IMG/VR virus record: IMGVR_UViG_3300042868_009434
DNA from: a virus
Lineage: Duplodnaviria; Heunggongvirae; Uroviricota; Caudoviricetes
Reading direction: 5' to 3' (one strand)
Length of the DNA stretch: 64,000 bases
Shown here: positions 1-64,000 of the stretch, piece after piece
How the letters are laid out: each line of letters begins with the position of its first letter
How positions within the stretch are numbered: the stretch's first letter is position 1
Made by a program: the position numbers and the translations under genes
Notes under the pieces: generated by a model
The model's input: only the letters and a program-made list of their open reading frames with translations
Database searches by the model: none
Told to the model about the DNA's origin: nothing

Positions 1-537
1 CTCTTTTTGAAGTCTCCAAGTTATTTTTGGAACTACTCTACCTTGAGGGTACGTCGATTCTAACTTACTAATTTCCATTATTTCACCATAATTTAATGGT
101 TTTAACTTAATTGTTGCATTAGATTTTGGTAATATAGTTGTAAATGTCCCATCCTCATTTGGAGACTGGCCTTTAATAACATTTAATTCGTCAAGAGCTA
201 CAGTCGTTTTGAATGGTTTTTTAGTAAATGGGTCAATTAAATTTAAATCCATTTCAGGTCCAAATGCAGTATTTCTTAAAAACACCAATATTGACTCAAC
301 ATCACCTTCAATCATATCTTCAATCCTAAGGTCTGGTTCGTAAATTTTATTTCTTAATAAATTTGTGGTAATATCTAACCCACCTGCCATTAAAATATTT
401 TCATCAGAGGCGGTTAAATAACCCACCTTGATTGATTTTTTTTTGTTTTTGTAAAAAACTCCACCTGATGGTAATGGTACCACATCGTGAGGTAAAGTAA
501 AATTTTGTTGTCCGTAATCTGTTGTTTGATTTTCCAT
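1..537 (-). CDS. Baseplate hub subunit, T4 gp26-like (partial, runs off window start)
   Basis: Not in the ORF track. Manual translation from ATG at 537 gives MENQTTDYGQQNFTLPHDVVPLPSGGVFY...KVGYLTASDENIL, open to base 1. The LPSxG and LTAxDExIL motifs resemble gp26-like hub proteins, and the gene lies downstream of the tail tube gene. Confidence 0.6.
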   Translation of the reverse strand, partial: MENQTTDYGQQNFTLPHDVVPLPSGGVFYKNKKKSIKVGYLTASDENILMAGGLDITTNLLRNKIYEPDLRIEDMIEGDVESILVFLRNTAFGPEMDLNLIDPFTKKPFKTTVALDELNVIKGQSPNEDGTFTTILPKSNATIKLKPLNYGEIMEISKLESTYPQGRVVPKITWRLQKE

Positions 538-539
538 AT

Positions 540-575
540 AAAAAAATAACCGTAAAGTTTATTGTCTTTACGGTT
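540..575 (-). terminator. Rho-independent terminator after tail tube gene
   Basis: AACCGTAAAG-N8-CTTTACGGTT stem followed by a T-tract on the minus strand. Confidence 0.75.
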
Positions 576-609
576 AAATATAATTAGTATTGATTTTTTA
601 TAAAGAGTA

Positions 610-1098
610 TTAGTAAACTAAAACACATCTATCCATTCTTAATGATGCTGTAATATCCGCAAGAGCGTCAGTACTATATCCTAATGAACCAAAATTCACT
701 CCTGTTAAGAATGTACCATATAAAATCCATTTCTCAACAACAACTCCTGTTGGGTCTAACATCTCAAGGTCAATGTCTTTTTTATAACCTGCAGCATAAC
801 CCATACGACCTGTTACAGATTCTGCGTGTAAACGAACCCACTCCATAAGAGCTTGAGACGCAGATGGTCCAATTGGGTCTCTGAATTTAACTGAAATCTC
901 ATCCCAGTTAAATCTTCCCGCAACATACGTTGAGGTATTTAAAAATTGAATTTCCGTAGATGCAATTTTAATTGAAGGTCTTGAAGCACTTTCTACAAAC
1001 CATTCGTTAATCCCTAAGCTTGATGGAAACCTTAGTATGAATCGATTCTGTCTTTTCGGTTCGTAAGGAATCGGCATTTTCATCAATAAATCAGCCAT
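610..1098 (-). CDS. gp19: Tail tube protein (T4 gp19-like)
   Basis: 162 aa with EPKRQNRF, RPS, W..I.V.F.D and YKKDIDLEMLDPTG.VVEKWILYG motifs typical of myovirus tube proteins; located near the sheath gene. Confidence 0.85.
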   Translation of the reverse strand: MADLLMKMPIPYEPKRQNRFILRFPSSLGINEWFVESASRPSIKIASTEIQFLNTSTYVAGRFNWDEISVKFRDPIGPSASQALMEWVRLHAESVTGRMGYAAGYKKDIDLEMLDPTGVVVEKWILYGTFLTGVNFGSLGYSTDALADITASLRMDRCVLVY

Positions 1099-1132
1099 AT
1101 TATTTTAAATTAGTTTTTCTTTGTTTATTATC

Positions 1133-1139
1133 ATAAATA
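1133..1139 (-). promoter_or_regulatory. TATTTAT putative late promoter motif (tail tube)
   Basis: ATAAATA on the plus strand, about 35 nt upstream of the start. The same motif precedes most structural genes. Confidence 0.55.
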
Positions 1140-1202
1140 TATCCAAACGGAAAATATTTTTATTGACTTTCTGAAATTAAATCTTTATCATTATATTCCA
1201 GT

Positions 1203-1277
1203 CTAGTTTATTTAATTCTAGTTAATTTAACTAGTTTTTTTAATTATTTATTTAATACTAGTTCTTAATAACTAGTT
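1203..1277. repeat. Array of five CTAGTT motifs with about 14-bp periodicity
   Basis: CTAG at 1203, 1218, 1231, 1258 and 1272 in an otherwise almost pure A/T intergenic spacer. Confidence 0.7.
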
Positions 1278-2106
1278 AATATTCTTTTTTTATTCCTCCT
1301 GCGGTTGAATAAGTTTTAACAATATTGTCCGGTTTGTCTTTAAAGTGTTTTTTCATAACCTCCACATTTCGTATGTCATCATCAGAAAACCCAATTGTCG
1401 GTTTTGTAGGAACAAAATTATTACTTACCTCTTTTTTTAAATACACTTTTTTGTCTAAATCATAGGCCATTTCTTTAATGTATTCCACAAATTTCTCCAT
1501 CGCACGAACTTTCGCCTCTTCAGGATTTGCAGCACCTTCCGGGTCATTATAAGAAACTGGATGGTATCTATTCATATTTAGATAAGTTTTAATTAATTCA
1601 TCATCACTCATGTCTTCATCATCATTAATATCTCGATACTTTCTTAAGTTTTTAACTAACTCATCTTTATCAATACCATTAAACCCTGATATGATATAAT
1701 TATATACCGCCTCTTTTAATGTATTAGGATTATGACCTCTTGCAGTTATAATAGAAAATATTGAACCATTGTTAATTGCCTCTCTAAAATCATCAAATGC
1801 AGGCCCTAATTTGGCTCTCATTGCATCAATTAAAAAATCTTTATCACCTGGTGTTTGGAAATTTTTAAATGGTTCGTCACTATATCCTACAATAGTTTCA
1901 CCTTTATAGTTAAATGGTTCATCACCTATTTGATGTCTATACTCAGCAAAATCATCAGTACTCATACCTATCTCATCACCATCTTCATTCTTAAGGATAA
2001 TCTTAGTTGGCATATGAACAACATTATCATCCCAATCGAAAGCATAATACTTCATATCGGGTGTTCCCATTTCATCTATCCCTTCATTTAATCTAATCTT
2101 TCTCAT
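1276..2106 (-). CDS. HAD-superfamily phosphatase-like protein
   Basis: Motif I YAFDWDD, a Thr in ITARG, and motif IV GFSDDD. Confidence 0.65.
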   Translation of the reverse strand: MRKIRLNEGIDEMGTPDMKYYAFDWDDNVVHMPTKIILKNEDGDEIGMSTDDFAEYRHQIGDEPFNYKGETIVGYSDEPFKNFQTPGDKDFLIDAMRAKLGPAFDDFREAINNGSIFSIITARGHNPNTLKEAVYNYIISGFNGIDKDELVKNLRKYRDINDDEDMSDDELIKTYLNMNRYHPVSYNDPEGAANPEEAKVRAMEKFVEYIKEMAYDLDKKVYLKKEVSNNFVPTKPTIGFSDDDIRNVEVMKKHFKDKPDNIVKTYSTAGGIKKEY

Positions 2107-2114
2107 AATTGGCT

Positions 2115-2139
2115 AAAAAGTGGGGACGTATCCCCACTT
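2115..2139 (-). terminator. Rho-independent terminator after tail sheath gene
   Basis: Perfect AAGTGGGGA-CGTA-TCCCCACTT hairpin with a T-tract on the minus strand. Confidence 0.8.
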
Positions 2140-2149
2140 ATGGTTTTTA

Positions 2150-5100
2150 TTAAATATTCTCGAACGAAGCCCCTGTTGGAGTAATGAAGAATTCAATATC
2201 AATGAATTCTAACGCTTTCGTCGGTTTCAAGTAAATTTTACCTGTTAATGTATTTCTATCTAAATCCTCAGGAGATGATGAAACTGTTACACGGAAATCA
2301 TATAAACCTCGGTCTCTTCTGATTGAATCTAAGATAGGGTTAACACTATCTAAGAATTGTTGTCTAACAACTTGGTCGTTTTGTTCAAACAATAATCTTA
2401 CCGCTACTGCTGATATTAACTTACGAGCTTGAAGTAATAATCTTCTTACGTTCAATCTGTTAAGTGCTGTGTCAGCAATTTGTAATGTTTTATTACCCCA
2501 AATAACCGTACCTACATCAGAGAAAGTCGCGATAGGGTTAATTCTACCTTGATATAATGTATCTCTATCTTCTTGAGTTAATTTAACTCTCGCTTTAACT
2601 GAATTTACAAGACCTCTTGTGTAACCCGCTGATGCGAACCATGGGAAAGCAATGTTGTCTGTTAATGCTAAGTTTCTACAAACTTCACCTGTTGCAGGTA
2701 AATAAATTTGTGTGTTATTAACAGTATCTCTTGTTAAAATCCAAGGATAGTAAGTAGCAGTATAGTTAGAGTCAATTCCTGTATTATCTAAGTTATCAAC
2801 CGCCTCTTGAGGATAAATAATATCTTGTGGATTTGTTGAATCCGGTGTATACATTCTATAATCAGGAGTTGTTGTAATATAAACAGAGTCAGCTCTTTGA
2901 AATTGAACCATATCAATTGTTTCCTCAACTAAATTTGAATTATTAACATAATCAATACTTGCGGTTGCTAATACATTAATATTAGTCGCCTCAGGATTTG
3001 CAAATGTTAATATACCAAGTAAGTAAGCGTAATAGTCAGTGTTTGCAAAATCTTGAGTATTATTTTCAACTACAATACGTTTGAATAAACCTTCACCCGT
3101 CGCATTTGGGTATCTTGTTGATACCGATGCTCCCGCTAAAAATCCTGATTGACCTAATTGGAATCTATCTTCATTTGTACGATATTCTCTATAAATGTCC
3201 CATCCATCAAATCCTCCTGCAAAACATAAAGTATACTTTCTTGAGAAAATAAAGTAATATGGATTTTCTTGAGTTTCAGGGTCGTTTCTAAATTCAGCAA
3301 CACCACATTCAAAAGCTGTTTGACCACTTGTATCATAACTATTTGAAATTGTTACAACTGTCGCTCCGGAGTCCATATGGAAACCTTTACTTACATAGTT
3401 CCAAGCAGCACCTTCAACAGGTGTTATAGAGTTAACCCAAGATGCAGGATTTTGTCTTCCTTTATATGATAAGAATGATTCATCAATACCATATTGTGTT
3501 GAGAATCCTAAATAAGTTCTTCTAACAATGTCACCAGGAGATTCAACTAAATTTGAACTACCACTCGCATTTCCAAATGGTGGATTAGCAATTGTCTCAC
3601 CCGGGAAGAAATATTTCGTTTTAAATACAGGATATGGAGACGGGTTAGTAACCGAATCATATTCTCTTTGAGTATATCCTTCAAAACCACAAGGGATTGC
3701 ATCAATTGGTGATTCGTCCGCCATCTCAATCATAACATATTTTGATAATAATGCGTATTCTCCATTTGTTGAACCAATTTTCTTAGCAACGAAGTTGTTA
3801 GAGTTAGGGTCCATATTACAGTTAGTGAATTTTTCAATAACAACTGGGTTAGAGTCGGTATCAAAGAAATTTCTAACTAACACATCAAATGTCATATTAT
3901 TAAATGATAAGTTTGCGATTGAAACTTTAACTTCAGTGTTCGCAGCATCACCATCAGATATTGAAACAAATTTAAATAATTTATAAACTTTATTACCTCT
4001 TAATTCTGACACTAAATAAGGTGTGCTAGGTGATTGATATCTTTCAACACTGTATGCAATTGAATTTGATTGTTGACTTCTTGCCTCAGGTAATGCAATT
4101 AATTCAGGGTTAATACCTTTAATGTATCCTTGATTGTATGCATAAGCCAATGAACCTGGATAAATTTCTTCAACAAATAATGGAACTTCGTTTCTTGATT
4201 TTCCAAAATTATCAACACCTAATACTTTTGTAATAAATTTAGATGAAGTCGCCGATAAGTTAGTTTCAAAGGTGAAAATATCACCATCTTTAGTTACCCC
4301 TGATAATCCAAATGACGCAAATGGATTTTTATCAATATCCGCATATTGGTCAGTATTTAAAATTGTAACATTGTTTTCATTATTTACTTCATAAATTTGT
4401 CCGTGATTATCACTTGATGAACTATTAGTATATAGTGAAATACCTCTTGAACGAAGTGTTGCTACAACCATATTGTTAAATTCAGTGTAAGCAGTACCAA
4501 TAAATGTGTAATAATCACCTGAAATTGTACCTGAGAAAGTTTGTTCGTTACCTATTCCCGTAACCGATAAAGCACTTATATTATAATCAAATGAGTATCC
4601 TGTATAAGCATTACCTGTATAATTGTTAAAATTAGCATAAAACCATGGGTCATTTTCAGATGCCGATAAATCGTTAGTTGCTAAGTTATTTGTATCTGAA
4701 CCAAATTCATTTACAACTGTTGTGTAGTTATCAGTGATTGCATAATAATCTGTTTCAGGGATTGCACCATAAATGAAAGCTGTTGTCGCAGTTAAAGTGT
4801 TATTCCCAACTGCATTATAAATATTTGCAGTAAAATCAGTGTCGAATGTAGATGTACTACCATCAGATAATCTATATTGAGTATCTAAATTCGCTTGAAT
4901 TGCTAATGGGAACGAACCTGAAACGAAATCAACAGTACCACCACTAGTTGCTCCTGTGAAACTTCTATTCCAAGATGTAACACCTGTTGGACTTTGGATT
5001 ATTGTTGTTGGGTCTACATTCGCAGTAACTCTAATACTCCAAGACGGACCAGCATCATATCCTGACAATCCTAAGATTCTTGTCACGAACAACTGATTCG

Positions 5101-5371
5101 ATTGTTGTAAGTAAGATTTAGCTATGTATGCCGCCTCATATTTAGGGATTTGTGTGTTAACAAATTTAGTTGGTTCTGTTCCTCCGAAAAAGGCTTGGAA
5201 CTCATCGTAGTTTGTTATGAATACCGGTTCAAACGCAGGACCTCTTAAAGTCTCACCAACTAAACCTAGGGTAGTAACACCCACACTTTGTGCTACGAAT
5301 GATAAGTCAGTTTCAGAAGTGTACACACCCGGTGAAACGAAAACTTTTTGATTTGCTTGTGCTGTTGCCAT
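2150..5371 (-). CDS. gp18: Tail sheath protein (T4 gp18-like) with large insertions
   Basis: N-terminal FVSPGVYTSETDLS; C-terminal PWFASAG..RG, INPI, WGNKT, LNVRRLL and IYLKPTKALEFI sheath motifs. Confidence 0.93.
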   Translation of the reverse strand: MATAQANQKVFVSPGVYTSETDLSFVAQSVGVTTLGLVGETLRGPAFEPVFITNYDEFQAFFGGTEPTKFVNTQIPKYEAAYIAKSYLQQSNQLFVTRILGLSGYDAGPSWSIRVTANVDPTTIIQSPTGVTSWNRSFTGATSGGTVDFVSGSFPLAIQANLDTQYRLSDGSTSTFDTDFTANIYNAVGNNTLTATTAFIYGAIPETDYYAITDNYTTVVNEFGSDTNNLATNDLSASENDPWFYANFNNYTGNAYTGYSFDYNISALSVTGIGNEQTFSGTISGDYYTFIGTAYTEFNNMVVATLRSRGISLYTNSSSSDNHGQIYEVNNENNVTILNTDQYADIDKNPFASFGLSGVTKDGDIFTFETNLSATSSKFITKVLGVDNFGKSRNEVPLFVEEIYPGSLAYAYNQGYIKGINPELIALPEARSQQSNSIAYSVERYQSPSTPYLVSELRGNKVYKLFKFVSISDGDAANTEVKVSIANLSFNNMTFDVLVRNFFDTDSNPVVIEKFTNCNMDPNSNNFVAKKIGSTNGEYALLSKYVMIEMADESPIDAIPCGFEGYTQREYDSVTNPSPYPVFKTKYFFPGETIANPPFGNASGSSNLVESPGDIVRRTYLGFSTQYGIDESFLSYKGRQNPASWVNSITPVEGAAWNYVSKGFHMDSGATVVTISNSYDTSGQTAFECGVAEFRNDPETQENPYYFIFSRKYTLCFAGGFDGWDIYREYRTNEDRFQLGQSGFLAGASVSTRYPNATGEGLFKRIVVENNTQDFANTDYYAYLLGILTFANPEATNINVLATASIDYVNNSNLVEETIDMVQFQRADSVYITTTPDYRMYTPDSTNPQDIIYPQEAVDNLDNTGIDSNYTATYYPWILTRDTVNNTQIYLPATGEVCRNLALTDNIAFPWFASAGYTRGLVNSVKARVKLTQEDRDTLYQGRINPIATFSDVGTVIWGNKTLQIADTALNRLNVRRLLLQARKLISAVAVRLLFEQNDQVVRQQFLDSVNPILDSIRRDRGLYDFRVTVSSSPEDLDRNTLTGKIYLKPTKALEFIDIEFFITPTGASFENI

Positions 5372-5405
5372 TATCTAATTATTCTATTGCAGATTTATTT
5401 TATAG

Positions 5406-5412
5406 ATAAATA
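5406..5412 (-). promoter_or_regulatory. TATTTAT putative late promoter motif (tail sheath)
   Basis: ATAAATA on the plus strand, about 35 nt upstream of the sheath ATG. Confidence 0.55.
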
Positions 5413-5491
5413 TTCAATAAAATATCAAAAAACTTTACTTTTAGATATGTATTTGTAAAGAGTATGAATTAATTCTACCTTTTTTCTACCT

Positions 5492-5653
5492 ATGAAACAG
5501 ACAAAAGAAATCAAGAATATTAAAATTGACCCCGCCGTACACGACATACTGAAAAAGTACTGTGAAAAGCGAGGATTAAAAATTTATAAGTTTTTGGAAA
5601 AATTAATCGTAGAAACCTGTAAAGAGAAGAAAGATATCTACGGTGAGAATTAA
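5492..5653 (+). CDS. Small ribbon-helix-helix-like DNA-binding protein (53 aa)
   Basis: Not in the ORF track. MKQTKEIKNIKIDPAVHDILKKYCEKRGLKIYKFLEKLIVETCKEKKDIYGEN has an alternating beta-strand (KNIKID) followed by two amphipathic helices, the RHH pattern. Confidence 0.6.
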   Translation: MKQTKEIKNIKIDPAVHDILKKYCEKRGLKIYKFLEKLIVETCKEKKDIYGEN

Positions 5654-6687
5654 ACTAATAAGTTTTCAAACTGAATTGTTGACTCTAAACTATCATCAGT
5701 TTTAATAACATCAATACGTAAAATATCATTAGTGGTTATTTGAATATTTTGAACATCCGTCCCAAAATAATCCCCATTAATATAGACATCATATGAATCT
5801 ACGTTAATCCAATTTGAAAAAGAAAGATTTGCAGTATACGCAACTACATCACTTAAACTATCATTACCTACAATAAATAAATAATTCTCCAAAAACTCAT
5901 TTGGATTTTTTGGAAATTTTTCTCTTTTAGTATTGCCTGTTCCTGTTAATTCCATAAGTTGGGTTACTCTTGCAATTGCAGGCTTAACCTGAAATTCTTC
6001 TTCATCAATCAAATAACCTAACATGGTAAAATCATATGATTGAACATAATACTTCCTTGACTCCAAACTCATTTGAGATTCATCGGAAACATTATTCATA
6101 ATAATTGGAACGTATTGACCCTTGATAAATGTATATGCCTGTCTTGATGAAAACTTCTGCATAATTATTTTATTCAACTGATTAAGTTCTCTCATTCGAT
6201 TACAAATAATCTTAACACTATAATTAATATCCACAGGGACCGGTTGAGGTATTGTGTAGATATCCATTCCCTGTTCGTTTCCATTCCAAGTTGGAACAGA
6301 CGCATAATAGAATTGTTTTCTATCAGGGATTGTATATTGCAATGATGGGTTAGTTCCGAACTTAACCTCGGGACTTCTAACTACCGTGATGAAGGGCGGG
6401 GATGGGTTATAATCTAAATCCACAAATAAGGCAGTCTCAACGTATTGAGTCCAGTTTTGAGTTGTAATTATAATATCCACCATTGGAACTATTTTTCCTG
6501 CGGTGATAACCTCTAAATCATTTTTAACAAAATCTAACATTCCTCTATCCAAATCGGCGTGTAGTACTGATTTAGGAAGATATGTTCCGTCTTTATTAAT
6601 ATATTCCAATAGTTGTTCCCTACGAGCAGACAATGTCTTCTGTGGGACTAATGGTAATGTCGGTATAACTTTCTTTGGTAATGGCAT
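5650..6687 (-). CDS. Tail completion / sheath terminator-like protein (T4 gp15-like)
   Basis: PFITVVR and PQPVPVDINYSVKI...ELNQL...IMQKF motifs resemble gp15-like tail terminators; lies among tail and neck genes. Confidence 0.5.
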   Translation of the reverse strand: MPLPKKVIPTLPLVPQKTLSARREQLLEYINKDGTYLPKSVLHADLDRGMLDFVKNDLEVITAGKIVPMVDIIITTQNWTQYVETALFVDLDYNPSPPFITVVRSPEVKFGTNPSLQYTIPDRKQFYYASVPTWNGNEQGMDIYTIPQPVPVDINYSVKIICNRMRELNQLNKIIMQKFSSRQAYTFIKGQYVPIIMNNVSDESQMSLESRKYYVQSYDFTMLGYLIDEEEFQVKPAIARVTQLMELTGTGNTKREKFPKNPNEFLENYLFIVGNDSLSDVVAYTANLSFSNWINVDSYDVYINGDYFGTDVQNIQITTNDILRIDVIKTDDSLESTIQFENLLV

Positions 6688-6688
6688 T

Positions 6689-7228
6689 TTATTTTTTAAC
6701 TACAAATAATTTATTTTGTGAATTTATCATATCCACTTCAGTGGCACCATAAATTGGTTCTCCACTTGATTTATAAACAAATGAATCATACTTGTACGGG
6801 TTATAGGTAATAATCATATCTGATGACGGGTCCGGAATATTATCACAAGGATATTCACAGAAATCAATTAAATAACCAATAACAAACGCATGGACATTCT
6901 TTGATTTTTCTGAACGAACTCTGTCTTTTCCACCTTTTCTAACTCTAAACTCAACATCCCCTAATTTAACATAATCCGCATGCATTATCACTTTAGATTT
7001 ATATGTCACCGAAAATGTGTGTTTGTGAAGGTTATAATAAACCATAACTCTTTTCCCAATATAATCTTCTTCAGAATTATTGTGTCCACACTTATGACAG
7101 ATGTAAGGGTCGTCACCACCATCGGCTAAATCCCATGACCAACCACACTCATCACAAATTACTTTATCTTTTGTGACAATTTCAAATATTCTTCTTAATT
7201 GAGATTCTTTAACTAATACTTTCATCAT
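6689..7228 (-). CDS. Hypothetical protein: leader, Zn-ribbon and conserved phage domain
   Basis: CxxC...CxxC (CDEC, CHKC) followed by VYYNLHKHTFSV...KNVHAFV...YNPYK, a pattern seen in phage hypotheticals. Confidence 0.45.
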   Translation of the reverse strand: MMKVLVKESQLRRIFEIVTKDKVICDECGWSWDLADGGDDPYICHKCGHNNSEEDYIGKRVMVYYNLHKHTFSVTYKSKVIMHADYVKLGDVEFRVRKGGKDRVRSEKSKNVHAFVIGYLIDFCEYPCDNIPDPSSDMIITYNPYKYDSFVYKSSGEPIYGATEVDMINSQNKLFVVKK

Positions 7229-7632
7229 TAATAATGTGTAGACAACGATTTAACCGGTAAATTAAAATTATCTTGGAACCATTTTTTCATAGGTTCTTCC
7301 CAATATTCATTAAAGACATTGTCTAAATGTTCCGCATATTCACCCATAATTTCTAAAACCGGTGCTTGATTTCTAAACGGTTTATGTGATGGGTCATTTT
7401 CATCATAGAAGTCAACATCAAAATAATTAAAAACTATATCACTATTTTCTTCTCCCTCATATTCTCCTTTATAAAATATTAAAAAGTTTTCATCTTCAAT
7501 ATCCATATCAGAATAACCATCCTCATCTTCACCAAAACCATAAACCCAATCCATTTCACTTGGGTTTAGATAACTATCAAGATACTGATATATTGCGTTA
7601 AATAATTTACTCTCTTTTATTACATATTCCAT
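7228..7632 (-). CDS. Acidic hypothetical protein, tandem paralog A
   Basis: Shares MEYVIKESKLFNAIYQY and W.EP.KKWF...F.LPVK with the neighbouring ORF. Confidence 0.6.
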   Translation of the reverse strand: MEYVIKESKLFNAIYQYLDSYLNPSEMDWVYGFGEDEDGYSDMDIEDENFLIFYKGEYEGEENSDIVFNYFDVDFYDENDPSHKPFRNQAPVLEIMGEYAEHLDNVFNEYWEEPMKKWFQDNFNLPVKSLSTHY

Positions 7633-8021
7633 TAATCAGCCACAATTGTTTTAACAGGTAATTTAAATTTATTTTTAAACCATTTTTTAAAAGGTTCTTT
7701 CCAATACTCCCCAAACATTGATTCTAACGTTCCATAATCATTAACAATTAAAATTGGTGTCTGATTTATAAAAGATTTTCTTGAAGGTTCGTCTTTATAA
7801 TATTCTTTTACGATATAAACAAATAACATCCCATTTTCATCATAATCGCCATCATATTCTTTATTATAAAACTCGATAATATGTGGGTTTTCCGTGTCTT
7901 TCTCCCCGTCTTCATCATATGTTTCCGGATTGAAAAAATCAATTTTATCCACATCATAAGACCCATCAATATACTGATAGATTGCGTTAAATAATTTACT
8001 CTCTTTTATTACGTATTCCAT
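7632..8021 (-). CDS. Acidic hypothetical protein, tandem paralog B
   Basis: Same N- and C-terminal motifs as 7228..7632. Confidence 0.6.
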   Translation of the reverse strand: MEYVIKESKLFNAIYQYIDGSYDVDKIDFFNPETYDEDGEKDTENPHIIEFYNKEYDGDYDENGMLFVYIVKEYYKDEPSRKSFINQTPILIVNDYGTLESMFGEYWKEPFKKWFKNKFKLPVKTIVAD

Positions 8022-8533
8022 TAGATTCCTCTAAATTCATTTTCACTTACATAAGTGGCAACAATACTTCTGTAGAATGGTTTATATCCACCATACGTAT
8101 GTTTATTATCTGACCTAACATATCCGTCATCACTTACCACATAATATCTAACTCTATCTTCTGTTTCATAATATCCAAGATAATCCCCTTGGAATATCTC
8201 AACACCCAATTCATCAAGAGTTTTCTGATACAATGAGAATTTCATATTACCAGGTTCTTGTAATTCAACTCGTGAGTTTCCATAGTTTTTAGATGAAGGT
8301 GCCATTACCTGAACCAAACCTTGTAATTCAACAGGGGCCATGAATTGGATACCATCTTCCGTAACCTCACCATAAACATCATCTGTTTTGGTTTTATATC
8401 TGTCGATACGATATAGGATTACTGTGAAGTTCATATCACCCAATAACCACTCCTCACCCATACCGATGTCTAAAGCGTAATCCTCCGCTCCGAAGAATTT
8501 ACCTAATCTTGTAATTGGAACTAATTTTTGCAT
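8021..8533 (-). CDS. Head closure / neck protein (T4 gp14-like)
   Basis: D.VYGE....F..PVEL and GD.L motifs resemble head-closure proteins; preceded by TATTTAT (8540-8546). Confidence 0.55.
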   Translation of the reverse strand: MQKLVPITRLGKFFGAEDYALDIGMGEEWLLGDMNFTVILYRIDRYKTKTDDVYGEVTEDGIQFMAPVELQGLVQVMAPSSKNYGNSRVELQEPGNMKFSLYQKTLDELGVEIFQGDYLGYYETEDRVRYYVVSDDGYVRSDNKHTYGGYKPFYRSIVATYVSENEFRGI

Positions 8534-8536
8534 ATA

Positions 8537-8567
8537 TTGATAAATACTTCAATATCAACTATATTTA
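8537..8567 (+). promoter_or_regulatory. Putative host-type early promoter of the SET/SNF2 pair, overlapping a divergent TATTTAT motif
   Basis: TTG-N20-TATATTTA (near Bacteroidota TTTG-N19/21-TAnnTTTG; also reads as TTGATA-N17-TATATT). ATAAATA lies at 8540-8546. Confidence 0.45.
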
Positions 8568-8575
8568 ATTCAACT

Positions 8576-8944
8576 ATGAAAATCAGTCCGCCAACTAAAA
8601 TATATCTTAAAGATAGTCCATTACATAACTTGGGTGTTTTTTCTTCACAAAAAATAAAAAAAGGTGAGGTTATCGATACTTGTCCCTTTCTTTCTTTCCC
8701 ACAAAACTCTAAAGAAAAAATACCGGTATTTTCAAACTATACCTTTTGTTACCCTCGTTCCGAAAATTGGACTATACACGCATTGGTCTTAGGTTATGGT
8801 TCCTATTATAACCATTCCGAAAAACCAAATGTTGATTGGTATACAAATGAAGAAGACCAAACATTTGTATATTTCGCAATAAACGATATTAATGACGAAG
8901 AAGAATTGTTAATTAATTATGGTAATGGGTCTTTATTTGAGTAA
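8576..8944 (+). CDS. SET-domain protein (lysine methyltransferase fold)
   Basis: S.LHNLGVFS...IKKGEVI, YNHS..PN and I...EEL.INYG SET motifs. The start was moved from 8528 to the ATG at 8576 to lie downstream of the promoter. Confidence 0.88.
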   Translation: MKISPPTKIYLKDSPLHNLGVFSSQKIKKGEVIDTCPFLSFPQNSKEKIPVFSNYTFCYPRSENWTIHALVLGYGSYYNHSEKPNVDWYTNEEDQTFVYFAINDINDEEELLINYGNGSLFE

Positions 8945-10701
8945 TGGAAATTAATACTAGTATAGAATCGAAAGCGTTGTCCTTATTGGAAACCTATGAA
9001 GGTGGTAATAATTATTTAATTGAATTAAAACGTAAATCACAATTAAATAAAAAGTTTTATCCGACAAGAAGTCAATCAGAATACATTCTTAACAATCACG
9101 ATAAACAACCCAAAGTTGCAAAGAAATGGGTTGTTCTTGATGCCTACTTCGCACAGAAACTAGCCGACGATAAACTATACACTGAAATCCCACAAAAAGT
9201 TTGGGTTGAAAAACTATTATCTGATAAGGAAAAGGCGTTTCATATTTGGGGTAGAGTATTTGAAACAGAAGAACTACATCATTTTTGGTTACCAAAAGCC
9301 GCAATCATCAAAGATAATACTGTTAAAGATGTTGTAATTGATTACTCAAAATATTCTAATCGTCCACCTCTTGAACACCAAAAAGAGGCAATCCAAAAAT
9401 TAGTTGAAAATAAAAAATTTATCCTTGCCGATGATATGGGTCTTGGTAAAACAACTTCAACAATTATTGCAGGGTTAGAAACCGGTGCCAAGAAAATTTT
9501 AATTATTTGCCCGGCAACACTTAAAATTAACTGGAAGAGAGAAATTGAAAATTATTCTGACCGACCAATTTTTATTTCAGAAGGAAAACAATTTAGTACG
9601 GAACATGATTTTGTTATTGTAAATTATGATATCATGAAAAATTTTCATGACCCAAAAAAGAAAGATGAATCATTAATATTAATGTCAAAATTTGACTTAG
9701 TCATTATTGATGAAGCACACTATATTAAAAACGCCCAAGCGCAACGAACAAAACTTATCAACGACATCACAAAGAGTGTTGATAGATTATGGTTGTTAAC
9801 CGGTACACCGATGACATCTCGTCCAATAGATTATTTTAACTTACTTAGTTTAATTGATTCACCTGTTGCCAAGAATTGGATGGCATATGTTATTCGTTAT
9901 TGTGCCGGTTTTCAATTCAAAGTTGGTCCAAGAAAAATTTGGAATGTTCAAGGAGCGTCCAACCTTGAAGAATTACGAGACAGAACTGCGGGTCTTACTT
10001 TGAGAAGATTAAAAGAAAATGTTTTAGATTTACCTGATAAAATCATTACACCAGTGTATTTGAGATTGAAATCTAAAGTGTACGAAGAAGTAATGGGGGA
10101 TTACTACAATTGGTATGAAAAAAACCCTGAGGAGTCAAAATCACTTACGGTTCAGTTCACCAAGTTAACCAAAGTTCGTCAAATTATTGCTGATGAAAAA
10201 ATTTCACAAACAATTGAAATTGCTGAGAACATCATTGAACAAGACAAAAAAGTAATCATCTTTTGTAATTTTACTGATTCATTAAATAAAATTACGGAAC
10301 ACTTTGGAAAAGCTGCGGTTAAACTTGATGGGTCTATGTCAAAACATGAAAGACAATTTAGTGTTGACCAATTCCAAGAGAATGATAAAATAAAAGTATT
10401 TGTTGGAAATATCAAAGCAGCCGGTGTTGGTATTACTTTAACATCAGCAGAGGCAGTTATCTTCAATGATTTATCATTTTTACCATCCGACCACGCACAA
10501 GCAGAAGACCGAGCATACAGATATGGTCAAAAAAATAATGTATTAGTTTATTACCCAATTTTTGAAAATACGATTGAGGGAATTATTTACGACATACTCC
10601 ACAATAAAAAACAAGTTATCGCAACCGTTATGGGAGATAATCAAAATACTGCCGACGCCGCTGAAGAAATTTTAAAGAGAATTAATGAAATGCGTCGTTA
10701 A
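8944..10701 (+). CDS. SNF2-family (HARP/SMARCAL1-like) helicase/ATPase
   Basis: LADDMGLGKT (Walker A), IIDEAH (DEAH box), LTGTP, AGVGITLT and QAEDRAYRYGQ. Confidence 0.93.
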   Translation: MEINTSIESKALSLLETYEGGNNYLIELKRKSQLNKKFYPTRSQSEYILNNHDKQPKVAKKWVVLDAYFAQKLADDKLYTEIPQKVWVEKLLSDKEKAFHIWGRVFETEELHHFWLPKAAIIKDNTVKDVVIDYSKYSNRPPLEHQKEAIQKLVENKKFILADDMGLGKTTSTIIAGLETGAKKILIICPATLKINWKREIENYSDRPIFISEGKQFSTEHDFVIVNYDIMKNFHDPKKKDESLILMSKFDLVIIDEAHYIKNAQAQRTKLINDITKSVDRLWLLTGTPMTSRPIDYFNLLSLIDSPVAKNWMAYVIRYCAGFQFKVGPRKIWNVQGASNLEELRDRTAGLTLRRLKENVLDLPDKIITPVYLRLKSKVYEEVMGDYYNWYEKNPEESKSLTVQFTKLTKVRQIIADEKISQTIEIAENIIEQDKKVIIFCNFTDSLNKITEHFGKAAVKLDGSMSKHERQFSVDQFQENDKIKVFVGNIKAAGVGITLTSAEAVIFNDLSFLPSDHAQAEDRAYRYGQKNNVLVYYPIFENTIEGIIYDILHNKKQVIATVMGDNQNTADAAEEILKRINEMRR

Positions 10702-10714
10702 ACCAATTTTCGAT

Positions 10715-10721
10715 TATTTAT
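10715..10721 (+). promoter_or_regulatory. TATTTAT putative late promoter motif (SOD fusion)
   Basis: TATTTATA 23 nt upstream of the ATG. Confidence 0.5.
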
Positions 10722-10743
10722 ATGTAATGGTTAATCCAAACAT

Positions 10744-12276
10744 ATGAAAAAAATAGAACAAAAAATTAAAGAGTTAGAAACAGTAATCCTTGGAAATCAC
10801 GTATTAAAGGAACAAAGATTGTTAATAACAGAAATGAAGAAAATAGGAATTGAGAAATTACCTTATTCTTACTCAGCCTTGAAACAATTCATCGACCCCG
10901 AAACGATGGAATTTCACTACAACAAACATTACAAGGGATACGTGGATAAATTGAATGATGCTCTTTCAAAGAAAAAATACGGGGATTTAGAGTTAATTCA
11001 AATAATTAAAACAATTGATAGATTTGATAAAACAATTCGAAATAATGCCGGTGGTGCTTTCAACCACGCATTGTTTTGGAATATGTTATCTCCAAAACCA
11101 ACAAAACTTAAAGGGGAACTTTATCAAAAGATTATTAAACAATATGGTAGTTTTCCAACATTCAAAAAAGAATTTGAAAAAATTGCTAAAGAACGTTTTG
11201 GTTCAGGATGGGTGTGGCTAATAATCACCTCAAAAAATACTTTAAAAATAATGTCGACCCCTAATCAAGATAACCCATTAATGAATGTTATCGAAGGTGG
11301 TGGATTTCCAATCTTAGGATTAGATTTATGGGAACACGCATATTATCTTAAGTATAGAAACAAACGAGATGAATATATTGTAAATTTTTGGAAAGTTGTA
11401 AATTGGGATTTTGTTTCTAAATTATATGACATGAAAGTTGAAACAAAACTTCTTGAGACAAATAAAATGAAAGAGATACTAAGTGAAGGAAAATCAGAAA
11501 TGTGTTCATCATCTGAAAATGAATTTTATAGAACTTTATTCAACACTAATCAAGATGTTAAATGGATTTACATGAATGGTATAAATAAAATAATGAGAGA
11601 TGTATTTTCTGAAAATTTTGTAGAAAATCCGGGTAATAACCAAATGTCAGGTGTTTATGAGTTAGAAGGACCGGGTCGGTCAGTAATCAATAAATTAAAC
11701 ACAAATTACACATCATTCTGTATTTTATTAAATGATGTAAATCAAGTTATTAAAAAATTAACAAAAAAACCACCAATTGATTTTAGAAATAAGAACACAG
11801 AAGAACAAAAGAAAGAGGCTTCAAGATTTATTTCGGCAATTAATCATTATAAATTTCAAATATTTAATCGAGAAAGTTCAACATTTCAAAACCTATTAAG
11901 AGTTTTAATTGAAAAGAACGCCGCAGGTTCAAAACGTGAAGAAATAACTGCGTCAATATTAAGAAGATATTTTGGTAAAGATGTTAAAATTGAAATCGTT
12001 GGAGAACTTGGAAGTAAAAAAGACGCTATTAGTGGTGTTGATTTAGAGATAACCAAAGATGGTGTAACCAAAACCGCACAAGTTAAACCTTTCCGAGAAA
12101 AAAAGATAACAGATGATGGTATCTTACTTGAAGGAACAGCAAGTGTTAAGATTTATAAAACCGATTTAATGATTTTTCAAAAAGGGAAAAATGTTTTAGT
12201 TTTTGATAAAAAACCAATAATAGTTAATGGTAATTTCCTTTTTCCATTAGACTCATTATTATATGATATACAATAA
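10744..12276 (+). CDS. sodA: Mn/cambialistic-type superoxide dismutase fused to a C-terminal PD-(D/E)xK-like domain
   Basis: Metal-ligand motifs HYNKH, GGAFNH, FGSGW, NQD and DLWEHAYY. An extra C-terminal region of about 270 aa carries D-AISG-VD-LEI...QVK. Confidence 0.85.
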   Translation: MKKIEQKIKELETVILGNHVLKEQRLLITEMKKIGIEKLPYSYSALKQFIDPETMEFHYNKHYKGYVDKLNDALSKKKYGDLELIQIIKTIDRFDKTIRNNAGGAFNHALFWNMLSPKPTKLKGELYQKIIKQYGSFPTFKKEFEKIAKERFGSGWVWLIITSKNTLKIMSTPNQDNPLMNVIEGGGFPILGLDLWEHAYYLKYRNKRDEYIVNFWKVVNWDFVSKLYDMKVETKLLETNKMKEILSEGKSEMCSSSENEFYRTLFNTNQDVKWIYMNGINKIMRDVFSENFVENPGNNQMSGVYELEGPGRSVINKLNTNYTSFCILLNDVNQVIKKLTKKPPIDFRNKNTEEQKKEASRFISAINHYKFQIFNRESSTFQNLLRVLIEKNAAGSKREEITASILRRYFGKDVKIEIVGELGSKKDAISGVDLEITKDGVTKTAQVKPFREKKITDDGILLEGTASVKIYKTDLMIFQKGKNVLVFDKKPIIVNGNFLFPLDSLLYDIQ

Positions 12277-12288
12277 CGTTTAACAATA

Positions 12289-12295
12289 TATTTAT
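12289..12295 (+). promoter_or_regulatory. TATTTAT putative late promoter motif (neck gp13)
   Basis: TATTTATA, with the ATG at 12300 only 4 nt after TATTTAT. Confidence 0.55.
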
Positions 12296-12299
12296 AGTT

Positions 12300-13427
12300 A
12301 TGGCAGTTATACCGGAACCAGAAAGAAGTAAAATTTATACGAGAGTCAAACATCAATTAGGTGCACCACTTAGAAGTGTGGAACTTGAAGATGAAATGAT
12401 GGACTCGTTAATGGAATTATCTATAGGTGACTATGAAGAATATGTTCTTCAATGGTTAATAGATAGTCAATGGGTTAATTTAGTTAACCTAAACATGAAT
12501 GAGAAATCAGTTGCAAAAGCGTTGATTACTCGAACAATGGATTTTGAACAACAATTTAGTTATTCATATTCAAAAATTGTAGGTCTTCAAACAGAAGGTC
12601 CATGGGTTTTGAAAAAAGATTATTTCATCTTAAGTGCAAATACTCAAACATACGAAATCCCTGCAGGTCGTGAGGTTAATGAATTATTATGGTTTAGTGA
12701 TAGACCATGGAATGCATTTGGATTAGGTGCCGCTGCTGGTGGATTTGGTGCAGGTATAGGTCTTGGAGCTAATGAGGCGGGATTCGCTCAAATGGGGAAT
12801 CAAGGTTCTTACTTTATGATGTCAGGGTTTGATTATCTTGTGAGAATGCAAGAAGCAAATGTTTTAAGTAGAATTTTAGGAGGTTCACTTACCTATAGAA
12901 TTACCGGATTACCTGATGGTAAGAAAAATATTCATCTATACAATACACCGGGAGGAAGATTTAATTGGAATAATATTAACGGTTATGTGGGTAAAGCGGT
13001 GTGGTATTGGTATTATGATGTATCCCCTGATAATAGAGCTGATTGTTTAAAAAATAATCCTGACGTTATTAAATTACCTTCGGATGTTCCAATGGATAAT
13101 TTATCTTGGGAAGATTTAAACATACCGGGTCAACAATGGGTTAGAAGATGGTTCACAGCATATTGTAAAGAAACGTTGGCAAGAGTTAGAGGAAAATATA
13201 GTGGTAATCTTAAAACACCTGATAGTGAATTAACTATGGACTATACATCCTTATTAACTGAATCAAAAGATGAAAAAACTAAATTAATTGAAGAATTAAC
13301 AGGAGCTGAAGGATGGTTAACAAGATTAAGACCAGAAAAAGTAATGGAACGAGAGGCGTTAATTGCAGAAAACTTAAACAAACAAATGAAATTTAGAGCG
13401 ATGCCTCGACAAATTTACGTAATATAA
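12300..13427 (+). CDS. gp13: Neck / head-tail adaptor protein (T4 gp13-like)
   Basis: QLGAPLRSVELEDEMMD N-terminal motif; C-terminal AYCKETLARVRGKYSG...D...L..E..DEK..L.EEL. Confidence 0.75.
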   Translation: MAVIPEPERSKIYTRVKHQLGAPLRSVELEDEMMDSLMELSIGDYEEYVLQWLIDSQWVNLVNLNMNEKSVAKALITRTMDFEQQFSYSYSKIVGLQTEGPWVLKKDYFILSANTQTYEIPAGREVNELLWFSDRPWNAFGLGAAAGGFGAGIGLGANEAGFAQMGNQGSYFMMSGFDYLVRMQEANVLSRILGGSLTYRITGLPDGKKNIHLYNTPGGRFNWNNINGYVGKAVWYWYYDVSPDNRADCLKNNPDVIKLPSDVPMDNLSWEDLNIPGQQWVRRWFTAYCKETLARVRGKYSGNLKTPDSELTMDYTSLLTESKDEKTKLIEELTGAEGWLTRLRPEKVMEREALIAENLNKQMKFRAMPRQIYVI

Positions 13428-13428
13428 T

Positions 13429-13764
13429 ATGGCAATAATTAAATCAATACCCTCAAGAAAAATAATAAACGGATTAATAATCGATTCTTCAGAAATTTCT
13501 GTAGTATCAGAATTAGATTATAAAACCAATGGTGAAAGTTGTATTATTGTTAGAGGAGTATCTCAATCAGTAATCACTTTAAACTCAATAACAACTGACC
13601 ATGTTGTTATTAAATCAATGACTAAAGTCACAATTAAACCTGATGTCGGAAAAATAGATGAAGATTATGATGAATTAGTTGCTGACCAATATGCATGTAT
13701 CGAATTTAGATTTGTTGGTGGTAATTGGTATATTCTGTCATCCGATGGTTTAAAACAATCATAA
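13429..13764 (+). CDS. Hypothetical protein, probably virion-associated
   Basis: Translationally coupled to gp13; beta-rich, ending FRFVGGNWYILSSDG. Confidence 0.45.
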   Translation: MAIIKSIPSRKIINGLIIDSSEISVVSELDYKTNGESCIIVRGVSQSVITLNSITTDHVVIKSMTKVTIKPDVGKIDEDYDELVADQYACIEFRFVGGNWYILSSDGLKQS

Positions 13765-13769
13765 AAAAC

Positions 13770-13796
13770 AAAAGTGGTCCTAAGACCACTTTTTTT
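13770..13796. terminator. Bidirectional terminator between convergent genes
   Basis: AAAAGTGGTC-CTAA-GACCACTTTT. Confidence 0.8.
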
Positions 13797-16521
13797 ATGC
13801 AATTACCCCTAATTTTTCTTCCCAACCCTCTTCGGCTAAGTCGTACATATAATCAGGTGATAAACCTCGTTTTTCCCAATATTTTAATTCTTGTTCTGTA
13901 ACATCAAGAACATCTTCTTGTAATCTGTCTTGAGACCCTTCATCCAATGGATGTCCGTTTATCAACTCACATTGTGATTTTGTAAAGATACCTCTCTTTT
14001 CGGGGTCATTAACTAATAAGTTGTTTCTAACTTCATCTTGGAAAACTACCATTAAAGGTTGTAATTTCTTATTGAATGTGGTTACCGCTCTTGCAACGTT
14101 ATAGTCCCCTTTTAAATCAGGGTTATCATCTAAGATATTCTTATCTAACATATAACAATTTAATTGTAATCCATCACCTTTTTTCTGTACATCACCATGA
14201 GACGCTCTTAACCCATTATTAACATACATAATCACATCCCCCAAGTTAACTTTTAAGTTTTCTTGTAATGCTAATTCCATATGCGCCATTCTTGACATAC
14301 TATTACCTGACTTTGTTTTAGTGGATAATCGTTTTTTATAATCATCTAATGATAATTTAACTCTCGCTCTTTGGGCCACCTTACTTAAAGATATTTCTTT
14401 ATCGTAAATCTTTTGTAGGTATTCATAATAATATTCAACAAACGCCTGTCCATTCCCTTCTAATAATAACTTAATCCCTTTATCTAAAAACTCCTCAATG
14501 TACAGCGGTAGTTTTTTAGATTTAATTGAGTTACCGGTAAGTTTTATTTTACCTTTAGAATCCATAACCGCATAATTCTTACGAGCTAAGTTAATAGTTG
14601 AGGGCCAAACACCGTCAGTATCAAGTGCCATCTCACCTCTCATAAAAACATCATTATACTCTGCAACATCAGCCTCAGGTCCATAATATTCTTTACCTTC
14701 TTTAACCTTCCAATTCAATCCACGACCAACATAAACTCGGTCATTTGCTTCATCCGGTGTGGAGAAGTTAACACCATCCGTATCCATTACTAACGGGGTG
14801 TATCCTTTTGACATAAAGAACTTAATCATTTGACGAAGATATTGTCTACCGGTACAGGTAATCTGTTCTCCCATATACATATCACCCCAAGCATATACCT
14901 GTGGTGCTGATAATGCTCCGAACATCGAGTTAATGAAAATCTTAATCGGTAATTGTTTATTACCATATGATTCTGATTTCGCCCTGTCTGTTTCGTAAAA
15001 CTCCTCAGCCAATTGTTTGTATTTAATACGAGTATTACGGAAGTAAGTTAACATACCTTTCATTGCTCCTGTTACATCACAATCAGGGAATACATCGTGT
15101 ACCAACTGAATTGAGGGATATAGGGAACTAAAATCGAGTTTTAGGACATTCTTACTATAACCAACTTTTAATAGTCTTGAAAGACCTCCTACAAAGTCAG
15201 TCTTAGATTCTTTTGCAGGTATCGCAATTCCATGTTTATAAGACCAAGCTAACATTAACATTTTCCATAATGTTGCAGTACCCATAGTTGAAACCCTTTC
15301 ATATGTTGTTGGAATCATTGCCGCCAACAAGAATGAACCTTGGTTAAACTCTTGGTCAACCTTAAGGGTTTCATCTAAGTCATCGTCAAGATACCTCTCA
15401 ACTAACTTATCTCCTGTAGTTTTTTCATAAGTGTCAGTTCTTCTCCCACAAATTTCATCAATCTTAGAATCAACACCAACTTTCTTGTAGTTACCGTTAG
15501 TTTTGTTTAACCAAAAATCTTCTTTGTTTGCATAAAATGGACCAATATCCAAGTGGTCAATATAAACACGACTTGGAGATTCCGCATTAATATACTTGGT
15601 AATGTATTTCAAACCAGCCGCTTTAATACTTGAGTTGATTGCTTGAGCTCTACGAACCGCATGGATAATGTCAATCACATTATACCCCCAAATAGAAGTT
15701 TGAGTATAAGTCTCAACCTCATTTGCCAATTTTAACATACCATCTTTACGAGTATATGAATGATTAGGGTTTAATGATTTACAAACTTTCTTTAAATCAA
15801 TTCCTAATATCTTACTTCTTTCAAATATCCAATGCCAGTCAAAGTTTGCTGAGTTATACCCACCAATAATAGATGGTTTAAGTTCGTTAATTACTTTGAA
15901 GAATTCGATGATAGCACCCTTTTCTTCATTTTCATCAGTACATTCGATTACTCTATGGTAACCTTTATTGGTTTTAATTCCAATCATGAAGATACGACCG
16001 TCCTTAGGTTCAAGTGAGGTCGTCTCCAAGTCATATACCATTCGAGTAACCTCGTTATAGTTTTCAAACCCTTTAAATAATCTCTTTTCTTTGGATACAA
16101 GGTATTGTTCTACCGGAGATAGAAGTGTTATCTTATCCTTAGCTTTATCACCCCATGGGTCACATCCACCATCCCTAAAGAATTGGATAAGTTCTCGGTA
16201 CCCTTTCATAGATTTAACTATAAAGGTCAAACCTTTTTCAAGACGTTCGTTTCCATGAGTTTCTAATTTCTCAATTAGAATCCCATACTTGGTCATCGCC
16301 TCTTTCTGAACGGCTTTCGAGTCGTTATAAAATTTTAGATTTTTTAAATCACCTACCCAAGCGAACGGGGTAAAAGTGTCTTTACGGATTTCTTTCCCTT
16401 TTCCGGGAATCTCCTTAATTTTGTAGATACAGTTGTCTCGGTAATCATACTCGATGGCAACTATAAATTCTTCCGGGTCATTCCCATGTAGGAATGACTC
16501 AATTTCTTCACTGTTAATCAT
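13795..16521 (-). CDS. polB: DNA polymerase family B
   Basis: ExoI YDLET, ExoII YNSANFD, motif A DFSSLYPS, motif B KIFINSMFG and motif C MDTDG. No intein is evident. Confidence 0.96.
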   Translation of the reverse strand: MINSEEIESFLHGNDPEEFIVAIEYDYRDNCIYKIKEIPGKGKEIRKDTFTPFAWVGDLKNLKFYNDSKAVQKEAMTKYGILIEKLETHGNERLEKGLTFIVKSMKGYRELIQFFRDGGCDPWGDKAKDKITLLSPVEQYLVSKEKRLFKGFENYNEVTRMVYDLETTSLEPKDGRIFMIGIKTNKGYHRVIECTDENEEKGAIIEFFKVINELKPSIIGGYNSANFDWHWIFERSKILGIDLKKVCKSLNPNHSYTRKDGMLKLANEVETYTQTSIWGYNVIDIIHAVRRAQAINSSIKAAGLKYITKYINAESPSRVYIDHLDIGPFYANKEDFWLNKTNGNYKKVGVDSKIDEICGRRTDTYEKTTGDKLVERYLDDDLDETLKVDQEFNQGSFLLAAMIPTTYERVSTMGTATLWKMLMLAWSYKHGIAIPAKESKTDFVGGLSRLLKVGYSKNVLKLDFSSLYPSIQLVHDVFPDCDVTGAMKGMLTYFRNTRIKYKQLAEEFYETDRAKSESYGNKQLPIKIFINSMFGALSAPQVYAWGDMYMGEQITCTGRQYLRQMIKFFMSKGYTPLVMDTDGVNFSTPDEANDRVYVGRGLNWKVKEGKEYYGPEADVAEYNDVFMRGEMALDTDGVWPSTINLARKNYAVMDSKGKIKLTGNSIKSKKLPLYIEEFLDKGIKLLLEGNGQAFVEYYYEYLQKIYDKEISLSKVAQRARVKLSLDDYKKRLSTKTKSGNSMSRMAHMELALQENLKVNLGDVIMYVNNGLRASHGDVQKKGDGLQLNCYMLDKNILDDNPDLKGDYNVARAVTTFNKKLQPLMVVFQDEVRNNLLVNDPEKRGIFTKSQCELINGHPLDEGSQDRLQEDVLDVTEQELKYWEKRGLSPDYMYDLAEEGWEEKLGVIA

Positions 16522-16587
16522 ATGTTTTATTTAGGAGTGGTTTATTGGCAATCACTTAGTTGTGAAGTTTACCTTACTCATCGTAAA

Positions 16588-16618
16588 TAAATATAATTAA
16601 ATTAAATCAAGAATCAAA
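16588..16618 (-). promoter_or_regulatory. Bacteroidota-type promoter of polB (one mismatch)
   Basis: Minus strand TTTG-N19-TATATTTA. Confidence 0.5.
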
Positions 16619-16996
16619 TTAACAACAAGCAGTTTCTGAAATAAAACTTGGTTGGACATTAATATAAAGTTCTTCTCTAATTGGAAGAATTAAATTACCT
16701 TCGTCATTCTTAATTAAGAATTGACCCTCATATCTACCAGGAGTGTTAGTATCTCGGGAGGTAAATTTAAAATAGATATAATATTCAGGGTCGGCACCGT
16801 CAGGTAAGATTAAATTAACAATTTCGGCGGGAGCGGATACTATTTTAGGAATACCCGTCTCCACGTCAATCATTGTAAAAAATATTGTAGATACCTCTAA
16901 ATCTTGCATAAGTTGTTGATATCCGGCTCTACCGTCCTTAACAACTTGCATTTTTAATACAGGTAATGTTGCGTTTTGTTTGATGTAAAATTCCAT
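16619..16996 (-). CDS. BppU-like N-terminal domain virion protein
   Basis: MEFYIKQNATLPVLKMQV...DT.TPGRYEGQFLI pattern. The start was reassigned to 16996 because TATTTAT lies at 17001-17007 and the track start overlaps the upstream gene. Confidence 0.55.
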   Translation of the reverse strand: MEFYIKQNATLPVLKMQVVKDGRAGYQQLMQDLEVSTIFFTMIDVETGIPKIVSAPAEIVNLILPDGADPEYYIYFKFTSRDTNTPGRYEGQFLIKNDEGNLILPIREELYINVQPSFISETACC

Positions 16997-17012
16997 AACA
17001 ATAAATATATCG

Positions 17013-18689
17013 TTATGACTCTTTACGTAACTCTCCTTCGTAATGTTCGAATCTATCGTGTTCAGTTGGGGATAAAAGTAATAAACCCGATGACAATTCA
17101 CCCTTTTTAGTTAATTGATACATATGACTCATCCATGTTTGTTCAAATGGATGTGCCCATGTTGTGTCCAAAAACATTTTTTTATTTCCTGGTCTACTAA
17201 CAATTTGAGGCCAGTTACAATAATAAACTTCACCGGAACCATATGGTAAACCTTTGTGAGATAAAATTGATGAAAATTTAGTTTTTGGTGCGTTAGGGTC
17301 TAACCCAAGATGAGGTAATGATGATTTTTCAGGCCAAAACTCTTCTCTAACTGATTGAGGTACGTTATACCAAGACCATTGGGTTCCATTATCTCCATAA
17401 AATTCAGAATAATTAAGTTTTAAAAAATCAAAATTTTCTTTTTTAATTATTTCTAATGATTTGGTGTACAAATTTGGTACATATCTATTAAACCCATTTC
17501 GACAAACAGAACCTTCATTAGGGAAGAAAAACATATCGTCTTCAAAAAATAAATAATAATCTAAATCTGTCGTTTCAAAATGTTCGGCAATCCATTGTCT
17601 ACCACCACAAATTCCAAGATTTTCTTTTTTTATGTGTTCAAATCCGTGTTCTTCACATAATTTCAAGTATTCCTCTGTTGTTGATAAATCTGTTGAATTA
17701 TCCAACAAATATTTCTTAGTCTTTAACAAATAATCATTATCATAAACTTCAAATGATTTAATTAAAGTTTTAAATTGATTTGGACTATTAAAAGTTAAAA
17801 CATAAAGTCCAACTTTATTTGTGTCTAAATTATTTTCAACACTAACTTTAGATTCATTTTTTGGTATTAAGTTATCATCTTTTAAATCTTCAAAAAACTT
17901 TCCAACCAACCCACTGGACTCAATTTCAAAATAGTTAATTAAATCAGAATGTTTGTAAGACATTATACTAAAGATTGATTCTTCAGTACCCATATAACCT
18001 TCATTAAGAGTAGATTTTAATAAACCATAATAAATTCCGTTAATATCTGTTATAGTACTTTTAGGTCCTCCAAAAAATCCTCCTCGAGAAACTCTTGTAA
18101 CCTTATCACCAGCAATTGAATTTAATTTATTATACTCAAAACCATGTATTTCACTTTCAGCCCCATAAGGAAAACTTATAAATGAAAATTTTGAAATATA
18201 CTTAGAAAGTTTATCAAGAACTTTATCATGAGTAAAATAACCCGGATGAACTGTATTGGTTAAACCTCCATCAATCCAAAACATATATTCTGAATCAAAT
18301 TTATCAAATATTTTTGCATCGTGTAAAAGAAAAACTTTTGACATTACCAATGGGTTATAATTTTCTAATCTAGACTGAGTAGAATCTTTTAACCACCCAA
18401 CTTGATTATACCAATCAGGGTTTGTTCTAATATTTTGAATTAATGGAAAAAATTCAGAATCGGTAAACCATTTTAAAGGTCTTTCAATAAACTGAGTATT
18501 TGATTCATTTCTTTTTCTAAAAACAAATTCTTTAAGTTCGTTATCCCCAAAGATTATCATATTTTCCTGAACATCTAAAAGTTGTTCAAATTTATCTAAA
18601 TAATGTTGGTACGACCTTGACCATCCTTCGGTTAAATTCTCTCTACCAATATCCCATATTCCTGTTACTAACGTTATATTATTCATCAA
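17013..18689 (-). CDS. WlaTC/HtrL-family glycosyltransferase fused to a GT-A-like domain
   Basis: ITLVTGIWDIGR, FWIDGG, GGFFGG and GTEE HtrL motifs; second domain with FFEDD. Confidence 0.75.
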   Translation of the reverse strand: MMNNITLVTGIWDIGRENLTEGWSRSYQHYLDKFEQLLDVQENMIIFGDNELKEFVFRKRNESNTQFIERPLKWFTDSEFFPLIQNIRTNPDWYNQVGWLKDSTQSRLENYNPLVMSKVFLLHDAKIFDKFDSEYMFWIDGGLTNTVHPGYFTHDKVLDKLSKYISKFSFISFPYGAESEIHGFEYNKLNSIAGDKVTRVSRGGFFGGPKSTITDINGIYYGLLKSTLNEGYMGTEESIFSIMSYKHSDLINYFEIESSGLVGKFFEDLKDDNLIPKNESKVSVENNLDTNKVGLYVLTFNSPNQFKTLIKSFEVYDNDYLLKTKKYLLDNSTDLSTTEEYLKLCEEHGFEHIKKENLGICGGRQWIAEHFETTDLDYYLFFEDDMFFFPNEGSVCRNGFNRYVPNLYTKSLEIIKKENFDFLKLNYSEFYGDNGTQWSWYNVPQSVREEFWPEKSSLPHLGLDPNAPKTKFSSILSHKGLPYGSGEVYYCNWPQIVSRPGNKKMFLDTTWAHPFEQTWMSHMYQLTKKGELSSGLLLLSPTEHDRFEHYEGELRKES

Positions 18690-19542
18690 TTATGTTATTT
18701 AATTTTTCAAAAATTTTATAAAAATATATTTCATTATCAAAGTTATATTGTGCCATATCACTATTTTCATGGTGCCAAGTAGTGAATATTAATTTATTAA
18801 AATTATTTTTATTTCTTTGATAGATTATTGTATATAAAGCCTCTTCCATGTCTAATGCATCATAATCAATCATTTCTTTTAAAACGTCATCATACATTAA
18901 ACAAAACTCATTAACAAGTTCTTTTTTACCACCGAACATACCTCCGACAATATGACAATTTTCAACAACATCTATGTTATGATAAAATTTCCCATTTGCT
19001 CTTCTTTCTAATAAGTGTTTTGATTGGTCTCCATATAATATTGTAACTTTATCTTCAACCTTATTCAAGTTTTCAACCATTGTAGGATTAAATAATGTAC
19101 ATGAGAAAAAGTCGTGGAAATTATCACCATTTCGATATTTTCTCGGAAATAAACCTCCATGTGATAATCCACAATCAATCCAATAATAAAAATCATAATC
19201 TTCCGATATATGATTTTTAATCCATGAGGTTTTACTATGCATTATTTCATGACATCTATCACTTTTATTTCCATTCAACATTTTTTGAAAATATTCATGG
19301 TTTGGATGTGAAAATAAATCATAAACAATAAACCTAACGTTTGATTTATATTCGGTAAAATCAATATGTTTTTCAAGATATTCTTTATCTTCTTGAGATG
19401 TGTAAATCACAAAATCAGATTCTAAATTTAGTAGTGTTCTCAACGAATTCACATAATGATGAATTCTACCAACACGACCACCTAAAATTGTGTTGTCTAA
19501 CCCGTTATAAAAACAAGTTATAAATAATGTTTTGTTTTCCAT
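18679..19542 (-). CDS. WlaTC/HtrL-family glycosyltransferase (paralog)
   Basis: K..W, YWIDCG, GGMFGG and EE motifs. Confidence 0.65.
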   Translation of the reverse strand: MENKTLFITCFYNGLDNTILGGRVGRIHHYVNSLRTLLNLESDFVIYTSQEDKEYLEKHIDFTEYKSNVRFIVYDLFSHPNHEYFQKMLNGNKSDRCHEIMHSKTSWIKNHISEDYDFYYWIDCGLSHGGLFPRKYRNGDNFHDFFSCTLFNPTMVENLNKVEDKVTILYGDQSKHLLERRANGKFYHNIDVVENCHIVGGMFGGKKELVNEFCLMYDDVLKEMIDYDALDMEEALYTIIYQRNKNNFNKLIFTTWHHENSDMAQYNFDNEIYFYKIFEKLNNIIDE

Positions 19543-19551
19543 TTTAATGTT

Positions 19552-20190
19552 TTAAAAAAATATATAATTTTGAGGTTTTCCGAAATTATTTTCGTCCCAC
19601 CATCCACCAACAAAATATTCATTGGTTTTTTCAATTGGAAAGGTTTTCAAATATGTTGAACAGTGAATCAAATATCTGTCATTAAATAAAGGTACTAATT
19701 TTTCTCTTAAAAATTTTTGGTCCGAATCATAGTAATGACCTTTCCAATCTTTACTTAATTCATTCATTTTAACTCTATTATTTTTTTTAATTCCCCACAT
19801 TCCACCCATAATATTATTATGACTAGGATTATCCCTAATTGAATGTAATAAGAATTCAGATTCCATAAAAATGTCAACACAATGTTTTTCCCTATATGAT
19901 AATCTGGCATCTGCATCTCTTGATATCATTACTTCAACATCCTCATCGTCAATTGCCAAAAATCTCCACATCATCGGGAAGATATGTTCTTCACCTTCAT
20001 CCATTAAGTATAATTCAACATTACTATAAGTTCTTAATTGTTCAACAACCTCCGATGGAACTGATTTACCATAATAAATTCTACATATCCAATCCGGAAA
20101 AATAACTTGAGCAATCTCAACATTACTTATCATTCCATAAGAATATTTTTGTTGCCCACCATATAAAGAAAATGATATTATTTTTTTCAT
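19552..20190 (-). CDS. Putative GT-A glycosyltransferase-like protein
   Basis: IISFSLYG, WRF, SRDAD (DxD), IRD.P.H, GGMWG and DQ.FL; paralog of 38268..38930. Confidence 0.5.
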   Translation of the reverse strand: MKKIISFSLYGGQQKYSYGMISNVEIAQVIFPDWICRIYYGKSVPSEVVEQLRTYSNVELYLMDEGEEHIFPMMWRFLAIDDEDVEVMISRDADARLSYREKHCVDIFMESEFLLHSIRDNPSHNNIMGGMWGIKKNNRVKMNELSKDWKGHYYDSDQKFLREKLVPLFNDRYLIHCSTYLKTFPIEKTNEYFVGGWWDENNFGKPQNYIFF

Positions 20191-21128
20191 TATTCTAAAT
20201 CCATAAAAGACCCGTAATTTTGTACAAACGAATTGTTTTTATACGGGTTTACAACCCCAAATTTATTGTTTAGTGCGCCATAAACAATAAAATTACTAAT
20301 CCAATTATAATTTGTAAATATGTTAATTTTTTCTGACATTGAAATTAAACAAAATTCAATTAAACAAAAGTTCCAATATTCTTCATCACTATAATCTCTT
20401 CTTGTTGTCTTTAAAATATCATCATCATATAAAAAAATATTATTAAAATGTTCTTTTATATATTGTTTAACTCTCATACTATTTGAACAAACAAAAACCA
20501 TTTCATTATTATCACAAATATCTTTTATTTTGTTCATTGTATTTTCATTTATAGAAAATGCTGATTTTAATTTTTTGTGTCTTACTTGAAACTCTTCATC
20601 TTGTATTTCAGGATGTAATATTCTTACATTATAGGCATCTCCAATGTCATCCCACTCTCTAAAATGAATAATACTAAAATTATTTAAACCATTATCTATT
20701 TTAAATTTTTCTGTGTTTTTAATAATCTTTTCAGATAATTTTGGGAAATCATTTAAGTCTTCATAATTTAATAACCCAGGATGAGATAAATTAACAAAAT
20801 ATTGTTTATGTTCATCATTGAATTCTTCAGGAACAAACATTTCCCAACAATGTACCCCCGCAGGCCATTTCTCATGTGGGTATTTTATTTTATAATTTTC
20901 AAAATCATTTAAAGTTTTCCCATTTTCAATTAAAAATATTTGGTCAAAATATTCATAATATTTAGGTTCAAATAAATTTAAAAAATCTATTTTCCTTTTG
21001 GAATTAAAGTACAAATGAACATCATGACCTAATTCTTTAAGTTGTTTAGATGAAAAATATATTTCACAAAAATAAGTGTAAAAATCTCCAATACCTGAAG
21101 TAAAATTTATTTGTATGTTAATAACCAT
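20190..21128 (-). CDS. O-fucosyltransferase-like (GT-B, GDP-sugar) protein
   Basis: SGIGD near the N-terminus, IHFR motif and FVCSNS, the layout of fucosyltransferase-type GT-B enzymes. Confidence 0.5.
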   Translation of the reverse strand: MVINIQINFTSGIGDFYTYFCEIYFSSKQLKELGHDVHLYFNSKRKIDFLNLFEPKYYEYFDQIFLIENGKTLNDFENYKIKYPHEKWPAGVHCWEMFVPEEFNDEHKQYFVNLSHPGLLNYEDLNDFPKLSEKIIKNTEKFKIDNGLNNFSIIHFREWDDIGDAYNVRILHPEIQDEEFQVRHKKLKSAFSINENTMNKIKDICDNNEMVFVCSNSMRVKQYIKEHFNNIFLYDDDILKTTRRDYSDEEYWNFCLIEFCLISMSEKINIFTNYNWISNFIVYGALNNKFGVVNPYKNNSFVQNYGSFMDLE

Positions 21129-21129
21129 T

Positions 21130-22080
21130 TTATAATTCTAATAAGTTCAGTGTGTATTCTATACTACTTTCCGGAGACAAATATTTTTCATAATACTTTC
21201 TAGCATTTTCTGAAATAAAATTTAAAAATTCTTTATCGTCTTTTACTTCTAAAAATCTTTTTGTTATCATATCCGCATGATGTTGTAATCCATTTCTATC
21301 TAAGTTCATCCAATCTTTTAAGTCATCCGGCCTTTCAACTGATATATAATGATAATTTGGAATCAATGGTTCGTGAAATTCACTTGTAAACTCAAATCTA
21401 ATGAATGGAATACCCATCGCCATACATTCTATATCTCTATAACAAATTTCACCTCTACCTGCAACAGAAAACGCAATCTCAAAATTCAACATTTCGTTAG
21501 CATAATTATCAAACCCACCAATTGGACCTCCACCATAAAAAACATCAGGACTAAAATAATTAAGAATAGGTCTTGTTGACGTATCACCTCTAAAATAAAA
21601 TTTGTCATTAGATATAACCATATTTTTTCTTAGATTGTAATAGTAATCTAAATCATATTCATTTGACGGAAAATATATCCATGGGAAGTATTTGTATTGA
21701 TTTTGGGGTGAAACATGATGATACACTTTTTCTCTAATAAATTGAGAGATAAAAACTTTTTTTACATTATCATACGATTGTAAGTTTAAAGTTGCCGAGG
21801 TTAAATCATCAGCAACTCCAAACACATATGTTTCACCTGTGTCATAATCTTCAATAATCATTTCACATTCGTAGGTCAATACATCAACATCATTTTCATT
21901 ATGTTGCCACCCCAATCTAACTAATTTTTGTCCGAGATGAGCATCTCTATAATATCTATCAGTCACGACATCGTGTTTTTCCGACAATTTTTTAATAAAA
22001 TTATCAAAGAATATATTGTAATACCTATATTTTTTACTTTGATGGTTTGTTGGTTGATGAACTATTAATTTTCTACTCAT
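21130..22080 (-). CDS. Glycosyltransferase, GT90/GT47-like
   Basis: FYFRG, SVAGRG..CYRDIE.MAMG and PNYHYISV...A..ITKR.....I.ENAR..YE.YLS. Confidence 0.55.
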   Translation of the reverse strand: MSRKLIVHQPTNHQSKKYRYYNIFFDNFIKKLSEKHDVVTDRYYRDAHLGQKLVRLGWQHNENDVDVLTYECEMIIEDYDTGETYVFGVADDLTSATLNLQSYDNVKKVFISQFIREKVYHHVSPQNQYKYFPWIYFPSNEYDLDYYYNLRKNMVISNDKFYFRGDTSTRPILNYFSPDVFYGGGPIGGFDNYANEMLNFEIAFSVAGRGEICYRDIECMAMGIPFIRFEFTSEFHEPLIPNYHYISVERPDDLKDWMNLDRNGLQHHADMITKRFLEVKDDKEFLNFISENARKYYEKYLSPESSIEYTLNLLEL

Positions 22081-22088
22081 TGATTTTA

Positions 22089-23354
22089 TTAACTAACTAT
22101 ATTATGGTGTAATCTACCTGTTATTCTATCACACCATCCTTTAGATGTTGAAAACGGCCATACAACCCAATGTGATGGTAATTCGTCTGTTTGGAATTCT
22201 CTCCACACTTTACAATATTTGTCAGGGTCTCTCATAAAACCAGCAATTTCGTTTTTATCTGCATCTTTTCTAAATAAAGTCTCATCTTTATCATTATGGA
22301 ATGCAACAACCCAAAACTCATAATCTTTTTCAGGTACTTGGTCATAACCAATATCAATACAATGTTTGAACATCATACAAAAACTATCTTTCCATTCTTG
22401 TTCTGTTTCAAAATTATATGGATTTGGTGGGTAATTTTTATCCAAAGTATATTTATCAATCGCTCTCTTTTCAAACAACAACCCTGAATACTTTTCATAG
22501 TCTGTTAAAGTTCTAATTGGACCAAATCCAAACGGACCATCATGTCCTTCTTGTTTCTCACCATCCATACCAAATAGTTTTCTATTTGTAAAATGAGAAT
22601 GTTTGTTTTTCTCTCCCCACGTTTTGTCGTCATCCCATTGTTTGGTTCTACCTTTACGAGTATATTCGTGATATACCACAGGAATTTGTGGATGGAACAA
22701 ATCGTAACCCCAAGTATAAGCTCTTGCAGCAATTGAAATTTCTTCACCATGAAAATAATATTCAGGGTTGTGTTGGACTTCTAACGAGAAGGCGCCCAAT
22801 GTAAAACAAAAGTGTGCTGAATAGAATCTTGCAGTCACAGGTTTTTTCATTTCTCTCCATCCCGGAATTGTTTCAGGTAAAAAGAATACCGCACCTTCAG
22901 GGATGAATCTATCGAATACCATTCTCCATGCTTCATTCACTCTACCTGCTGGGTCATTTTCAGGGTCAAAAGATGGTACGTAACCTGTTAATAAAGGTTT
23001 TTCATATCCGTCTTTTTGAAGACCTTTAATCATCTTGATTAAAATATCGTCCCAATCTTTAACAAATCTCATATGTGAATCTATTTGAAGGGTATATGTC
23101 TCACCACCATAAAGTTGTTGAGTTAGATTTCTCGCCCAACAAACACCTTTAGATTCTTCGTATGGAATATCCAAGATTTTAAATCTTTTATCTTTTCTAT
23201 AGTCTTCTAATTTATCGAATCCATCGTCTTCACTAAATTGTCTTGCAATTCCAAAATGAATATTTTTAGGTTTCTTGGCGTTCTCCAACATATTTTTAAT
23301 TGTTGGTTCTAATTGTGGGTCTCTGTAAGAGGCGATTTGAACAAATATTTTCAT
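22089..23354 (-). CDS. GT60-family polypeptide (Thr/Hyp) alpha-GlcNAc-transferase
   Basis: IFVQIASYRD, S.GVCWAR, LQIDSHMRF (DxH), SAHF.F, F.GEE..IAAR.YT.GYDLFHP and YH.Y.R, the motif order of PF11397 / Dictyostelium Gnt1-like enzymes. Confidence 0.85.
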   Translation of the reverse strand: MKIFVQIASYRDPQLEPTIKNMLENAKKPKNIHFGIARQFSEDDGFDKLEDYRKDKRFKILDIPYEESKGVCWARNLTQQLYGGETYTLQIDSHMRFVKDWDDILIKMIKGLQKDGYEKPLLTGYVPSFDPENDPAGRVNEAWRMVFDRFIPEGAVFFLPETIPGWREMKKPVTARFYSAHFCFTLGAFSLEVQHNPEYYFHGEEISIAARAYTWGYDLFHPQIPVVYHEYTRKGRTKQWDDDKTWGEKNKHSHFTNRKLFGMDGEKQEGHDGPFGFGPIRTLTDYEKYSGLLFEKRAIDKYTLDKNYPPNPYNFETEQEWKDSFCMMFKHCIDIGYDQVPEKDYEFWVVAFHNDKDETLFRKDADKNEIAGFMRDPDKYCKVWREFQTDELPSHWVVWPFSTSKGWCDRITGRLHHNIVS

Positions 23355-23378
23355 AGTATTACTTTTTGTTTTAAAAAT

Positions 23379-23407
23379 AAAAAACCCTCGAGATAAGTCG
23401 AGGGTTT
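23379..23407 (-). terminator. Terminator between the Thr/Pro-rich genes and the GT60 gene
   Basis: AAACCCTCGA-N6-TCGAGGGTTT with a T-tract on the minus strand. Confidence 0.75.
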
Positions 23408-23430
23408 AATGAAATATATTTTATTTTTTT

Positions 23431-25371
23431 TTATGAACATCCCGTTGGGTTTACAGTTGTAATTACACCTGGACCATTTGTACCAGACACTTCAATAGTT
23501 TTAGTTCCATCAGAATACCATCCATTAGGGGCTTCGTTAGTTGGAGGTATACCTGCGGTTAAGTATAATGTCTCTCCCACGTTAGGACCAGTTCCACCCG
23601 ATACCGAACCATAAATTGTTTGTGGTGTTGCAATACATGCAGCATTTTCCGTCAATCCTGTTCCTAAACTATATGTATAATAAGCGAAGGTTGATGTAGG
23701 TGTTGGTGTTTGAGTAGATGTTTGTGTAGGAGTTTGTGTATTTGTTGGTGTAGGAGTTTGCGTAGATGTTTGTGTCGGTGTTGGAGTTAATGTTTGACAT
23801 AAAGTAAAACCTCCTGTTTGTGTACCATTATTTAATTGAACAACAATTTGAGAATTATTAAAGTATCCGGTCAAGTTTATTGTACTTGGACCAATAATTG
23901 TATTGTAGAATATAGTATTATAATCAAATAAAGAATCTTCACCATATATTGTTATTGATGGGAAATATAATCCACATGCCTCGTCAGATGTTGTCCCTGA
24001 ATAAACATTAAATGCAAATCTATTACCTGTTGGTGTTGGAGTTTGTGTTGGTGTTCCTGTTGGTGTTGGTGTTTCACTAGATGTTTGAGTTGGTGTTTGT
24101 GTTTGAGTTTGTGTTTGAGTTTGTGTAGGAGTTTGTGTAGGAGTTGCCGTTAATGTGGTTGTTGTAGTAGGTGTTTGAGTAGATGTTTGTGTAGGAGTTT
24201 GAGTCTGAGTTTGAGTCGGAGTTGGTGTTAATGTTTGACAAGCAATAAAACTACCTGTTTCTGACCCATTATTTAATTGAACAACAATTTGAGAATTATT
24301 AAAGTATCCTGTTAAATTCCCAACACTTGGTCCAACAATTGTATTATAAAATATTGTATTATCATCAAAAGTTTGTTCTTCACCATAAATTGTTATTGAT
24401 GGGAAATATAATCCACACGCCTCATCAGATGTTGTTCCTGAATAAACTGTGAATGCAAATCGATTAGCTGTTGGAGTTGGAGTTTGAGTTGGTGTTCCTG
24501 TTGGAGTGTTAGTTGGAGTACCAGTTGGTGTTCCCGTATTTGTTGGTGTATTTGTAGGAGTTTGTGCTGGTGTTCCTGTATTTGTTGGTGTATTAGTTGG
24601 TGTATTAGTTGGTGTTGCCGTTGGTAATCCAATACAACCATTAGGGTCTGATGATGTAATTTCACCTAAACCTCCTGATACAATAAACCAAGCAGTTCCA
24701 TTAGAATAATATCCGTCAGAAACAGGGTTAGTTAATGGGTTACCAGGTGTTTGATATAAGAATTCACCAACATTAGGACCCGGTCCATCAACTACTTGAC
24801 CATAAACCGTTTGAGGTGATGCTGCAAAATCATTACAAGCATCACTTGCATTATTTCCAAAACCTAAACTATAAATGAAATATAAAAAAGTTGTGGTTGG
24901 AGTTTGAGTCTGAGTTTGTGTTGGGGTTTGAGTTGGAGTTCCCGTATTTGTTGGAGTCTGAGTTTGAGTTTGAGTTTGAGTTTGTGTCTGAGTTTGTGTT
25001 TGTGTAGGTGTTTGTGTTTGTGTAGGCGTAGGTGTATTAGTTGGTGTTTGAGTTTGAGTTTGAGTTTGAGTTGGTGTAGGCGTATTTGTTGCAGTATTAC
25101 TTGGTGTTGGAGTATTTGTAGAAGTTGGTGTATTAGTTGGAGTTGGGGTATTACTAGCCGTAACCGGAGGAAATGCTCCTTGGTTTACCAATACAACACT
25201 ATTTCTAAATGAAGGTGCAATTGAATAAGTATTATTAAGTAACCAAATATTCTTAGTTTGATTTGGTATTAATTCAACCTGATATTGCCATAGAGAATCA
25301 TCACATCTTCTATAGTTAAAGTTCACTATTGTGGAACCGGTATTTGTTAAAGTATATTTACTACAAGCCAT
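23431..25371 (-). CDS. Thr/Pro-rich mucin-like repeat protein with Cys-containing globular modules (probable virion surface fibre)
   Basis: Long TPT/TQT/TNT tracts separating about 80-aa modules; no signal peptide; TATTTAT motif at 25390-25396. Confidence 0.7.
   Translation of the reverse strand: MACSKYTLTNTGSTIVNFNYRRCDDSLWQYQVELIPNQTKNIWLLNNTYSIAPSFRNSVVLVNQGAFPPVTASNTPTPTNTPTSTNTPTPSNTATNTPTPTQTQTQTQTPTNTPTPTQTQTPTQTQTQTQTQTQTQTQTPTNTGTPTQTPTQTQTQTPTTTFLYFIYSLGFGNNASDACNDFAASPQTVYGQVVDGPGPNVGEFLYQTPGNPLTNPVSDGYYSNGTAWFIVSGGLGEITSSDPNGCIGLPTATPTNTPTNTPTNTGTPAQTPTNTPTNTGTPTGTPTNTPTGTPTQTPTPTANRFAFTVYSGTTSDEACGLYFPSITIYGEEQTFDDNTIFYNTIVGPSVGNLTGYFNNSQIVVQLNNGSETGSFIACQTLTPTPTQTQTQTPTQTSTQTPTTTTTLTATPTQTPTQTQTQTQTQTPTQTSSETPTPTGTPTQTPTPTGNRFAFNVYSGTTSDEACGLYFPSITIYGEDSLFDYNTIFYNTIIGPSTINLTGYFNNSQIVVQLNNGTQTGGFTLCQTLTPTPTQTSTQTPTPTNTQTPTQTSTQTPTPTSTFAYYTYSLGTGLTENAACIATPQTIYGSVSGGTGPNVGETLYLTAGIPPTNEAPNGWYSDGTKTIEVSGTNGPGVITTVNPTGCS
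23780..24465. repeat. Internal duplication of a 245-nt module (23780-24024 and 24221-24465)
   Basis: Both copies encode NRFAFxVYSGTTSDEACGLYFPSITIYGE...TGYFNNSQIVVQLNNG...CQTLTPT. Confidence 0.85.
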
Positions 25372-25438
25372 GTTATTTCTGTTTAATATATAAATACTAC
25401 AATAGTATTGATTTTATGTTTTTATCTTAAAATTATTT

Positions 25439-27427
25439 TTATGCACAAGCAACACAACCACCATTAAAAGTATATGAACCTCCCGACGCAGTAATATCTC
25501 TTCTAACAGAACCATCAGTAATCCAATAAGTACCATCGGATAATACTGTTGATGATGTTATTGTTGTTGCAGTACAAAAATCATTATCTAATACAACATT
25601 TTGAAAAGGGTTAATTGTATCACAAACCGGAGTACTATCGTAATAATAGTTTATAATCGTTGTTGGTGTTTGAGTTGGTGTTGGACTTGACGTTGGAGTT
25701 TGGGTAATTAAATCAGCACAACCTAATGGGTCTGATGAAGTAATTTGTCCAAAACCACCTGTAACTCGATACGATGAGGTTCCGTTAGAATAATATCCAT
25801 CAGGCACTGCATCTGTAAGAGGTCTTCCTTCGGTTTCGTATAAATATTCACCCACGTTTGGACCTACACCACCTTCAATTGTTCCGTAGATTGTTTGTGG
25901 TATTGCAATACACGCATCATTAGAAGTTACCCCTGTCCCTAAACTATACGTATACCATGCAAATGTTGATGTAGGTGTAGAAGTTTGAGTAGGGGTTTGT
26001 GTATTTGTTGGTGTATTAGTTGAAGTATTTGTTGGAGTATTTGTTGGTGTACCTGTTTGAGTTTGAGTTGGTGTATTTGTTGGTGTATTAGTTGGAGTTT
26101 CGGTATTAGTTGGTGTGTTTGTTGGTGTTTCCGCAGGTGTTCCTGTATTAGTTGGTGTATTAGTTGGAGTTTCCGTATTTGTCGGTGTGTTAGTAGGAGT
26201 TTCCGTATTTGTCGGTGTGTTAGTAGGAGTTTCCGTATTTGTCGGTGTGTTAGTTGGAGTTTCTGTGTTAGTTGGTGTGTTAGTTGGAGTTTCCGTATTT
26301 GTCGGAGTATTAGTTGGCGTATTAGTTGGAGTTTGTGTTGGAGTTGATGTATTAGTCGGTGTTGGTGTTGGAGTCACAGGACAAGCAGATGTCGAAACAA
26401 TAGTTGCTCCTGTTGTACAACCAATTCCACAATCAGTACTTAATTGATATTCTATTCCATCAATCGCATACCATCCTTCAGGGTTTCCTGTATTTGGACC
26501 ACTTGGGTCAGAGAAAAACGCAGTACTCGCACTAAACACCGGGTTGTTACCCCATATTGTGGCTACTTGTATACAGTTACACGAAGCACCACCATTAGTC
26601 TCACTATGACAAATATTGTCAAATTCATATCTAATAGGTTCTGTCGGGGATGGTGTTATTGTTGGTGTATTAGTTGGTGTTGTTGTTGGCGTTGAACTTA
26701 CAATAGGTGTTGATGTATTAGTAGGTGTATTAGTTGGCGTCTGTGTATTAGTTGATGTATTAGTTGGTGTTGGAGTAGGTGTTGTCACAACACTTAAACA
26801 AGTCGAACAATTATCATAATCTATTGATAATGATGATACATAATCAGAACCAGTTCCCGGGGCCTCAGTATTAACAATTTCATAACATCCATCTGATGTT
26901 TCTCCTGAGAATGTTAAATAATAATTTCCTCCAATCACAGGAAGAGATACACTATTAAAATCAACATTTAAAGCAGTACCACCCAAACAAGGTGCAATAA
27001 GGTATGTTACCAAAATTTGAATTTGAGTTTGTGTTGGAGTTTGTGTTGGAGTACCAGTTTGAGTATTAGTCGGAGTTTGAGTTGAAGTATTAGTTGGAGT
27101 ATTAGTTGGTGTTTGAGTTGAAGTGGTAGTATTAGTTGGCGTATTAGTTGGAGTTGATGTATTAGTAGGGGTATTAGTTGGAGTATTAGTTGGTGTTGAA
27201 GTACTAGTCATTGTTGGCGTAGGTGTCGGAGCTAAAACATCTAAACTATAAGTGTATCCGTATGTTGGCACATAACAATTATATGTTCCATACACATAGT
27301 CTGAAATATAATTAAATGGGAACACCTGAGTCCCAAGACTAATTGTTCCACCTGATTGAGGTAGAAACGTCACATTTGTAGTTAAACCACTTAAATTATT
27401 ACTTAAAATTCTTATTCCAATTGCCAT
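25439..27427 (-). CDS. Thr/Pro-rich mucin-like repeat protein 2 (probable virion surface fibre)
   Basis: Extensive [15 protein letters not shown] tracts; shares the YSLG.G...AC..PQT.YG...G.GPNVGE.LY module with 23431..25371; TATTTAT motif at 27432-27438. Confidence 0.7.
26161..26310. repeat. 30-bp tandem repeat, about 5 copies (encodes [10 protein letters not shown])
   Basis: TAGT(T/A)GGAGTTTCCGTATTTGTCGGTGTGT units start at 26161, 26191 and 26221, with variants at 26251 and 26281. Confidence 0.9.
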
Positions 27428-27465
27428 ATCAATAAATACTCAATTTTTCTTATTTTATTTTTTTT

Positions 27466-28029
27466 TTAACAAACACCCTGATTTATAATCAATGTTCCGG
27501 ATATTTGTACAAATCTTGCTCCGTCAGATATTGTGAAATCCGCATTTATCGGTGGGATAGTCATTAATCTATCACCAAATACATGGTCACCCACATTTAA
27601 TTGAGTAAAAGGTTTTACCGAATATACCGTAACATTGGCGGGGTTTGCAAATGAATTTACTGATTGACAAACATTTTGATACCAACCTCCCGTTCTTAAA
27701 TTTTGAATATACACCGGTTGAGGTGTATTTGATGGTGTTGCAGTATTTGTTGGTGTTGGAGTCTGAGTAACCGGAGTTGGTGTTAAACTAACTGTAGGAG
27801 TTACCGATGGTGTGATTGAAGGTGTCGGTGTATTTGACGGACACAATCCAATATTATTTATTGTTAATGGAGCACCATAATCTTCTTGAGTTAAATCATC
27901 AGCACAAACAAAATCAGTTTGTAATGGATTTACTTGTGAAACACTAATAATTCCTGTACAACCTGTCCATTTATAATATCCTTCTTGAATATTATTATAA
28001 TTGGTTATTTGATATTGATTACAACTCAT
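27466..28029 (-). CDS. Small Thr/Pro-linker protein with two Cys modules
   Basis: N-terminal MSCNQYQITN...Y.W..C resembles MACSKYTLTN...Y..C of 23431..25371; central PT tract. Confidence 0.6.
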   Translation of the reverse strand: MSCNQYQITNYNNIQEGYYKWTGCTGIISVSQVNPLQTDFVCADDLTQEDYGAPLTINNIGLCPSNTPTPSITPSVTPTVSLTPTPVTQTPTPTNTATPSNTPQPVYIQNLRTGGWYQNVCQSVNSFANPANVTVYSVKPFTQLNVGDHVFGDRLMTIPPINADFTISDGARFVQISGTLIINQGVC

Positions 28030-28031
28030 TA

Positions 28032-30020
28032 TTATACAGGTGTTGGGGTCGGAGTTGGGTTTATTGATTCATAGTATAAATCATTACTTGGTATAGAAAG
28101 ATAATATAAATCATTATCCGGAATAAAAATGTAAGATAAATCATTACTTGGAATTGTAATTCTACAATTCAAACAATTAGGGTCTAATAAATTGTATTTT
28201 AACTTTAATAAATTAAAGTTATGTTTTATTTGAGACGCATTTAATGGTTCGGTGTACATTCTAAACGCACTTATATCACCAATCATACTCCCCCCAAAAT
28301 ATTCTTCTAACTTAATATGAGTTGTAAGACCTGAGTAAATTGTATTATCTAAATCATGTGTTGTTAAACATTCAGGGTCTTGTTGATAAACGATATCATC
28401 AATTGTCGGAGGGCATCCACCCGAAAAAGTTAAGTTATCATGAAGACCTTGAGTTCCTCCACCTAATGAAATATTATATCCAACCCCAATTTGTTTTTCT
28501 TTTGGAGTATCTAATAGACGTGGAATAATTTCTTCAAAGTTTTCTGCAACCATAAACAATTTACCATTCACATAGAATTTCATTGTTCCTAATCTATATT
28601 TTTCTTCGGCAGTCCAATTATCGTTGAATGTTACAATTTCAGTTGTTGCGGGGTCGTATTTTTCTTCGTGAGTAATTGGTGGCTCGATTAAACTAATACT
28701 ATTGTTTGCAGTTGTTGCAGTATAAATTTCTTTAACGATTAATCCAAGACCTCCTTTATTATTCAAATCACAAGCATCAAACCATTCGTTTCGTTGAAAC
28801 ACCGCATCTATTTGAACCCAATGCTCAACATTTGAATAAGTTGTACCACTACAGTCATCAAAGATTCCTCTTGTAGAGCACCATTCAGTAACTGAAGTTC
28901 CTGTTGTATAGGTTATACCTGTTAAACAAGTTCCCGTTGTTTCACATCCCCCGGTTATTCTATATGTTTTCACACATAATCTTGGACTTCCTGTATCACC
29001 ACTTAATCTTAAAGATAAAGCATTTGAAACTCCATCATATAATGGGTCAGTTTCAGGATATTGGACACTTACCTCACAAGAACATGGACAACCACAACTA
29101 CAATTATATGATGTACCACCTGACTGTTGATAAACTTTTAAACAATCATGAGGGTTACTACCTAATAAATTACAAGCGCAAGTATCCATACAAGTTAAAC
29201 CTGAAGTAACTCTTGTATAACCTGAATCTTGTTTTGGTGAACCATCGGCGTAATGGTAGAATTTGTTTTCCGCTCTCGCTCCCATATAAAAGAATGTTCC
29301 TTTATTATTTGGGTATCGAGAATTTAAACCAACAGAAGTATCACCGGTCCATCTATATCTTAACATAAATTCGGCACTCCAACCTAAATTAGGTCTTTCA
29401 GGAAAAATTTGGTAATCATAACCAGCAACCTTGTAAAATCCTTGGAAGAATCCACCATCTAATCTCGCAACATATCCAATATCACCACCGGCATTGTTGT
29501 ACGATAAATCATACGAATATGAATTATCATTCCATAATCTATTCTGTGATGTTGTGAACCCAGTGATTGGGTGCATTTTCATCCTTCTATCGTATTTGTA
29601 TCTACTAAATTTGTCTGATTGTGTGGTATAAAGCCCGGTATTAATTTGAATTGTTTCTCCGGACATATGTTTTACCAAACCATTGTCAATTCCCGTTAAA
29701 CCAACATCACATAAGTCAGTTATTATAGGGCAAAAATTTGGGTCAGTATCAGTAGGGTTCCAATAATTTTCTGACACAATAGTGTCATAATCAAATGTAC
29801 ACGCACTTGTAGTACATAAAGTTGTTCCTGAACTATTGAAATTGAATTTAAACGGCATTCTATTACCATCCAATTCACCAATTAATAAAGGTGAAAAAAC
29901 AACCTCTTGGTCGTAATCTTTTTCGTCTGAAGCAAGACAAATGTCCGTGATTTCATTCGCCGGTTTTAGACCCCATCGTCTAAAATTATACTGATTAATG
30001 TTTTGATATGCCATATACAA
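28032..30020 (-). CDS. LamG/concanavalin-like virion protein with C-terminal PT tail
   Basis: W...D.VF, MKFYVNG and G.IS.FRMY..PL...QI..NF are laminin-G-like. It ends in three IPxNDLxY repeats plus PTPTP. The start may be 30014. Confidence 0.55.
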   Translation of the reverse strand: MYMAYQNINQYNFRRWGLKPANEITDICLASDEKDYDQEVVFSPLLIGELDGNRMPFKFNFNSSGTTLCTTSACTFDYDTIVSENYWNPTDTDPNFCPIITDLCDVGLTGIDNGLVKHMSGETIQINTGLYTTQSDKFSRYKYDRRMKMHPITGFTTSQNRLWNDNSYSYDLSYNNAGGDIGYVARLDGGFFQGFYKVAGYDYQIFPERPNLGWSAEFMLRYRWTGDTSVGLNSRYPNNKGTFFYMGARAENKFYHYADGSPKQDSGYTRVTSGLTCMDTCACNLLGSNPHDCLKVYQQSGGTSYNCSCGCPCSCEVSVQYPETDPLYDGVSNALSLRLSGDTGSPRLCVKTYRITGGCETTGTCLTGITYTTGTSVTEWCSTRGIFDDCSGTTYSNVEHWVQIDAVFQRNEWFDACDLNNKGGLGLIVKEIYTATTANNSISLIEPPITHEEKYDPATTEIVTFNDNWTAEEKYRLGTMKFYVNGKLFMVAENFEEIIPRLLDTPKEKQIGVGYNISLGGGTQGLHDNLTFSGGCPPTIDDIVYQQDPECLTTHDLDNTIYSGLTTHIKLEEYFGGSMIGDISAFRMYTEPLNASQIKHNFNLLKLKYNLLDPNCLNCRITIPSNDLSYIFIPDNDLYYLSIPSNDLYYESINPTPTPTPV

Positions 30021-30023
30021 TTG

Positions 30024-30050
30024 ATAAATACCTTGATTCGTAGTATTTAT
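30024..30050. promoter_or_regulatory. Back-to-back divergent TATTTAT motifs
   Basis: ATAAATA at 30024-30030 (minus-strand gene) and TATTTAT at 30044-30050 (plus-strand gene). Confidence 0.6.
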
Positions 30051-30065
30051 AATTAAAAAGAATAG

Positions 30066-30878
30066 ATGATTAGCGTAGACACAGAATTTTATTCATCACC
30101 TTATTATTTTCTTATCAGAGATAAGGGGGATAAATATTCCTTATATTTCTCTGTAGAGGAAACTTTAACTGAAGCTCGTAAAAAAGACGAGGTTATCCAC
30201 TTTGATAAAAAGAAAGGAAAGAAAGTTAAAAATTATTTGGAAAAAACCGTAAAAGACAAAAAAAAGAAATCAACCAAAACACTTAAAACTGATTTGGAAG
30301 AATTGGTGAATTCAGACGGTGCTATGTCAAACTCAGCAATTCCAATTCTTGACCCAAAACTTCACCCAAAGAAAACGATGGACCAAACCATAGCAGCAGC
30401 GAGAATTACAAACGACCCTATTGCTCGTGGTTATAGAACATATTATGGGGAATCAGTTGAAGAAATTGAGGAAATTGATATGTCCGGTGCATTTGGATAT
30501 GAAGAAACTGAAGACATGGACGGTAAAGACACTTTTGAATATTTGGTAAACGATATGGGAATGGAACCGGAAGACGCTGAAGAAAGAACAAAACAAAAAG
30601 GTCAAGACCCAACAGGTAAGAAAGATAAAAAGTCCCCTTATTATAAGGACCCAAATTTTATAACAAGAGCAACATTATCTGAAATACAAAAACAAAAAGC
30701 AATTAAAGTTGTTGAGGATTTATTAGTTAAGAAAAAATCGTCAAACAATGCCGATGTAAATAAAAAAGAATTGGAGACTTCAAGAATGTTGAAAAGAAAT
30801 TTATTGGTTTTGAAGAAACAAGCGGAAAAGGAAGGTATTTCAGTTTCTGAATTAATTAAAATGTTAAAAAGTGAATAA
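30066..30878 (+). CDS. Hypothetical protein (charged, several I/L-x-E sites)
   Basis: 270-aa ORF behind a TATTTAT motif. Confidence 0.5.
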   Translation: MISVDTEFYSSPYYFLIRDKGDKYSLYFSVEETLTEARKKDEVIHFDKKKGKKVKNYLEKTVKDKKKKSTKTLKTDLEELVNSDGAMSNSAIPILDPKLHPKKTMDQTIAAARITNDPIARGYRTYYGESVEEIEEIDMSGAFGYEETEDMDGKDTFEYLVNDMGMEPEDAEERTKQKGQDPTGKKDKKSPYYKDPNFITRATLSEIQKQKAIKVVEDLLVKKKSSNNADVNKKELETSRMLKRNLLVLKKQAEKEGISVSELIKMLKSE

Positions 30879-31347
30879 AGACCTATACAATTCATCCAAA
30901 GGTGAAATCGAATTTCCTAAAGAAAAAAAGGAACATATGAAAAAATGTTTCCATATGGTTAAAGGTGCTGATGAGAATACGGAAGGTTTTAACAGAAATA
31001 AGGAATTACAAAATCAAAATTTTATAGAATACAAACAATTAAAGAGAATTAAAAACTTCTTTGATAATTTTATTGGAAATCAAAATGAACCGTCATTTAT
31101 TTTGAATGGTGGTGTTGTTATGAAAAATTGGGTTAATGATGAACTTCGTAAAATGAGAGAATTTGGAGATTTAACCAAAAGAAACAAAAAAGATACGGGG
31201 ATGCAAAACTCATACATTAAACCTCACGAGAAAAAAGATTTTACAAATGTAAGAAAATCTCAAGAACATTCTAAAACTGTTGAACGATATGATGAGGCGG
31301 TTACGAATACTTTAAAAAGAATAAACGAAATAATGTTAAAATTATAA
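30871..31347 (+). CDS. Hypothetical protein
   Basis: 158-aa ORF overlapping the upstream stop codon. Confidence 0.5.
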   Translation: MNKDLYNSSKGEIEFPKEKKEHMKKCFHMVKGADENTEGFNRNKELQNQNFIEYKQLKRIKNFFDNFIGNQNEPSFILNGGVVMKNWVNDELRKMREFGDLTKRNKKDTGMQNSYIKPHEKKDFTNVRKSQEHSKTVERYDEAVTNTLKRINEIMLKL

Positions 31348-31349
31348 TT

Positions 31350-31649
31350 ATGGCAACCGAAATTACAGTGGATTTATCACAAAATGTTGAAAACAACCTT
31401 TCAGCCATTGCTGAAATGGAAAGAGCTAAACTAATACCTAAAAATGATTACAACGCCGCAGGTAACGAATATTCTTCAGTGAATAAAGATGCCGTAGCAG
31501 ATGGAGATAATAAAGGTAGAGGGACAGGAGTATTCCTTGATGTGTATAATACAGCAGCAGGTACTGCTCAAGATATTATCGAAAGAAAGGACGATATTAA
31601 AATAAATAAATTTAATTCATCTAACACTTACCCGAACTTTCAACTATAA
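31350..31649 (+). CDS. Hypothetical protein
   Basis: 99-aa ORF, coupled on both sides. Confidence 0.5.
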   Translation: MATEITVDLSQNVENNLSAIAEMERAKLIPKNDYNAAGNEYSSVNKDAVADGDNKGRGTGVFLDVYNTAAGTAQDIIERKDDIKINKFNSSNTYPNFQL

Positions 31650-32308
31650 TGAAACTGCAAAGCTCTCTTAAAAGTTTAATATTAGAAATTGCGTCAATCG
31701 AAAGTGTTATTGACGCAATCAAAAATAAACGAGTAATGGGTACTAGTTACGATGGTGACGAACCAGGTGGTAAAGGTCAAAGACTAATAGAACCTGTTTG
31801 TGTCGGAGTCAGTAAAGCTGGTAACCGAGTTGTTCGTGCTTGGGAAAGAGAGGGAGCATCTCACACCGCAACAATTGGTTCACAACCATTACCCGGATGG
31901 AGACTTTTTAGATTAGATAAAACATTCACTTTCCTACCAACATCAGACGTTTTTGATGAAATGAGACCAGGGTTTAATCCTAATGGAGATAAAAGTATGG
32001 TTTCTGTTGAGATAGTTGCTAATTTTACCACACCACCAACACCTTCTATAATACCTCAACAATTTCAACAAACACCTGAAACTCCGGAAACACCACAGCC
32101 AAACAATGATGAGGTTATTGATAGAACAATTGATTCATTAACAAACGAGTTTACACAGAAATACGGTGAAGGTGGATTTGATTTATCCAAATCAGCTGAA
32201 GCGTTCAAACGAATCTACGCAGCAATAGAATTAGAAACCGGAAATAAATTAACAGACGCCGAAAAAGCGTCATTAAGAACAATAATAACAAACAAATTAC
32301 AAAAATAA
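31649..32308 (+). CDS. WYL-domain protein without an HTH domain
   Basis: AIKNKRV...Y....G.R.IEP..VG......VRAW.......GWRLFRLDK is the WYL signature. Confidence 0.75.
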   Translation: MKLQSSLKSLILEIASIESVIDAIKNKRVMGTSYDGDEPGGKGQRLIEPVCVGVSKAGNRVVRAWEREGASHTATIGSQPLPGWRLFRLDKTFTFLPTSDVFDEMRPGFNPNGDKSMVSVEIVANFTTPPTPSIIPQQFQQTPETPETPQPNNDEVIDRTIDSLTNEFTQKYGEGGFDLSKSAEAFKRIYAAIELETGNKLTDAEKASLRTIITNKLQK

Positions 32309-32369
32309 TTTTAACCTTATAATGACAAAATCATAAATTCGTTTATGATTATATTAAAATTCAAAACTT

Positions 32370-32993
32370 ATGAGTGATTTAATGCAAAAATTAGCAATGT
32401 CAAACGCTAAAGCCCTAATGAGAGAAACCGATAGTCCAAGAAGAATGGATTCATCATCACAATCAATGGTTCAACAATTTGACGTTCCAAACGTAAAATA
32501 TAACATACCACAAGAATATCTACAAGAAAGTCCTCAACAATCGGCACAACCATACCTTTCATCATTACCTGTTGAAAATACTAAACCTGTTGGTGTACCT
32601 ACGGTTGACGCAATTAAAAATTCAAAACTACCGGATGAAATCAAAAAATTAATGATGGAACATCCAATTGCTCAACCAAACCAATCTCCTACAATGACAA
32701 TGTCTAACGAGTTAATTGAAAAATCAAGAAGATTGATGGGTCATAACGAAGGAAGTTATATTCCTGAATCCGCAAAACCAAAATCAGCACCTATTCAACA
32801 ATCGGAACCAACTCAAAATACCGGAATTAATTATAAATTAATTCAAAAAATGATTAATGAGGCGGTTACTAAATCATTAAAAGAAAATGGTTTGATTGCT
32901 GAAAGTACAGAAAAATCTAACGAAACGTTTAGTTTTAAAGTCGGAAAACACGTATTTGAAGGTAGAGTAACAAAAATTAAAAAAATGTCTTAA
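32370..32993 (+). CDS. Hypothetical Pro/Gln-rich protein
   Basis: 207-aa ORF. Confidence 0.5.
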   Translation: MSDLMQKLAMSNAKALMRETDSPRRMDSSSQSMVQQFDVPNVKYNIPQEYLQESPQQSAQPYLSSLPVENTKPVGVPTVDAIKNSKLPDEIKKLMMEHPIAQPNQSPTMTMSNELIEKSRRLMGHNEGSYIPESAKPKSAPIQQSEPTQNTGINYKLIQKMINEAVTKSLKENGLIAESTEKSNETFSFKVGKHVFEGRVTKIKKMS

Positions 32994-33048
32994 CGACTTT
33001 CTTTCTACGACATAAATTATTATATTTTAGTGAATATAATAAATAACT

Positions 33049-34260
33049 ATGTCAAAAATAAAAGTATTAGTCGTACCATCCGACAGAAGCGGAGTTGGTA
33101 AATTTAGGTCAGTTGACCCACACATTTTCTTACAAAATCTTTATGGGGGTGATTTTCATATCGATATCATCTATGACCCGTCCTATGACGATATGAACTT
33201 TTGGAAAAAATACCAAATTGTTAGTTTCCATAGAAGTATCGGTCCTGATTTTGAAAAGTCTCACGAATTAATCCAAAAATTAAATACTATGGGTATCATA
33301 ACTGTTTGTGATATCGATGACTATTGGATGCCTGGTAAAGAACATCCTATTCATGACATTATCATGTTTAATAAAATAAACGAAAAGATAGTGGCAAATC
33401 TTAAGGTTGCAAAATATGTTACTACAACAACCACACTATTTGCCGATGAAATTAGAAAATACAATAAAAATGTTTTTGTATTACCAAACGCAATAAATCC
33501 TAACGAACCTCAATTTAAAGAACCAACATTAGAATCTGATAGATTAAGATTCGGATGGTTAGGGGGTTCATCTCACTTACACGACATTCAAATATTAAAC
33601 GAAGGGTTTAATAAATTAACAAAATACCAAGATAAAGTACAATATGTTCTTTGTGGTTTTGACACTAGAGGTACGGTAACTGAAATCAATTCACAAACCG
33701 GAGAACACGTAAAACGAAATATTAAACCTGACGAAACTGTTTGGGCTCAATATGAAAAAATCTTCACACAAGATTATAAAATAGTTTCAGACGAGTATAA
33801 AAAACATTTGCTATTATACAATCAAGATATATTTCCTAATGAGATGGCAGAATCTTACTTAAGAGTTTGGACAAAACCTGTTACATCTTATGCAAAAAAT
33901 TATTCAAAATTTGATGTATCTTTGGCACCAATTAAAAACCATATGTTTAATAGAATGAAATCTCAATTAAAAGTAATTGAGGCGGGATTCTATAAAAAAG
34001 CATTAATCGCCTCTAATGTAGGTCCTTATAGTTTAGATTTAAAACATTGTTTAAAAAATGGGGAATTAGTTGACGGAAATGCGTTATTAGTTGATGAGGT
34101 TAGAAATCATTCTGATTGGGCAAAATACATGGAAAAATTAATCAAGAACCCTAATATGGCAAAAGATATGGGGGAAAGATTGTATGAGACAGTTAAAGAC
34201 AAGTACGATTTAAATATCGTAACAAAAGACAGAGCAGAATTTTATAAATCAATACTATGA
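33049..34260 (+). CDS. GT-B glycosyltransferase (GT4-like)
   Basis: DIDDYW, VLPNAI, FGWLGG.SH, D.SLAP, KS.LK.IEAG and IASNVGPY. Confidence 0.8.
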   Translation: MSKIKVLVVPSDRSGVGKFRSVDPHIFLQNLYGGDFHIDIIYDPSYDDMNFWKKYQIVSFHRSIGPDFEKSHELIQKLNTMGIITVCDIDDYWMPGKEHPIHDIIMFNKINEKIVANLKVAKYVTTTTTLFADEIRKYNKNVFVLPNAINPNEPQFKEPTLESDRLRFGWLGGSSHLHDIQILNEGFNKLTKYQDKVQYVLCGFDTRGTVTEINSQTGEHVKRNIKPDETVWAQYEKIFTQDYKIVSDEYKKHLLLYNQDIFPNEMAESYLRVWTKPVTSYAKNYSKFDVSLAPIKNHMFNRMKSQLKVIEAGFYKKALIASNVGPYSLDLKHCLKNGELVDGNALLVDEVRNHSDWAKYMEKLIKNPNMAKDMGERLYETVKDKYDLNIVTKDRAEFYKSIL

Positions 34261-34958
34261 TAAACATACCATTAAACAAGATTTTATTTTTAGACATTGA
34301 AACTGTTGGTATTGAACCAACGTGGGAGTCACTGTGTTTAAATCGACCTGAACTCTCATTCCAATTTGAAAAATATTTTGATTGGTTTCAAAAAAGATTT
34401 CCGGAAGATGCGGATGAGGGTCCGGGTAAAATGTTTGTAAACAGAGCGGCATTAGTTCCGGAATTTTTACGAATTGCCTGTGTTAGTGTTGCGTTTGTGG
34501 CACCTGATGGTACTACAAAAATGGAATCATATAGTAATGTGGACGAAAAAGAACTATTAAAAGATGTTCAGAAAATGCTTCATCGTACCGGTGAATTAGG
34601 ATTCTTCCTATGTGGTCATAATGTTAAAGGGTTTGATATTCCTGTTCTTGCAAAAAGAATGATTATGAATGGATTATTACCTCCAAAAATATTACCAGGT
34701 CATGACACTAAACCTTGGGAGATTAAAGCTCTTGATACCAAAGAAGTTTGGCAATATGGTGGTTATGGGTCAATCGCGTCATTAGAACTGATGTGTGTTT
34801 GTTTAGGTGTTGAATCTTCAAAAAATATGGAAGTAACAGGAAACAAAGTTCACGAAGCTTTTTGGGATAAAAAAGACATTAAAGGAATTGTTGAGTATTG
34901 TGAAAAAGATGTTGAAGTGTTGATAGAAGTAATTAAAAAATTAAAAGAATTAGTATAA
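34257..34958 (+). CDS. DnaQ-like 3'-5' exonuclease (PolB exo2-type)
   Basis: DEDD motifs FLDIET, GHNVKGFD and YCEKD. Confidence 0.85.
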   Translation: MINIPLNKILFLDIETVGIEPTWESLCLNRPELSFQFEKYFDWFQKRFPEDADEGPGKMFVNRAALVPEFLRIACVSVAFVAPDGTTKMESYSNVDEKELLKDVQKMLHRTGELGFFLCGHNVKGFDIPVLAKRMIMNGLLPPKILPGHDTKPWEIKALDTKEVWQYGGYGSIASLELMCVCLGVESSKNMEVTGNKVHEAFWDKKDIKGIVEYCEKDVEVLIEVIKKLKELV

Positions 34959-35581
34959 TGCAAAATTTAGATGGATTAGGGTTTGACCCCGAAATGATGG
35001 CAAGTTTTCAAAAACAATTAGAAGACCTTCAAGAACAAGCCGATGTTGAAATTGATGATGAATACCAAAAAGAATTAGAAAAATTAATTGGTATGACTTA
35101 TGAAGAAATGAATGAAGATATGATGTTAGCATTAAAAAGTAAAACACTTAAAGTGGAATTACTTAATGATGAAATACCATTCCCGGAATACGCTTACCCA
35201 AGTGATTCGGGATTTGATTTATTTTCAACAGAAGAAATAATATTACAACCATTTGGTAGAGCACTGGTACCAACCGGTATTAAATTGTCAATACCTGAAG
35301 AATTTGAAATTCAAGTTAGACCTAAAAGTGGTTTGGCAATTAACCAAGGATTAACCGTATTAAACACACCCGGAACTGTGGATTCAGGATATAATGGTGA
35401 AATTAAAGTAATCATTTTCAACACAAATAACATATCGGTCTCAATTCCTAAAGGAACTAAAATTGCTCAAGCGGTTTTATGTCCTGTAGTTAATGGAAAA
35501 TTTGTCAACTTAGTTCAAGTTAATAAGATTACTGATGGTGATAGAGGAGATAATGGATTTGGTAGCACAGGATTGATATAA
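34958..35581 (+). CDS. dut: dUTPase (trimeric) with acidic N-terminal extension
   Basis: SGFDL, RPKSG, GTVDSGYNGEI, IAQ and RGDNGFGSTG. Confidence 0.95.
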   Translation: MQNLDGLGFDPEMMASFQKQLEDLQEQADVEIDDEYQKELEKLIGMTYEEMNEDMMLALKSKTLKVELLNDEIPFPEYAYPSDSGFDLFSTEEIILQPFGRALVPTGIKLSIPEEFEIQVRPKSGLAINQGLTVLNTPGTVDSGYNGEIKVIIFNTNNISVSIPKGTKIAQAVLCPVVNGKFVNLVQVNKITDGDRGDNGFGSTGLI

Positions 35582-35582
35582 T

Positions 35583-37526
35583 ATGATAACAGTAGGATAT
35601 TCAACAAGAAAACATAACCCCGAATTTATTGAGTACTTAAAAATAAGTTCAGGGGTTAAAAATATTGAAGTAATTGAAAAGATTAACACCGGAAATAAAT
35701 CATTATCTCAAACTTATAATGAAATATTATCAGAATCTAAAAATAATATTGTTGTATTATGTCACGATGATATTTATTTCGATTCAAAAAAGTGGGGTGA
35801 AAAAATTTTAAAACAATTTCAAAAAACCAATTATGGTATTTTAGGAGTTGCTGGAACAACTTTATTACCTGAATCCGGTCAATGGTGGGAAGACCCCTCA
35901 AAAATGGTTGGGATTGTAAACCATGAAAATGAAGGAAAAAAATGGGAATCAAGATATTCAGAAGATATCGGTATTAAAATACAGAAAACAGTAATTGTTG
36001 ATGGTTTATTTATTGGTATAGATAAAACAAGGATTAAAAAAACTTTTGACGAAAATGTTAAAGGATTTCATTTTTATGATGTGGATTTTTGTTTTAATAA
36101 TTTTTTAGAAAAGGTTGAAGTTGGTGTTGTTTTTAATGTTCGAATAACCCATAAATCAATTGGCCAGACAAATGAACAATGGAATGAAAATAGAAAATTA
36201 TTTTCAGAAAATTTTAAAAATAATTTACCTTCAAAGATAACATTAAATTCAAATGACGATTTAAAACTTCTGTTCTTTATTGAAAATCACTTAGATTATA
36301 TTGATGAATTTAAATTATTAACAAAATCTAATAAAGAAATTGTTGTAATTTCAAATAACATTAACAAAGAAAATGTTAAAATTTTAAATAAATTAAGAAT
36401 AAAATCGTACAAAGACTCTGAAATACCTGGTTTTAGATTAGGTGACGGAAAATATATGGTTAAAACATCTAATGGTACAATAAAAAGTGAATTAGGCCAA
36501 TACTATAAAATATCTAATATTAATTATGATTTAATATTTTCAGATAGTTTTGAAAGTTTTAATAAAATTAAAGTTCTATACCCTTTTGTTCCAAAAATTT
36601 TTAATATAAAAGACGAAAATAAAATACCATACCACGATTCAATAATTAATTATTTAACATTTAATGATAATTTAAATGATAACCTTGGAAATATTATTGT
36701 TGATTCATTAAATGAGTTAAAACCTAAAACACAAAAAGTTAAAATATTAACCGGGTTTTCTGAAAGAGGTGGTTCTACGACTGCCTTAATAAATTTAACT
36801 AATTTATTTAACGAAAATGGTATTGATTGTACGTTTTATGGACCTCATAATTGGCACTTAGATAAATGTAAATCAGATTTGATTTCTAATTTAAAATTAG
36901 ACCCATCAGATAAAGTTATTACTCATGCGGTTAGGCCTGAAACACGATTACCTGTTGATACAGTAATATTGGCGTCTCATGAAAAATGGTGGTTCCCGGT
37001 AGGTAAAATCCCTCAACATTGGGATAAAGTAATTTTTTTACACGAAAATCACAGAGAATATCATGAAGACTATCATGGGGAATATGATATAATACCAAAT
37101 TTAAAAGAACCTTTGGTATCAAACACTAAAAAAGAAAATGTTGATTTAATTGCAGGTGTGATAGGAACTATTGAAGATAGAAAACAAACTCACAAATCAA
37201 TCGAACGAGCACTTGAAGACGGATGTGAAAAAGTGATTTTATTTGGTAAAATAGGTGATGAAAACTATTATAATGATTTAGTTAAAGATTTATTAAATGA
37301 CCCTCGTGTTGAAATGTCGGGTTATCAAACAGATAAACAATCTATGTATGATTCAATTGGAAGAGTTTATCATAGTTCAAAAGGTGAGGTGGCATGTTTA
37401 GTTAAAGATGAATGTTATTTAACTAACACTAAATTTTACGGAAATGAAGAGACCAACCATGAAGTGTCTCCATTAACAAACAACGAAATATTAGAAAAAT
37501 GGAAACAAGTATTAAGAATGAATTAA
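35583..37526 (+). CDS. Two-domain glycosyltransferase (GT2-like N-terminal, GT-B-like C-terminal)
   Basis: SLSQTYN, LCHDD and FHFYDVD in the N-domain; GGSTTA...N.....G and IAGVIG in the C-domain. Confidence 0.7.
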   Translation: MITVGYSTRKHNPEFIEYLKISSGVKNIEVIEKINTGNKSLSQTYNEILSESKNNIVVLCHDDIYFDSKKWGEKILKQFQKTNYGILGVAGTTLLPESGQWWEDPSKMVGIVNHENEGKKWESRYSEDIGIKIQKTVIVDGLFIGIDKTRIKKTFDENVKGFHFYDVDFCFNNFLEKVEVGVVFNVRITHKSIGQTNEQWNENRKLFSENFKNNLPSKITLNSNDDLKLLFFIENHLDYIDEFKLLTKSNKEIVVISNNINKENVKILNKLRIKSYKDSEIPGFRLGDGKYMVKTSNGTIKSELGQYYKISNINYDLIFSDSFESFNKIKVLYPFVPKIFNIKDENKIPYHDSIINYLTFNDNLNDNLGNIIVDSLNELKPKTQKVKILTGFSERGGSTTALINLTNLFNENGIDCTFYGPHNWHLDKCKSDLISNLKLDPSDKVITHAVRPETRLPVDTVILASHEKWWFPVGKIPQHWDKVIFLHENHREYHEDYHGEYDIIPNLKEPLVSNTKKENVDLIAGVIGTIEDRKQTHKSIERALEDGCEKVILFGKIGDENYYNDLVKDLLNDPRVEMSGYQTDKQSMYDSIGRVYHSSKGEVACLVKDECYLTNTKFYGNEETNHEVSPLTNNEILEKWKQVLRMN

Positions 37527-38266
37527 CTGTTGACACATTTATTTTTGTTCATGACCAAGAAATCATATTGGATTTTGTATCTAAAAATAAGTTTAACGAT
37601 TTTAAAAATTTTAAATGGGTATTTTTGGGAGATAAACCTTATGATAAAATACAAAAATTAGATAATTTAATTATCGTAAGAAATTTAGAACACAATATAG
37701 AACAATATCCAAAGTTAACTTCATTTACCGGATGGTATGCATTACATAAAAACAACTTGATAACCAGTAATTATGTTAATTTTTTTGAATACGACATTAA
37801 TTATGTCCCTGAATTTGTAGATATCAATAAAGAGATGATTAAAAGAAATTTTGATTTTATTGGATATTTCCCTATGATTATTTCAGACATTGTATATATT
37901 AAACAAGAACAATATAGCATCGAATTAATTAATTCAGTTAGAGAAAAAACAGGATTTGACATAACTAAAATGATAAATAATCTTCAAAGTAATAATCCAA
38001 GAACTATGTGGAGTTCTTCAAGTAATTCCACTTGGAAAGTATCTGAGTTAAAAAATTACATTGAATGGTTTGCCGACCATCTGAATAACATTGTTAAAAG
38101 TAATTTTTCAGGACATATTCATGAAAGGTCTTTGAGTTTTTATTATTTTATGAAAAATTTAAAAGTTTTTTTAGCACAAAATTTAATGATTCATGTGCAA
38201 TTAAATTCTCACGGGACATCACCATTACCACCTGAAAGGGCAAAAGAATTATATAAATTATTGTAA
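37499..38266 (+). CDS. Putative glycosyltransferase-like protein
   Basis: FTGWY, FFEYD and H..ER motifs; embedded in the GT operon. Confidence 0.4.
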   Translation: METSIKNELTVDTFIFVHDQEIILDFVSKNKFNDFKNFKWVFLGDKPYDKIQKLDNLIIVRNLEHNIEQYPKLTSFTGWYALHKNNLITSNYVNFFEYDINYVPEFVDINKEMIKRNFDFIGYFPMIISDIVYIKQEQYSIELINSVREKTGFDITKMINNLQSNNPRTMWSSSSNSTWKVSELKNYIEWFADHLNNIVKSNFSGHIHERSLSFYYFMKNLKVFLAQNLMIHVQLNSHGTSPLPPERAKELYKLL

Positions 38267-38267
38267 A

Positions 38268-38930
38268 ATGAAATATGTTAGTTTTAGTTTATGGGGAGAT
38301 AAACCAATATACAATATTGGAGCAATTAGAAATGCAGAACTCGCAAAAAACATATATCCGGAATGGAAAGTTGTAATTTATTATGATAATTCGGTCCCGT
38401 CTAAAACAATTGATTTATTAAAAAATTTAGATGTTCTGTTAATTGATATGTCAACAGAAACTGTTGCAGGTCCGTTTTGGAGATTTTTAGCATCTGAAAT
38501 AAATGATTGCGAATTTGTAGTTTTTAGAGATACTGATTCAAGAATATCTGTAAGAGAAAAAATGGCAGTTGATGAGTGGATTTTAAGTGGCAAATCATTA
38601 CATATAATGAGAGACCACCCTTATCATTATATTCCTGCGGGAAATAATGAAATGGGTATTTTAGCGGGAATGTGGGGGATTAAAGGTAATATAATAAAAA
38701 TTAGAGAAATGTTAAATAATTTCAACTTATCGAATTCTTATAATTACGGATACGACCAAACATTTTTAAAACAAATATATTTATATTTTCAAAATGATAA
38801 AATCACACACGATGAATTTTTTGAAAAAAAACAATTCCCGATTAAAAGGGAAAATCAAAGATTTATTGGTGAAAGAATTGACGAACACGACAATCCATTA
38901 ACCGATGATTATAAATTATTAATAAATTAA
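38268..38930 (+). CDS. Putative GT-A glycosyltransferase-like protein (paralog of 19552..20190)
   Basis: VSFSLWG, FWRF, RDTD, MRDHP.H, AGMWG and DQ.FL. Confidence 0.5.
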   Translation: MKYVSFSLWGDKPIYNIGAIRNAELAKNIYPEWKVVIYYDNSVPSKTIDLLKNLDVLLIDMSTETVAGPFWRFLASEINDCEFVVFRDTDSRISVREKMAVDEWILSGKSLHIMRDHPYHYIPAGNNEMGILAGMWGIKGNIIKIREMLNNFNLSNSYNYGYDQTFLKQIYLYFQNDKITHDEFFEKKQFPIKRENQRFIGERIDEHDNPLTDDYKLLIN

Positions 38931-38933
38931 CTA

Positions 38934-39722
38934 ATGAAAATAGATAGAGTCATTTTAATCTCTAATACCAACAAAACTTATTACGAGTTTTGGAATCAAT
39001 TATCTTATACATACAAAGAAAAATTTGGAATAACTCCAACATTAGTCTTTTTTGGAACTGAAGAAGAATTTACCAATTTAGGTTTATCAAAAGAATACGG
39101 TGATGTGTTTTTTGAAACCGCAATTCAGGGTGTGGGTGTTTGGCAATACACATGGGCACTTTTTTATTACACTAAATTTTTTCCAAATGAAACTTGCGTA
39201 TTAATGGGTATTGACCAAATACCTTTAGGAACTTATTTTTTAAAAGATTTAATTAAAAATATCGATGAAAATAATTATCTTATGTTAATTGATGATGCCT
39301 ATGTTACTACCGGTCAAACGGATAAAGATTGGAAATCAGGAGGGTTTAGTCCTTCTGCTTACCACATATCAAAAGGTTCGGTATTTAATGAAATTTATAA
39401 ATTTGAAGATTCGTTTGAATCTGAAATTTTAAAAATTAAAAACTTAAATGTTAAAACAATGTGGTCAGATGGATGGGGAACTGACGAAGGATATAGTTCA
39501 TCAGTATTGTATAATTACGAAAAAAAAGAAAAAATAATTTGCTTAAGTCAATTTAATGAATTAATGTTAAAAAGGATTGATTGTGGTAGAGACCATGAAA
39601 TACCTTACAATGTTGATTTATTAAAAAATGACCACTACATTGAATGTCATTCGTGTCGACCATATTCAAGTCATAAAAATTATTTAGACACAATGTTTAA
39701 TAATATACCAAAATACATTTAA
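38934..39722 (+). CDS. Putative glycosyltransferase-like protein
   Basis: GIDQ (DxD-like), AYH and WG.DE; operon context. Confidence 0.4.
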   Translation: MKIDRVILISNTNKTYYEFWNQLSYTYKEKFGITPTLVFFGTEEEFTNLGLSKEYGDVFFETAIQGVGVWQYTWALFYYTKFFPNETCVLMGIDQIPLGTYFLKDLIKNIDENNYLMLIDDAYVTTGQTDKDWKSGGFSPSAYHISKGSVFNEIYKFEDSFESEILKIKNLNVKTMWSDGWGTDEGYSSSVLYNYEKKEKIICLSQFNELMLKRIDCGRDHEIPYNVDLLKNDHYIECHSCRPYSSHKNYLDTMFNNIPKYI

Positions 39723-39723
39723 A

Positions 39724-40197
39724 ATGAAAAACGTACAAATACACCCAACGTCAATTATTGAAACCGAAACGATTGGAGAAAACACTAAAATATGGGCATT
39801 TTCACACATATGTAAAGGTGTGATTATAGGTGAGAACTGTGTAATCGGAGAAGGAGTTTATATTGGACCAAATGTTGTCATTGGTAATAATGTAAAAATA
39901 CAAAATAATTCCCTAATATATGAAGGGGTAACTATTGAAGATAATGTGTTTATTGGTCCTAATGTTGTAACAACTAATGACATTTATCCTGATGTTAGTA
40001 ATGATTGGAAACATAGATTTAGAACAACTTTATTTAAAAAAGGGTGTAGTATTAGCGCGAATTCAACCATAATTTGTGGTAATGTAATTGGTGAAAATAC
40101 ACTAATTGGTGCAGGGTCGGTAGTTAGTAAAAGTATGCCACCAAATTCAATATGTTTTGGAAACCCTTGTAAATTTAGAAGTGTGAAAAAAATATGA
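39724..40197 (+). CDS. Hexapeptide-repeat sugar N/O-acetyltransferase (WbpD/WxcM-like)
   Basis: IHPTSII, IGENTKIW.FSHI, IG.NVKIQN, GP..V.TND and IGAGSVV.K. Confidence 0.85.
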   Translation: MKNVQIHPTSIIETETIGENTKIWAFSHICKGVIIGENCVIGEGVYIGPNVVIGNNVKIQNNSLIYEGVTIEDNVFIGPNVVTTNDIYPDVSNDWKHRFRTTLFKKGCSISANSTIICGNVIGENTLIGAGSVVSKSMPPNSICFGNPCKFRSVKKI

Positions 40198-41000
40198 AAC
40201 AAGAAGATTTAATTTATCCTAATAGATTTACTGAATTACATAATAATGAAACAATATTTTTTTGTAAAAGAGATTTTATTGTTGATGAGTACATTAAATT
40301 ATCAAAATTAAATCATAATGTAATATTAATTGTAGGTAATGGTGATTATTCATTTGACGAATCTTTATTGCAAATTAAACCAGACAATGTTAAACATATT
40401 TTTGCAAACAACTCACTATGTCATAACGAGTTTATAACCCCATTACCTGTTGGTATTGAAAATATAACAAACTCAAAAAGGGAAGGTCACGGAATCATTA
40501 ACCAAGAGGTTTTTGGAAAATTACCTTTTATGTTAAATGATGAAATCTTCAAACCTTCAACAGATAAGATTGATAAGTTATATGCAAATTTTAATGTTTT
40601 AACTAATTTAGGATTTCGTAAAATGGTTAGAGATATCTGTATAAATTCTGAAAACATTGACTTTGAAACCGGTTTAACGTATTCTGATTTTGTTTCTAAA
40701 ACTAAATCATATCTCGGGTCTATTTCACCTGAAGGTAATGGTATTGAGTGTATTAGGACTTTTGAAACTTTATATGTTGGTGAAATACCTATATGTGTTG
40801 GAGATTATTCTAAATACAAATCTGTTTATGAATCAATATATAAACATTTACCTATTGTATATGTTGACAACGCTAATGATTTATCAGACCACTCAAAAAT
40901 AAAAACAGAAATAAATAAGGTTAAAAACAATTCCACAGAGATGATGTATTTTGATTTTTGGCGTGATAAAATCAAAATGTTTGAAAAAAAATTATTATAA
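40194..41000 (+). CDS. Exostosin/GT47-like glycosyltransferase
   Basis: PLPVG, LYANF and SP.GNG..C.R..E.LY.G.IPI. Confidence 0.6.
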   Translation: MKQEDLIYPNRFTELHNNETIFFCKRDFIVDEYIKLSKLNHNVILIVGNGDYSFDESLLQIKPDNVKHIFANNSLCHNEFITPLPVGIENITNSKREGHGIINQEVFGKLPFMLNDEIFKPSTDKIDKLYANFNVLTNLGFRKMVRDICINSENIDFETGLTYSDFVSKTKSYLGSISPEGNGIECIRTFETLYVGEIPICVGDYSKYKSVYESIYKHLPIVYVDNANDLSDHSKIKTEINKVKNNSTEMMYFDFWRDKIKMFEKKLL

Positions 41001-41009
41001 TATAATTCA

Positions 41010-41768
41010 ATGTCAGTATCTATAAAACATAACGGTAGATTGGGTAACCATTTATTCCAAAATGTGGCAGCATTTATATTTGCTAAAAAATTTAATCTTT
41101 CCTTAAATACAATCTCTGTCGACTCTCAATTTAATTTACCTCAATTAAATGGCTCTGTATATACGAACAATAAATTAATTGTTAATGATTCTAATTTTTT
41201 GAATTTATTAAACTCAGATACAATTGAACCAAGACATTATATTTTTGATGGTTTTTTTCAAATAAAAGGTTTTGTATTAAATTATAGAGAGGAAATTAAA
41301 TCTTTGTTTAATTTATCTTATGATAAAACTGATAAAGATGATGTTTTTGTTATGTACAGAATTGGAGACATCGAAGGTCTTAGACAAATGTTACCGATAG
41401 AATTTTATCAAAATGCGTTAAACAATTTATCCTCAAAAAAAGGATATATTACATCAGACTCTCCTTCTCACCCCAATGTAATTAAATTATCAAAAGAATT
41501 TAATTTAACAATTTATAACGATACACCATCAGAAACTATTAATTTTGGAAAAAATTTTAATAATTTAGTATTAAGTGAAGGCAGTTTTAGTTGGTGGATT
41601 GGTGCACTAAGTAATTCCAAAAACATATATTATAATCAAAGGGAACGATTTTGGCATGGTGATATTTTTGTTTTCCCTGAATGGACTCCTCTTCATTATG
41701 ATTGGACACCTGAATGCGTTGTATCAAATAATAAACTTATATGTGATAAAATAATTAATAATTCTTAA
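41010..41768 (+). CDS. GT11 alpha-1,2-fucosyl/colitosyltransferase-like
   Basis: GRLGN.LFQ, G.FQ, YR.GD, SD and S.GSFSWW.G.L GT11 motifs. Confidence 0.8.
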   Translation: MSVSIKHNGRLGNHLFQNVAAFIFAKKFNLSLNTISVDSQFNLPQLNGSVYTNNKLIVNDSNFLNLLNSDTIEPRHYIFDGFFQIKGFVLNYREEIKSLFNLSYDKTDKDDVFVMYRIGDIEGLRQMLPIEFYQNALNNLSSKKGYITSDSPSHPNVIKLSKEFNLTIYNDTPSETINFGKNFNNLVLSEGSFSWWIGALSNSKNIYYNQRERFWHGDIFVFPEWTPLHYDWTPECVVSNNKLICDKIINNS

Positions 41769-41856
41769 TATTATATGAAACTACTAAATTTAAGATAAAT
41801 TCTTTACATATTTCCTCAAAAATATTAAATTTAAATCTAAACTAAATTAATTAAAA

Positions 41857-42621
41857 ATGAAAAACTACGACATAGTAATTGTTTCCCACGAAAAAGATTT
41901 TAACAACATTAAATTTATTGTTGAATATTCTCAAAAAAATTTAAAGTTTGATTCGATTCATTTAATTTTAAGTGAACGAAAAGAATTTACCGATTTAGAA
42001 TTGGTAAAAACTTTAACAGATAAACCAGTGTTCTTACATATGGAAAGTGATGTTTTAAAAATAGATAAAACAAGAATTAATTATAGACCAAATTGGATTT
42101 ATCAAATGATGCTTAAAATATTTCAAAACGTTACTAATAATGACGATTTTTTAATTATAGAATCAGATTGTCTAATCCTTAAAGAAATTAATTTTTTTGA
42201 AGATGACAAAACTTGTTTATATTTGTGTCGAGACCAATATCATGAACAATATTTTAACTTCAACAATTTATTAGGTTTTGGTAGAGAATATAACCATTCT
42301 TTTATTTCTGAATTTATGATGTATAACAAACAAATTGTCAAAGACATGTTATCAAAATCAAATTGTAATGATGTTAATGATTTTTTAGAAATAGTTTATA
42401 ACAACACCAATAAGAATTGTTATCCCGCAGATTATGAATTATATGGTAATTTTTGTTTTAAATATCATAGAGATAAAATAGATTTAAAACATTTAAACTA
42501 CAATTTTTTTGGTAGAGATGTTGGAGAGAGACCTTTTTGGGAAGACAATGAAATTATAAATTTAATTAACACTAATTCAGATAAAGAAGTTATTAGTTTC
42601 CATACTTGGGGAGCAAATTAA
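41857..42621 (+). CDS. Putative nucleotide-diphospho-sugar transferase (DUF6492-like)
   Basis: W.YQ..LK, IESD and SFISE.MM pattern. Confidence 0.45.
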   Translation: MKNYDIVIVSHEKDFNNIKFIVEYSQKNLKFDSIHLILSERKEFTDLELVKTLTDKPVFLHMESDVLKIDKTRINYRPNWIYQMMLKIFQNVTNNDDFLIIESDCLILKEINFFEDDKTCLYLCRDQYHEQYFNFNNLLGFGREYNHSFISEFMMYNKQIVKDMLSKSNCNDVNDFLEIVYNNTNKNCYPADYELYGNFCFKYHRDKIDLKHLNYNFFGRDVGERPFWEDNEIINLINTNSDKEVISFHTWGAN

Positions 42622-43412
42622 TTATTATGTCAGATAAAACATCTTTAGTTATTGGTAATACCTCTCAATTAAGTTATTACTTCCCTAATAATTTTGAAAA
42701 AATATCGTCTAGAAATATAGATTTTACAAAACTTTGTTCTAAAAAATATGATAAAGTTTTTTTATTATTTGCCGAACAACGAACTTTTCTAAATGAATCA
42801 GACGATTTTTTTATAAAGACTAATTTTGATTACACTTTGGAGGTCATTAATAAATTTAAAGACATTTCAAATAAAATTATCATCTATTCAACATCTGAAT
42901 TATGGAATAAATATGAAGGTTGTATTACGTTAGACGATAAGTATAATTATAATTATTCACCATATATTAAATCAAAAGAAATTCTTTGTAACTATATTAA
43001 TAACAATAGAGACATTTACAACAATGTCATAATAATTTATCCATTTAATTTTAATTCAATTTATAGAAAAGAAGGTTTTCTTTTTGGTAAAATATTTGAC
43101 TCAATATTGAATAATAAGAAAATTTCAATAGGGGACATAAATTTTAATAGAGACATAACTCATCCAAAAAATATTGTGGATATTTCATTAGAAACTGATA
43201 AAGATTGCATTATTGGTTCCGGAGAATTAATTAATGTTCAAAAATTTATTGAAGACATTTTTACAAAATTAAATAAAAAAATTATAGATTACATAGAATA
43301 TGATGAATCTAACAACCTAAAAATAAAAAGAGGTGGTTATTATAGTTGTGAGAAAACAATCGACTATAATGAACTAATTAACTTAACAATTAAAGACATA
43401 TATGAGTATTAA
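42606..43412 (+). CDS. NAD-dependent epimerase/dehydratase-like (atypical SDR)
   Basis: LVIG.TSQL, YST and YxxSK catalytic motif. Confidence 0.65.
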   Translation: MGSKLIIMSDKTSLVIGNTSQLSYYFPNNFEKISSRNIDFTKLCSKKYDKVFLLFAEQRTFLNESDDFFIKTNFDYTLEVINKFKDISNKIIIYSTSELWNKYEGCITLDDKYNYNYSPYIKSKEILCNYINNNRDIYNNVIIIYPFNFNSIYRKEGFLFGKIFDSILNNKKISIGDINFNRDITHPKNIVDISLETDKDCIIGSGELINVQKFIEDIFTKLNKKIIDYIEYDESNNLKIKRGGYYSCEKTIDYNELINLTIKDIYEY

Positions 43413-44553
43413 ACTAGTAAAAGATACTATTGATTTTGACGATATTAATAAATTAATAGAATGGTTAAAAACTAATCCGAGATTAACTAAAGGAGAATTA
43501 ACCACAACGTTTGAGAACTTGTGGTCTAAATGGTTAGGATGTAAGTATTCAATATTTGTAAATTCAGGCTCATCGGCTAATTTAGCGGCAATATATTCAT
43601 TAATTTTATCAGGTAAATTAAAAAATAATAAAATTATTGTACCAGCAGTTTCTTGGGTGACAACCGTAACACCGGCAATACAATTAGGGTTAACCCCTAT
43701 TATGTGTGATTGTGATATGGATAATTTAGGTTTGGACATTAACCATTTAAAAACATTAATTAAAGAAGAAAACCCATCTGCAATCATTTTGGTTCACGTA
43801 TTAGGATTTCCAAACCATATGACAGAAATTATCGAACTATGTAAAGAAAATGATATTTTATTAATTGAGGACACTTGTGAATCAATTGGTTCAAAATATG
43901 ATGAAAAACATTTAGGTACTTTTGGTGATTTATCAACATTCTCATTTTATTTTGGACATCATATGTCAACAATTGAAGGTGGTATGATATCAACAGACAA
44001 TGAAGACTTATACCATATATTACTATCCATTAGGTCACACGGGTGGGACAGGGACTTACCAATATCAAAACAAAAAGAATTACGTGAAAAATATAAGGTT
44101 GACGATTTTAAATCGTTATACACCTTCTATTACCCCGGATTTAATTTAAGGGCAACTGACTTACAAGCATTTATTGGGATTCAACAGATGGATAAATTAA
44201 ACCATATTGTTGAATCTAGAAATAAAAACTATTTGAAATATAAAGAAGGAATTAAAAATAATTTTTGGAACATATCACCAACAAGTAATTCTTATGTTTC
44301 AAATTTTTCCTACCCAATAATTACTAAGAATCTTGACAAATTAATATTTGAATTACAAAACAACAATATAGAGTGTCGACCATTAATTTGTGGCTCAATA
44401 AATGAACACCCATTTTGGTATGAAAGATATGGTAAACAAGAATTACCAAATTCAAAATTAGTTCACGAATATGGATTATACTTACCAAATAACCATCAAA
44501 TGACAGAAGAAGAAATAAATAAAGTAATTAAAATTGTTAACGAGAATATATGA
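43402..44553 (+). CDS. colD: GDP-4-keto-6-deoxy-D-mannose 3-dehydratase (ColD-type PLP/PMP enzyme)
   Basis: DegT fold with SFYFGHHMSTIEGG (His in place of the usual Schiff-base Lys), YHILLSIRSHGW.R.LP and ECRP; 383 aa; adjacent to fcl and gmd. Confidence 0.8.
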   Translation: MSIKLVKDTIDFDDINKLIEWLKTNPRLTKGELTTTFENLWSKWLGCKYSIFVNSGSSANLAAIYSLILSGKLKNNKIIVPAVSWVTTVTPAIQLGLTPIMCDCDMDNLGLDINHLKTLIKEENPSAIILVHVLGFPNHMTEIIELCKENDILLIEDTCESIGSKYDEKHLGTFGDLSTFSFYFGHHMSTIEGGMISTDNEDLYHILLSIRSHGWDRDLPISKQKELREKYKVDDFKSLYTFYYPGFNLRATDLQAFIGIQQMDKLNHIVESRNKNYLKYKEGIKNNFWNISPTSNSYVSNFSYPIITKNLDKLIFELQNNNIECRPLICGSINEHPFWYERYGKQELPNSKLVHEYGLYLPNNHQMTEEEINKVIKIVNENI

Positions 44554-45452
44554 AAAAATTATTAGTGACCGGAGGAAACGGTTTAGTTGGCTCATCAATA
44601 AATGCTGACATTAAAATTGGGAAACAATATGACTTAAAACTCACTGATGAAACAAATAAAATGTTTGAGTACCATAAACCAACACATGTTATTCATTGTG
44701 CAGGTAAAGTTGGAGGTGTAGGAGGAAATATGAACTATAAAGGAGAATATTTTTATGATAACATAATGATAAACACCAATGTTATTGAATCTGCAAGAAG
44801 AAATGGTGTCGAGAAATTAGTATCTTTCTTATCAACGTGTGTGTTTCCGGATAATATAGAATACCCTTTAACTGAATCTAAAATTCATTTAGGTGAGCCA
44901 CATAATTCAAATTACCCTTATGCTTATGCTAAGAGAATGGCCGATATTCAAATTCGGGCGTATAGAGAACAATATGGTTTAAATTATGTTTCGGTTATTC
45001 CAACAAACATATACGGTCCAAATGATAATTTTTCATTATCTCAAGGTCACGTAATGCCGATGTTAATACATAAACTTTATTTGGCACAAAAAAACAATAC
45101 CGATTTTACAGTATGGGGTTCAGGTAAACCATTAAGAGAATTTATATTTTCAAAAGATGTTGCAAAATTATCAGAATGGGCAATTGACAACTATAATGAA
45201 TCTGAACCTATAATATTTAGTACATCTGAAGAGATTAGCATAATGGATTTAGTTGATTTATTAGTAAAAGAATTTAACTTTAAGGGTAATGTGATTTTTG
45301 ATTCATCAAAACCTGACGGACAATTTAGAAAACCATCAGATAATTCAAAATTAAAATCATATTTACCAGATTTTAAATTTACACCCATTGAGGATGGGAT
45401 AAAAGAAACCGTTAATTGGTTTATAACAAATTATGAAAATGCAAGAAAATAA
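44550..45452 (+). CDS. fcl: GDP-L-fucose synthase family epimerase/reductase (Fcl / ColC-like)
   Basis: TGG.GLVG, AGKVGG, LSTC, YAYAKR, PTN.YGP.DNF, GSG.PLREF and KPDG. Confidence 0.92.
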   Translation: MKKLLVTGGNGLVGSSINADIKIGKQYDLKLTDETNKMFEYHKPTHVIHCAGKVGGVGGNMNYKGEYFYDNIMINTNVIESARRNGVEKLVSFLSTCVFPDNIEYPLTESKIHLGEPHNSNYPYAYAKRMADIQIRAYREQYGLNYVSVIPTNIYGPNDNFSLSQGHVMPMLIHKLYLAQKNNTDFTVWGSGKPLREFIFSKDVAKLSEWAIDNYNESEPIIFSTSEEISIMDLVDLLVKEFNFKGNVIFDSSKPDGQFRKPSDNSKLKSYLPDFKFTPIEDGIKETVNWFITNYENARK

Positions 45453-46428
45453 AATAGCTCTTATTACAGGAATAAACGGTCAAGATGGTTCTTATCTTGC
45501 CGAATTTCTTTTAGAAAAAGGATATGAAGTACATGGTACTTTAAAACGTAATTCGGTTGCGGAAAACCAAACATCACGTCTTGATTCTATTTATTCTAAA
45601 TTAAAATTACATTACGCAGATTTAACTGATTTATCATCATTAATTAGTGTGATTCAAAAATGTAATCCAACTGAAATTTATAATCTTGCAGCACAATCAC
45701 ATGTTAGAATTTCATTTGACCAACCAATCTATACTGCGAATGCAACCGGTGTTGGTACTTTAAACATGTTAGAGGCTGTTAAATTAATCAACCCTAAAAT
45801 TAAAATCTATCAAGCATCTTCATCTGAAATGTTTGGAAATTCAATAGATTCTGACGGATTTCAAAGAGAAACAACTTCCATGAATCCAGTATCCCCTTAT
45901 GGTTGTTCAAAAGTTTTTAGTTATCACATTTGTAGAAATTATCGTAATTCTTATAATATGTTTATTTCTAACGGAATTTTATTTAATCATGAATCCCCAA
46001 GAAGAGGAACAAATTTTGTAACTAATAAAGTATGTAAAGAGGCGGTTAAAATAAAATTAGGATTAAGTAATGAATTAAAATTAGGTAATTTAGATGCAAC
46101 AAGAGATTGGGGACACGCTAAAGATTATGTTAAAGCAATGTGGGAAATACTTCAATTAGATGAACCTAATGACTTTGTTTGTTCAACAGGAATTTCTCAC
46201 TCAGTTAGGGATTTATGTGATTATGTTTTCACTAAATTGGATTTAAATTATGAAGACTACGTTAAGCTTGATGAAAAATTTTTAAGACCTGAAGAATTAA
46301 ATAACTTAAAAGGAGATTCCAACAAATTAAAAGAATTGACAGGGTGGTCACCAACATACACATTTGAAACAATGTTAGACGAAATGATTGAACATTGGTT
46401 AGGTCACTATAAATTAAATAAAAATTAA
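45433..46428 (+). CDS. gmd: GDP-mannose 4,6-dehydratase
   Basis: ITGINGQDGSYLAE, NLAAQSHV, QASSSE, SPYG.SK, LFNHESPRRG and RDWGHA.DYV. Confidence 0.95.
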   Translation: MKMQENKIALITGINGQDGSYLAEFLLEKGYEVHGTLKRNSVAENQTSRLDSIYSKLKLHYADLTDLSSLISVIQKCNPTEIYNLAAQSHVRISFDQPIYTANATGVGTLNMLEAVKLINPKIKIYQASSSEMFGNSIDSDGFQRETTSMNPVSPYGCSKVFSYHICRNYRNSYNMFISNGILFNHESPRRGTNFVTNKVCKEAVKIKLGLSNELKLGNLDATRDWGHAKDYVKAMWEILQLDEPNDFVCSTGISHSVRDLCDYVFTKLDLNYEDYVKLDEKFLRPEELNNLKGDSNKLKELTGWSPTYTFETMLDEMIEHWLGHYKLNKN

Positions 46429-46430
46429 AA

Positions 46431-47171
46431 ATGCAAAAACCGACAAGAGGTACGAAACCAAAACCAACTTCAACACCATTAAGTGATAAAGTTGATACAA
46501 GAACAAAAAAACAACTAATTTGTTCTTTGGTTAAAAAGAAAACTAAACAAAAGTTTCTATCGGAGAGTCAAAGAAAATATTATGATATTCTAAATAATAA
46601 TCAAATTACAATTTGTTCAGGACCCGCAGGGGTAGGTAAAAGTTACATAGCAATGAAAGCGGCGGTGGACTTATTATTAGACGAGAACAATGCGTATGAA
46701 AAAATAATCATTGTTAGACCAGCGGTTGAAGCAGAAGAAAAACTTGGAAGTTTACCCGGAGGTGTTGAAGAAAAATTAGACCCTTACATTTTTCCATCAT
46801 ATTATCTTTTAAATAAAATAATTGGGAAAGAAACAAGAGAAAAATTAAAAGAAATTGAGGCGATTGAAGTTTTTGCGTTAGCGTATATGAGAGGGATGAA
46901 TATTGACAATTCAATATTAATTTTTGAAGAAGCCCAAAATTCAACACCTAGTCAAATGAAACTTCTTCTAACAAGAATTGGATTTAATTCAAAATTCTTT
47001 ATTTCGGGAGATTTAGAACAATTTGACAGACATAAAGATAAAACACAAACAGGGTTATGGGACGCATTAAAAAAGTTTCAAGATTTAGATGATGTCGGGA
47101 CGTTTGAATTTAATCCGGAAGACGTAGTGAGAAATCCACTAATTTCTAAAATATTAAAAAGATACGAATAA
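46431..47171 (+). CDS. phoH: PhoH-family ATPase
   Basis: GPAGVGKS, RPAVE, LGSLPG, AYMRG, EAQN, GD..Q.D and VRNPL. Confidence 0.95.
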   Translation: MQKPTRGTKPKPTSTPLSDKVDTRTKKQLICSLVKKKTKQKFLSESQRKYYDILNNNQITICSGPAGVGKSYIAMKAAVDLLLDENNAYEKIIIVRPAVEAEEKLGSLPGGVEEKLDPYIFPSYYLLNKIIGKETREKLKEIEAIEVFALAYMRGMNIDNSILIFEEAQNSTPSQMKLLLTRIGFNSKFFISGDLEQFDRHKDKTQTGLWDALKKFQDLDDVGTFEFNPEDVVRNPLISKILKRYE

Positions 47172-47767
47172 TGAGGATTGCAATCGAATTAAATGGAGTG
47201 TTGAGAGACACTCTTAAAAAAATACAACAGGAATATGAAAAATGGTATATTGAAAACCCGTTTAATGACCCTGAAGAAGAATTTGAATATCAAGTAATTT
47301 CAGAAATTGAAAGTTTAGAAATTGGGAATCATTTAAAATTTAAAAATGAGGATGAGTTATATAATTTTTTATATAAAGAACATACCATGGAAATTTTTGG
47401 TCACGCAGGTTCTGTTGAAGTATCAAGTATGATGGATTTTAATGAATTTTATTTAGATGTTAGAGATAATCATGATATTTTAATTGTCTCAGATGAAATG
47501 GGTAAATCAAAACCAGCATCTTTATTTTTTATCTCTAAATTTGGTTGTTTGGTTGAAACTGTAAAATTTTATAGTGAATCTACAATTAATTCACTATGGA
47601 ATTCTATAGACGTTTTACTTACTGCAAATCCTAAACTATTATTACAACATCCTGAGGGTAAAATGGTAATTAAATTTAACACCAAATATAACTCAGAAAT
47701 TAACACCGAGCACTCAATATCAAGTATTAAAGAGCTCAAATCTAAAATATCTGAAATTTATGATTAA
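47171..47767 (+). CDS. 5'(3')-deoxyribonucleotidase-like HAD fold, catalytic motifs degenerate
   Basis: IAIELNGVLRD aligns with IxxDMDGVLAD, and DVLLTANP aligns with DxLIDDxP. Confidence 0.55.
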   Translation: MRIAIELNGVLRDTLKKIQQEYEKWYIENPFNDPEEEFEYQVISEIESLEIGNHLKFKNEDELYNFLYKEHTMEIFGHAGSVEVSSMMDFNEFYLDVRDNHDILIVSDEMGKSKPASLFFISKFGCLVETVKFYSESTINSLWNSIDVLLTANPKLLLQHPEGKMVIKFNTKYNSEINTEHSISSIKELKSKISEIYD

Positions 47768-48038
47768 TGTATTAGGAGAAACTTATTATGTTGACTTAGA
47801 CTTAGTTGAAGAGTACATTGGAATACCAAACAACGAAGTGTCGATATCAGGTGAAACATCTGAAATGAAAATAAACATTATTAAGTTTGACTTGGTTAAA
47901 ATGTTGTTGGACACAGTATTAACTGAACATGAAGACGGTGATGAAACTTTAGGAATGAAACAATCATCAAACACAAGCATTCCGTTTAGAATCGCATTCA
48001 ACAGTTTATTAAATAAAAAACTTATAAATCACTATTAA
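47760..48038 (+). CDS. Hypothetical protein
   Basis: 92-aa coupled ORF. Confidence 0.5.
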   Translation: MINVLGETYYVDLDLVEEYIGIPNNEVSISGETSEMKINIIKFDLVKMLLDTVLTEHEDGDETLGMKQSSNTSIPFRIAFNSLLNKKLINHY

Positions 48039-48041
48039 AAT

Positions 48042-49094
48042 ATGGAAAATTCGTTAGAAGAAAAAGTAAAACAATCCATTCAAACATTAAAAGACAAACA
48101 AGCAAGAATTTATCTATTAGTTCAAGACACTAAAGGTAATGCAAGAGCTTCTGTCCGTTATATGTATCAAATGGGAAAAACATTAAAAGACAATGGGTTT
48201 AACCCAATCATACTTCATGAAAAAGCTGATTATGCAGGTGTTGTCGCATGGTTAAGTGAAGAGTATATGGAGTTACCTCATAAAGCCATTGAAGGTCAAA
48301 ACTTGGAAATATCTCCTGAAGATTTTTTAGTTATACCTGAAGTATTTGGTTATGTTATGGACCAAGTAAAACAATTACCATGTGCTAAAATTGTATTAAC
48401 ACAATCTTACGCATATATGTTGGAGACATTACAACCAGGTCAAACTTGGGCACAATTTGGGTTTATGAAATGTATCACAACTAATAACAAACAAAAAGAT
48501 TATATTGAGAAAGTTATGAGAAATTGTTCTTTTGATATTCTTGAACCTTATATTAGTGAGTCATTTGAACCTAAATCTTTACCACCAATGCCAATTATTG
48601 GTATTCATACTAAAGACCAAAGTGATGCAGTTAATTTAATTAAAACGTTTTATTTAAAATTTCCACAATATCGTTGGTTTACATTTAGAGATTTACGAGG
48701 TTTGTCTGAAACTGAATTTGCAAATTCACTTAAGGATTGTTTTGTAAGTGTTTGGGTCGATAACGAAAGTGGTTTTGGAACATTCCCATTAGAATCTATG
48801 AAATGTAATGTACCGGTTATTGGTAAAGTACCTAATTTACCGCCTAGTTGGATGAATGAAGATAATGGAATATGGATAACGGACCAAACGTTACTTGCAG
48901 ATGTTGTTGCAGATTTCATTCAAAATTGGTTAGAAGATAACATTAAACCTGAAGTTTATGAAGAAATGAAAAAAACATCAGAACAATTTTCAGATAAACA
49001 AAAATTCGAATCAACTGTAGTTACCCTATTTGAAGGTTATTTAAACACAAGAGCTGACGCATTCGAACAACAAATAACAAAAACAGAAGAATAA
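48042..49094 (+). CDS. GT-B glycosyltransferase-like protein
   Basis: D.LVIPE and SGFGTFPLESM.C..PVIG (GT4-like donor-binding motif). Confidence 0.7.
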   Translation: MENSLEEKVKQSIQTLKDKQARIYLLVQDTKGNARASVRYMYQMGKTLKDNGFNPIILHEKADYAGVVAWLSEEYMELPHKAIEGQNLEISPEDFLVIPEVFGYVMDQVKQLPCAKIVLTQSYAYMLETLQPGQTWAQFGFMKCITTNNKQKDYIEKVMRNCSFDILEPYISESFEPKSLPPMPIIGIHTKDQSDAVNLIKTFYLKFPQYRWFTFRDLRGLSETEFANSLKDCFVSVWVDNESGFGTFPLESMKCNVPVIGKVPNLPPSWMNEDNGIWITDQTLLADVVADFIQNWLEDNIKPEVYEEMKKTSEQFSDKQKFESTVVTLFEGYLNTRADAFEQQITKTEE

Positions 49095-49095
49095 T

Positions 49096-49902
49096 ATGGA
49101 AAACAAATTATCACTTTCAATTATATTACCAATTAAATCCTCAAAAGTGAAAGATTTTGAAGATTATTTTAACAAAGCAATTGAGTCTATTAAAAACCAA
49201 CAAGTTGGTATTGAGGAATTAGTTATTATACACACTCCGGAAGAGTCGTTAGTGTCTCATTTAAATGGATATGATTTTGGAGAATTAACCGTTACTAAAT
49301 TACTTTGGGATAAAGACCCAAGTTATATGGACCAAGTTAATTACGGAATTAAAAATGCTAAAGGTAAATGGGTTTCATTGTTTGAGTTTGATGACGAGTA
49401 CTCATCAATTTGGTTTAAAAATGTTAAAACATATTCCGAGGCTTATCCTGAAATACAAATGTTTTTACCTGTAGTTGTTGAAACTGACGATAAAGGGGTA
49501 TTTGCGGGGTTCACAAATGAAGCAACATTTGCTGCTAACTTTACTCAAGAGGTTGGATTTTTAACTAATGACACATTACAAAATTATCAGAATTTTCAAA
49601 CTGCCGGTTCAGTATTTAAGAAAGAAATCATTGAAGATTTTGGTGGTTTCAAATCATCAATTAAATTAACATTTATTTACGAATTTTTATTAAGGTTAAC
49701 GTATAATTCAGTTTCAATTATGACTATCCCTAAACTTGGTTATAAACATATCAATATGAGGGAAGGTTCAATATTTTGGAATTATAAGTTTGGAGAATCT
49801 GTAATGACAGAAGATGAGGTTAAGTTTTGGATACAAACAGCAAAACGAGAATATTTCTTCGTTGAGGATAGAGCCATAAAATATGAACTATCAAATGAGT
49901 AA
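49096..49902 (+). CDS. GT2-like glycosyltransferase
   Basis: LSIILP, N.GI..AKG.W and FEFDD. Confidence 0.7.
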   Translation: MENKLSLSIILPIKSSKVKDFEDYFNKAIESIKNQQVGIEELVIIHTPEESLVSHLNGYDFGELTVTKLLWDKDPSYMDQVNYGIKNAKGKWVSLFEFDDEYSSIWFKNVKTYSEAYPEIQMFLPVVVETDDKGVFAGFTNEATFAANFTQEVGFLTNDTLQNYQNFQTAGSVFKKEIIEDFGGFKSSIKLTFIYEFLLRLTYNSVSIMTIPKLGYKHINMREGSIFWNYKFGESVMTEDEVKFWIQTAKREYFFVEDRAIKYELSNE

Positions 49903-50649
49903 ATGCAAGAAACTCTATCTGCGTCAACAGAAGATGTTTTATCAAAAAAAAGAGGTAGGAAAACCGTTAACTTAAACTATTTTGCGGAAAGAGAAGAATT
50001 AGCAGTAAGAAATTTTTTAATTGCCGAAACCTTTGAGGAAAAAAATAAAATTTATAATGAATTTTTAAGAGCACCTCTAGATAAAATGATATCTTCTATT
50101 ATTAGACGATACAAATTATACCGTAAGGATATGAATTTTATTGAAATTCATACAGACACTCATTCTTTTTTAATGACTAAAGTTGATAAATTCAAACCGG
50201 CAAAAGAAAAGAAAGCATATTCATATTTTGGAACTATTTGTAAAAATTATCTAATGGGTCAAATAATTAAAGACCAAAAAGAAACAAATAGAAAAGTGTC
50301 TTATGAAGATATTTCCGCGAGTATTGAAGAAAGACCTGATATGATATATAGAATTGATGACGACATTGTTGATACAAATGCCGTTATCAATGAATATTTA
50401 AAAGAATTAAAATTATTCATAGATAAAGAATCCTTGAATGATAATGAAAAAAAATTAGGTTATGCTCTTATTGATTTATTCGATAATTACGAGGAAATTT
50501 TTTCGGGAGCGGACAACAATAAATTTAATAAAAATGTCATCCTTTTATCATTAAGAGAAATGACTAATTTAAGTACTAAAGAAATTCGTAGTTCAATTAA
50601 AAGATTTAAAAAACTTTACTTAATAATACAAATTAAAATGAAAAATTAA
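49903..50649 (+). CDS. Phage sigma-factor-like protein (candidate late sigma)
   Basis: Sigma-2-like segment KF.P....KAYSYFGTICKNYL resembling gp55-type factors; C-terminal helix-turn-helix-like LREMTNLSTKEIRSSIKR. Confidence 0.6.
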   Translation: MQETLSASTEDVLSKKRGRKTVNLNYFAEREELAVRNFLIAETFEEKNKIYNEFLRAPLDKMISSIIRRYKLYRKDMNFIEIHTDTHSFLMTKVDKFKPAKEKKAYSYFGTICKNYLMGQIIKDQKETNRKVSYEDISASIEERPDMIYRIDDDIVDTNAVINEYLKELKLFIDKESLNDNEKKLGYALIDLFDNYEEIFSGADNNKFNKNVILLSLREMTNLSTKEIRSSIKRFKKLYLIIQIKMKN

Positions 50650-50650
50650 T

Positions 50651-51220
50651 ATGGATAATTTAATAGAAACAATACCGGGATTAGGTTGGTCTCAGATAGA
50701 TAAAAGAGCTTTTGAACATGATGGATGTGTTGTTGATGTTGGATGTTATATGTGGGATTGGTCTAACTCTTTAATTGGAAAAAAAAGAATAGTTGGAGTT
50801 GACCCTTTGGAAGAAAATATACCTAATGGTGTTGAAATGTTTAAAGGTCTTTTAGGACCTTTTAATTGTGAATTACCAGTTACTGGTGAAGGTATTTCAT
50901 TATCTGTTGATAATCATTCGGATGATATCACATTAAAAAAATCACAAATGTTATCTTGGAAAACTTTTTGCAAAAAATTTAATATAGGTAAAATTTCAAT
51001 CTTAAAATTAAATATTGAAGGTTCTGAATATACATTATTGAATAGTATGGATACTGATGACTTTAATCAAATTGACCAAATTGCTGTTAGTTTTCACGAT
51101 TGGTTAAATCCTAAATATAAAAATTTAACAGAATCATCTTTAAATTTATTAAAAAATTCCGGTTTTAAAGTTGTTTCGATTTATGAACCTTACGGATGGT
51201 ATTTAGCAACCAAAGAATAA
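50651..51220 (+). CDS. FkbM-family SAM-dependent methyltransferase
   Basis: VVDVG, DP, ILKLNIEGSEY and Q..VSFH. Confidence 0.75.
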   Translation: MDNLIETIPGLGWSQIDKRAFEHDGCVVDVGCYMWDWSNSLIGKKRIVGVDPLEENIPNGVEMFKGLLGPFNCELPVTGEGISLSVDNHSDDITLKKSQMLSWKTFCKKFNIGKISILKLNIEGSEYTLLNSMDTDDFNQIDQIAVSFHDWLNPKYKNLTESSLNLLKNSGFKVVSIYEPYGWYLATKE

Positions 51221-51235
51221 AAATTAATTAAAAGG

Positions 51236-51242
51236 TATTTAT
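51236..51242 (+). promoter_or_regulatory. TATTTAT putative late promoter motif
   Basis: 4 nt before the ATG at 51247. Confidence 0.5.
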
Positions 51243-51246
51243 TATC

Positions 51247-51612
51247 ATGGCAAGACCTACAAGAAAAGAAATTAATTTTTCTAAAGATTCTATATTATCG
51301 CTTATGCAAGAAATCTATAATGAACTTGTTGAGCAAAGACAGACTGCAATTAGAATCCAAAACAAAATGTTGGCAATGTTGAAAGACCCTTCGGACATGA
51401 TAACTATTGGACCTGTAATTGAAAAACAACAAAAAATTGTTAATGATTGTGTTGAAAAGAAAATTAGTCTTTCTAAATTACAATCAAGTATTTGGGAAAA
51501 ATCTAATAATAATACTGAATCATTTTCAATGGCAGATTTGGATGAAGATTTATTAAATAATCTTATTGACAAAGATGTTTCTGAAGATTTAGAAAATTAT
51601 AAAATGAAATAA
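51247..51612 (+). CDS. Helical hypothetical protein (possibly terminase small subunit-like)
   Basis: 121-aa coiled-coil protein with an acidic tail behind a late motif; resemblance to TerS is weak. Confidence 0.3.
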   Translation: MARPTRKEINFSKDSILSLMQEIYNELVEQRQTAIRIQNKMLAMLKDPSDMITIGPVIEKQQKIVNDCVEKKISLSKLQSSIWEKSNNNTESFSMADLDEDLLNNLIDKDVSEDLENYKMK

Positions 51613-51613
51613 G

Positions 51614-53737
51614 ATGCAGAGTTTATCATCCAGTGCTCCACCACCATCATCCGGTGGAATGGTAGACCTAAATAATTCGGAAGAGTCCATAACGGCAAGA
51701 ATAAAGGCCTATAAAACTTATAGGGAAGTATCTGGTGCCGAAACAAAACTAAGAAAAACAAATGGGGATTCATTATCTAAATCTACTGCTCAATTAGCGA
51801 CACAACTTGATAAAATAAAAGACCTTCAAAAACGTTATTTAAAAGACCCTCCAAATTCAACCGATAAATTGTTAGATTTTTTGGGTGAAACACGAGGTAA
51901 TGGTAGTGAAACTACAAAATACCTTAGAACTAAAGTATTAGAAGTTGCAGCAAAAATAGAACCAAAAATAGCGGGTATTGTTAAAGAACAAACAATAAAG
52001 GCGTTAGGTTGTTCTCAAGAACAAACATATAAAGGACTATCAGTTAATTATAATCCTAATATAAGACCATTATCACAATTACCCGCAGGAGATGGAATTT
52101 ATATACCAATACAATCAATTGACTTTGCTTCAAGTTTAAAGTTATCTCCTAAAACTTCTTTTGGTCAGATTTTTTATGAAACTGAACAACCGTCTGCCAG
52201 TCCAATTTTTAGACCTTATGGTGGTACTAAAGCGTTTCCGATGAATAAACAATTGTATATTTTAACGGAATCTCAATATTCTAATCAATCGTTTGGACAG
52301 ATTAATGGTCAAACATATAAAGGTAAATCCGGAAGAAATTTATTTGATTTACAATACACCAAAACAAATAATTTAGGATTAACCGGTGATTTTTATCGTG
52401 TTGCATTAATTGATAGGTTAGATAATAATGGTAATGTTTCAAATAATGTTGGTGAGTTTTTATCTGATTATTATAGTACAATCAAATTAGTAGATTCAAC
52501 CGATATTGAAATGAGATTAATTAACTTATTATCAGGTGCGATTAGTATTAATTCACAAATCGGTAGTGGCCCTTTGTCATCTCAATCAAAATTTTTTATA
52601 ATTGCACAAAGAATTTTAGGGTTATGTTTTGATTCAAGACAAGAAATAGATGTTAGTGGTACTGCAAAAATTGCGGAATTAGATGGTGTTGATGATAGTT
52701 TTTTTGAATTAACCGAAATTGACTTAAGAAATATCGACAACGAAATTTCTAATGTTCAAAATGGGGTTATGGAATTTGAAGATTGTGAGAACGTAAAATT
52801 ACCCGTAGATACTCAAGTATTAATTGACCAACTTATTAATTTTAGAGACGAGTTGAGTGGTCAAACTACTCAACAACAAGTTGCTTCAATGTCAAATATT
52901 ATTGACTCAATTTCACAAAACCCTAAATGGGACCCTTTAATACCTTCTAATTTTAATGCATCTGTCGCCATTGATAAAAATGTTATTAAACAAATACCAA
53001 TGGCGGTTGCGTCAGCGGTATTATCACCTAAAGTTTTATTACCATTATACACATTAATGGCAACGGTACAATCGGCTGCAACTTACACTTATAATCAAAA
53101 TGTTACAAGTGCTAATACAGTAATTCAATCAGGTAATACAGTCGGGGGTGAGGCAAGTAATGTTGTTACAAGTGGTGCCGATTTTTTAAACAAATTTAGA
53201 ACATTTTCAATTCAAACAATATCTTTAATTAACAATGAATTTTTAAAGATACTATTCCAAGAATTAAAAAAAGACATTTTAAATTTAGTTGCAATTATCA
53301 TTAAAGATGTTAGCCAATCTAGTCGACTAAAAAAATATACGATTATTTTAAAATTAATACAAATTGTTTTAATAGTTGCACAATTAGTTAATGACTATCG
53401 AAAATGTAAATCTTTAATGAGTAATATACTCGCGTTATTAGACGCGGTAAATAATATTGGAATTAAACCACTAATTTCACGTTCGGAAATACCCGAAGCG
53501 TTAGTTAGATTCGCAGATTTTCTTCCAGGGTTTTCTCCTGAAAGAGCAACTATTAACACAATTCAACTTTTACAGGCGGTCGGAATCCCTACAGGAACTT
53601 TACCTGACGGTACTCCAAATTTAATGTTAATATATAATTTAGCATCAAATAGAGGTGTTACTAAAGAAAGAGCAGAAAACGAAAAAGTTGAGGTAGTAAT
53701 GAAAACCTTATATACCGGAATAGGAAAACCATTTTAA
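51614..53737 (+). CDS. Large hypothetical protein (probably tail/baseplate)
   Basis: 707-aa ORF upstream of the gp5-like gene. Confidence 0.45.
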   Translation: MQSLSSSAPPPSSGGMVDLNNSEESITARIKAYKTYREVSGAETKLRKTNGDSLSKSTAQLATQLDKIKDLQKRYLKDPPNSTDKLLDFLGETRGNGSETTKYLRTKVLEVAAKIEPKIAGIVKEQTIKALGCSQEQTYKGLSVNYNPNIRPLSQLPAGDGIYIPIQSIDFASSLKLSPKTSFGQIFYETEQPSASPIFRPYGGTKAFPMNKQLYILTESQYSNQSFGQINGQTYKGKSGRNLFDLQYTKTNNLGLTGDFYRVALIDRLDNNGNVSNNVGEFLSDYYSTIKLVDSTDIEMRLINLLSGAISINSQIGSGPLSSQSKFFIIAQRILGLCFDSRQEIDVSGTAKIAELDGVDDSFFELTEIDLRNIDNEISNVQNGVMEFEDCENVKLPVDTQVLIDQLINFRDELSGQTTQQQVASMSNIIDSISQNPKWDPLIPSNFNASVAIDKNVIKQIPMAVASAVLSPKVLLPLYTLMATVQSAATYTYNQNVTSANTVIQSGNTVGGEASNVVTSGADFLNKFRTFSIQTISLINNEFLKILFQELKKDILNLVAIIIKDVSQSSRLKKYTIILKLIQIVLIVAQLVNDYRKCKSLMSNILALLDAVNNIGIKPLISRSEIPEALVRFADFLPGFSPERATINTIQLLQAVGIPTGTLPDGTPNLMLIYNLASNRGVTKERAENEKVEVVMKTLYTGIGKPF

Positions 53738-53739
53738 AC

Positions 53740-53952
53740 ATGAAAAAAGAAGAATTTGAAAATATAATTAAAGAACAACCAAATCTTAAAGATTTACCTA
53801 ATCAAAAGTTAGTTGAATTTATGGATTTATTATCTTCAGATTTTGAAGGTACTAAAGAGAATATTATTAATTCAACTCGTTATTTAGATAAATTAGAAGA
53901 ATTATACAATAACACTTTAAAAGTATACCAAGAAAGAAATAACAATGAGTAG
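53740..53952 (+). CDS. Hypothetical coiled-coil protein
   Basis: 70-aa coupled ORF. Confidence 0.45.
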   Translation: MKKEEFENIIKEQPNLKDLPNQKLVEFMDLLSSDFEGTKENIINSTRYLDKLEELYNNTLKVYQERNNNE

Positions 53953-55453
53953 ACCAATATTTTTTCAATGTATTGTATTAGATAATCAAGACCCTCTAAT
54001 GCTTGGAAGAGTTAGGGCAAGAATTGTTACGGATAATTACGAAGACATATTAAAAAGTGTTGATAGCCCAAAATGGAATCCTGAAACAGACCCATGGTCC
54101 CCAAGAGACCCTTTAGTTTTTAATACATTATTACCTTATTTTGTTTATCAAGTACCAAAAATAAATGAGTTAATTCAAGTTTTTTATGTAAATAGAGATT
54201 TTAAATATCAAAATCAATATTACATACAAAATAGTTTTTCAAGTCCAAGAGCATCATATGGTGAGTTTAATTTTGGTGCGAATGTACATACCGGTACAGG
54301 GTTACAAATTCAAAATCCTCAAGATTTAAAAAATAAAGATGGTAGTTTAGCTAATTCAATATCTAACGGGGTTTTTCCTGAACCAGGTGATAATGCAATA
54401 TTAGGCCGTGGTAGTGCCGATTTAATTGTAAAACAAGATGAGGTTTTATTAAGGGCAGGTAAATTTACTGATAATACTTTACAACCAACAATACCACCAA
54501 CAGGTAACGAAAATAGAGGTTATTTACAATTGACTCGTTTTAGTAGTACTAAAGAAAGTTTGTCCCCTAAAACTTATTTTGAATTTAAAGACAGGGTAAT
54601 TTTAAATAATTATTTAATTGAATGGACATTATCAAACCCTGAAAATACTCAAAATAAATTTACAGGTTCGGTTTATTTATATCAATTAAAACCCGATTCA
54701 TCGGTTAACACCAAAAATTTAACGGTAGGGAGTGTTGTAAGTGAAAATTTAAAAAAATTAGTTTACACACAACAATTCACATTATTATCAAAGGTCGATA
54801 CAATAAAATTCATAAATGATTTTATTAAAACTTGTAATTCTAAAAATTTTAGTTCTACCGGTGATAGATTATTTCCATCTGTTGGTACAAAATTTCCAAT
54901 ATTTTTTAGACCAACAAATTTAATGTATAATAAGTTAAAGTCGAATAATTCCACCGAAGTTAAAAATGTCTCAGAAATATACAAAGCAACTAAATTAAAT
55001 AGTGCTGACCAAGGAGGTTATGGTATAATTATAAGTCAAGATGTAGTTAGTTTAACAACTCCATTAACACCTGTAAAAGTGGTTGTACCTCAATCAAGAG
55101 AAATTGTTGGTATGACAACCTATGGTGCTTTAGGTAGTGATGCTTTATTTTTACTTTCAAATACTTCTCAAATTCCGGGTAAAAACAAAATTAATTTAAA
55201 AGACACATTATATGGAATTTCTTCTGATGTATTTGCAAATGAAATAATTCCAAATACTTCAAGTATGGTTCGTGGTGAAGAACTTTTAGAGTTAATTAAT
55301 TTGATTGTTAGATTCTTAGTTAGTCATACCCACGCTTATCCTGGATTAGCACCAGTTAGTATAACAGAAGACGGTTCAAACGTTTCAAACATCTTACAAG
55401 AACTACAAAATGCATATACTAAAATACTTAATACAACTATTCGACTTAATTGA
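53945..55453 (+). CDS. Baseplate central spike, gp5/VgrG-like OB-fold protein
   Basis: N-terminal V.DNQDP..LGRVRARI, VP.I.E.. OB-fold motif and a C-terminal HTH (HxH) tip motif. Confidence 0.7.
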   Translation: MSRPIFFQCIVLDNQDPLMLGRVRARIVTDNYEDILKSVDSPKWNPETDPWSPRDPLVFNTLLPYFVYQVPKINELIQVFYVNRDFKYQNQYYIQNSFSSPRASYGEFNFGANVHTGTGLQIQNPQDLKNKDGSLANSISNGVFPEPGDNAILGRGSADLIVKQDEVLLRAGKFTDNTLQPTIPPTGNENRGYLQLTRFSSTKESLSPKTYFEFKDRVILNNYLIEWTLSNPENTQNKFTGSVYLYQLKPDSSVNTKNLTVGSVVSENLKKLVYTQQFTLLSKVDTIKFINDFIKTCNSKNFSSTGDRLFPSVGTKFPIFFRPTNLMYNKLKSNNSTEVKNVSEIYKATKLNSADQGGYGIIISQDVVSLTTPLTPVKVVVPQSREIVGMTTYGALGSDALFLLSNTSQIPGKNKINLKDTLYGISSDVFANEIIPNTSSMVRGEELLELINLIVRFLVSHTHAYPGLAPVSITEDGSNVSNILQELQNAYTKILNTTIRLN

Positions 55454-55470
55454 TATTTATAATTAAAAAG
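55454..55470 (+). promoter_or_regulatory. TATTTATAATTAAAAAG putative late promoter
   Basis: 17 nt identical to 30044-30060. Confidence 0.6.
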
Positions 55471-55474
55471 GTAA

Positions 55475-56977
55475 ATGTCAATTTTAAGGTCTTACATAGA
55501 TAAAAACAACACCATCATTTCAAACTCTTATGTTAATACAGGAAGGAACCCTGTTATTGAGTTAAATTTTGGTGCATCTGATTTAATAGTTCCCAACTTT
55601 GGTTATACAAGATTCATCTTTGATTTAGATTTATCTCTACTACGCCAAAACATCCAATCCGGAGTAATATCAACAGGATGTACTACGGGGATGACTCATA
55701 CACTAAACATGACTAACACATCTTCGTTTGACAATGAATTGTTAAATACATTCATGACTAACGAAAGAAGAAGAGCGACCTCATTTGATTTAATCTTATT
55801 TAGAATACCTCAAATATCCGGAACTACCGGAGGTGCTCAACAATGGGATGAAGGTGTTGGATATGACTATAATAATTTTAACTTATCTCAAGGAAGTGCT
55901 AATGGTACATCAACCCCATTAACATTTGTCGATAGTCGTGCATATTCATCAAGACCATCAAACTGGTATCAAACAACAACAATTAGTAATTGGTCACAAC
56001 CGGGTGTTTACGATAATAATAATCAAGGTATTGTAAATTATTCAGGTTTAACAATTGTTGCACAACAACATTTTGAATTAGGTAATGAAGATTTAAATAT
56101 GGATATGTCCGGTGAAATAAACGGAGTATTAAATGGAACTATTACCGGTGTGACAGGATGGGGATTGGCATATCTACCTCAACTTGAAAATATATCGGGT
56201 CTTACCGATAGTTATAGTGTTGCATTCTTTTCAAGACACACACAAACTTTTTACCAACCATTTCTACAAACAACGTATGATGATTTAATTCAAGACGACC
56301 GAAATATATTTTTAAAGAACCAAGAAAATAAATTGTTTTTATACATTTATCAAAATGGGGATTTAGTTAATTTAGATTCAGACCCGTTTGTTAGAATTGA
56401 AGACCGAAATGGTGATGTGGTTAGTGGTATGTCATCACTAAACACTTGTTTAAAGGCAAAAGGAGTTTATGAAGTTATAGTACCTAATGGATTTAGTGGA
56501 AGTCCGGCACCTTGTGTGTTCTACGATGTATGGTCAGGTTTGACAATTAATGGTCAGGCAATACCTAATGTCCAAAATCAATTTATTCTTCAAGAATACA
56601 ACGCAGGAATACAAATTGGGTCAACATCAAGAGAACCTCAAAAATACGGATTTGATTTCTATGGTATTTTACAAAATGAACAAATTCTTAATACGGACAT
56701 TAGAAAGGTTGGTGTGACAATTAAAAAGGCATACACCGGACAACAATTATTGTTGGACGTTTCATCTTTCTATAGAGTATATGTTAAAGAGGGAACTACT
56801 GAAGTTTTAGTTCAAGATTGGACACCTATCAATAGAACACCAAATGAATATTACTTTATGTTTGATATGAGGGATAAAATACCAAATCAATATTATGTTG
56901 ATATTCAAGTGAACACTTCAGGTGAAAAAGATACTTATAAGAAACAATTAACATTTAATATCGTAAATACAAAATAA
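55475..56977 (+). CDS. Virion structural protein (putative)
   Basis: 500 aa, beta-rich, behind a late motif and next to the spike gene. Confidence 0.45.
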   Translation: MSILRSYIDKNNTIISNSYVNTGRNPVIELNFGASDLIVPNFGYTRFIFDLDLSLLRQNIQSGVISTGCTTGMTHTLNMTNTSSFDNELLNTFMTNERRRATSFDLILFRIPQISGTTGGAQQWDEGVGYDYNNFNLSQGSANGTSTPLTFVDSRAYSSRPSNWYQTTTISNWSQPGVYDNNNQGIVNYSGLTIVAQQHFELGNEDLNMDMSGEINGVLNGTITGVTGWGLAYLPQLENISGLTDSYSVAFFSRHTQTFYQPFLQTTYDDLIQDDRNIFLKNQENKLFLYIYQNGDLVNLDSDPFVRIEDRNGDVVSGMSSLNTCLKAKGVYEVIVPNGFSGSPAPCVFYDVWSGLTINGQAIPNVQNQFILQEYNAGIQIGSTSREPQKYGFDFYGILQNEQILNTDIRKVGVTIKKAYTGQQLLLDVSSFYRVYVKEGTTEVLVQDWTPINRTPNEYYFMFDMRDKIPNQYYVDIQVNTSGEKDTYKKQLTFNIVNTK

Positions 56978-56978
56978 T

Positions 56979-57440
56979 ATGGCAAGAATAGTAAAATTAA
57001 CAGAATCAGATTTAACAAGATTAGTTGAGAAAGTTCTCAAAGAACAAGAAGTTGCTGATTATATGTTTTTCAGTAATCTACAACAAATTAAAAGACAATG
57101 TGAAGTATTGTTAGAAATGGACCCTCAACAAATTGATGAAATTATTAATGAAGGAGGACATGATTGGGCTGATGACCATGTAACTGAAGCTAAAAATAAT
57201 ATGGACCAAGTATTCGATTTCTTAATGAATGAAACAAAAAAAGAATATATTGATTACGAAGACATTACAGAAGGTAGAAAGAAAACCGGAACTAAATTAT
57301 GTGCAAGAGGTATGGCATCCGCCAAAGCTAAATATGACGTGTACCCCTCAGCTTATGCGAATGGACATGCTATTCAAGTATGTAAAGGTAAAATAAAAGG
57401 ACTTGATGGTAAAAAACATTGTTCAGGAGCATATTGTTAA
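56979..57440 (+). CDS. Hypothetical protein with KLTESDL leader and basic Cys domain
   Basis: MARIVKLTESDLTRLVEKVLKEQ...ITE-GRKKTGTKLCARG..AKAKYDVYPSAYANG..Q.CKG. Confidence 0.55.
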   Translation: MARIVKLTESDLTRLVEKVLKEQEVADYMFFSNLQQIKRQCEVLLEMDPQQIDEIINEGGHDWADDHVTEAKNNMDQVFDFLMNETKKEYIDYEDITEGRKKTGTKLCARGMASAKAKYDVYPSAYANGHAIQVCKGKIKGLDGKKHCSGAYC

Positions 57441-57445
57441 AAACT

Positions 57446-57476
57446 AAAAAAAACCTTCAAACTTGGAGGTTTTTTT
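57446..57476 (+). terminator. Rho-independent terminator
   Basis: CCTTC/GGAGG stem flanked by A- and T-tracts. Confidence 0.65.
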
Positions 57477-57503
57477 ATTTTATAAATTATTTTTTTATTA
57501 TGT

Positions 57504-57534
57504 TTTGGTAATATCAAAAATATGATTATCTTTG
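57504..57534 (+). promoter_or_regulatory. Bacteroidota housekeeping-type promoter
   Basis: TTTG(57504)-N19-TATCTTTG(57527), an exact match to TTTG-N19/21-TAnnTTTG. Confidence 0.75.
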
Positions 57535-57557
57535 TGGTGTTAAAAAATACTAAACAA

Positions 57558-57968
57558 ATGAGAAGATATTTTAAAAGATTATTTAAGAGATTATGTTTAA
57601 GAATCTATTTAAGATTTAAAAGCATATCAAGAACTAATATGTCGTCTGTTGATGCAAATGAAATTAAGTCCTCCGCGATTTGTAGAAAATTAATTGCACA
57701 TCCGGATTCAACTTTTTTAATTGCACCATTATCTCAGAAAAGATACATCAAAAATGATTCTTTAGGTGTGTTTATTGTTTTATCCAACAATAGAATTAAC
57801 ATTACCAATCACGTTTATAATTACGACGTTAATTTAAATCAAACTATTTCCGATAAACTAAATGGTATTTTTGATAAAAAAGTGGAAGCTTTACGTTTAA
57901 AATTTGAAACTGAAATTAAAAGTCAAATTAAACATTCGTTAACCACAATACTTGAAAGACTAACCTAA
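57558..57968 (+). CDS. Hypothetical early protein
   Basis: The track start at 57522 lies inside the promoter, so the ATG at 57558 is preferred. Confidence 0.55.
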   Translation: MRRYFKRLFKRLCLRIYLRFKSISRTNMSSVDANEIKSSAICRKLIAHPDSTFLIAPLSQKRYIKNDSLGVFIVLSNNRINITNHVYNYDVNLNQTISDKLNGIFDKKVEALRLKFETEIKSQIKHSLTTILERLT

Positions 57969-58655
57969 TTAATTTTTATATTGTTCCTTAATTACTTTGA
58001 TGATTAAACCTCTTAACGATTCGTTTTGAGGTTTTTTTGGTTTATAACTAACCATAGTTGGTTTGTTACCCTTACCAATTTTTGGGTCTTTCTTTTCTTC
58101 TCTACGTTTTTGAGAACAAGCAGATTTTTTTTGACTATCACTCATTTTTCCCGCAACTCCAGCTGCCCGACATTTTGGATAACCTTTTGAATTTGCATCA
58201 GGTCGACCACATGGTGGATGTTTTCCGTCAACTTTACGACAAATATTAACCCAAGGACCACTTGGTTGTTTAGACCCTTTAGGTTTTTTCTTTGTACCAA
58301 ACCAAACCGCTAAATCTTCTCTTAATAAATCTTCTTTCAATGGTAATCCATCCATAGTTGGATTAACCGCAGAACCTTCTTCATCATTTTGTCCTCGGTA
58401 ATCTTTCTTTTGTTTCATTAATATTTTGGAAATTTTTATTGTTCTATTTTCAATTTCTTTTCGTTTTTGTGGTGTTTCTTTAAAATCACCAGCAGCCTCC
58501 TCATAAGCCAATTCAGCATTCGTATATTCGTACACATTATCAGTAAAAGGGCCTAATTGGTTTTTTTCCCAAATTTGAGGTGCTAATACTATTGGAACTT
58601 TAATTGAACCTGAATTTCCTGAACCGGTTGCTTCACTAATCTTATTCTTTTTCAT
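57969..58655 (-). CDS. Hypothetical protein with basic Cys-rich domain
   Basis: LLRE-DLAVWF...WVNIC...PCGR...YPKCR; TATTTAT at 58671-58677. Confidence 0.55.
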   Translation of the reverse strand: MKKNKISEATGSGNSGSIKVPIVLAPQIWEKNQLGPFTDNVYEYTNAELAYEEAAGDFKETPQKRKEIENRTIKISKILMKQKKDYRGQNDEEGSAVNPTMDGLPLKEDLLREDLAVWFGTKKKPKGSKQPSGPWVNICRKVDGKHPPCGRPDANSKGYPKCRAAGVAGKMSDSQKKSACSQKRREEKKDPKIGKGNKPTMVSYKPKKPQNESLRGLIIKVIKEQYKN

Positions 58656-58692
58656 ATATTTGACTTATTAATAAATATACAATTTAACAATA

Positions 58693-58941
58693 ATGGAACA
58701 CGAAAGACAACCAATCGGATTATTATTTGATAGTGTGGGGTACAATTCACCTGATGATGTAGATAAATTAACAGATGAAATGACAATCGCACAATCTTTT
58801 TACCTTTTAACCGAAGCATTACATTATGTTCACAAAACTAGATTATTCACAATGCAAGAAACAGAATTGGTTTCAAAGTCATTAAGAATATTACATAAGG
58901 TAATATCGGACAATTCCAATGAATCCGAAACAACAGAATAA
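58693..58941 (+). CDS. Hypothetical protein
   Basis: 82-aa ORF. Confidence 0.5.
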   Translation: MEHERQPIGLLFDSVGYNSPDDVDKLTDEMTIAQSFYLLTEALHYVHKTRLFTMQETELVSKSLRILHKVISDNSNESETTE

Positions 58942-58942
58942 A

Positions 58943-58967
58943 AAAAAAGGTCTCACGGGACCTTTTT
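58943..58967. terminator. Bidirectional terminator
   Basis: AAAAAGGTC...GACCTTTTT between convergent genes. Confidence 0.7.
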
Positions 58968-58973
58968 CTGTTT

Positions 58974-59759
58974 TTATAATTTATTACCACAAGACGGACA
59001 AAACTTAAAGTTTGATTTTGTTTTGACCCCGCATTCAGTACAATATTGTCTAATATCCTGAGATGTCTTATTTTTAGTGGTTAGTGGTTGTATCTTATAC
59101 AATATCTGATGAGAAGTATAAGAATTAAATTCTTCATATGAGTTTTGGAAATTTTGGTCCGATTTCCCACCTTTTTCAACTCTACCAGTCTCAATTGATT
59201 TTTTGGAACGAGTACGAGGTATACTCAAATCAACTGATGATGTATTAGTATAATATGCGTTTGAACCTCCAATAATACTTGTTGTATTAGTTGTAAATGT
59301 TGTTGGAGAAACATATCCACCTGTATGGTTTAAATTTCCGTACAATACATCATTCGCCCATGGACGATATGTACCGGAATGATTCAGATTAAGGTTATTC
59401 ACATGAACAACTCTTTCGTCGTAGAACTCTACCCTAACATCCCCGTTTAACGATATTGCCGATTGATTTTCGGAAGTATTATTAACAGAGTAGGTACTGA
59501 ACTGAAATTTGTTATTAGTGTCTAAAAACCTCTCTAAAAAGATTCTTTCACCCGGTCTTAAAACTAAACCACTTTGAGAGATATAATCTCCGTTCAATTT
59601 AATTTTACAAAGTACTGTTTTTTTTGTTGGGTTATGAATTTCGAATTCGAAATTGTCTTGGTCTTCCATGAAGACTACGTGTCCATTGTAGATTTTTAGA
59701 CGCGATTTTTTCTTTGTGATGTGAGCGTTTGGTTTGCTCACCGCAGTTGTGTAATTCAT
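58974..59759 (-). CDS. Hypothetical protein with C-terminal double zinc ribbon
   Basis: FE.EI.NP...KLNG...LRPGERIFLERF N-domain; C-terminal CTECG...FCPSCG. Confidence 0.6.
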   Translation of the reverse strand: MNYTTAVSKPNAHITKKKSRLKIYNGHVVFMEDQDNFEFEIHNPTKKTVLCKIKLNGDYISQSGLVLRPGERIFLERFLDTNNKFQFSTYSVNNTSENQSAISLNGDVRVEFYDERVVHVNNLNLNHSGTYRPWANDVLYGNLNHTGGYVSPTTFTTNTTSIIGGSNAYYTNTSSVDLSIPRTRSKKSIETGRVEKGGKSDQNFQNSYEEFNSYTSHQILYKIQPLTTKNKTSQDIRQYCTECGVKTKSNFKFCPSCGNKL

Positions 59760-59775
59760 TTTACTTAATTTTATA

Positions 59776-59844
59776 ATAGTTAATGACTATGTTACTGATA
59801 CCTTCGTGTCCGTGAATACTCAAAAGTCAAAATGACTCGGGACC
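59776..59844 (-). ncRNA. Candidate structured 5' leader RNA (family unassigned)
   Basis: Several stems (AGTCA/TGACT, GTCC/GGAC, ATAGT/ACTAT) in a locally GC-richer leader of about 105 nt. Confidence 0.3.
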
Positions 59845-59883
59845 AATAATCTAAAATCTATGAATAAATATATGTGAAAAAAT

Positions 59884-59914
59884 TTTGTGGTGTAGTGAAA
59901 AGTATTTATATTTG
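59884..59914 (+). promoter_or_regulatory. Bacteroidota housekeeping-type promoter
   Basis: TTTG(59884)-N19-TATATTTG(59907). Confidence 0.75.
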
Positions 59915-59931
59915 TAGAAAATTTATAAATT

Positions 59932-60204
59932 ATGAAAAAATTATTTATTACTTTAGTATTACTTGTTGGAACATTAACATTTTCTCAAACTAAACCAAAA
60001 ACAAAAGACATCGATAAGGATATCAATGTCTTATTAGATTCGTTATCTAAAGTCTATAAAGTAAAAGTTGGTTCAGTTATTGTTGAGGATTATCCTAATT
60101 TAAGAGTCACGTCAATTGCCTATTATCAAAACGATGAATTAACCTACAAAGTTATTCAAACAGAAAAAAACCCAACAAAAAGAAATATATTTGGCAACTA
60201 TTAA
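59932..60204 (+). CDS. Small exported protein (Sec signal peptide)
   Basis: MKK-LFITLVLLVGTLTFS/Q, with Gln at +1. Confidence 0.7.
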   Translation: MKKLFITLVLLVGTLTFSQTKPKTKDIDKDINVLLDSLSKVYKVKVGSVIVEDYPNLRVTSIAYYQNDELTYKVIQTEKNPTKRNIFGNY

Positions 60205-61373
60205 ATAGTTTTATTACAGTTTGCGGTGACACTATATCCGGTTTTAATCTTATATGTTCCAATTGGTGAATAAACTTTAAGTCCTGATTCACCAGAAGGT
60301 CCATTAAAATTTAAAGTTACTGGGCCTGTTTGTTGTGTATAAACAACAAATTCTTTAACACCTTGTTCACATAAACGTTTAAGGTCGTCTAATGGGTCAC
60401 CAACTTCATCATTTCCTCCACCAAAACTTTTTGTTGGGTCTATTAAAAGTTGTTTAAATAATTCTTCATAACTATTGGCAGTTATTTTAATAATTTTACT
60501 ACCACTAACCGATACATTATTTTTTAAATTAATAAGTGTTAATTGGTAAACATATAATGGAACCCATTTAAAATTTCTATATACATGAGCACGTGTTGTA
60601 ACATATCCGGTGTCTTGAGTTATTACATTATTTTTATTAGTAACAATTAATCTATCAGGAATACTTCCGGTATCAAAAGTTATAACACCTTTACCAAATA
60701 ATTTTTCATTGGTTAACACATAATCATACCTTTCTTCACCTTGTCCTGCGTTTATTTTTCTACCGGGCCATTGACAAATATTTTGGGAATCCGAATCTCT
60801 AACCTCTCCAGTTCCTTTAATATCGAAATTAACAAATTGTTCCTGTTTGTATAATTTAATTAATTCAGGATTTTTACTGTCACCTTTAGTTTTATCATAT
60901 GGTGTTTTACCTAAAACAACTTGGCTAGCATCCTTAGGTCCTTCAATAATTAAAGTACCGTTTTCAATTAACTCAGGAAATATTTCTTGAAAATATTGTT
61001 TAACCGAATTGGCTCTTGCCAAAGCTAAACTTCCTTTTGTTTCAAACCCTTTTGGATTTGTCACATTTGATTCTCCCGCACTAATATTTACAATAAATTC
61101 GTTACCACCACTTTTTTTAATAAATTCTTCAATTTTAGGTTTTAAAGCCTCAATAGAATTTTTAACAACATCAGATTGATATTCACCAAATTTAAATTGA
61201 TTTCCAATTTTTTGTGTTGGAAATACCGTATTAGCAGATGATGTAGTTGTTTTAGTTGCAATTGGTTGTACCGCCTGTTCTAAAGTTAAATATTGTCTAT
61301 TTGTTGCGGATTCATGAAGATTTAATATCCTATTTCTTTCATCTTCATCTATATTCCATGTTTGTTTAATCAT
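60201..61373 (-). CDS. OmpA-like-domain protein (OmpA-like domain N-terminal) with conserved leader
   Basis: F.FG, ISAGES, LALARANSVKQYF and EQFVNFDI resemble the OmpA_C fold; leader shared with 61889..62995. Confidence 0.6.
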   Translation of the reverse strand: MIKQTWNIDEDERNRILNLHESATNRQYLTLEQAVQPIATKTTTSSANTVFPTQKIGNQFKFGEYQSDVVKNSIEALKPKIEEFIKKSGGNEFIVNISAGESNVTNPKGFETKGSLALARANSVKQYFQEIFPELIENGTLIIEGPKDASQVVLGKTPYDKTKGDSKNPELIKLYKQEQFVNFDIKGTGEVRDSDSQNICQWPGRKINAGQGEERYDYVLTNEKLFGKGVITFDTGSIPDRLIVTNKNNVITQDTGYVTTRAHVYRNFKWVPLYVYQLTLINLKNNVSVSGSKIIKITANSYEELFKQLLIDPTKSFGGGNDEVGDPLDDLKRLCEQGVKEFVVYTQQTGPVTLNFNGPSGESGLKVYSPIGTYKIKTGYSVTANCNKTI

Positions 61374-61407
61374 TTTAACTATTTTATAATAAATATAACC
61401 AAAAAAT

Positions 61408-61438
61408 TTTGTGGGTAATTAAAAAATATTTATATTTG
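61408..61438 (+). promoter_or_regulatory. Bacteroidota housekeeping-type promoter, back-to-back with TATTTAT (61389-61395)
   Basis: TTTG(61408)-N19-TATATTTG(61431). Confidence 0.75.
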
Positions 61439-61463
61439 TACAAATATTAAAACATCTACACAT

Positions 61464-61853
61464 ATGAAAAACTTAATTACCATCATTCTTTTTATTTTTA
61501 TTTCAAATTTATCATTTGGTCAAATTCAAGCCGTAAAAGCGGGGAACTATTATGAATTAAATGATTTGTGGAAACGTGATTCCATATCAGTTAAACAATT
61601 AATGGATACCTACAAATTAGATATCTCTAATTTAGTTTATGTTAAATTTTTTGGCGATTTTGAATTAAGTCAAGAATTACACGATAACTACTCTTACACA
61701 ACATATGTTTATGCACTAGACAAGAAAACAGGTGTTGTCACTATGGAATCAATTCCTCACGTAAATAAAATACCAAAACCTAACAAATATGTTATGGTTT
61801 ATTGTTTTGATAATTATACTGACAGTAAAATTATTAATATTAAGGTATTTTAA
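61464..61853 (+). CDS. Small exported protein (Sec signal peptide)
   Basis: MKN-LITIILFIFISNLSFG/Q, with Gln at +1. Confidence 0.7.
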   Translation: MKNLITIILFIFISNLSFGQIQAVKAGNYYELNDLWKRDSISVKQLMDTYKLDISNLVYVKFFGDFELSQELHDNYSYTTYVYALDKKTGVVTMESIPHVNKIPKPNKYVMVYCFDNYTDSKIINIKVF

Positions 61854-61854
61854 T

Positions 61855-61890
61855 AAAAAAAAAAAGGGTCTTAATAGACCCTTTTTTTTT
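61855..61890. terminator. Bidirectional terminator
   Basis: A-tract, GGGTCT-TAAT-AGACCC, T-tract. Confidence 0.8.
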
Positions 61891-62995
61891 ATTGTTGTTG
61901 TTTCATTATTTGAGGAAGTTTAATAATTAATCTTCTATTAGGTGCCGTTTGATTTTCATCTGTTACGTCAGGCCATTTTTTACCCTTAGCAAATTGGTCA
62001 GTTTCTCCAATACCTTTAGGTATAAAATTTAATTTAATTCCCGGTAAACTATTTTTAAGAAGTGAAGCAATTGTTTCTGCTCTTTTTTTAGATAAATCCA
62101 TATTATAATCTTTTCTTTTTTGACCTGTTTTAAGTTTACCTTCAGGGTCTTCATCGATAGATGCTGATGATATTACTTCTACATCTCCTGTAGCATCAGA
62201 ATAATTAGTTTTAATTGATTTGATAAAATCTTTAAATTCTTGTTTAGCCTCATCTGTTAAATTAGTCTCATTAAATCTAAATGGACTTTCAATATTTAAT
62301 TCAAATGGTATATCTGTTGGTATGTCTTCAGGTGTTTCAGGTGTAGGTTTATTTGAAAAATATTTAGCACTAACACCAGGAAACAATTGTATTAAAATTC
62401 CTTTATTACCTTTTTTAACATACATTACTGGTGATATTGTATCATCTTCAGATTCTTCATACCTACCTTCTAATAAAGTTATATCCATCGCCACTATTTT
62501 TGCGGTATAAACTGTTGGTACTCCAACTTTTGTTTTGTCAAGTGCATGTGGAAGTCTTTTGTCTGAGAATGGGGGTGACATGGCAATAAGTTTATATTCA
62601 ACATTATTATATTGCATAGGCCTAATACCTTGTGAGGATAACGAAGTTGCACCAATTTCATTCCAATATTCGTCAGTAATTTTAAAATTTAAACCCCAAC
62701 CTTTATCGGAAATTAACTCCCCTGATTTATAATTAACTTTAAAATTATATAAATCACCACCTATATAAGTCCAAGGAGTCGCCTCTTTATTTTTTCTATC
62801 ATCCCATACTGAACAGTATAAGTAACCTTCGTTAATTTTAAAATATAGTGGAGTATTAACTATTTGATAATAAGAATCATCTATTACTTCTTCGTTTTCT
62901 TGTTCTGATAAGTACAATCTTTTAGTTGCACTCTCATGAAGATTTAAAATTCTATTTTTTTCATCCTCATTTATATTCCAATTCTGTTTAATCAT
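61889..62995 (-). CDS. OmpA-like-domain protein (OmpA-like domain C-terminal) with conserved leader
   Basis: FRFNETNL, YNMDLSKKRAETIA, KGIGE and PNRRLII; TATTTATA at 63010-63017. Confidence 0.8.
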   Translation of the reverse strand: MIKQNWNINEDEKNRILNLHESATKRLYLSEQENEEVIDDSYYQIVNTPLYFKINEGYLYCSVWDDRKNKEATPWTYIGGDLYNFKVNYKSGELISDKGWGLNFKITDEYWNEIGATSLSSQGIRPMQYNNVEYKLIAMSPPFSDKRLPHALDKTKVGVPTVYTAKIVAMDITLLEGRYEESEDDTISPVMYVKKGNKGILIQLFPGVSAKYFSNKPTPETPEDIPTDIPFELNIESPFRFNETNLTDEAKQEFKDFIKSIKTNYSDATGDVEVISSASIDEDPEGKLKTGQKRKDYNMDLSKKRAETIASLLKNSLPGIKLNFIPKGIGETDQFAKGKKWPDVTDENQTAPNRRLIIKLPQIMKQQQ

Positions 62996-63022
62996 TTCTA
63001 TTGTTTTACTATAAATACTTCG

Positions 63023-63058
63023 AAAAAAAAAAAGAGGACAAATATTTGTCCTCTTTTT
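63023..63058 (-). terminator. Terminator after major capsid gene
   Basis: AGAGGACA-N6-TGTCCTCT with a long T-tract on the minus strand. Confidence 0.8.
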
Positions 63059-63078
63059 GGTATATCATAAGATATTGA

Positions 63079-63999
63079 TTATCTCAATTCTCTTAAGTCG
63101 AATGTTCTAACACCATCAACTGTGATACGTCCGTAGAATCTGTTGTTAACCATTTTCTTAGCGTAACGTGTCATAATACCTTTGATAGGTGTAAAGTTGA
63201 ATGGGTTGTACATTGTTGGAGTTAATTGTAACGGTACGTATGGTGCGTAGATGTATCCTGTGTCTAACAATGATGTTCCTTTGTGTCCCATTAACACTTG
63301 GTTTGGTGGGAAGTAAGGGTCACGGTAAACTTGGTAACGTCCTGCAAGAGTACCAACTCTTTCAATACCCATGTTGTATTGGTCTTGCTCAGGAGAAGCG
63401 TTTGATACGTGGAAGTATTCTAAATCGTCAAAGATAGCTGAGATTTCAGAAGAAACTACAATCCAGTTCGCTCCACCTCTTAATGTAGATTTGTGGATTT
63501 GAGCAGAGATTTGGTTAATCGCTGTGATAAGCGTTTGGTTCCAGTCTTTTTGAGTATAAGGAACTGCAGAAGACCCTAAACGTTTCCAACCATTGTAATC
63601 CCAACGTAAGTTCCATGCTGCACCTTTACGTAAATCTCTTAAGATTTCACGGTCGATTTCAGCCGCAACTTGCTCAGATAATAAAGCTGTTAATTCAGCT
63701 TCAGCATCGATGTTGTGGAATGCAGCAACGTCTTGAGCCATTTCAGGAGACCATTGTGCTCTTAATTTTCTTTCTGTTACAGAAACAGTTACCGACATTA
63801 AGTCAAAAGAAACCTCACCAATTCTATCTTCAAACTCTAAGTTTTTGTAGATTCTATAACTAGCTACAAATGAAGTGTTTGATGTAGTATTAGATGAGAA
63901 TGTTGAACCTGTATAACCGTCCATTGAACCACCACAAGTAATACATACTGGTACTTGTAAATCAACTTCTAAGTAAATTTTACCTTCAGCATCACATAA
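63079..63999 (-). CDS. gp23: Major capsid protein (T4 gp23-like), partial; continues beyond the window
   Basis: RKLRAQWSPEMAQD, DAEAEL..LLSEQ...EIDREI, RGGANW, YAPYVPL and P..GIMTRY. The frame stays open upstream of 63924 (LCDAEGKIYLEVDLQVPVCITCGGS). Confidence 0.95.
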   Translation of the reverse strand, partial: LCDAEGKIYLEVDLQVPVCITCGGSMDGYTGSTFSSNTTSNTSFVASYRIYKNLEFEDRIGEVSFDLMSVTVSVTERKLRAQWSPEMAQDVAAFHNIDAEAELTALLSEQVAAEIDREILRDLRKGAAWNLRWDYNGWKRLGSSAVPYTQKDWNQTLITAINQISAQIHKSTLRGGANWIVVSSEISAIFDDLEYFHVSNASPEQDQYNMGIERVGTLAGRYQVYRDPYFPPNQVLMGHKGTSLLDTGYIYAPYVPLQLTPTMYNPFNFTPIKGIMTRYAKKMVNNRFYGRITVDGVRTFDLRELR

Positions 64000-64000
64000 G

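Follow-up and report, generated by a model that had tools for sequence, protein, structure and literature searches.

The window analysed here, i.e., an entire 64,000-nucleotide stretch of DNA, comes from a large (~300-kb), uncultured, freshwater T4-like phage and carries what may be viewed as a phage-encoded, cytoplasmic system of mucin-type O-glycosylation, one that would act, inside the host, upon the phage's own surface fibres. A probability of roughly 55% is assigned to this reading, in which we infer what the acceptor and the sugar are, in what order the steps run, and that the proteins are located in the virion. Ten minus-strand ORFs are found across positions 17013-30020 (Table 1), all as described in the original prediction, and with spacings of -11 to +76 nt between neighbours the abutting or overlapping array which that prediction envisaged is confirmed. 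The order is a LamG/ConA-fold protein, three T-x-T-tract proteins, a GT60 enzyme, and then five further glycosyltransferase-like genes.

Table 1. Features of the window, with positions, strand, and basis of assignment.
Feature	Position	Strand	Basis
LamG-like protein, 662 aa, 24 Cys; ConA/LamG-type lectin jelly roll	28032..30020	-	structure comparison
187-aa protein: N-domain, PT tract (residues 60-107), C-domain	27466..28029	-	
Bead-on-a-string protein, 662 aa, 17 Cys: four T-x-T/P tracts (310 residues) joining Cys-bracketed modules	25439..27427	-	
Bead-on-a-string protein, 646 aa: six tracts (269 residues), module A x2, module B x2	23431..25371	-	
GT60 (PF11397) glycosyltransferase, 421 aa, soluble	22089..23354	-	Pfam/PHROG profile matches
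GT90/Glyco_trans_1_2/RXYLT1_C-like protein, 316 aa (lead)	21130..22080	-	language-model embedding similarity
Fucosyltransferase-like protein (NodZ/O-FucT/FUT8-like), 312 aa (lead)	20190..21128	-	language-model embedding similarity
Small viral GT-A-like 'hexosyltransferase', DAD motif, 212 aa (lead)	19552..20190	-	language-model embedding similarity
HtrL-like protein, 287 aa, core partner	18679..19542	-	Pfam HtrL_YibB 0.027 (weak); XacN1 ORF332 homologue
Two-domain protein, 558 aa: HtrL_YibB (residues 4-253) plus C-terminal GT-A-like domain with EDD motif	17013..18689	-	Pfam 4.5e-17
Second glycan island	33049..51220	+	
TATTTAT motif, 10 nt before LamG-like gene start	30024..30030	-	
TATTTAT motif of 662-aa bead-on-a-string gene	27432-27438		
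TATTTAT motif of 646-aa gene	25390-25396		
Terminator-like hairpin, 10-bp stem plus T-run, between last PT gene and GT60	23382..23407	-	

Three of these proteins had been said to possess long T-P, T-Q, and T-N tracts, as indeed they do. TPTxTPT-coding sites number 36 in the window, every one within 24035-27196, versus 0 in shuffles (n = 100). By residue the tracts are 43% T, 19% P, 9% N, 8% Q, and 6% S, with 277 threonines in total (T:S ~7.7:1), and their alternation is strict, i.e., 250 instances of TxT versus 18 of TT. PT-rich linkers nevertheless occur unglycosylated in many secreted proteins, which is counted against the glycosylation reading.

The LamG-like protein lacks sequence matches in Pfam, PHROG, or PDB, and its family comprises 676 representative clusters. 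Its AF2 model (pLDDT 78), however, aligns with TeNT Hc and with the cyanopodophage Pan3 tailspike at Z 15.0 (VIA-align; 222-233 residues), with the AbnA CBM at Z 14.7, and with the PilC lectin and CBM40 at Z 12-13.7, so that the fold originally proposed can be accepted; BFVD matches are to S-PM2 virion structural proteins (1e-5). The protein ends in NPTPTPTPV, and in many relatives the gene is longer (as many as ~1,470 aa), with PT tracts and modules following on. The 187-aa protein is steady in length (183-191 aa across 48 related loci). A phrog_15511 match to the 662-aa bead-on-a-string protein falls within its tract. Module A of the 646-aa protein (88 aa, two invariant Cys, predicted fold with pLDDT 86.7) has no PDB match and is confined to viral Atlas clusters, some of which bear Peptidase_S74 (45% of members) or He_PIG (29%), and some module A-bearing viral proteins have tail-fibre chaperone domains. 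Length and module content of the PT proteins are hypervariable between relatives, even where GT60 is 100% identical. The LamG-like and the three bead-on-a-string proteins are probably virion surface fibres or adhesins, as suggested by the lectin- or tailspike-like fold, by the phage-fibre-associated modules, and by an upstream motif held in common with the tail sheath gene. The LamG-like and bead-on-a-string proteins also are Cys-rich, which was counted toward a virion role.

For 14 of 55 genes, among them tail sheath and substrate genes, that motif, TATTTAT, occurs in the 45 nt preceding the gene, versus an average of 2.55 for permutations of the same composition. It is absent upstream of all of the glycosyltransferase genes. 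Together with the terminator-like hairpin which precedes GT60, this difference implies that substrate and enzyme genes probably do not form one operon, adjacency not being co-transcription. The predicted layout of substrates and then glycosyltransferases is thus upheld as adjacency on one strand, but the two sets are split by their signals.

The GT60 protein is, by sequence, a true member of its family (PF11397, 1e-64, 219.7 bits versus a cut-off of 21; phrog_24687, 7e-164), a family of more than 7,000 metagenomic clusters. As had been claimed, its motifs are intact, with DSH (D92, H94) and HGEE (202-205) invariant over both phage lineages, and there is an additional conserved C-terminal region of ~120 aa. 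Those GT60 members that have been characterised transfer alpha-GlcNAc to polypeptides, either to Thr, as the start of mucin-type glycans, or to Hyp (PMC8724618, PMC3769586); the T. cruzi enzyme, for example, modifies Thr of a Thr-run peptide (PMC3769586). By analogy the phage enzyme is proposed to be the initiating polypeptide GlcNAc-transferase. Since the soluble, cytosolic GT60 Gnt1 modifies instead Hyp of Skp1 (PMC8724618), a prolyl hydroxylase, whether of phage or host, might act first, with GT60 then following as does Gnt1. One complete relative does carry three PF13640 oxygenase genes, and another has a sulfotransferase plus a gene of no known family between its PT proteins, but PF13640 is absent from jumbo phage XacN1 as well as from another complete relative, tract Thr is more than twice tract Pro, and TQTQTQ-type stretches are without any Pro, all of which makes this variant improbable.

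As for 'extending enzymes', that part of the original prediction holds for two genes and otherwise describes mostly a strain-variable insert. The core set consists of GT60 and two HtrL-type genes only, whereas the GT90-like, fucosyltransferase-like, and small GT-A trio, found in 6 of 77 loci (the 316-aa gene in 6-7 of 77), is a strain-variable cassette, resembling in this respect surface-glycan diversification. The original calls for this trio, i.e., GT90/47-like, fucosyltransferase-like, and DxD GT-like, are supported as language-model leads only. Of the two HtrL assignments, that of the 558-aa protein is significant; the 287-aa match to Pfam is weak, although the protein has homologues in XacN1 ORF332 and in the N-terminal half of ORF330 (27-29% identity to XacN1/Xoo-sp13, E 1e-23 to 1e-27, tblastn). 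The 558-aa gene (42% identity to XacN1 ORF330) is the steadiest GT60 partner, standing directly after GT60 in most distant relatives, and 57+6 of 77 loci have the 287-aa gene.

Outside this setting, LPS/LOS core loci are the only place where HtrL_YibB proteins are known (PMC4172580), which would suit a lipid-linked or cell-envelope acceptor. From this perspective the glycosyltransferases might alter a glycan of the host envelope during infection (that of the LPS/LOS core, the capsule, or the S-layer), e.g., toward superinfection exclusion, with the neighbouring PT tracts being plain, flexible, unglycosylated linkers of phage adhesins. Consistent with such remodelling are the strain-varying cassette, as in O-antigen loci, the separate transcription signals of PT and enzyme genes, and the O-antigen-like content of the window, with ~16 glycan genes and a GDP-sugar pathway among them. 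Many of these are in the second island, where GT4-, GT2-, and GT11-like and DUF6492 proteins, a hexapeptide acetyltransferase, and an FkbM methyltransferase accompany GDP-mannose 4,6-dehydratase, an epimerase/reductase, and a DegT-type enzyme; donor sugars and additional transferases likely come from this island. The island's products lack membrane segments, however, and in 17-51 kb as a whole there is no membrane protein, membrane-embedded priming transferase, flippase, glycan polymerase, or ligase, nor, the exonuclease-like protein excepted, any membrane-type hydrophobic segment among the ORFs (Kyte-Doolittle 19-residue mean < 1.6). Substrates and transferases alike are therefore without membrane anchors, as originally noted, and this soluble-only gene set is consistent with stepwise transfer onto a soluble acceptor. 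Every characterised GT60 member, moreover, works on polypeptides (PMC8724618), and envelope remodelling leaves unexplained the recurrence of GT60 with PT tracts in unrelated phages and T6SS clusters (below). It is considered to be unlikely.

Sugars might be destined instead for phage DNA, hypermodified against restriction, as phage GT-A and GT-B enzymes are known to glycosylate 5hmC DNA (bioRxiv 10.1101/2023.12.21.572611). The cluster adjoins a DNA polymerase gene, a dUTPase/dCTP-deaminase-like gene is nearby, and there is a weak PHROG match to a T4-type glucosyltransferase. Pfam searches of window ORFs of at least 150 aa nonetheless yielded neither a C5-methyltransferase nor 5mYOX/TET nor a hydroxymethylase, two papers on phage DNA glycosylation list neither GT60 nor HtrL among the DNA-glycosyltransferase families, and the number of glycan genes goes well beyond any known DNA-sugar pathway, making this a very improbable reading.

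Co-occurrence of GT60 and PT-rich genes in large phages, which had been suggested as a check, was indeed found. In nearly all of ~77 close loci with upstream DNA, GT60 is immediately preceded by 1-4 PT ORFs. The unrelated jumbo phages XacN1 and Xoo-sp13, whose DNA polymerase falls outside the matches of the window polymerase, have in common with the window both HtrL genes and a GT60 of 45-47% identity, and possess 51 TPTxTPT sites each, located in large proteins whose genes neighbour those for tail sheath and baseplate. This is versus 0 sites in five large phages without PF11397 (1.54 Mb), a small control set, with GC content varying between the genomes compared. Among bacteria, a PT-tract ORF lies no more than 8 kb from GT60 in ~10 of 32 GTDB loci, with independent architectures, including T6SS VgrG spikes with a ~(TP)70 end inside a TssF/TssA/TagF/TssM cluster. 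Other such proteins are PqqD-, Tat-, or T9SS-tagged, and any with Tat or T9SS export signals would need to be glycosylated before being exported. PT tracts thus accompany GT60 in at least five independent gene architectures, and the comparative sequence data support a GT60/PT-tract link recurring in independent lineages.

In favour of the main reading, two or more glycoproteins were stained by Schiff reagent in XacN1 virions (PMC5852040, Suppl. Fig. S4). These were seen as bands, not as named proteins, though, and the PT genes of XacN1 lie away from its GT60 gene. GT60 and its partners could in principle glycosylate some other protein, i.e., a host protein or else capsid or tail-tube subunits, with PT adjacency reflecting a common hypervariable region; phage precedent exists in mycobacteriophages, as summarised in PMC12619734. 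That reading seems rather doubtful given the recurring architectures, the absence of PT tracts from the five GT60-less large phages, and the agreement of Thr-rich, Pro-containing tract chemistry with known GT60 acceptors (PMC3769586).

With the phage's own fibres as acceptors, the proposed sequence of events is as follows. The LamG-like and three bead-on-a-string proteins would be made late, presenting Cys-bracketed modules on strictly alternating T-x-T/P stalks. Soluble GT60 would place the first HexNAc on stalk Thr; going by the precedent of its family, this would be an alpha-GlcNAc drawn from the host's UDP-GlcNAc. The chain would then be lengthened by the two conserved HtrL-type transferases as well as by the strain-variable cassette and the neighbouring 18-kb island, the latter providing GDP-6-deoxy sugars along with acetyl and methyl tailoring. 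Stalks, if so, would be stiff, protease-resistant, and hydrophilic, and their glycan strain-specific; roles in antibody shielding or host mimicry are, for a freshwater phage, speculation.

Among known systems, Gram-positive serine-rich-repeat adhesin loci employ a GT4 GtfA/GtfB pair which starts with GlcNAc, Ser-rich repeats, and accessory Sec export. As in the window, repeat-rich substrate genes there adjoin cytoplasmic transferases, with GlcNAc added and then extended, but the window has no GT4 GtfA/B initiator pair, Ser-rich repeats, or dedicated export system. Giant viruses (chlorovirus capsid glycans, Mimivirus fibrils) encode their own nucleotide-sugar pathway (GMD, aminotransferase, acetyltransferase) and many soluble transferases. 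The window is similar in combining virus-encoded nucleotide-sugar genes with soluble transferases for surface glycans, though giant viruses infect eukaryotes, and theirs are N-linked or fibril glycans without GT60-initiated mucin-type tracts.

Closer in enzymology are the protist GT60s, i.e., the Dictyostelium Golgi pp-alphaGlcNAcT and cytosolic Gnt1 along with T. cruzi TcOGNT-2, which are of the same family and retain DxH and GEE. Like Gnt1, the phage enzyme is soluble, without a signal anchor; as with T. cruzi mucins, its candidate acceptors, here next door, are Thr/Pro-rich; and, as in the Skp1 pathway, the enzyme next after it is a two-domain transferase. It differs in being bacteriophage-encoded, with its function predicted, in its extra C-terminal region, in having HtrL-type rather than GT2/GT74 partners, and in tracts that alternate strictly rather than forming Thr runs.

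Among phages, XacN1 resembles the window in its clustered GT60 (ORF334, 45%), HtrL-like (27%), and HtrL+GT (42%) genes, and in TPTxTPT tracts beside tail genes; it differs in having PT genes away from GT60, a carbamoyltransferase in the cluster, and an unmatched DNA polymerase. Its authors proposed that a phage glycosyltransferase makes virion glycoproteins, with family, tracts, and acceptor unnamed (Yoshikawa et al. 2018, PMC5852040), so the original remark that no description of a GT60-initiated pathway in phages was known is true only in part. In mycobacteriophages, capsid and tail-tube C-termini are glycosylated by phage enzymes (Freeman et al. 2023, cited in PMC12619734), so that there too, as is proposed here, phage-encoded transferases decorate their own structural proteins in the cytoplasm. 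The summary in PMC12619734 mentions neither mucin-like tracts nor a nucleotide-sugar pathway, whereas the phage considered here has dedicated PT-stalk proteins together with a large glycan island.

The stretch is phage DNA, coding as it does for a tail sheath, an SNF2-type helicase, a family-B DNA polymerase and a gp23-type major capsid protein. Ten abutting ORFs occupy the minus strand between 30020 and 17013, and the table gives their order along with that of associated features. The main reading, to which we assign a probability of somewhat over one half, is that these genes effect a cytoplasmic, mucin-type O-glycosylation by the phage of its own stalk proteins. That is, a GT60 enzyme and its partners would act on proteins which bear tracts of alternating T-x-T/P (PT tracts).

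Features of the putative glycosylation locus and of its surroundings
Feature	Position	Strand	Description
662-aa protein	28032-30020	-	Cys-rich, LamG-like; first in gene order
187-aa protein	27466-28029	-	long Thr/Pro tracts
662-aa PT protein	25439-27427	-	long Thr/Pro tracts
646-aa PT protein	23431-25371	-	long Thr/Pro tracts
Module A	23434-23697, 24625-24888, 25706-25963		88 aa, two bracketing Cys; within PT genes
Terminator-like hairpin	23382-23407		10-bp stem and T-run; between last PT gene and GT60
421-aa protein	22089-23354	-	GT60
316-aa protein	21130-22080	-	downstream of GT60
312-aa protein	20190-21128	-	downstream of GT60
212-aa protein	19552-20190	-	downstream of GT60
287-aa protein	18679-19542	-	downstream of GT60
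558-aa protein	17013-18689	-	last in gene order
Second glycan island	33049-51220	+	GT4-, GT2-, GT11-like and DUF6492 proteins, hexapeptide acetyltransferase, GDP-mannose 4,6-dehydratase, epimerase/reductase, DegT-type enzyme, FkbM methyltransferase
TATTTAT, examples	5406-5412, 25390-25396, 27432-27438, 30024-30030		upstream element

The 421-aa protein belongs to GT60 by profile (219.7 bits against PF11397, E 1e-64, curated cut-off 21) and matches PHROG 24687 at 7e-164, its gene being represented in more than 7,000 metagenomic clusters. The DSH and GEE motifs that the original prediction described as intact are so indeed, with D92-S93-H94 and H202-G203-E204-E205 invariant in an alignment of the window enzyme with its divergent homologues from the Xanthomonas jumbo phages XacN1 and Xoo-sp13 and from five metagenomic relatives. 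We take DxH to be the metal-binding motif, GEE to lie downstream of it, and both to be common to GT60 and GT27. PF11397 is the sole Pfam family detected in the window enzyme, from which a ricin-type lectin domain is absent; it is by the lack of that C-terminal domain that GT60 differs from GT27 (PMC8724618). A conserved C-terminal stretch of about 120 aa beyond the Pfam domain matched no Pfam family, nor did the GT60 query match any PDB sequence. GT60 enzymes are polypeptide alpha-GlcNAc-transferases, starting Thr-linked mucin-type glycans in Dictyostelium and T. cruzi, and one of them, Gnt1, is soluble and cytosolic, modifying hydroxyproline (Hyp) of Skp1, with a two-domain transferase acting next (PMC8724618, PMC3769586). 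Those characterised so far are from protists only (PMC8724618).

Directly before GT60 stand Thr/Pro-rich proteins, as had been predicted, with 277 tract threonines over the three of them. Sites coding for TPTxTPT, counted here as a marker of such tracts, number 36 in the window, all within 24035-27196, versus 0 in 100 shuffles. Thr makes up 43% of the tract residues, Pro 19%, Asn 9% and Gln 8% but Ser only 6%, K and R being absent, and their alternation is strict, TxT occurring 250 times versus 18 for TT. A complex prediction for GT60 with a 49-residue PT tract, run without controls, returned a score of 0.00, which speaks in neither direction. The PT proteins otherwise are chains of small modules, every one flanked by a pair of cysteines, with N-terminal domains kept among relatives and modules shuffled. 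One of these, module A, has a confidently predicted fold (pLDDT 86.7) for which Foldseek and VIA-align searches of solved structures gave nothing convincing, the best being a Z of 4.1 to xkdH. In the ESM Atlas it occurs in viral proteins only, some clusters of which carry Peptidase_S74, a tail-fibre chaperone domain (45% of members), or He_PIG (29%).

The LamG-like protein at the head of the locus, with 676 representative clusters in its family, had no match in Pfam, PHROG or PDB sequences. A model of it, built with 36 homologues (pLDDT 78), nevertheless is a ConA/LamG jelly roll, which speaks for the fold originally proposed: Z is 15.0 to both the lectin domain of tetanus toxin Hc and the tailspike of cyanopodophage Pan3 (rmsd 3.5-3.6 A, 222-233 residues aligned), 14.7 to carbohydrate-binding domain 4 of AbnA, and 12-13.7 to the PilC lectin module and CBM40 domains. 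BFVD matches include S-PM2 'virion structural proteins', and in many relatives the gene is longer, with PT tracts and modules appended and a length of as much as about 1,470 aa. Searches of cultured phages by tblastn with this and the 646-aa PT protein found nothing. Given the lectin fold, fibre-associated modules, paired cysteines and hypervariability, we infer that the candidate substrates are exposed, adhesin-type fibres.

The pairing of tracts with GT60 recurs in other genomes. Among the best 80 of 389 IMG/VR contigs with GT60, all at least 84% identical, one to four PT ORFs lie directly upstream of GT60 in nearly every locus having upstream DNA, and these ORFs vary in number and length even at 100% GT60 identity. 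In two complete relatives, of 309 and 321 kb, there are 59 and 74 TPTxTPT sites, found beside GT60 and in second regions elsewhere. At 43-47% identity GT60 is present as well in XacN1, Xoo-sp13 and two Stenotrophomonas phages, with a homologue of the 558-aa protein in all four and one of the 287-aa protein confirmed in XacN1 and Xoo-sp13. The latter two phages have 51 TPTxTPT sites each (0 for a reversed control pattern). The PT genes of XacN1 are not adjacent to GT60, its sites instead falling in the large proteins ORF369-372 beside the tail sheath, in the ORF232-237 set, in ORF325 and in ORF384. The anticipated co-occurrence of GT60 with PT-rich genes is seen in a comparison of four genomes with GT60 versus five large phages lacking PF11397, which over 1.54 Mb in total had 0 sites. 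Megablast with the region in its entirety gave no match among cultured phages. Close kinship with XacN1 was ruled out, its DNA polymerase not being among the matches to that of the window, and, as those matches include no XacN1-like phage at all, what is demonstrably shared with such phages is the glycosyltransferase module only.

XacN1 virions possess at least two Schiff-stained glycoprotein bands, and the phage's two glycosyltransferases have been suggested as their makers (PMC5852040); one of those two is a homologue of the window GT60. These bands are the one indirect hint of HexNAc-initiated glycans on such tracts. The supplement to that study does not match the stained bands to named proteins (PMC5852040). 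A GT60 system with some different protein target we consider quite unlikely. Hydroxyproline as the acceptor, by way of a prolyl hydroxylase, is very unlikely and is retained as a minor variant only, for PF13640 is present in one complete relative but was found neither in another complete relative nor in XacN1. As XacN1 is cultured and has its proteomics deposited (PXD008065), the idea of stalk glycosylation is directly testable.

Further potential modifying enzymes are seen in these phages. In the complete relative G002 (309 kb), at 78-82 kb (L102:6295-9661), further PT-tract proteins, in a second region of that genome, flank a sulfotransferase (PF13469) and an adjoining phrog_8954 gene of unknown function, so that the same stalk proteins, or the glycans on them, might be sulfated or hydroxylated. 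In XacN1 (AP018399.1 219791-222088, i.e., L082:13409-15706), and likewise in Xoo-sp13, a carbamoyltransferase lies between the GT60 and HtrL genes; the same glycan may include carbamoylated sugars.

Of the partner enzymes, the 558-aa protein has an N-terminal HtrL_YibB domain (PF09612 / TIGR02192; 63 bits in Pfam versus a cut-off of 24.1, E 4.5e-17) and a GT-A-like second half. As its score of 72.9 falls below the NCBIfam equivalog cut-off of 264.9, it is a member of the HtrL_YibB family rather than a YibB equivalog. The 287-aa protein scores weakly against the same family (14.5 bits versus the Pfam cut-off of 24.1) but resembles the HtrL half of XacN1 ORF330 (tblastn, E about 1e-7 to 1e-9), and XacN1 ORF332 is its clear homologue. 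A literature search for a link of GT74 with HtrL found nothing useful. For the remaining trio, nearest clusters by language model, which serve as leads only, are GT90/Glyco_trans_1_2/RXYLT1_C (316 aa), NodZ/O-FucT/FUT8 (312 aa) and a viral 'hexosyltransferase' (212 aa).

GT60 and the 558-aa gene are present in all 77 close loci and a diverged 287-aa homologue in 63 of them, the trio in only six, GT60 and the 558-aa gene standing 1.5-7.2 kb apart with differing inserts. The 'extending enzymes' which the original prediction placed after GT60 are therefore largely a strain-specific cassette, a pattern that diversifying selection on a surface glycan would be expected to produce. DNA comparisons of 18706-22085 with loci L005, L010, L013 and others show that what lies between GT60 and the 558-aa gene is exchanged from phage to phage within flanks that are 77-95% identical; that gap is a hot spot of glycosyltransferase cassette exchange.

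Could these enzymes be remodelling the host envelope instead? HtrL is associated with LOS (PMC4172580) and the locus does look O-antigen-like, but such remodelling would leave unexplained both the recurrent PT association and the absence of membrane machinery, and we view it as unlikely. Among the ORFs scanned from 17 to 51 kb, the single one with a hydrophobic segment codes for an exonuclease-like protein; candidate substrates and glycosyltransferases alike have none, and so are, as had been claimed, soluble and without membrane anchors. Glycosylation of DNA is exceedingly improbable. GT60 is not among the known DNA-glycosyltransferase families compared, and scanned window ORFs of at least 150 aa include no enzyme that would generate 5hmC or 5hmU, neither a C5-MT plus 5mYOX nor a ThyA-like hydroxymethylase; for want of such partner enzymes among those ORFs, a reading as DNA sugar hypermodification was ruled out.

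With stalk glycosylation, the phage GT60 would place HexNAc on stalk threonines in the host cytoplasm, the HtrL-type proteins and variable cassette would then lengthen the glycan, and the plus-strand island would supply GDP-6-deoxy sugars along with acetyl and methyl tailoring. As there is no membrane component, transfer should be direct and stepwise to a soluble acceptor rather than by way of lipid-linked assembly. Within that island, at 41010-46428, the GT11-like protein is adjoined by GMD, an Fcl-like reductase and a DegT-fold enzyme (Pfam families). Elsewhere, a 510-aa protein at 10744-12276 bears a complete Fe/Mn superoxide dismutase domain in its N-terminal half, with no Pfam match to its C-terminal half (about 280 aa).

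Substrates and enzymes also appear to be regulated apart. Of 55 genes, 14 have TATTTAT on the coding strand no more than 45 nt before their start, versus an average of 2.55 for same-composition permutations. Genes so preceded include those for the tail sheath, head-tail-adaptor-like and OmpA-like proteins as well as the LamG-like, 662-aa PT and 646-aa PT genes; none of the roughly 26 glycan and sugar genes is among them. The motif probably is a late or structural promoter element of this phage; the T4 late promoter TATAAATA is not enriched (14 found versus 15.7 expected). From its distribution, the candidate substrates fall into the structural-gene regulatory class and the enzymes into another. 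Enzymes and donor sugars might then already be in place before the late substrates are made, a timing which fits with two regulatory classes.

GT60 is found in bacteria as well, at 37-70% identity in a set of 32 loci from GTDB genomes and MAGs. A homologue of the 558-aa protein adjoins it in most GTDB loci, usually directly downstream, and a PT-tract ORF lies within 8 kb in about ten of the 32, in architectures that are independent of each other. On the Ralstonia sp. 25C chromosome (NZ_CP196737.1; L135:7950-13131), a full-length GT60 sits within a T6SS cluster (TssF, ImpA/TssA, TagF, TssM). Some 1 kb away is a VgrG spike (Phage_GPD, Gp5_trimer_C, Phage_base_V) with a C-terminus of approximately (TP)70. 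VgrG-like ORFs with the same (TP)n tail, as judged by sequence only, are seen in Achromobacter (L133) and Paraherbaspirillum soli (L128). This proximity suggests that the VgrG tails may be glycosylated, something not described in the ten best-ranked of 81 matches of a literature search. Directly upstream of GT60 and on the same strand, a Gemmatimonadota MAG codes for a PqqD-domain protein with a PT/ST-rich tail (L121:7212-7952), with a similar PqqD/PT-type protein, going by its sequence, in another (L115:7143-7937). PqqD being a peptide-recognition domain, this is akin to a RiPP-style substrate that bears its own recognition element. A Verrucomicrobia GT60 locus has a protein which is almost entirely PT and has a Tat signal, and the PT protein near GT60 in Saprospiraceae, which one in Bacteroidia resembles, matches a T9SS sorting domain weakly, below the threshold.

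It is tentatively conceivable, though at less than even odds, that GT60 with (T-x/P)n tracts is a widespread and so far undescribed prokaryotic system for cytoplasmic mucin-type O-glycosylation of proteins in contractile injection machines and other surface appendages, both the fibres of phages from several jumbo lineages and the C-terminal (TP)n tails that T6SS VgrG spikes bear. The initiating enzyme, eukaryote-like as it is, would then have passed between phages, bacteria and protists, with strain-variable extension cassettes giving rise to a phage 'glycocalyx' serotype. If the stalks are glycosylated, then an abundant lineage of freshwater phages makes its fibres of mucin-like glycoprotein, which would account for some 16 glycan genes in a phage without membrane machinery and would predict strain-level glycan 'serotypes', bearing on adsorption, protease resistance, and evasion of grazing or defence. 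An enzyme family characterised only in protists would also be at work in phages (PMC8724618). The same logic, if true of VgrG-(TP)n tails, would be a novelty in the biology of secretion systems, and GT60 plus a short T-P peptide tag could be put to use in bacteria for cytoplasmic glycoengineering.

That no earlier description exists for phages was correct in part. The XacN1 authors had already suspected the enzyme (PMC5852040), but literature searches found neither a description of the enzyme as GT60, nor one of T-x-T/P tracts systematically accompanying it in phages and T6SS VgrG, nor one of the HtrL core partners or of the variable cassette. The parallel drawn originally with serine-rich-repeat adhesin loci likewise holds for layout, substrates then glycosyltransferases, but for that only: those loci have a GtfA/GtfB initiating pair and accessory Sec export, and scanned window ORFs include no such Pfam families. 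Virus-encoded glycan machineries are known from giant viruses. Glycosylation of phage virions, in turn, is already known from mycobacteriophages (Freeman et al. 2023, as cited in PMC12619734), and glycosylated stalks would extend it past that capsid case.

Follow-up and report, generated by a model that had tools for sequence, protein, structure and literature searches.

A duplicated, hypervariable module of late OmpA-like proteins and early-type exported partners behind the capsid gene of a T4-like Bacteroidota phage

What is a phage doing with two OmpA-like proteins that carry no export signal, encoded directly behind its capsid gene and each facing a small gene whose product appears to be exported? 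The question arises in a window of 64,000 nucleotides, the whole stretch of DNA analysed here, from an uncultured T4-like freshwater (lake) Bacteroidota phage of ~300 kb.

Anatomy of two convergent modules

Two tandem modules lie downstream of the T4-type major capsid gene, and in each a late gene on the minus strand (A or B) converges with a small gene on the plus strand (sA or sB; Table 1). The anatomy drawn in the original prediction holds. All four open reading frames are present at the coordinates and in the orientations claimed, and the intergenic cassettes are homologous, with 52 of 66 aligned positions identical. A and B have 24 of their 33 N-terminal residues in common and no other similarity; their N-termini are hydrophilic, in keeping with the claimed lack of a signal peptide. 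The OmpA-like domains sit at opposite ends of the two proteins, that of A being assigned by predicted fold only, and neither the partner domains of A and B nor sA and sB show any sequence similarity to each other. The modules adjoin the capsid gene directly at its downstream side, and the stop codons of sA and A overlap.

Table 1. Features of the two modules and the adjoining capsid gene, in order of position in the window.
Feature	Position	Strand	Remarks
Host promoter of sA, Bacteroidota-type	59884..59914	+	
sA	59932..60204	+	90 aa; signal peptide, predicted cleavage before Q19; orphan family
Gene A	60201..61373	-	390 aa; leader, OmpA-like domain, variable C-terminal beta-sandwich
A variable C-domain	60204..60785	-	residues 197-390; beta-sandwich like GOLD, PirA or PPC domains, Z ~8.4 (middling)
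A OmpA-like domain	60807..61247	-	residues 43-189; predicted fold only; E101, R120 invariant
A leader	61275..61373	-	residues 1-33
Late-type motif upstream of gene A	61389..61395	-	TATTTAT
Host promoter of sB, Bacteroidota-type	61408..61438	+	TTTG...TAnnTTTG
sB	61464..61853	+	129 aa; signal peptide, predicted cleavage before invariant Q20; orphan family
Two-way terminator hairpin, sB/B junction	61857..61890	.	
Gene B	61889..62995	-	368 aa; leader, variable N-domain, C-terminal OmpA-like domain
B OmpA-like domain	61901..62338	-	residues 220-365; D281, R305 invariant in family
B variable N-domain	62351..62884	-	residues 38-215; no fold match; divergence tracks sB
B leader	62897..62995	-	residues 1-33; L-H-E at 19-21, L-S-E at 29-31
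Late-type motif upstream of gene B	63011..63017	-	TATTTAT
Terminator-like hairpin 3' of capsid gene	63029..63058	-	
Major capsid gene, T4-type (gp23 family), 3' part	63079..63999	-	Pfam Gp23 E 3.9e-61; full-length orthologues in relatives

The order of the locus is kept in ~100 related viral contigs: protease, scaffold-like gene, capsid gene, leader gene or genes, and one convergent small gene after each of these. The modules are placed between head genes and baseplate-like genes, and a head maturation protease (phrog_207, E 2e-41) is encoded nearby. DNA and protein searches of isolated phages with A, B and the whole region gave no match; the nearest cultured relative of the capsid protein, at 44%, belongs to a Flavobacterium phage, which lacks this arrangement.

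The OmpA assignment is clearest for B, where Pfam PF00691 (OmpA_C) matches residues 239-341 (E 5e-7, 30.4 bits, with the cut-off at 27.2) and the family profile matches the OmpA-like domain of FopA1 (6u83, E 4e-4). By predicted fold, from AlphaFold models with a mean pLDDT of ~76 for A and B, residues 220-365 of B are OmpA-like at Z 10-11, and residues 43-189 of A are OmpA-like by Foldseek (probability 1.0, E 2e-4), with Z 9.9 (VIA; rmsd 2.7, 116 aligned). Protein A matched nothing in Pfam at E up to 0.1 and nothing in the PDB by sequence, and its family profile found no OmpA match there. In OmpA_C domains, a conserved Asp and a conserved Arg hold the peptidoglycan peptide. The candidate counterparts, assigned from motifs by eye, are the invariant D281 and R305 of B, in an N-x-x-LS-x-x-RA context, and in A the invariant R120 together with E101 at the expected Asp position. 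Fold searches with the A C-domain returned generic beta-sandwiches and nothing more specific, and the B N-domain had no match in the Atlas. No toxic, enzymatic or muralytic domain was found in A or B by Pfam and predicted-fold searches.

The small proteins carry predicted signal peptides of the signal-peptidase-I type, with no Cys at +1 and no lipobox. These are Bacteroidota-type signals, as read from their sequences: Q at +1 of the cleavage site follows the Bacteroidetes Q-rule (PMC5837995). Among the distinct partners at related loci, 48 of 52 have a predicted signal peptide (38 with Q at +1, 10 with a lipobox), against 7 of 637 other open reading frames in these loci, all calls being made by our own simple sequence rules. 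The partner slot is filled by at least 11 unrelated exported families; for sA, sB and ten partner families of the relatives, searches of Pfam, PHROGs, PADLOC and the ESM Atlas returned no family. In a few loci the exported partner is missing (L099, L043) or disrupted (L126).

The proposed split into early host-promoter genes and late-motif genes is likewise borne out at the level of motifs. Both cassettes carry TTTG-N-TAnnTTTG, a motif present in ~33 of 46 distinct regions upstream of partner genes in the relatives and in none of ~430 such regions of structural genes; within the window as a whole its 7 occurrences, against 5.1 expected, are no enrichment. For a Bacteroidota host such as this one, a generic sigma-70 promoter scan was uninformative. 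A TATTTAT stands at most 45 nt from the start of 33 of 36 A-type, 12 of 13 B-type and 7 of 7 C-type genes, and also of 31 of 36 scaffold-like and 29 of 34 protease genes, over a background of 2%.

Hypervariability and co-variation of the pairs

Across the ~100 related contigs the architecture is kept while the sequences are replaced: the module is a hypervariable island of 40-77% identity, flanked by genes that are 95-100% identical. Between the window and one relative (L010), the B N-domain retains 41% identity, sB 62%, sA 69% and A 72-77%, against 95-100% in the flanking genes. Does the variation run in pairs? In 8-11 related, non-independent sequences, the divergence of sB correlates with that of the B N-domain (r=0.91) and far less with that of the OmpA domain (r=0.37, partial r=-0.35). 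Two other B-type variants follow the same pattern: in L124 the partner of a further diverged B N-domain belongs to a new family, and in L055, L056, L065 and L125 a second type of N-domain retains a second partner family (c52). In another locus (L037) the promoter is identical, and the small open reading frame and the A C-domain have both been replaced. Each leader gene has one partner, in loci with one or two modules. The pair can also move as a unit: in G007, 13 kb separate B and sB from the capsid gene, the pair stands under another leader, and the A-sA module is kept after the capsid gene. The OmpA domain of B is encoded between sB and the B N-domain, yet sB does not track it.

The original prediction had asked whether partners co-vary as pairs and had named free reassortment as one outcome that would speak against it; instead, the partners co-vary, with one to each leader gene, and B-sB travels together. 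Of its label, 'effector-immunity or exclusion pair', the term 'effector-immunity' fits more loosely than 'exclusion pair' because neither A nor B shows a toxic or enzymatic domain. One complex prediction of B residues 38-368 with mature sB, with alignments for both, reached a score of 0.30, the mark being 0.32; as the tool returned no verdict, we count it as evidence neither way.

From leader to periplasm: a tentative mechanism and its rivals

How could proteins without a secretion signal meet periplasmic partners? One clue is the conserved N-terminal leader, which is common to otherwise unrelated protein bodies. Its profile matches ~1,190 protein-cluster representatives, nearly always at residues 1-36, and the leader-bearing clusters are mostly peptidoglycan-directed: among the 70 matches of at least 250 aa, 51 have an OmpA-like domain, three PG_binding_1 and one YkuD/Tlde1. 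L19-H20-E21 is invariant, and leader conservation ends at an E-Q junction, [LIV]-x-E-Q. T4 cuts its gp23 at L-T-E|A (PMC9026906). In the capsid protein here, an invariant L-I-N-E|A, 14 aa ahead of the segment that can be aligned with T4 gp23, is the predicted maturation site, and the L/I-x-E of the leader resembles it. We treat the resemblance as a match of motifs, five residues long, because the leader profile gave no significant match to the capsid propeptide. The motif L/I-x-E is common by chance. Searched alone against isolated phages, the leader found only pilot proteins of microviruses, at a level expected by chance (E ~1). A role as a packaging signal is nevertheless plausible, because the tag occurs on many bodies, ends in L/I-x-E and belongs to genes that share their late motif with those for protease and scaffold.

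We consider a Spackle-like superinfection exclusion, in which a virion-borne wall-binding protein is met by its cognate early periplasmic partner, the leading reading, to which we give a probability of roughly 0.4. The late protein would most likely be targeted by its 33-aa leader into the virion, probably the prohead, where a gp21-type head protease would then probably cleave it at L/I-x-E, so that the leader is lost. In its mature form, an OmpA-like peptidoglycan-binding domain joined to a variable binding-type domain, the late protein would arrive at the cell wall on infection by the virion. The small gene would be read early from its host-type promoter and its product exported to the periplasm, where it may recognise the variable domain of the cognate late protein. 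An infected cell would thereby become closed to superinfection by phages of the same type, in the way that Spackle of T4 blocks gp5, and competition among related phages could drive the joint diversification of the pairs. Several points count against this reading: A and B show no enzymatic or toxic domain that the partner might neutralise, the contents of T4-type heads normally go to the cytoplasm, not the periplasm, and a few loci are without an intact exported partner.

A broader version is more doubtful. It would have jumbo T4-like Bacteroidota phages practise polymorphic kin discrimination, with capsid-packaged, protease-matured, peptidoglycan-directed proteins delivered to the periplasm and recognised, allele by allele, by the early partners of the resident phage. 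If true, such a system would mirror, between phages, the effector-immunity pairs of the T6SS, controlling superinfection exclusion, or possibly lysis timing, among co-occurring strains.

Could the partners co-vary without touching each other? An unlikely alternative is that the late virion protein engages a structure of the host envelope and that the small exported protein or lipoprotein masks or alters the same host target from the periplasm, as in T5, where the early lipoprotein Llp, encoded beside the receptor-binding protein gene, blocks the receptor from the periplasmic side (PMC9586334). The 10 lipoproteins among the 52 partners, the likeness of the variable domains to binding modules and the position between head and baseplate-like genes would all suit such an arrangement. 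However, sA and sB have no lipobox, the leader and the post-capsid position suggest the head rather than the tail tip, and the suggested shared target, peptidoglycan, is too little polymorphic to call for at least 11 partner families.

It is less probable still that there is no functional pairing at all, and that a recombination hot spot behind the capsid gene sets early 'moron' genes beside fast-evolving late genes, so that linkage gives an apparent co-variation. Terminators and conserved promoters flank the region and may serve as recombination anchors, some loci lack an intact exported partner, and the sampled pairs are phylogenetically related. But linkage fits poorly with one partner per leader gene whether a locus has one module or two, with a B-sB pair retained after relocation, with sB tracking the distal N-domain and not the neighbouring OmpA segment, and with the rarity of exported-looking products among the other open reading frames.

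Finally, a role in lysis, with signal-less late wall-binders reaching peptidoglycan through holin lesions and the small proteins acting as periplasmic regulators or spanin- or antiholin-like factors, is very unlikely: late, cytoplasmic, peptidoglycan-directed proteins follow endolysin logic, some leader-bearing relatives have PG_binding_1 or a YkuD/Tlde1 catalytic domain and some partners are small, o-spanin-like lipoproteins, but A and B show no muralytic domain, the partner promoters are host-type (early) rather than late, and neither the hypervariability nor a conserved, cleavable-looking leader beside head genes has an evident rationale in lysis.

Should the pairing prove functional, it would reveal virion-delivered, wall-directed proteins as a new class, supply more than ten orphan families as candidate exclusion proteins, and provide a sequence-readable marker of how co-occurring strains of abundant lake phages compete. 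In uncultured Bacteroidota phages, the 33-aa leader could also help to find virion cargo.

Relation to known exclusion and delivery systems

A close parallel is T4 Spackle (gp61.3), an early Sec-exported periplasmic protein that neutralises the virion-borne gp5 tail lysozyme of superinfecting phages (PMC7677548, PMC7650644). Here too, judged by the genes, a small exported partner with an early-type promoter would be set against a peptidoglycan-directed late protein. However, the two systems have no sequence relation, A and B have a binding fold without a lysozyme, and the partner genes here, whose products we infer to bind, are adjacent, convergent, duplicated and hypervariable.

For the leader, the precedent lies in the internal proteins and Alt of T4, where a short N-terminal propeptide, the capsid targeting sequence, with a gp21-type L/I-x-E site is found on unrelated proteins (PMC9026906, PMC5694885), and in the shared propeptides of diverged ejection proteins (PMC5694885). 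A conserved N-terminal leader on unrelated bodies, an L/I-x-E end and variable loci, thought to reflect arms races, are common to both. The leader here is longer (33 aa against 10-20) and unrelated in sequence, the cargo is putatively peptidoglycan-binding rather than anti-restriction or ADP-ribosylating, and the genes, from which packaging is suggested, directly follow the capsid gene.

T5 Llp, like Cor of T1 and phi80, offers a gene for a small early exported protein or lipoprotein beside a late virion gene, acting in superinfection exclusion (PMC9586334). The gene arrangement is similar, with a late gene beside a small early-type exported-protein gene, but Llp targets a host receptor and not a phage protein, neither sA nor sB is a lipoprotein, and the late proteins here combine an OmpA-like domain with a leader of head type. 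In T6SS Tlde1-Tldi1 cassettes, too, a variable domain and the neighbouring gene for a small periplasmic protein are swapped together, and one leader-bearing relative of A and B (P0429) itself has a Tlde1/YkuD domain. In contrast to those cassettes, A and B show no toxin domain, the genes are convergent and of different temporal classes, and delivery would be virion-borne.

Genomic setting and architecture of the late proteins

The window phage is large and T4-like, with a G+C content of ~30%, and many studies have yielded lake-water metagenomes that contain the stretch. IMG/VR has numerous near-identical and related contigs, among them a complete relative of 318 kb; DNA and protein searches of cultured phages gave no match to the module region. 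The gene order is the same in all relatives: the head maturation protease (phrog_207, E 2e-41) is followed by a small gene, an acidic scaffold-like gene, the gp23-family capsid gene and the leader gene or genes. A 502-aa ORF of the window, which has no PHROGs match, resembles baseplate central-spike (gpV/gp5 OB-fold) proteins at its N terminus by eye; were it baseplate-like, the modules would lie between the gene blocks for head and baseplate.

The four ORFs of the two modules, late genes A and B and the small convergent partners sA and sB, were borne out as originally described, as was the common leader: 24 of the first 33 residues agree between A (390 aa) and B (368 aa), which have no similarity elsewhere. 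The original prediction also placed OmpA-like domains at opposite ends of the two proteins. For B, this is confirmed by Pfam (residues 239-341) and by the AlphaFold model (220-365, Z 10-11), in which the variable N-domain (40-215) has no fold match. For A, it stands by predicted fold (residues 43-189; pLDDT 77, Foldseek probability 1.0, VIA Z 9.9) but not at the sequence level, where neither Pfam nor a family profile searched against the PDB gave an OmpA match. Judged by sequence, the Asp/Arg typical of peptidoglycan-binding OmpA domains would be D281 and R305 in B, invariant across 37 homologues; A appears to keep the Arg (R120), with Glu101 where Asp is expected. Residues 197-390 of A are modelled as a beta-sandwich like GOLD, PirA or PPC domains, with a middling score (Z ~8.4).

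Features in the window and in two other contigs
Feature	Position	Strand	Description
Putative baseplate-like ORF	53945-55453	+	502 aa
Second-leader protein	56979-57440	+	153 aa, Cys-rich C terminus, phrog_27331
Third promoter match	57504-57534	+	Bacteroidota-type, at start of ORF 57522-57968
ORF	57522-57968		True start codon may lie further downstream
Basic protein	57969-58655	-	228 aa, short N terminus ending I-S-E before A
sA	59932-60204	+	Small exported protein
Replaced segment	59950-60819		Replaced in a contig of one sequencing run
Hairpin	60005-60032	-	Terminator-like, within sA reading frame
Stop codon overlap	60201-60204		A and sA
A	60201-61373	-	Late leader-bearing protein
sB	61464-61853	+	Small exported protein
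B	61889-62995	-	Late leader-bearing protein
Major capsid gene	end at 63079		3' part; Pfam Gp23, E 3.9e-61
L126 hybrid gene	L126:2346-2942	-	Sigma-70 region-2-like N terminus plus last 75 residues of partner family c52
L121 locus	L121:707-2447		YkuD/Tlde1 L,D-transpeptidase-like protein, both leader types in tandem

The leader and a possible link to head maturation

In the fetched loci, 57 distinct proteins begin with the 33-aa leader. Among its conserved positions are L/M-H-E at 19-21, which is invariant, and a terminal Y-L-(x)-x-E-Q; conservation stops at the E-Q junction. The models of A and B predict a low-confidence helix and then a disordered linker. Leader-bearing bodies form three families: A-type (OmpA-like domain first, variable C terminus), B-type (variable N-domain, C-terminal OmpA domain) and a third of about 400 aa. 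A profile search of 1.84 billion proteins matched 1,190 cluster representatives, nearly all at residues 1-36. Profiles built in this analysis place an OmpA-like domain in 51 of the 70 matches of at least 250 aa; the others include three with PG_binding_1 and one with a YkuD/Tlde1 L,D-transpeptidase domain, and the common theme is therefore peptidoglycan.

A second conserved leader type (K-L-T-E-S-D-L...V-L-K-E-Q) begins a 153-aa window protein, a relocated B-like protein of contig L069 and a 110-aa ORF of metagenome contig L121. The neighbours of the L121 gene with both leader types are a ClpC-like gene and a gene for a YkuD_2 protein that bears a signal peptide; this place near the phage Clp locus is perhaps a second hot spot of leader modules.

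The start codon has a TATTTAT no more than 45 nt away in 33/36 A-type, 12/13 B-type and 7/7 C-type genes, and likewise in 31/36 scaffold-like and 29/34 protease genes, against a background of 2%. Gp21-type proteases cut after L/I-x-E, where T4 capsid targeting sequences end (PMC9026906). In T4 gp23, gp21 cuts after L-T-E65, 30 residues ahead of the block alignable with the window phage capsid protein; the latter has an invariant L-I-N-E60, followed by A, 14 residues ahead of that block. The exact ending Y-L-I-N-E occurs in five leader proteins, but a profile search found no significant similarity between leader and capsid propeptide; the argument for a link to head maturation is one of motifs only. 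Giant-phage ejection proteins have common propeptides and diverged bodies (PMC5694885). The 228-aa basic protein, whose gene is preceded by the late motif in 26 of 29 relatives, has the look of an internal protein of the T4 kind, with a short targeting peptide.

Exported partners and co-variation of the pairs

The intergenic cassettes proved homologous (52 of 66 positions identical, both with TTTG...TAnnTTTG), and sA and sB mutually unrelated in sequence comparison, both as proposed. Of 52 distinct products whose genes lie after a leader gene and convergent to it, 48 have a predicted signal peptide by simple sequence rules devised here, as opposed to only 7 of 637 other ORFs. Gln at +1, predicted by the Bacteroidetes Q-rule (PMC5837995), is found in 38 of these partners, and a lipobox in ten. 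A host-type promoter is present in ~33 of 46 distinct upstream regions of partner genes and in 0 of ~430 of structural genes; a third such match in the window recurs at the equivalent place in 6 of 30 relatives. The partners form at least 11 mutually unrelated families, for which no known relatives were found. With the minus-strand hairpin inside sA, the A transcript would be antisense to sA at its 3' end, and sA might be shut down late in infection by convergent transcription.

The module forms a hypervariable island. Between the window and L010, identity is 100% in the flanking protease and in protein clusters c12, c9, c7 and c10 and 95% in the capsid protein, whereas it falls to 41% in the B N-domain, 62% in sB, 72-77% in A and 69% in sA. 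L037 has an identical partner promoter, yet in place of both the small ORF and the A C-domain it has other sequences, and one further contig shows the same segment replaced. The expected co-variation of partners was found across related loci: where there are one or two modules, exported partners equal leader genes in number, and in B-type pairs sB divergence tracks the N-domain (r=0.91), not the intervening OmpA domain (r=0.37), correlations that are descriptive rather than formal tests because the sequences are related. Against L069, the B OmpA domain is 96% identical, the N-domain 61% and sB 62%. In that relative, G007, a distance of 13 kb separates the B-sB pair, here under a different leader, from the capsid gene, which is still followed by an A-sA module. 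Two more B-type variants fit this pattern: a further diverged N-domain in L124 is accompanied by a new exported family, and a second N-domain type retains a second partner family, c52 (L055, L056, L065, L125). The exceptions are L099 and L043, which have no exported partner, and L126, whose hybrid gene, with no signal peptide on its N terminus, looks from its sequence like a partner disrupted by rearrangement.

Readings and precedents

What, then, do the pairs do? The best-supported reading, to which we assign a probability of about 40%, is paired exclusion by a virion-borne wall-binding protein and a cognate early periplasmic protein. The late protein would probably be packaged in the head and matured by the protease; we infer all four steps, namely packaging, cleavage, periplasmic delivery and binding. 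The main rival mechanism, a T5 Llp-like variant with a host target, shares the early exported partner and seems unlikely. Unrelated neighbours in a hot spot are somewhat less probable again. A lysis role, for all the peptidoglycan theme, is the least probable.

For paired exclusion, T4 Spackle, which inhibits gp5 (PMC7677548), comes closest as a functional precedent, and T5 Llp, whose gene adjoins the receptor-binding gene (PMC9586334), as an architectural one.
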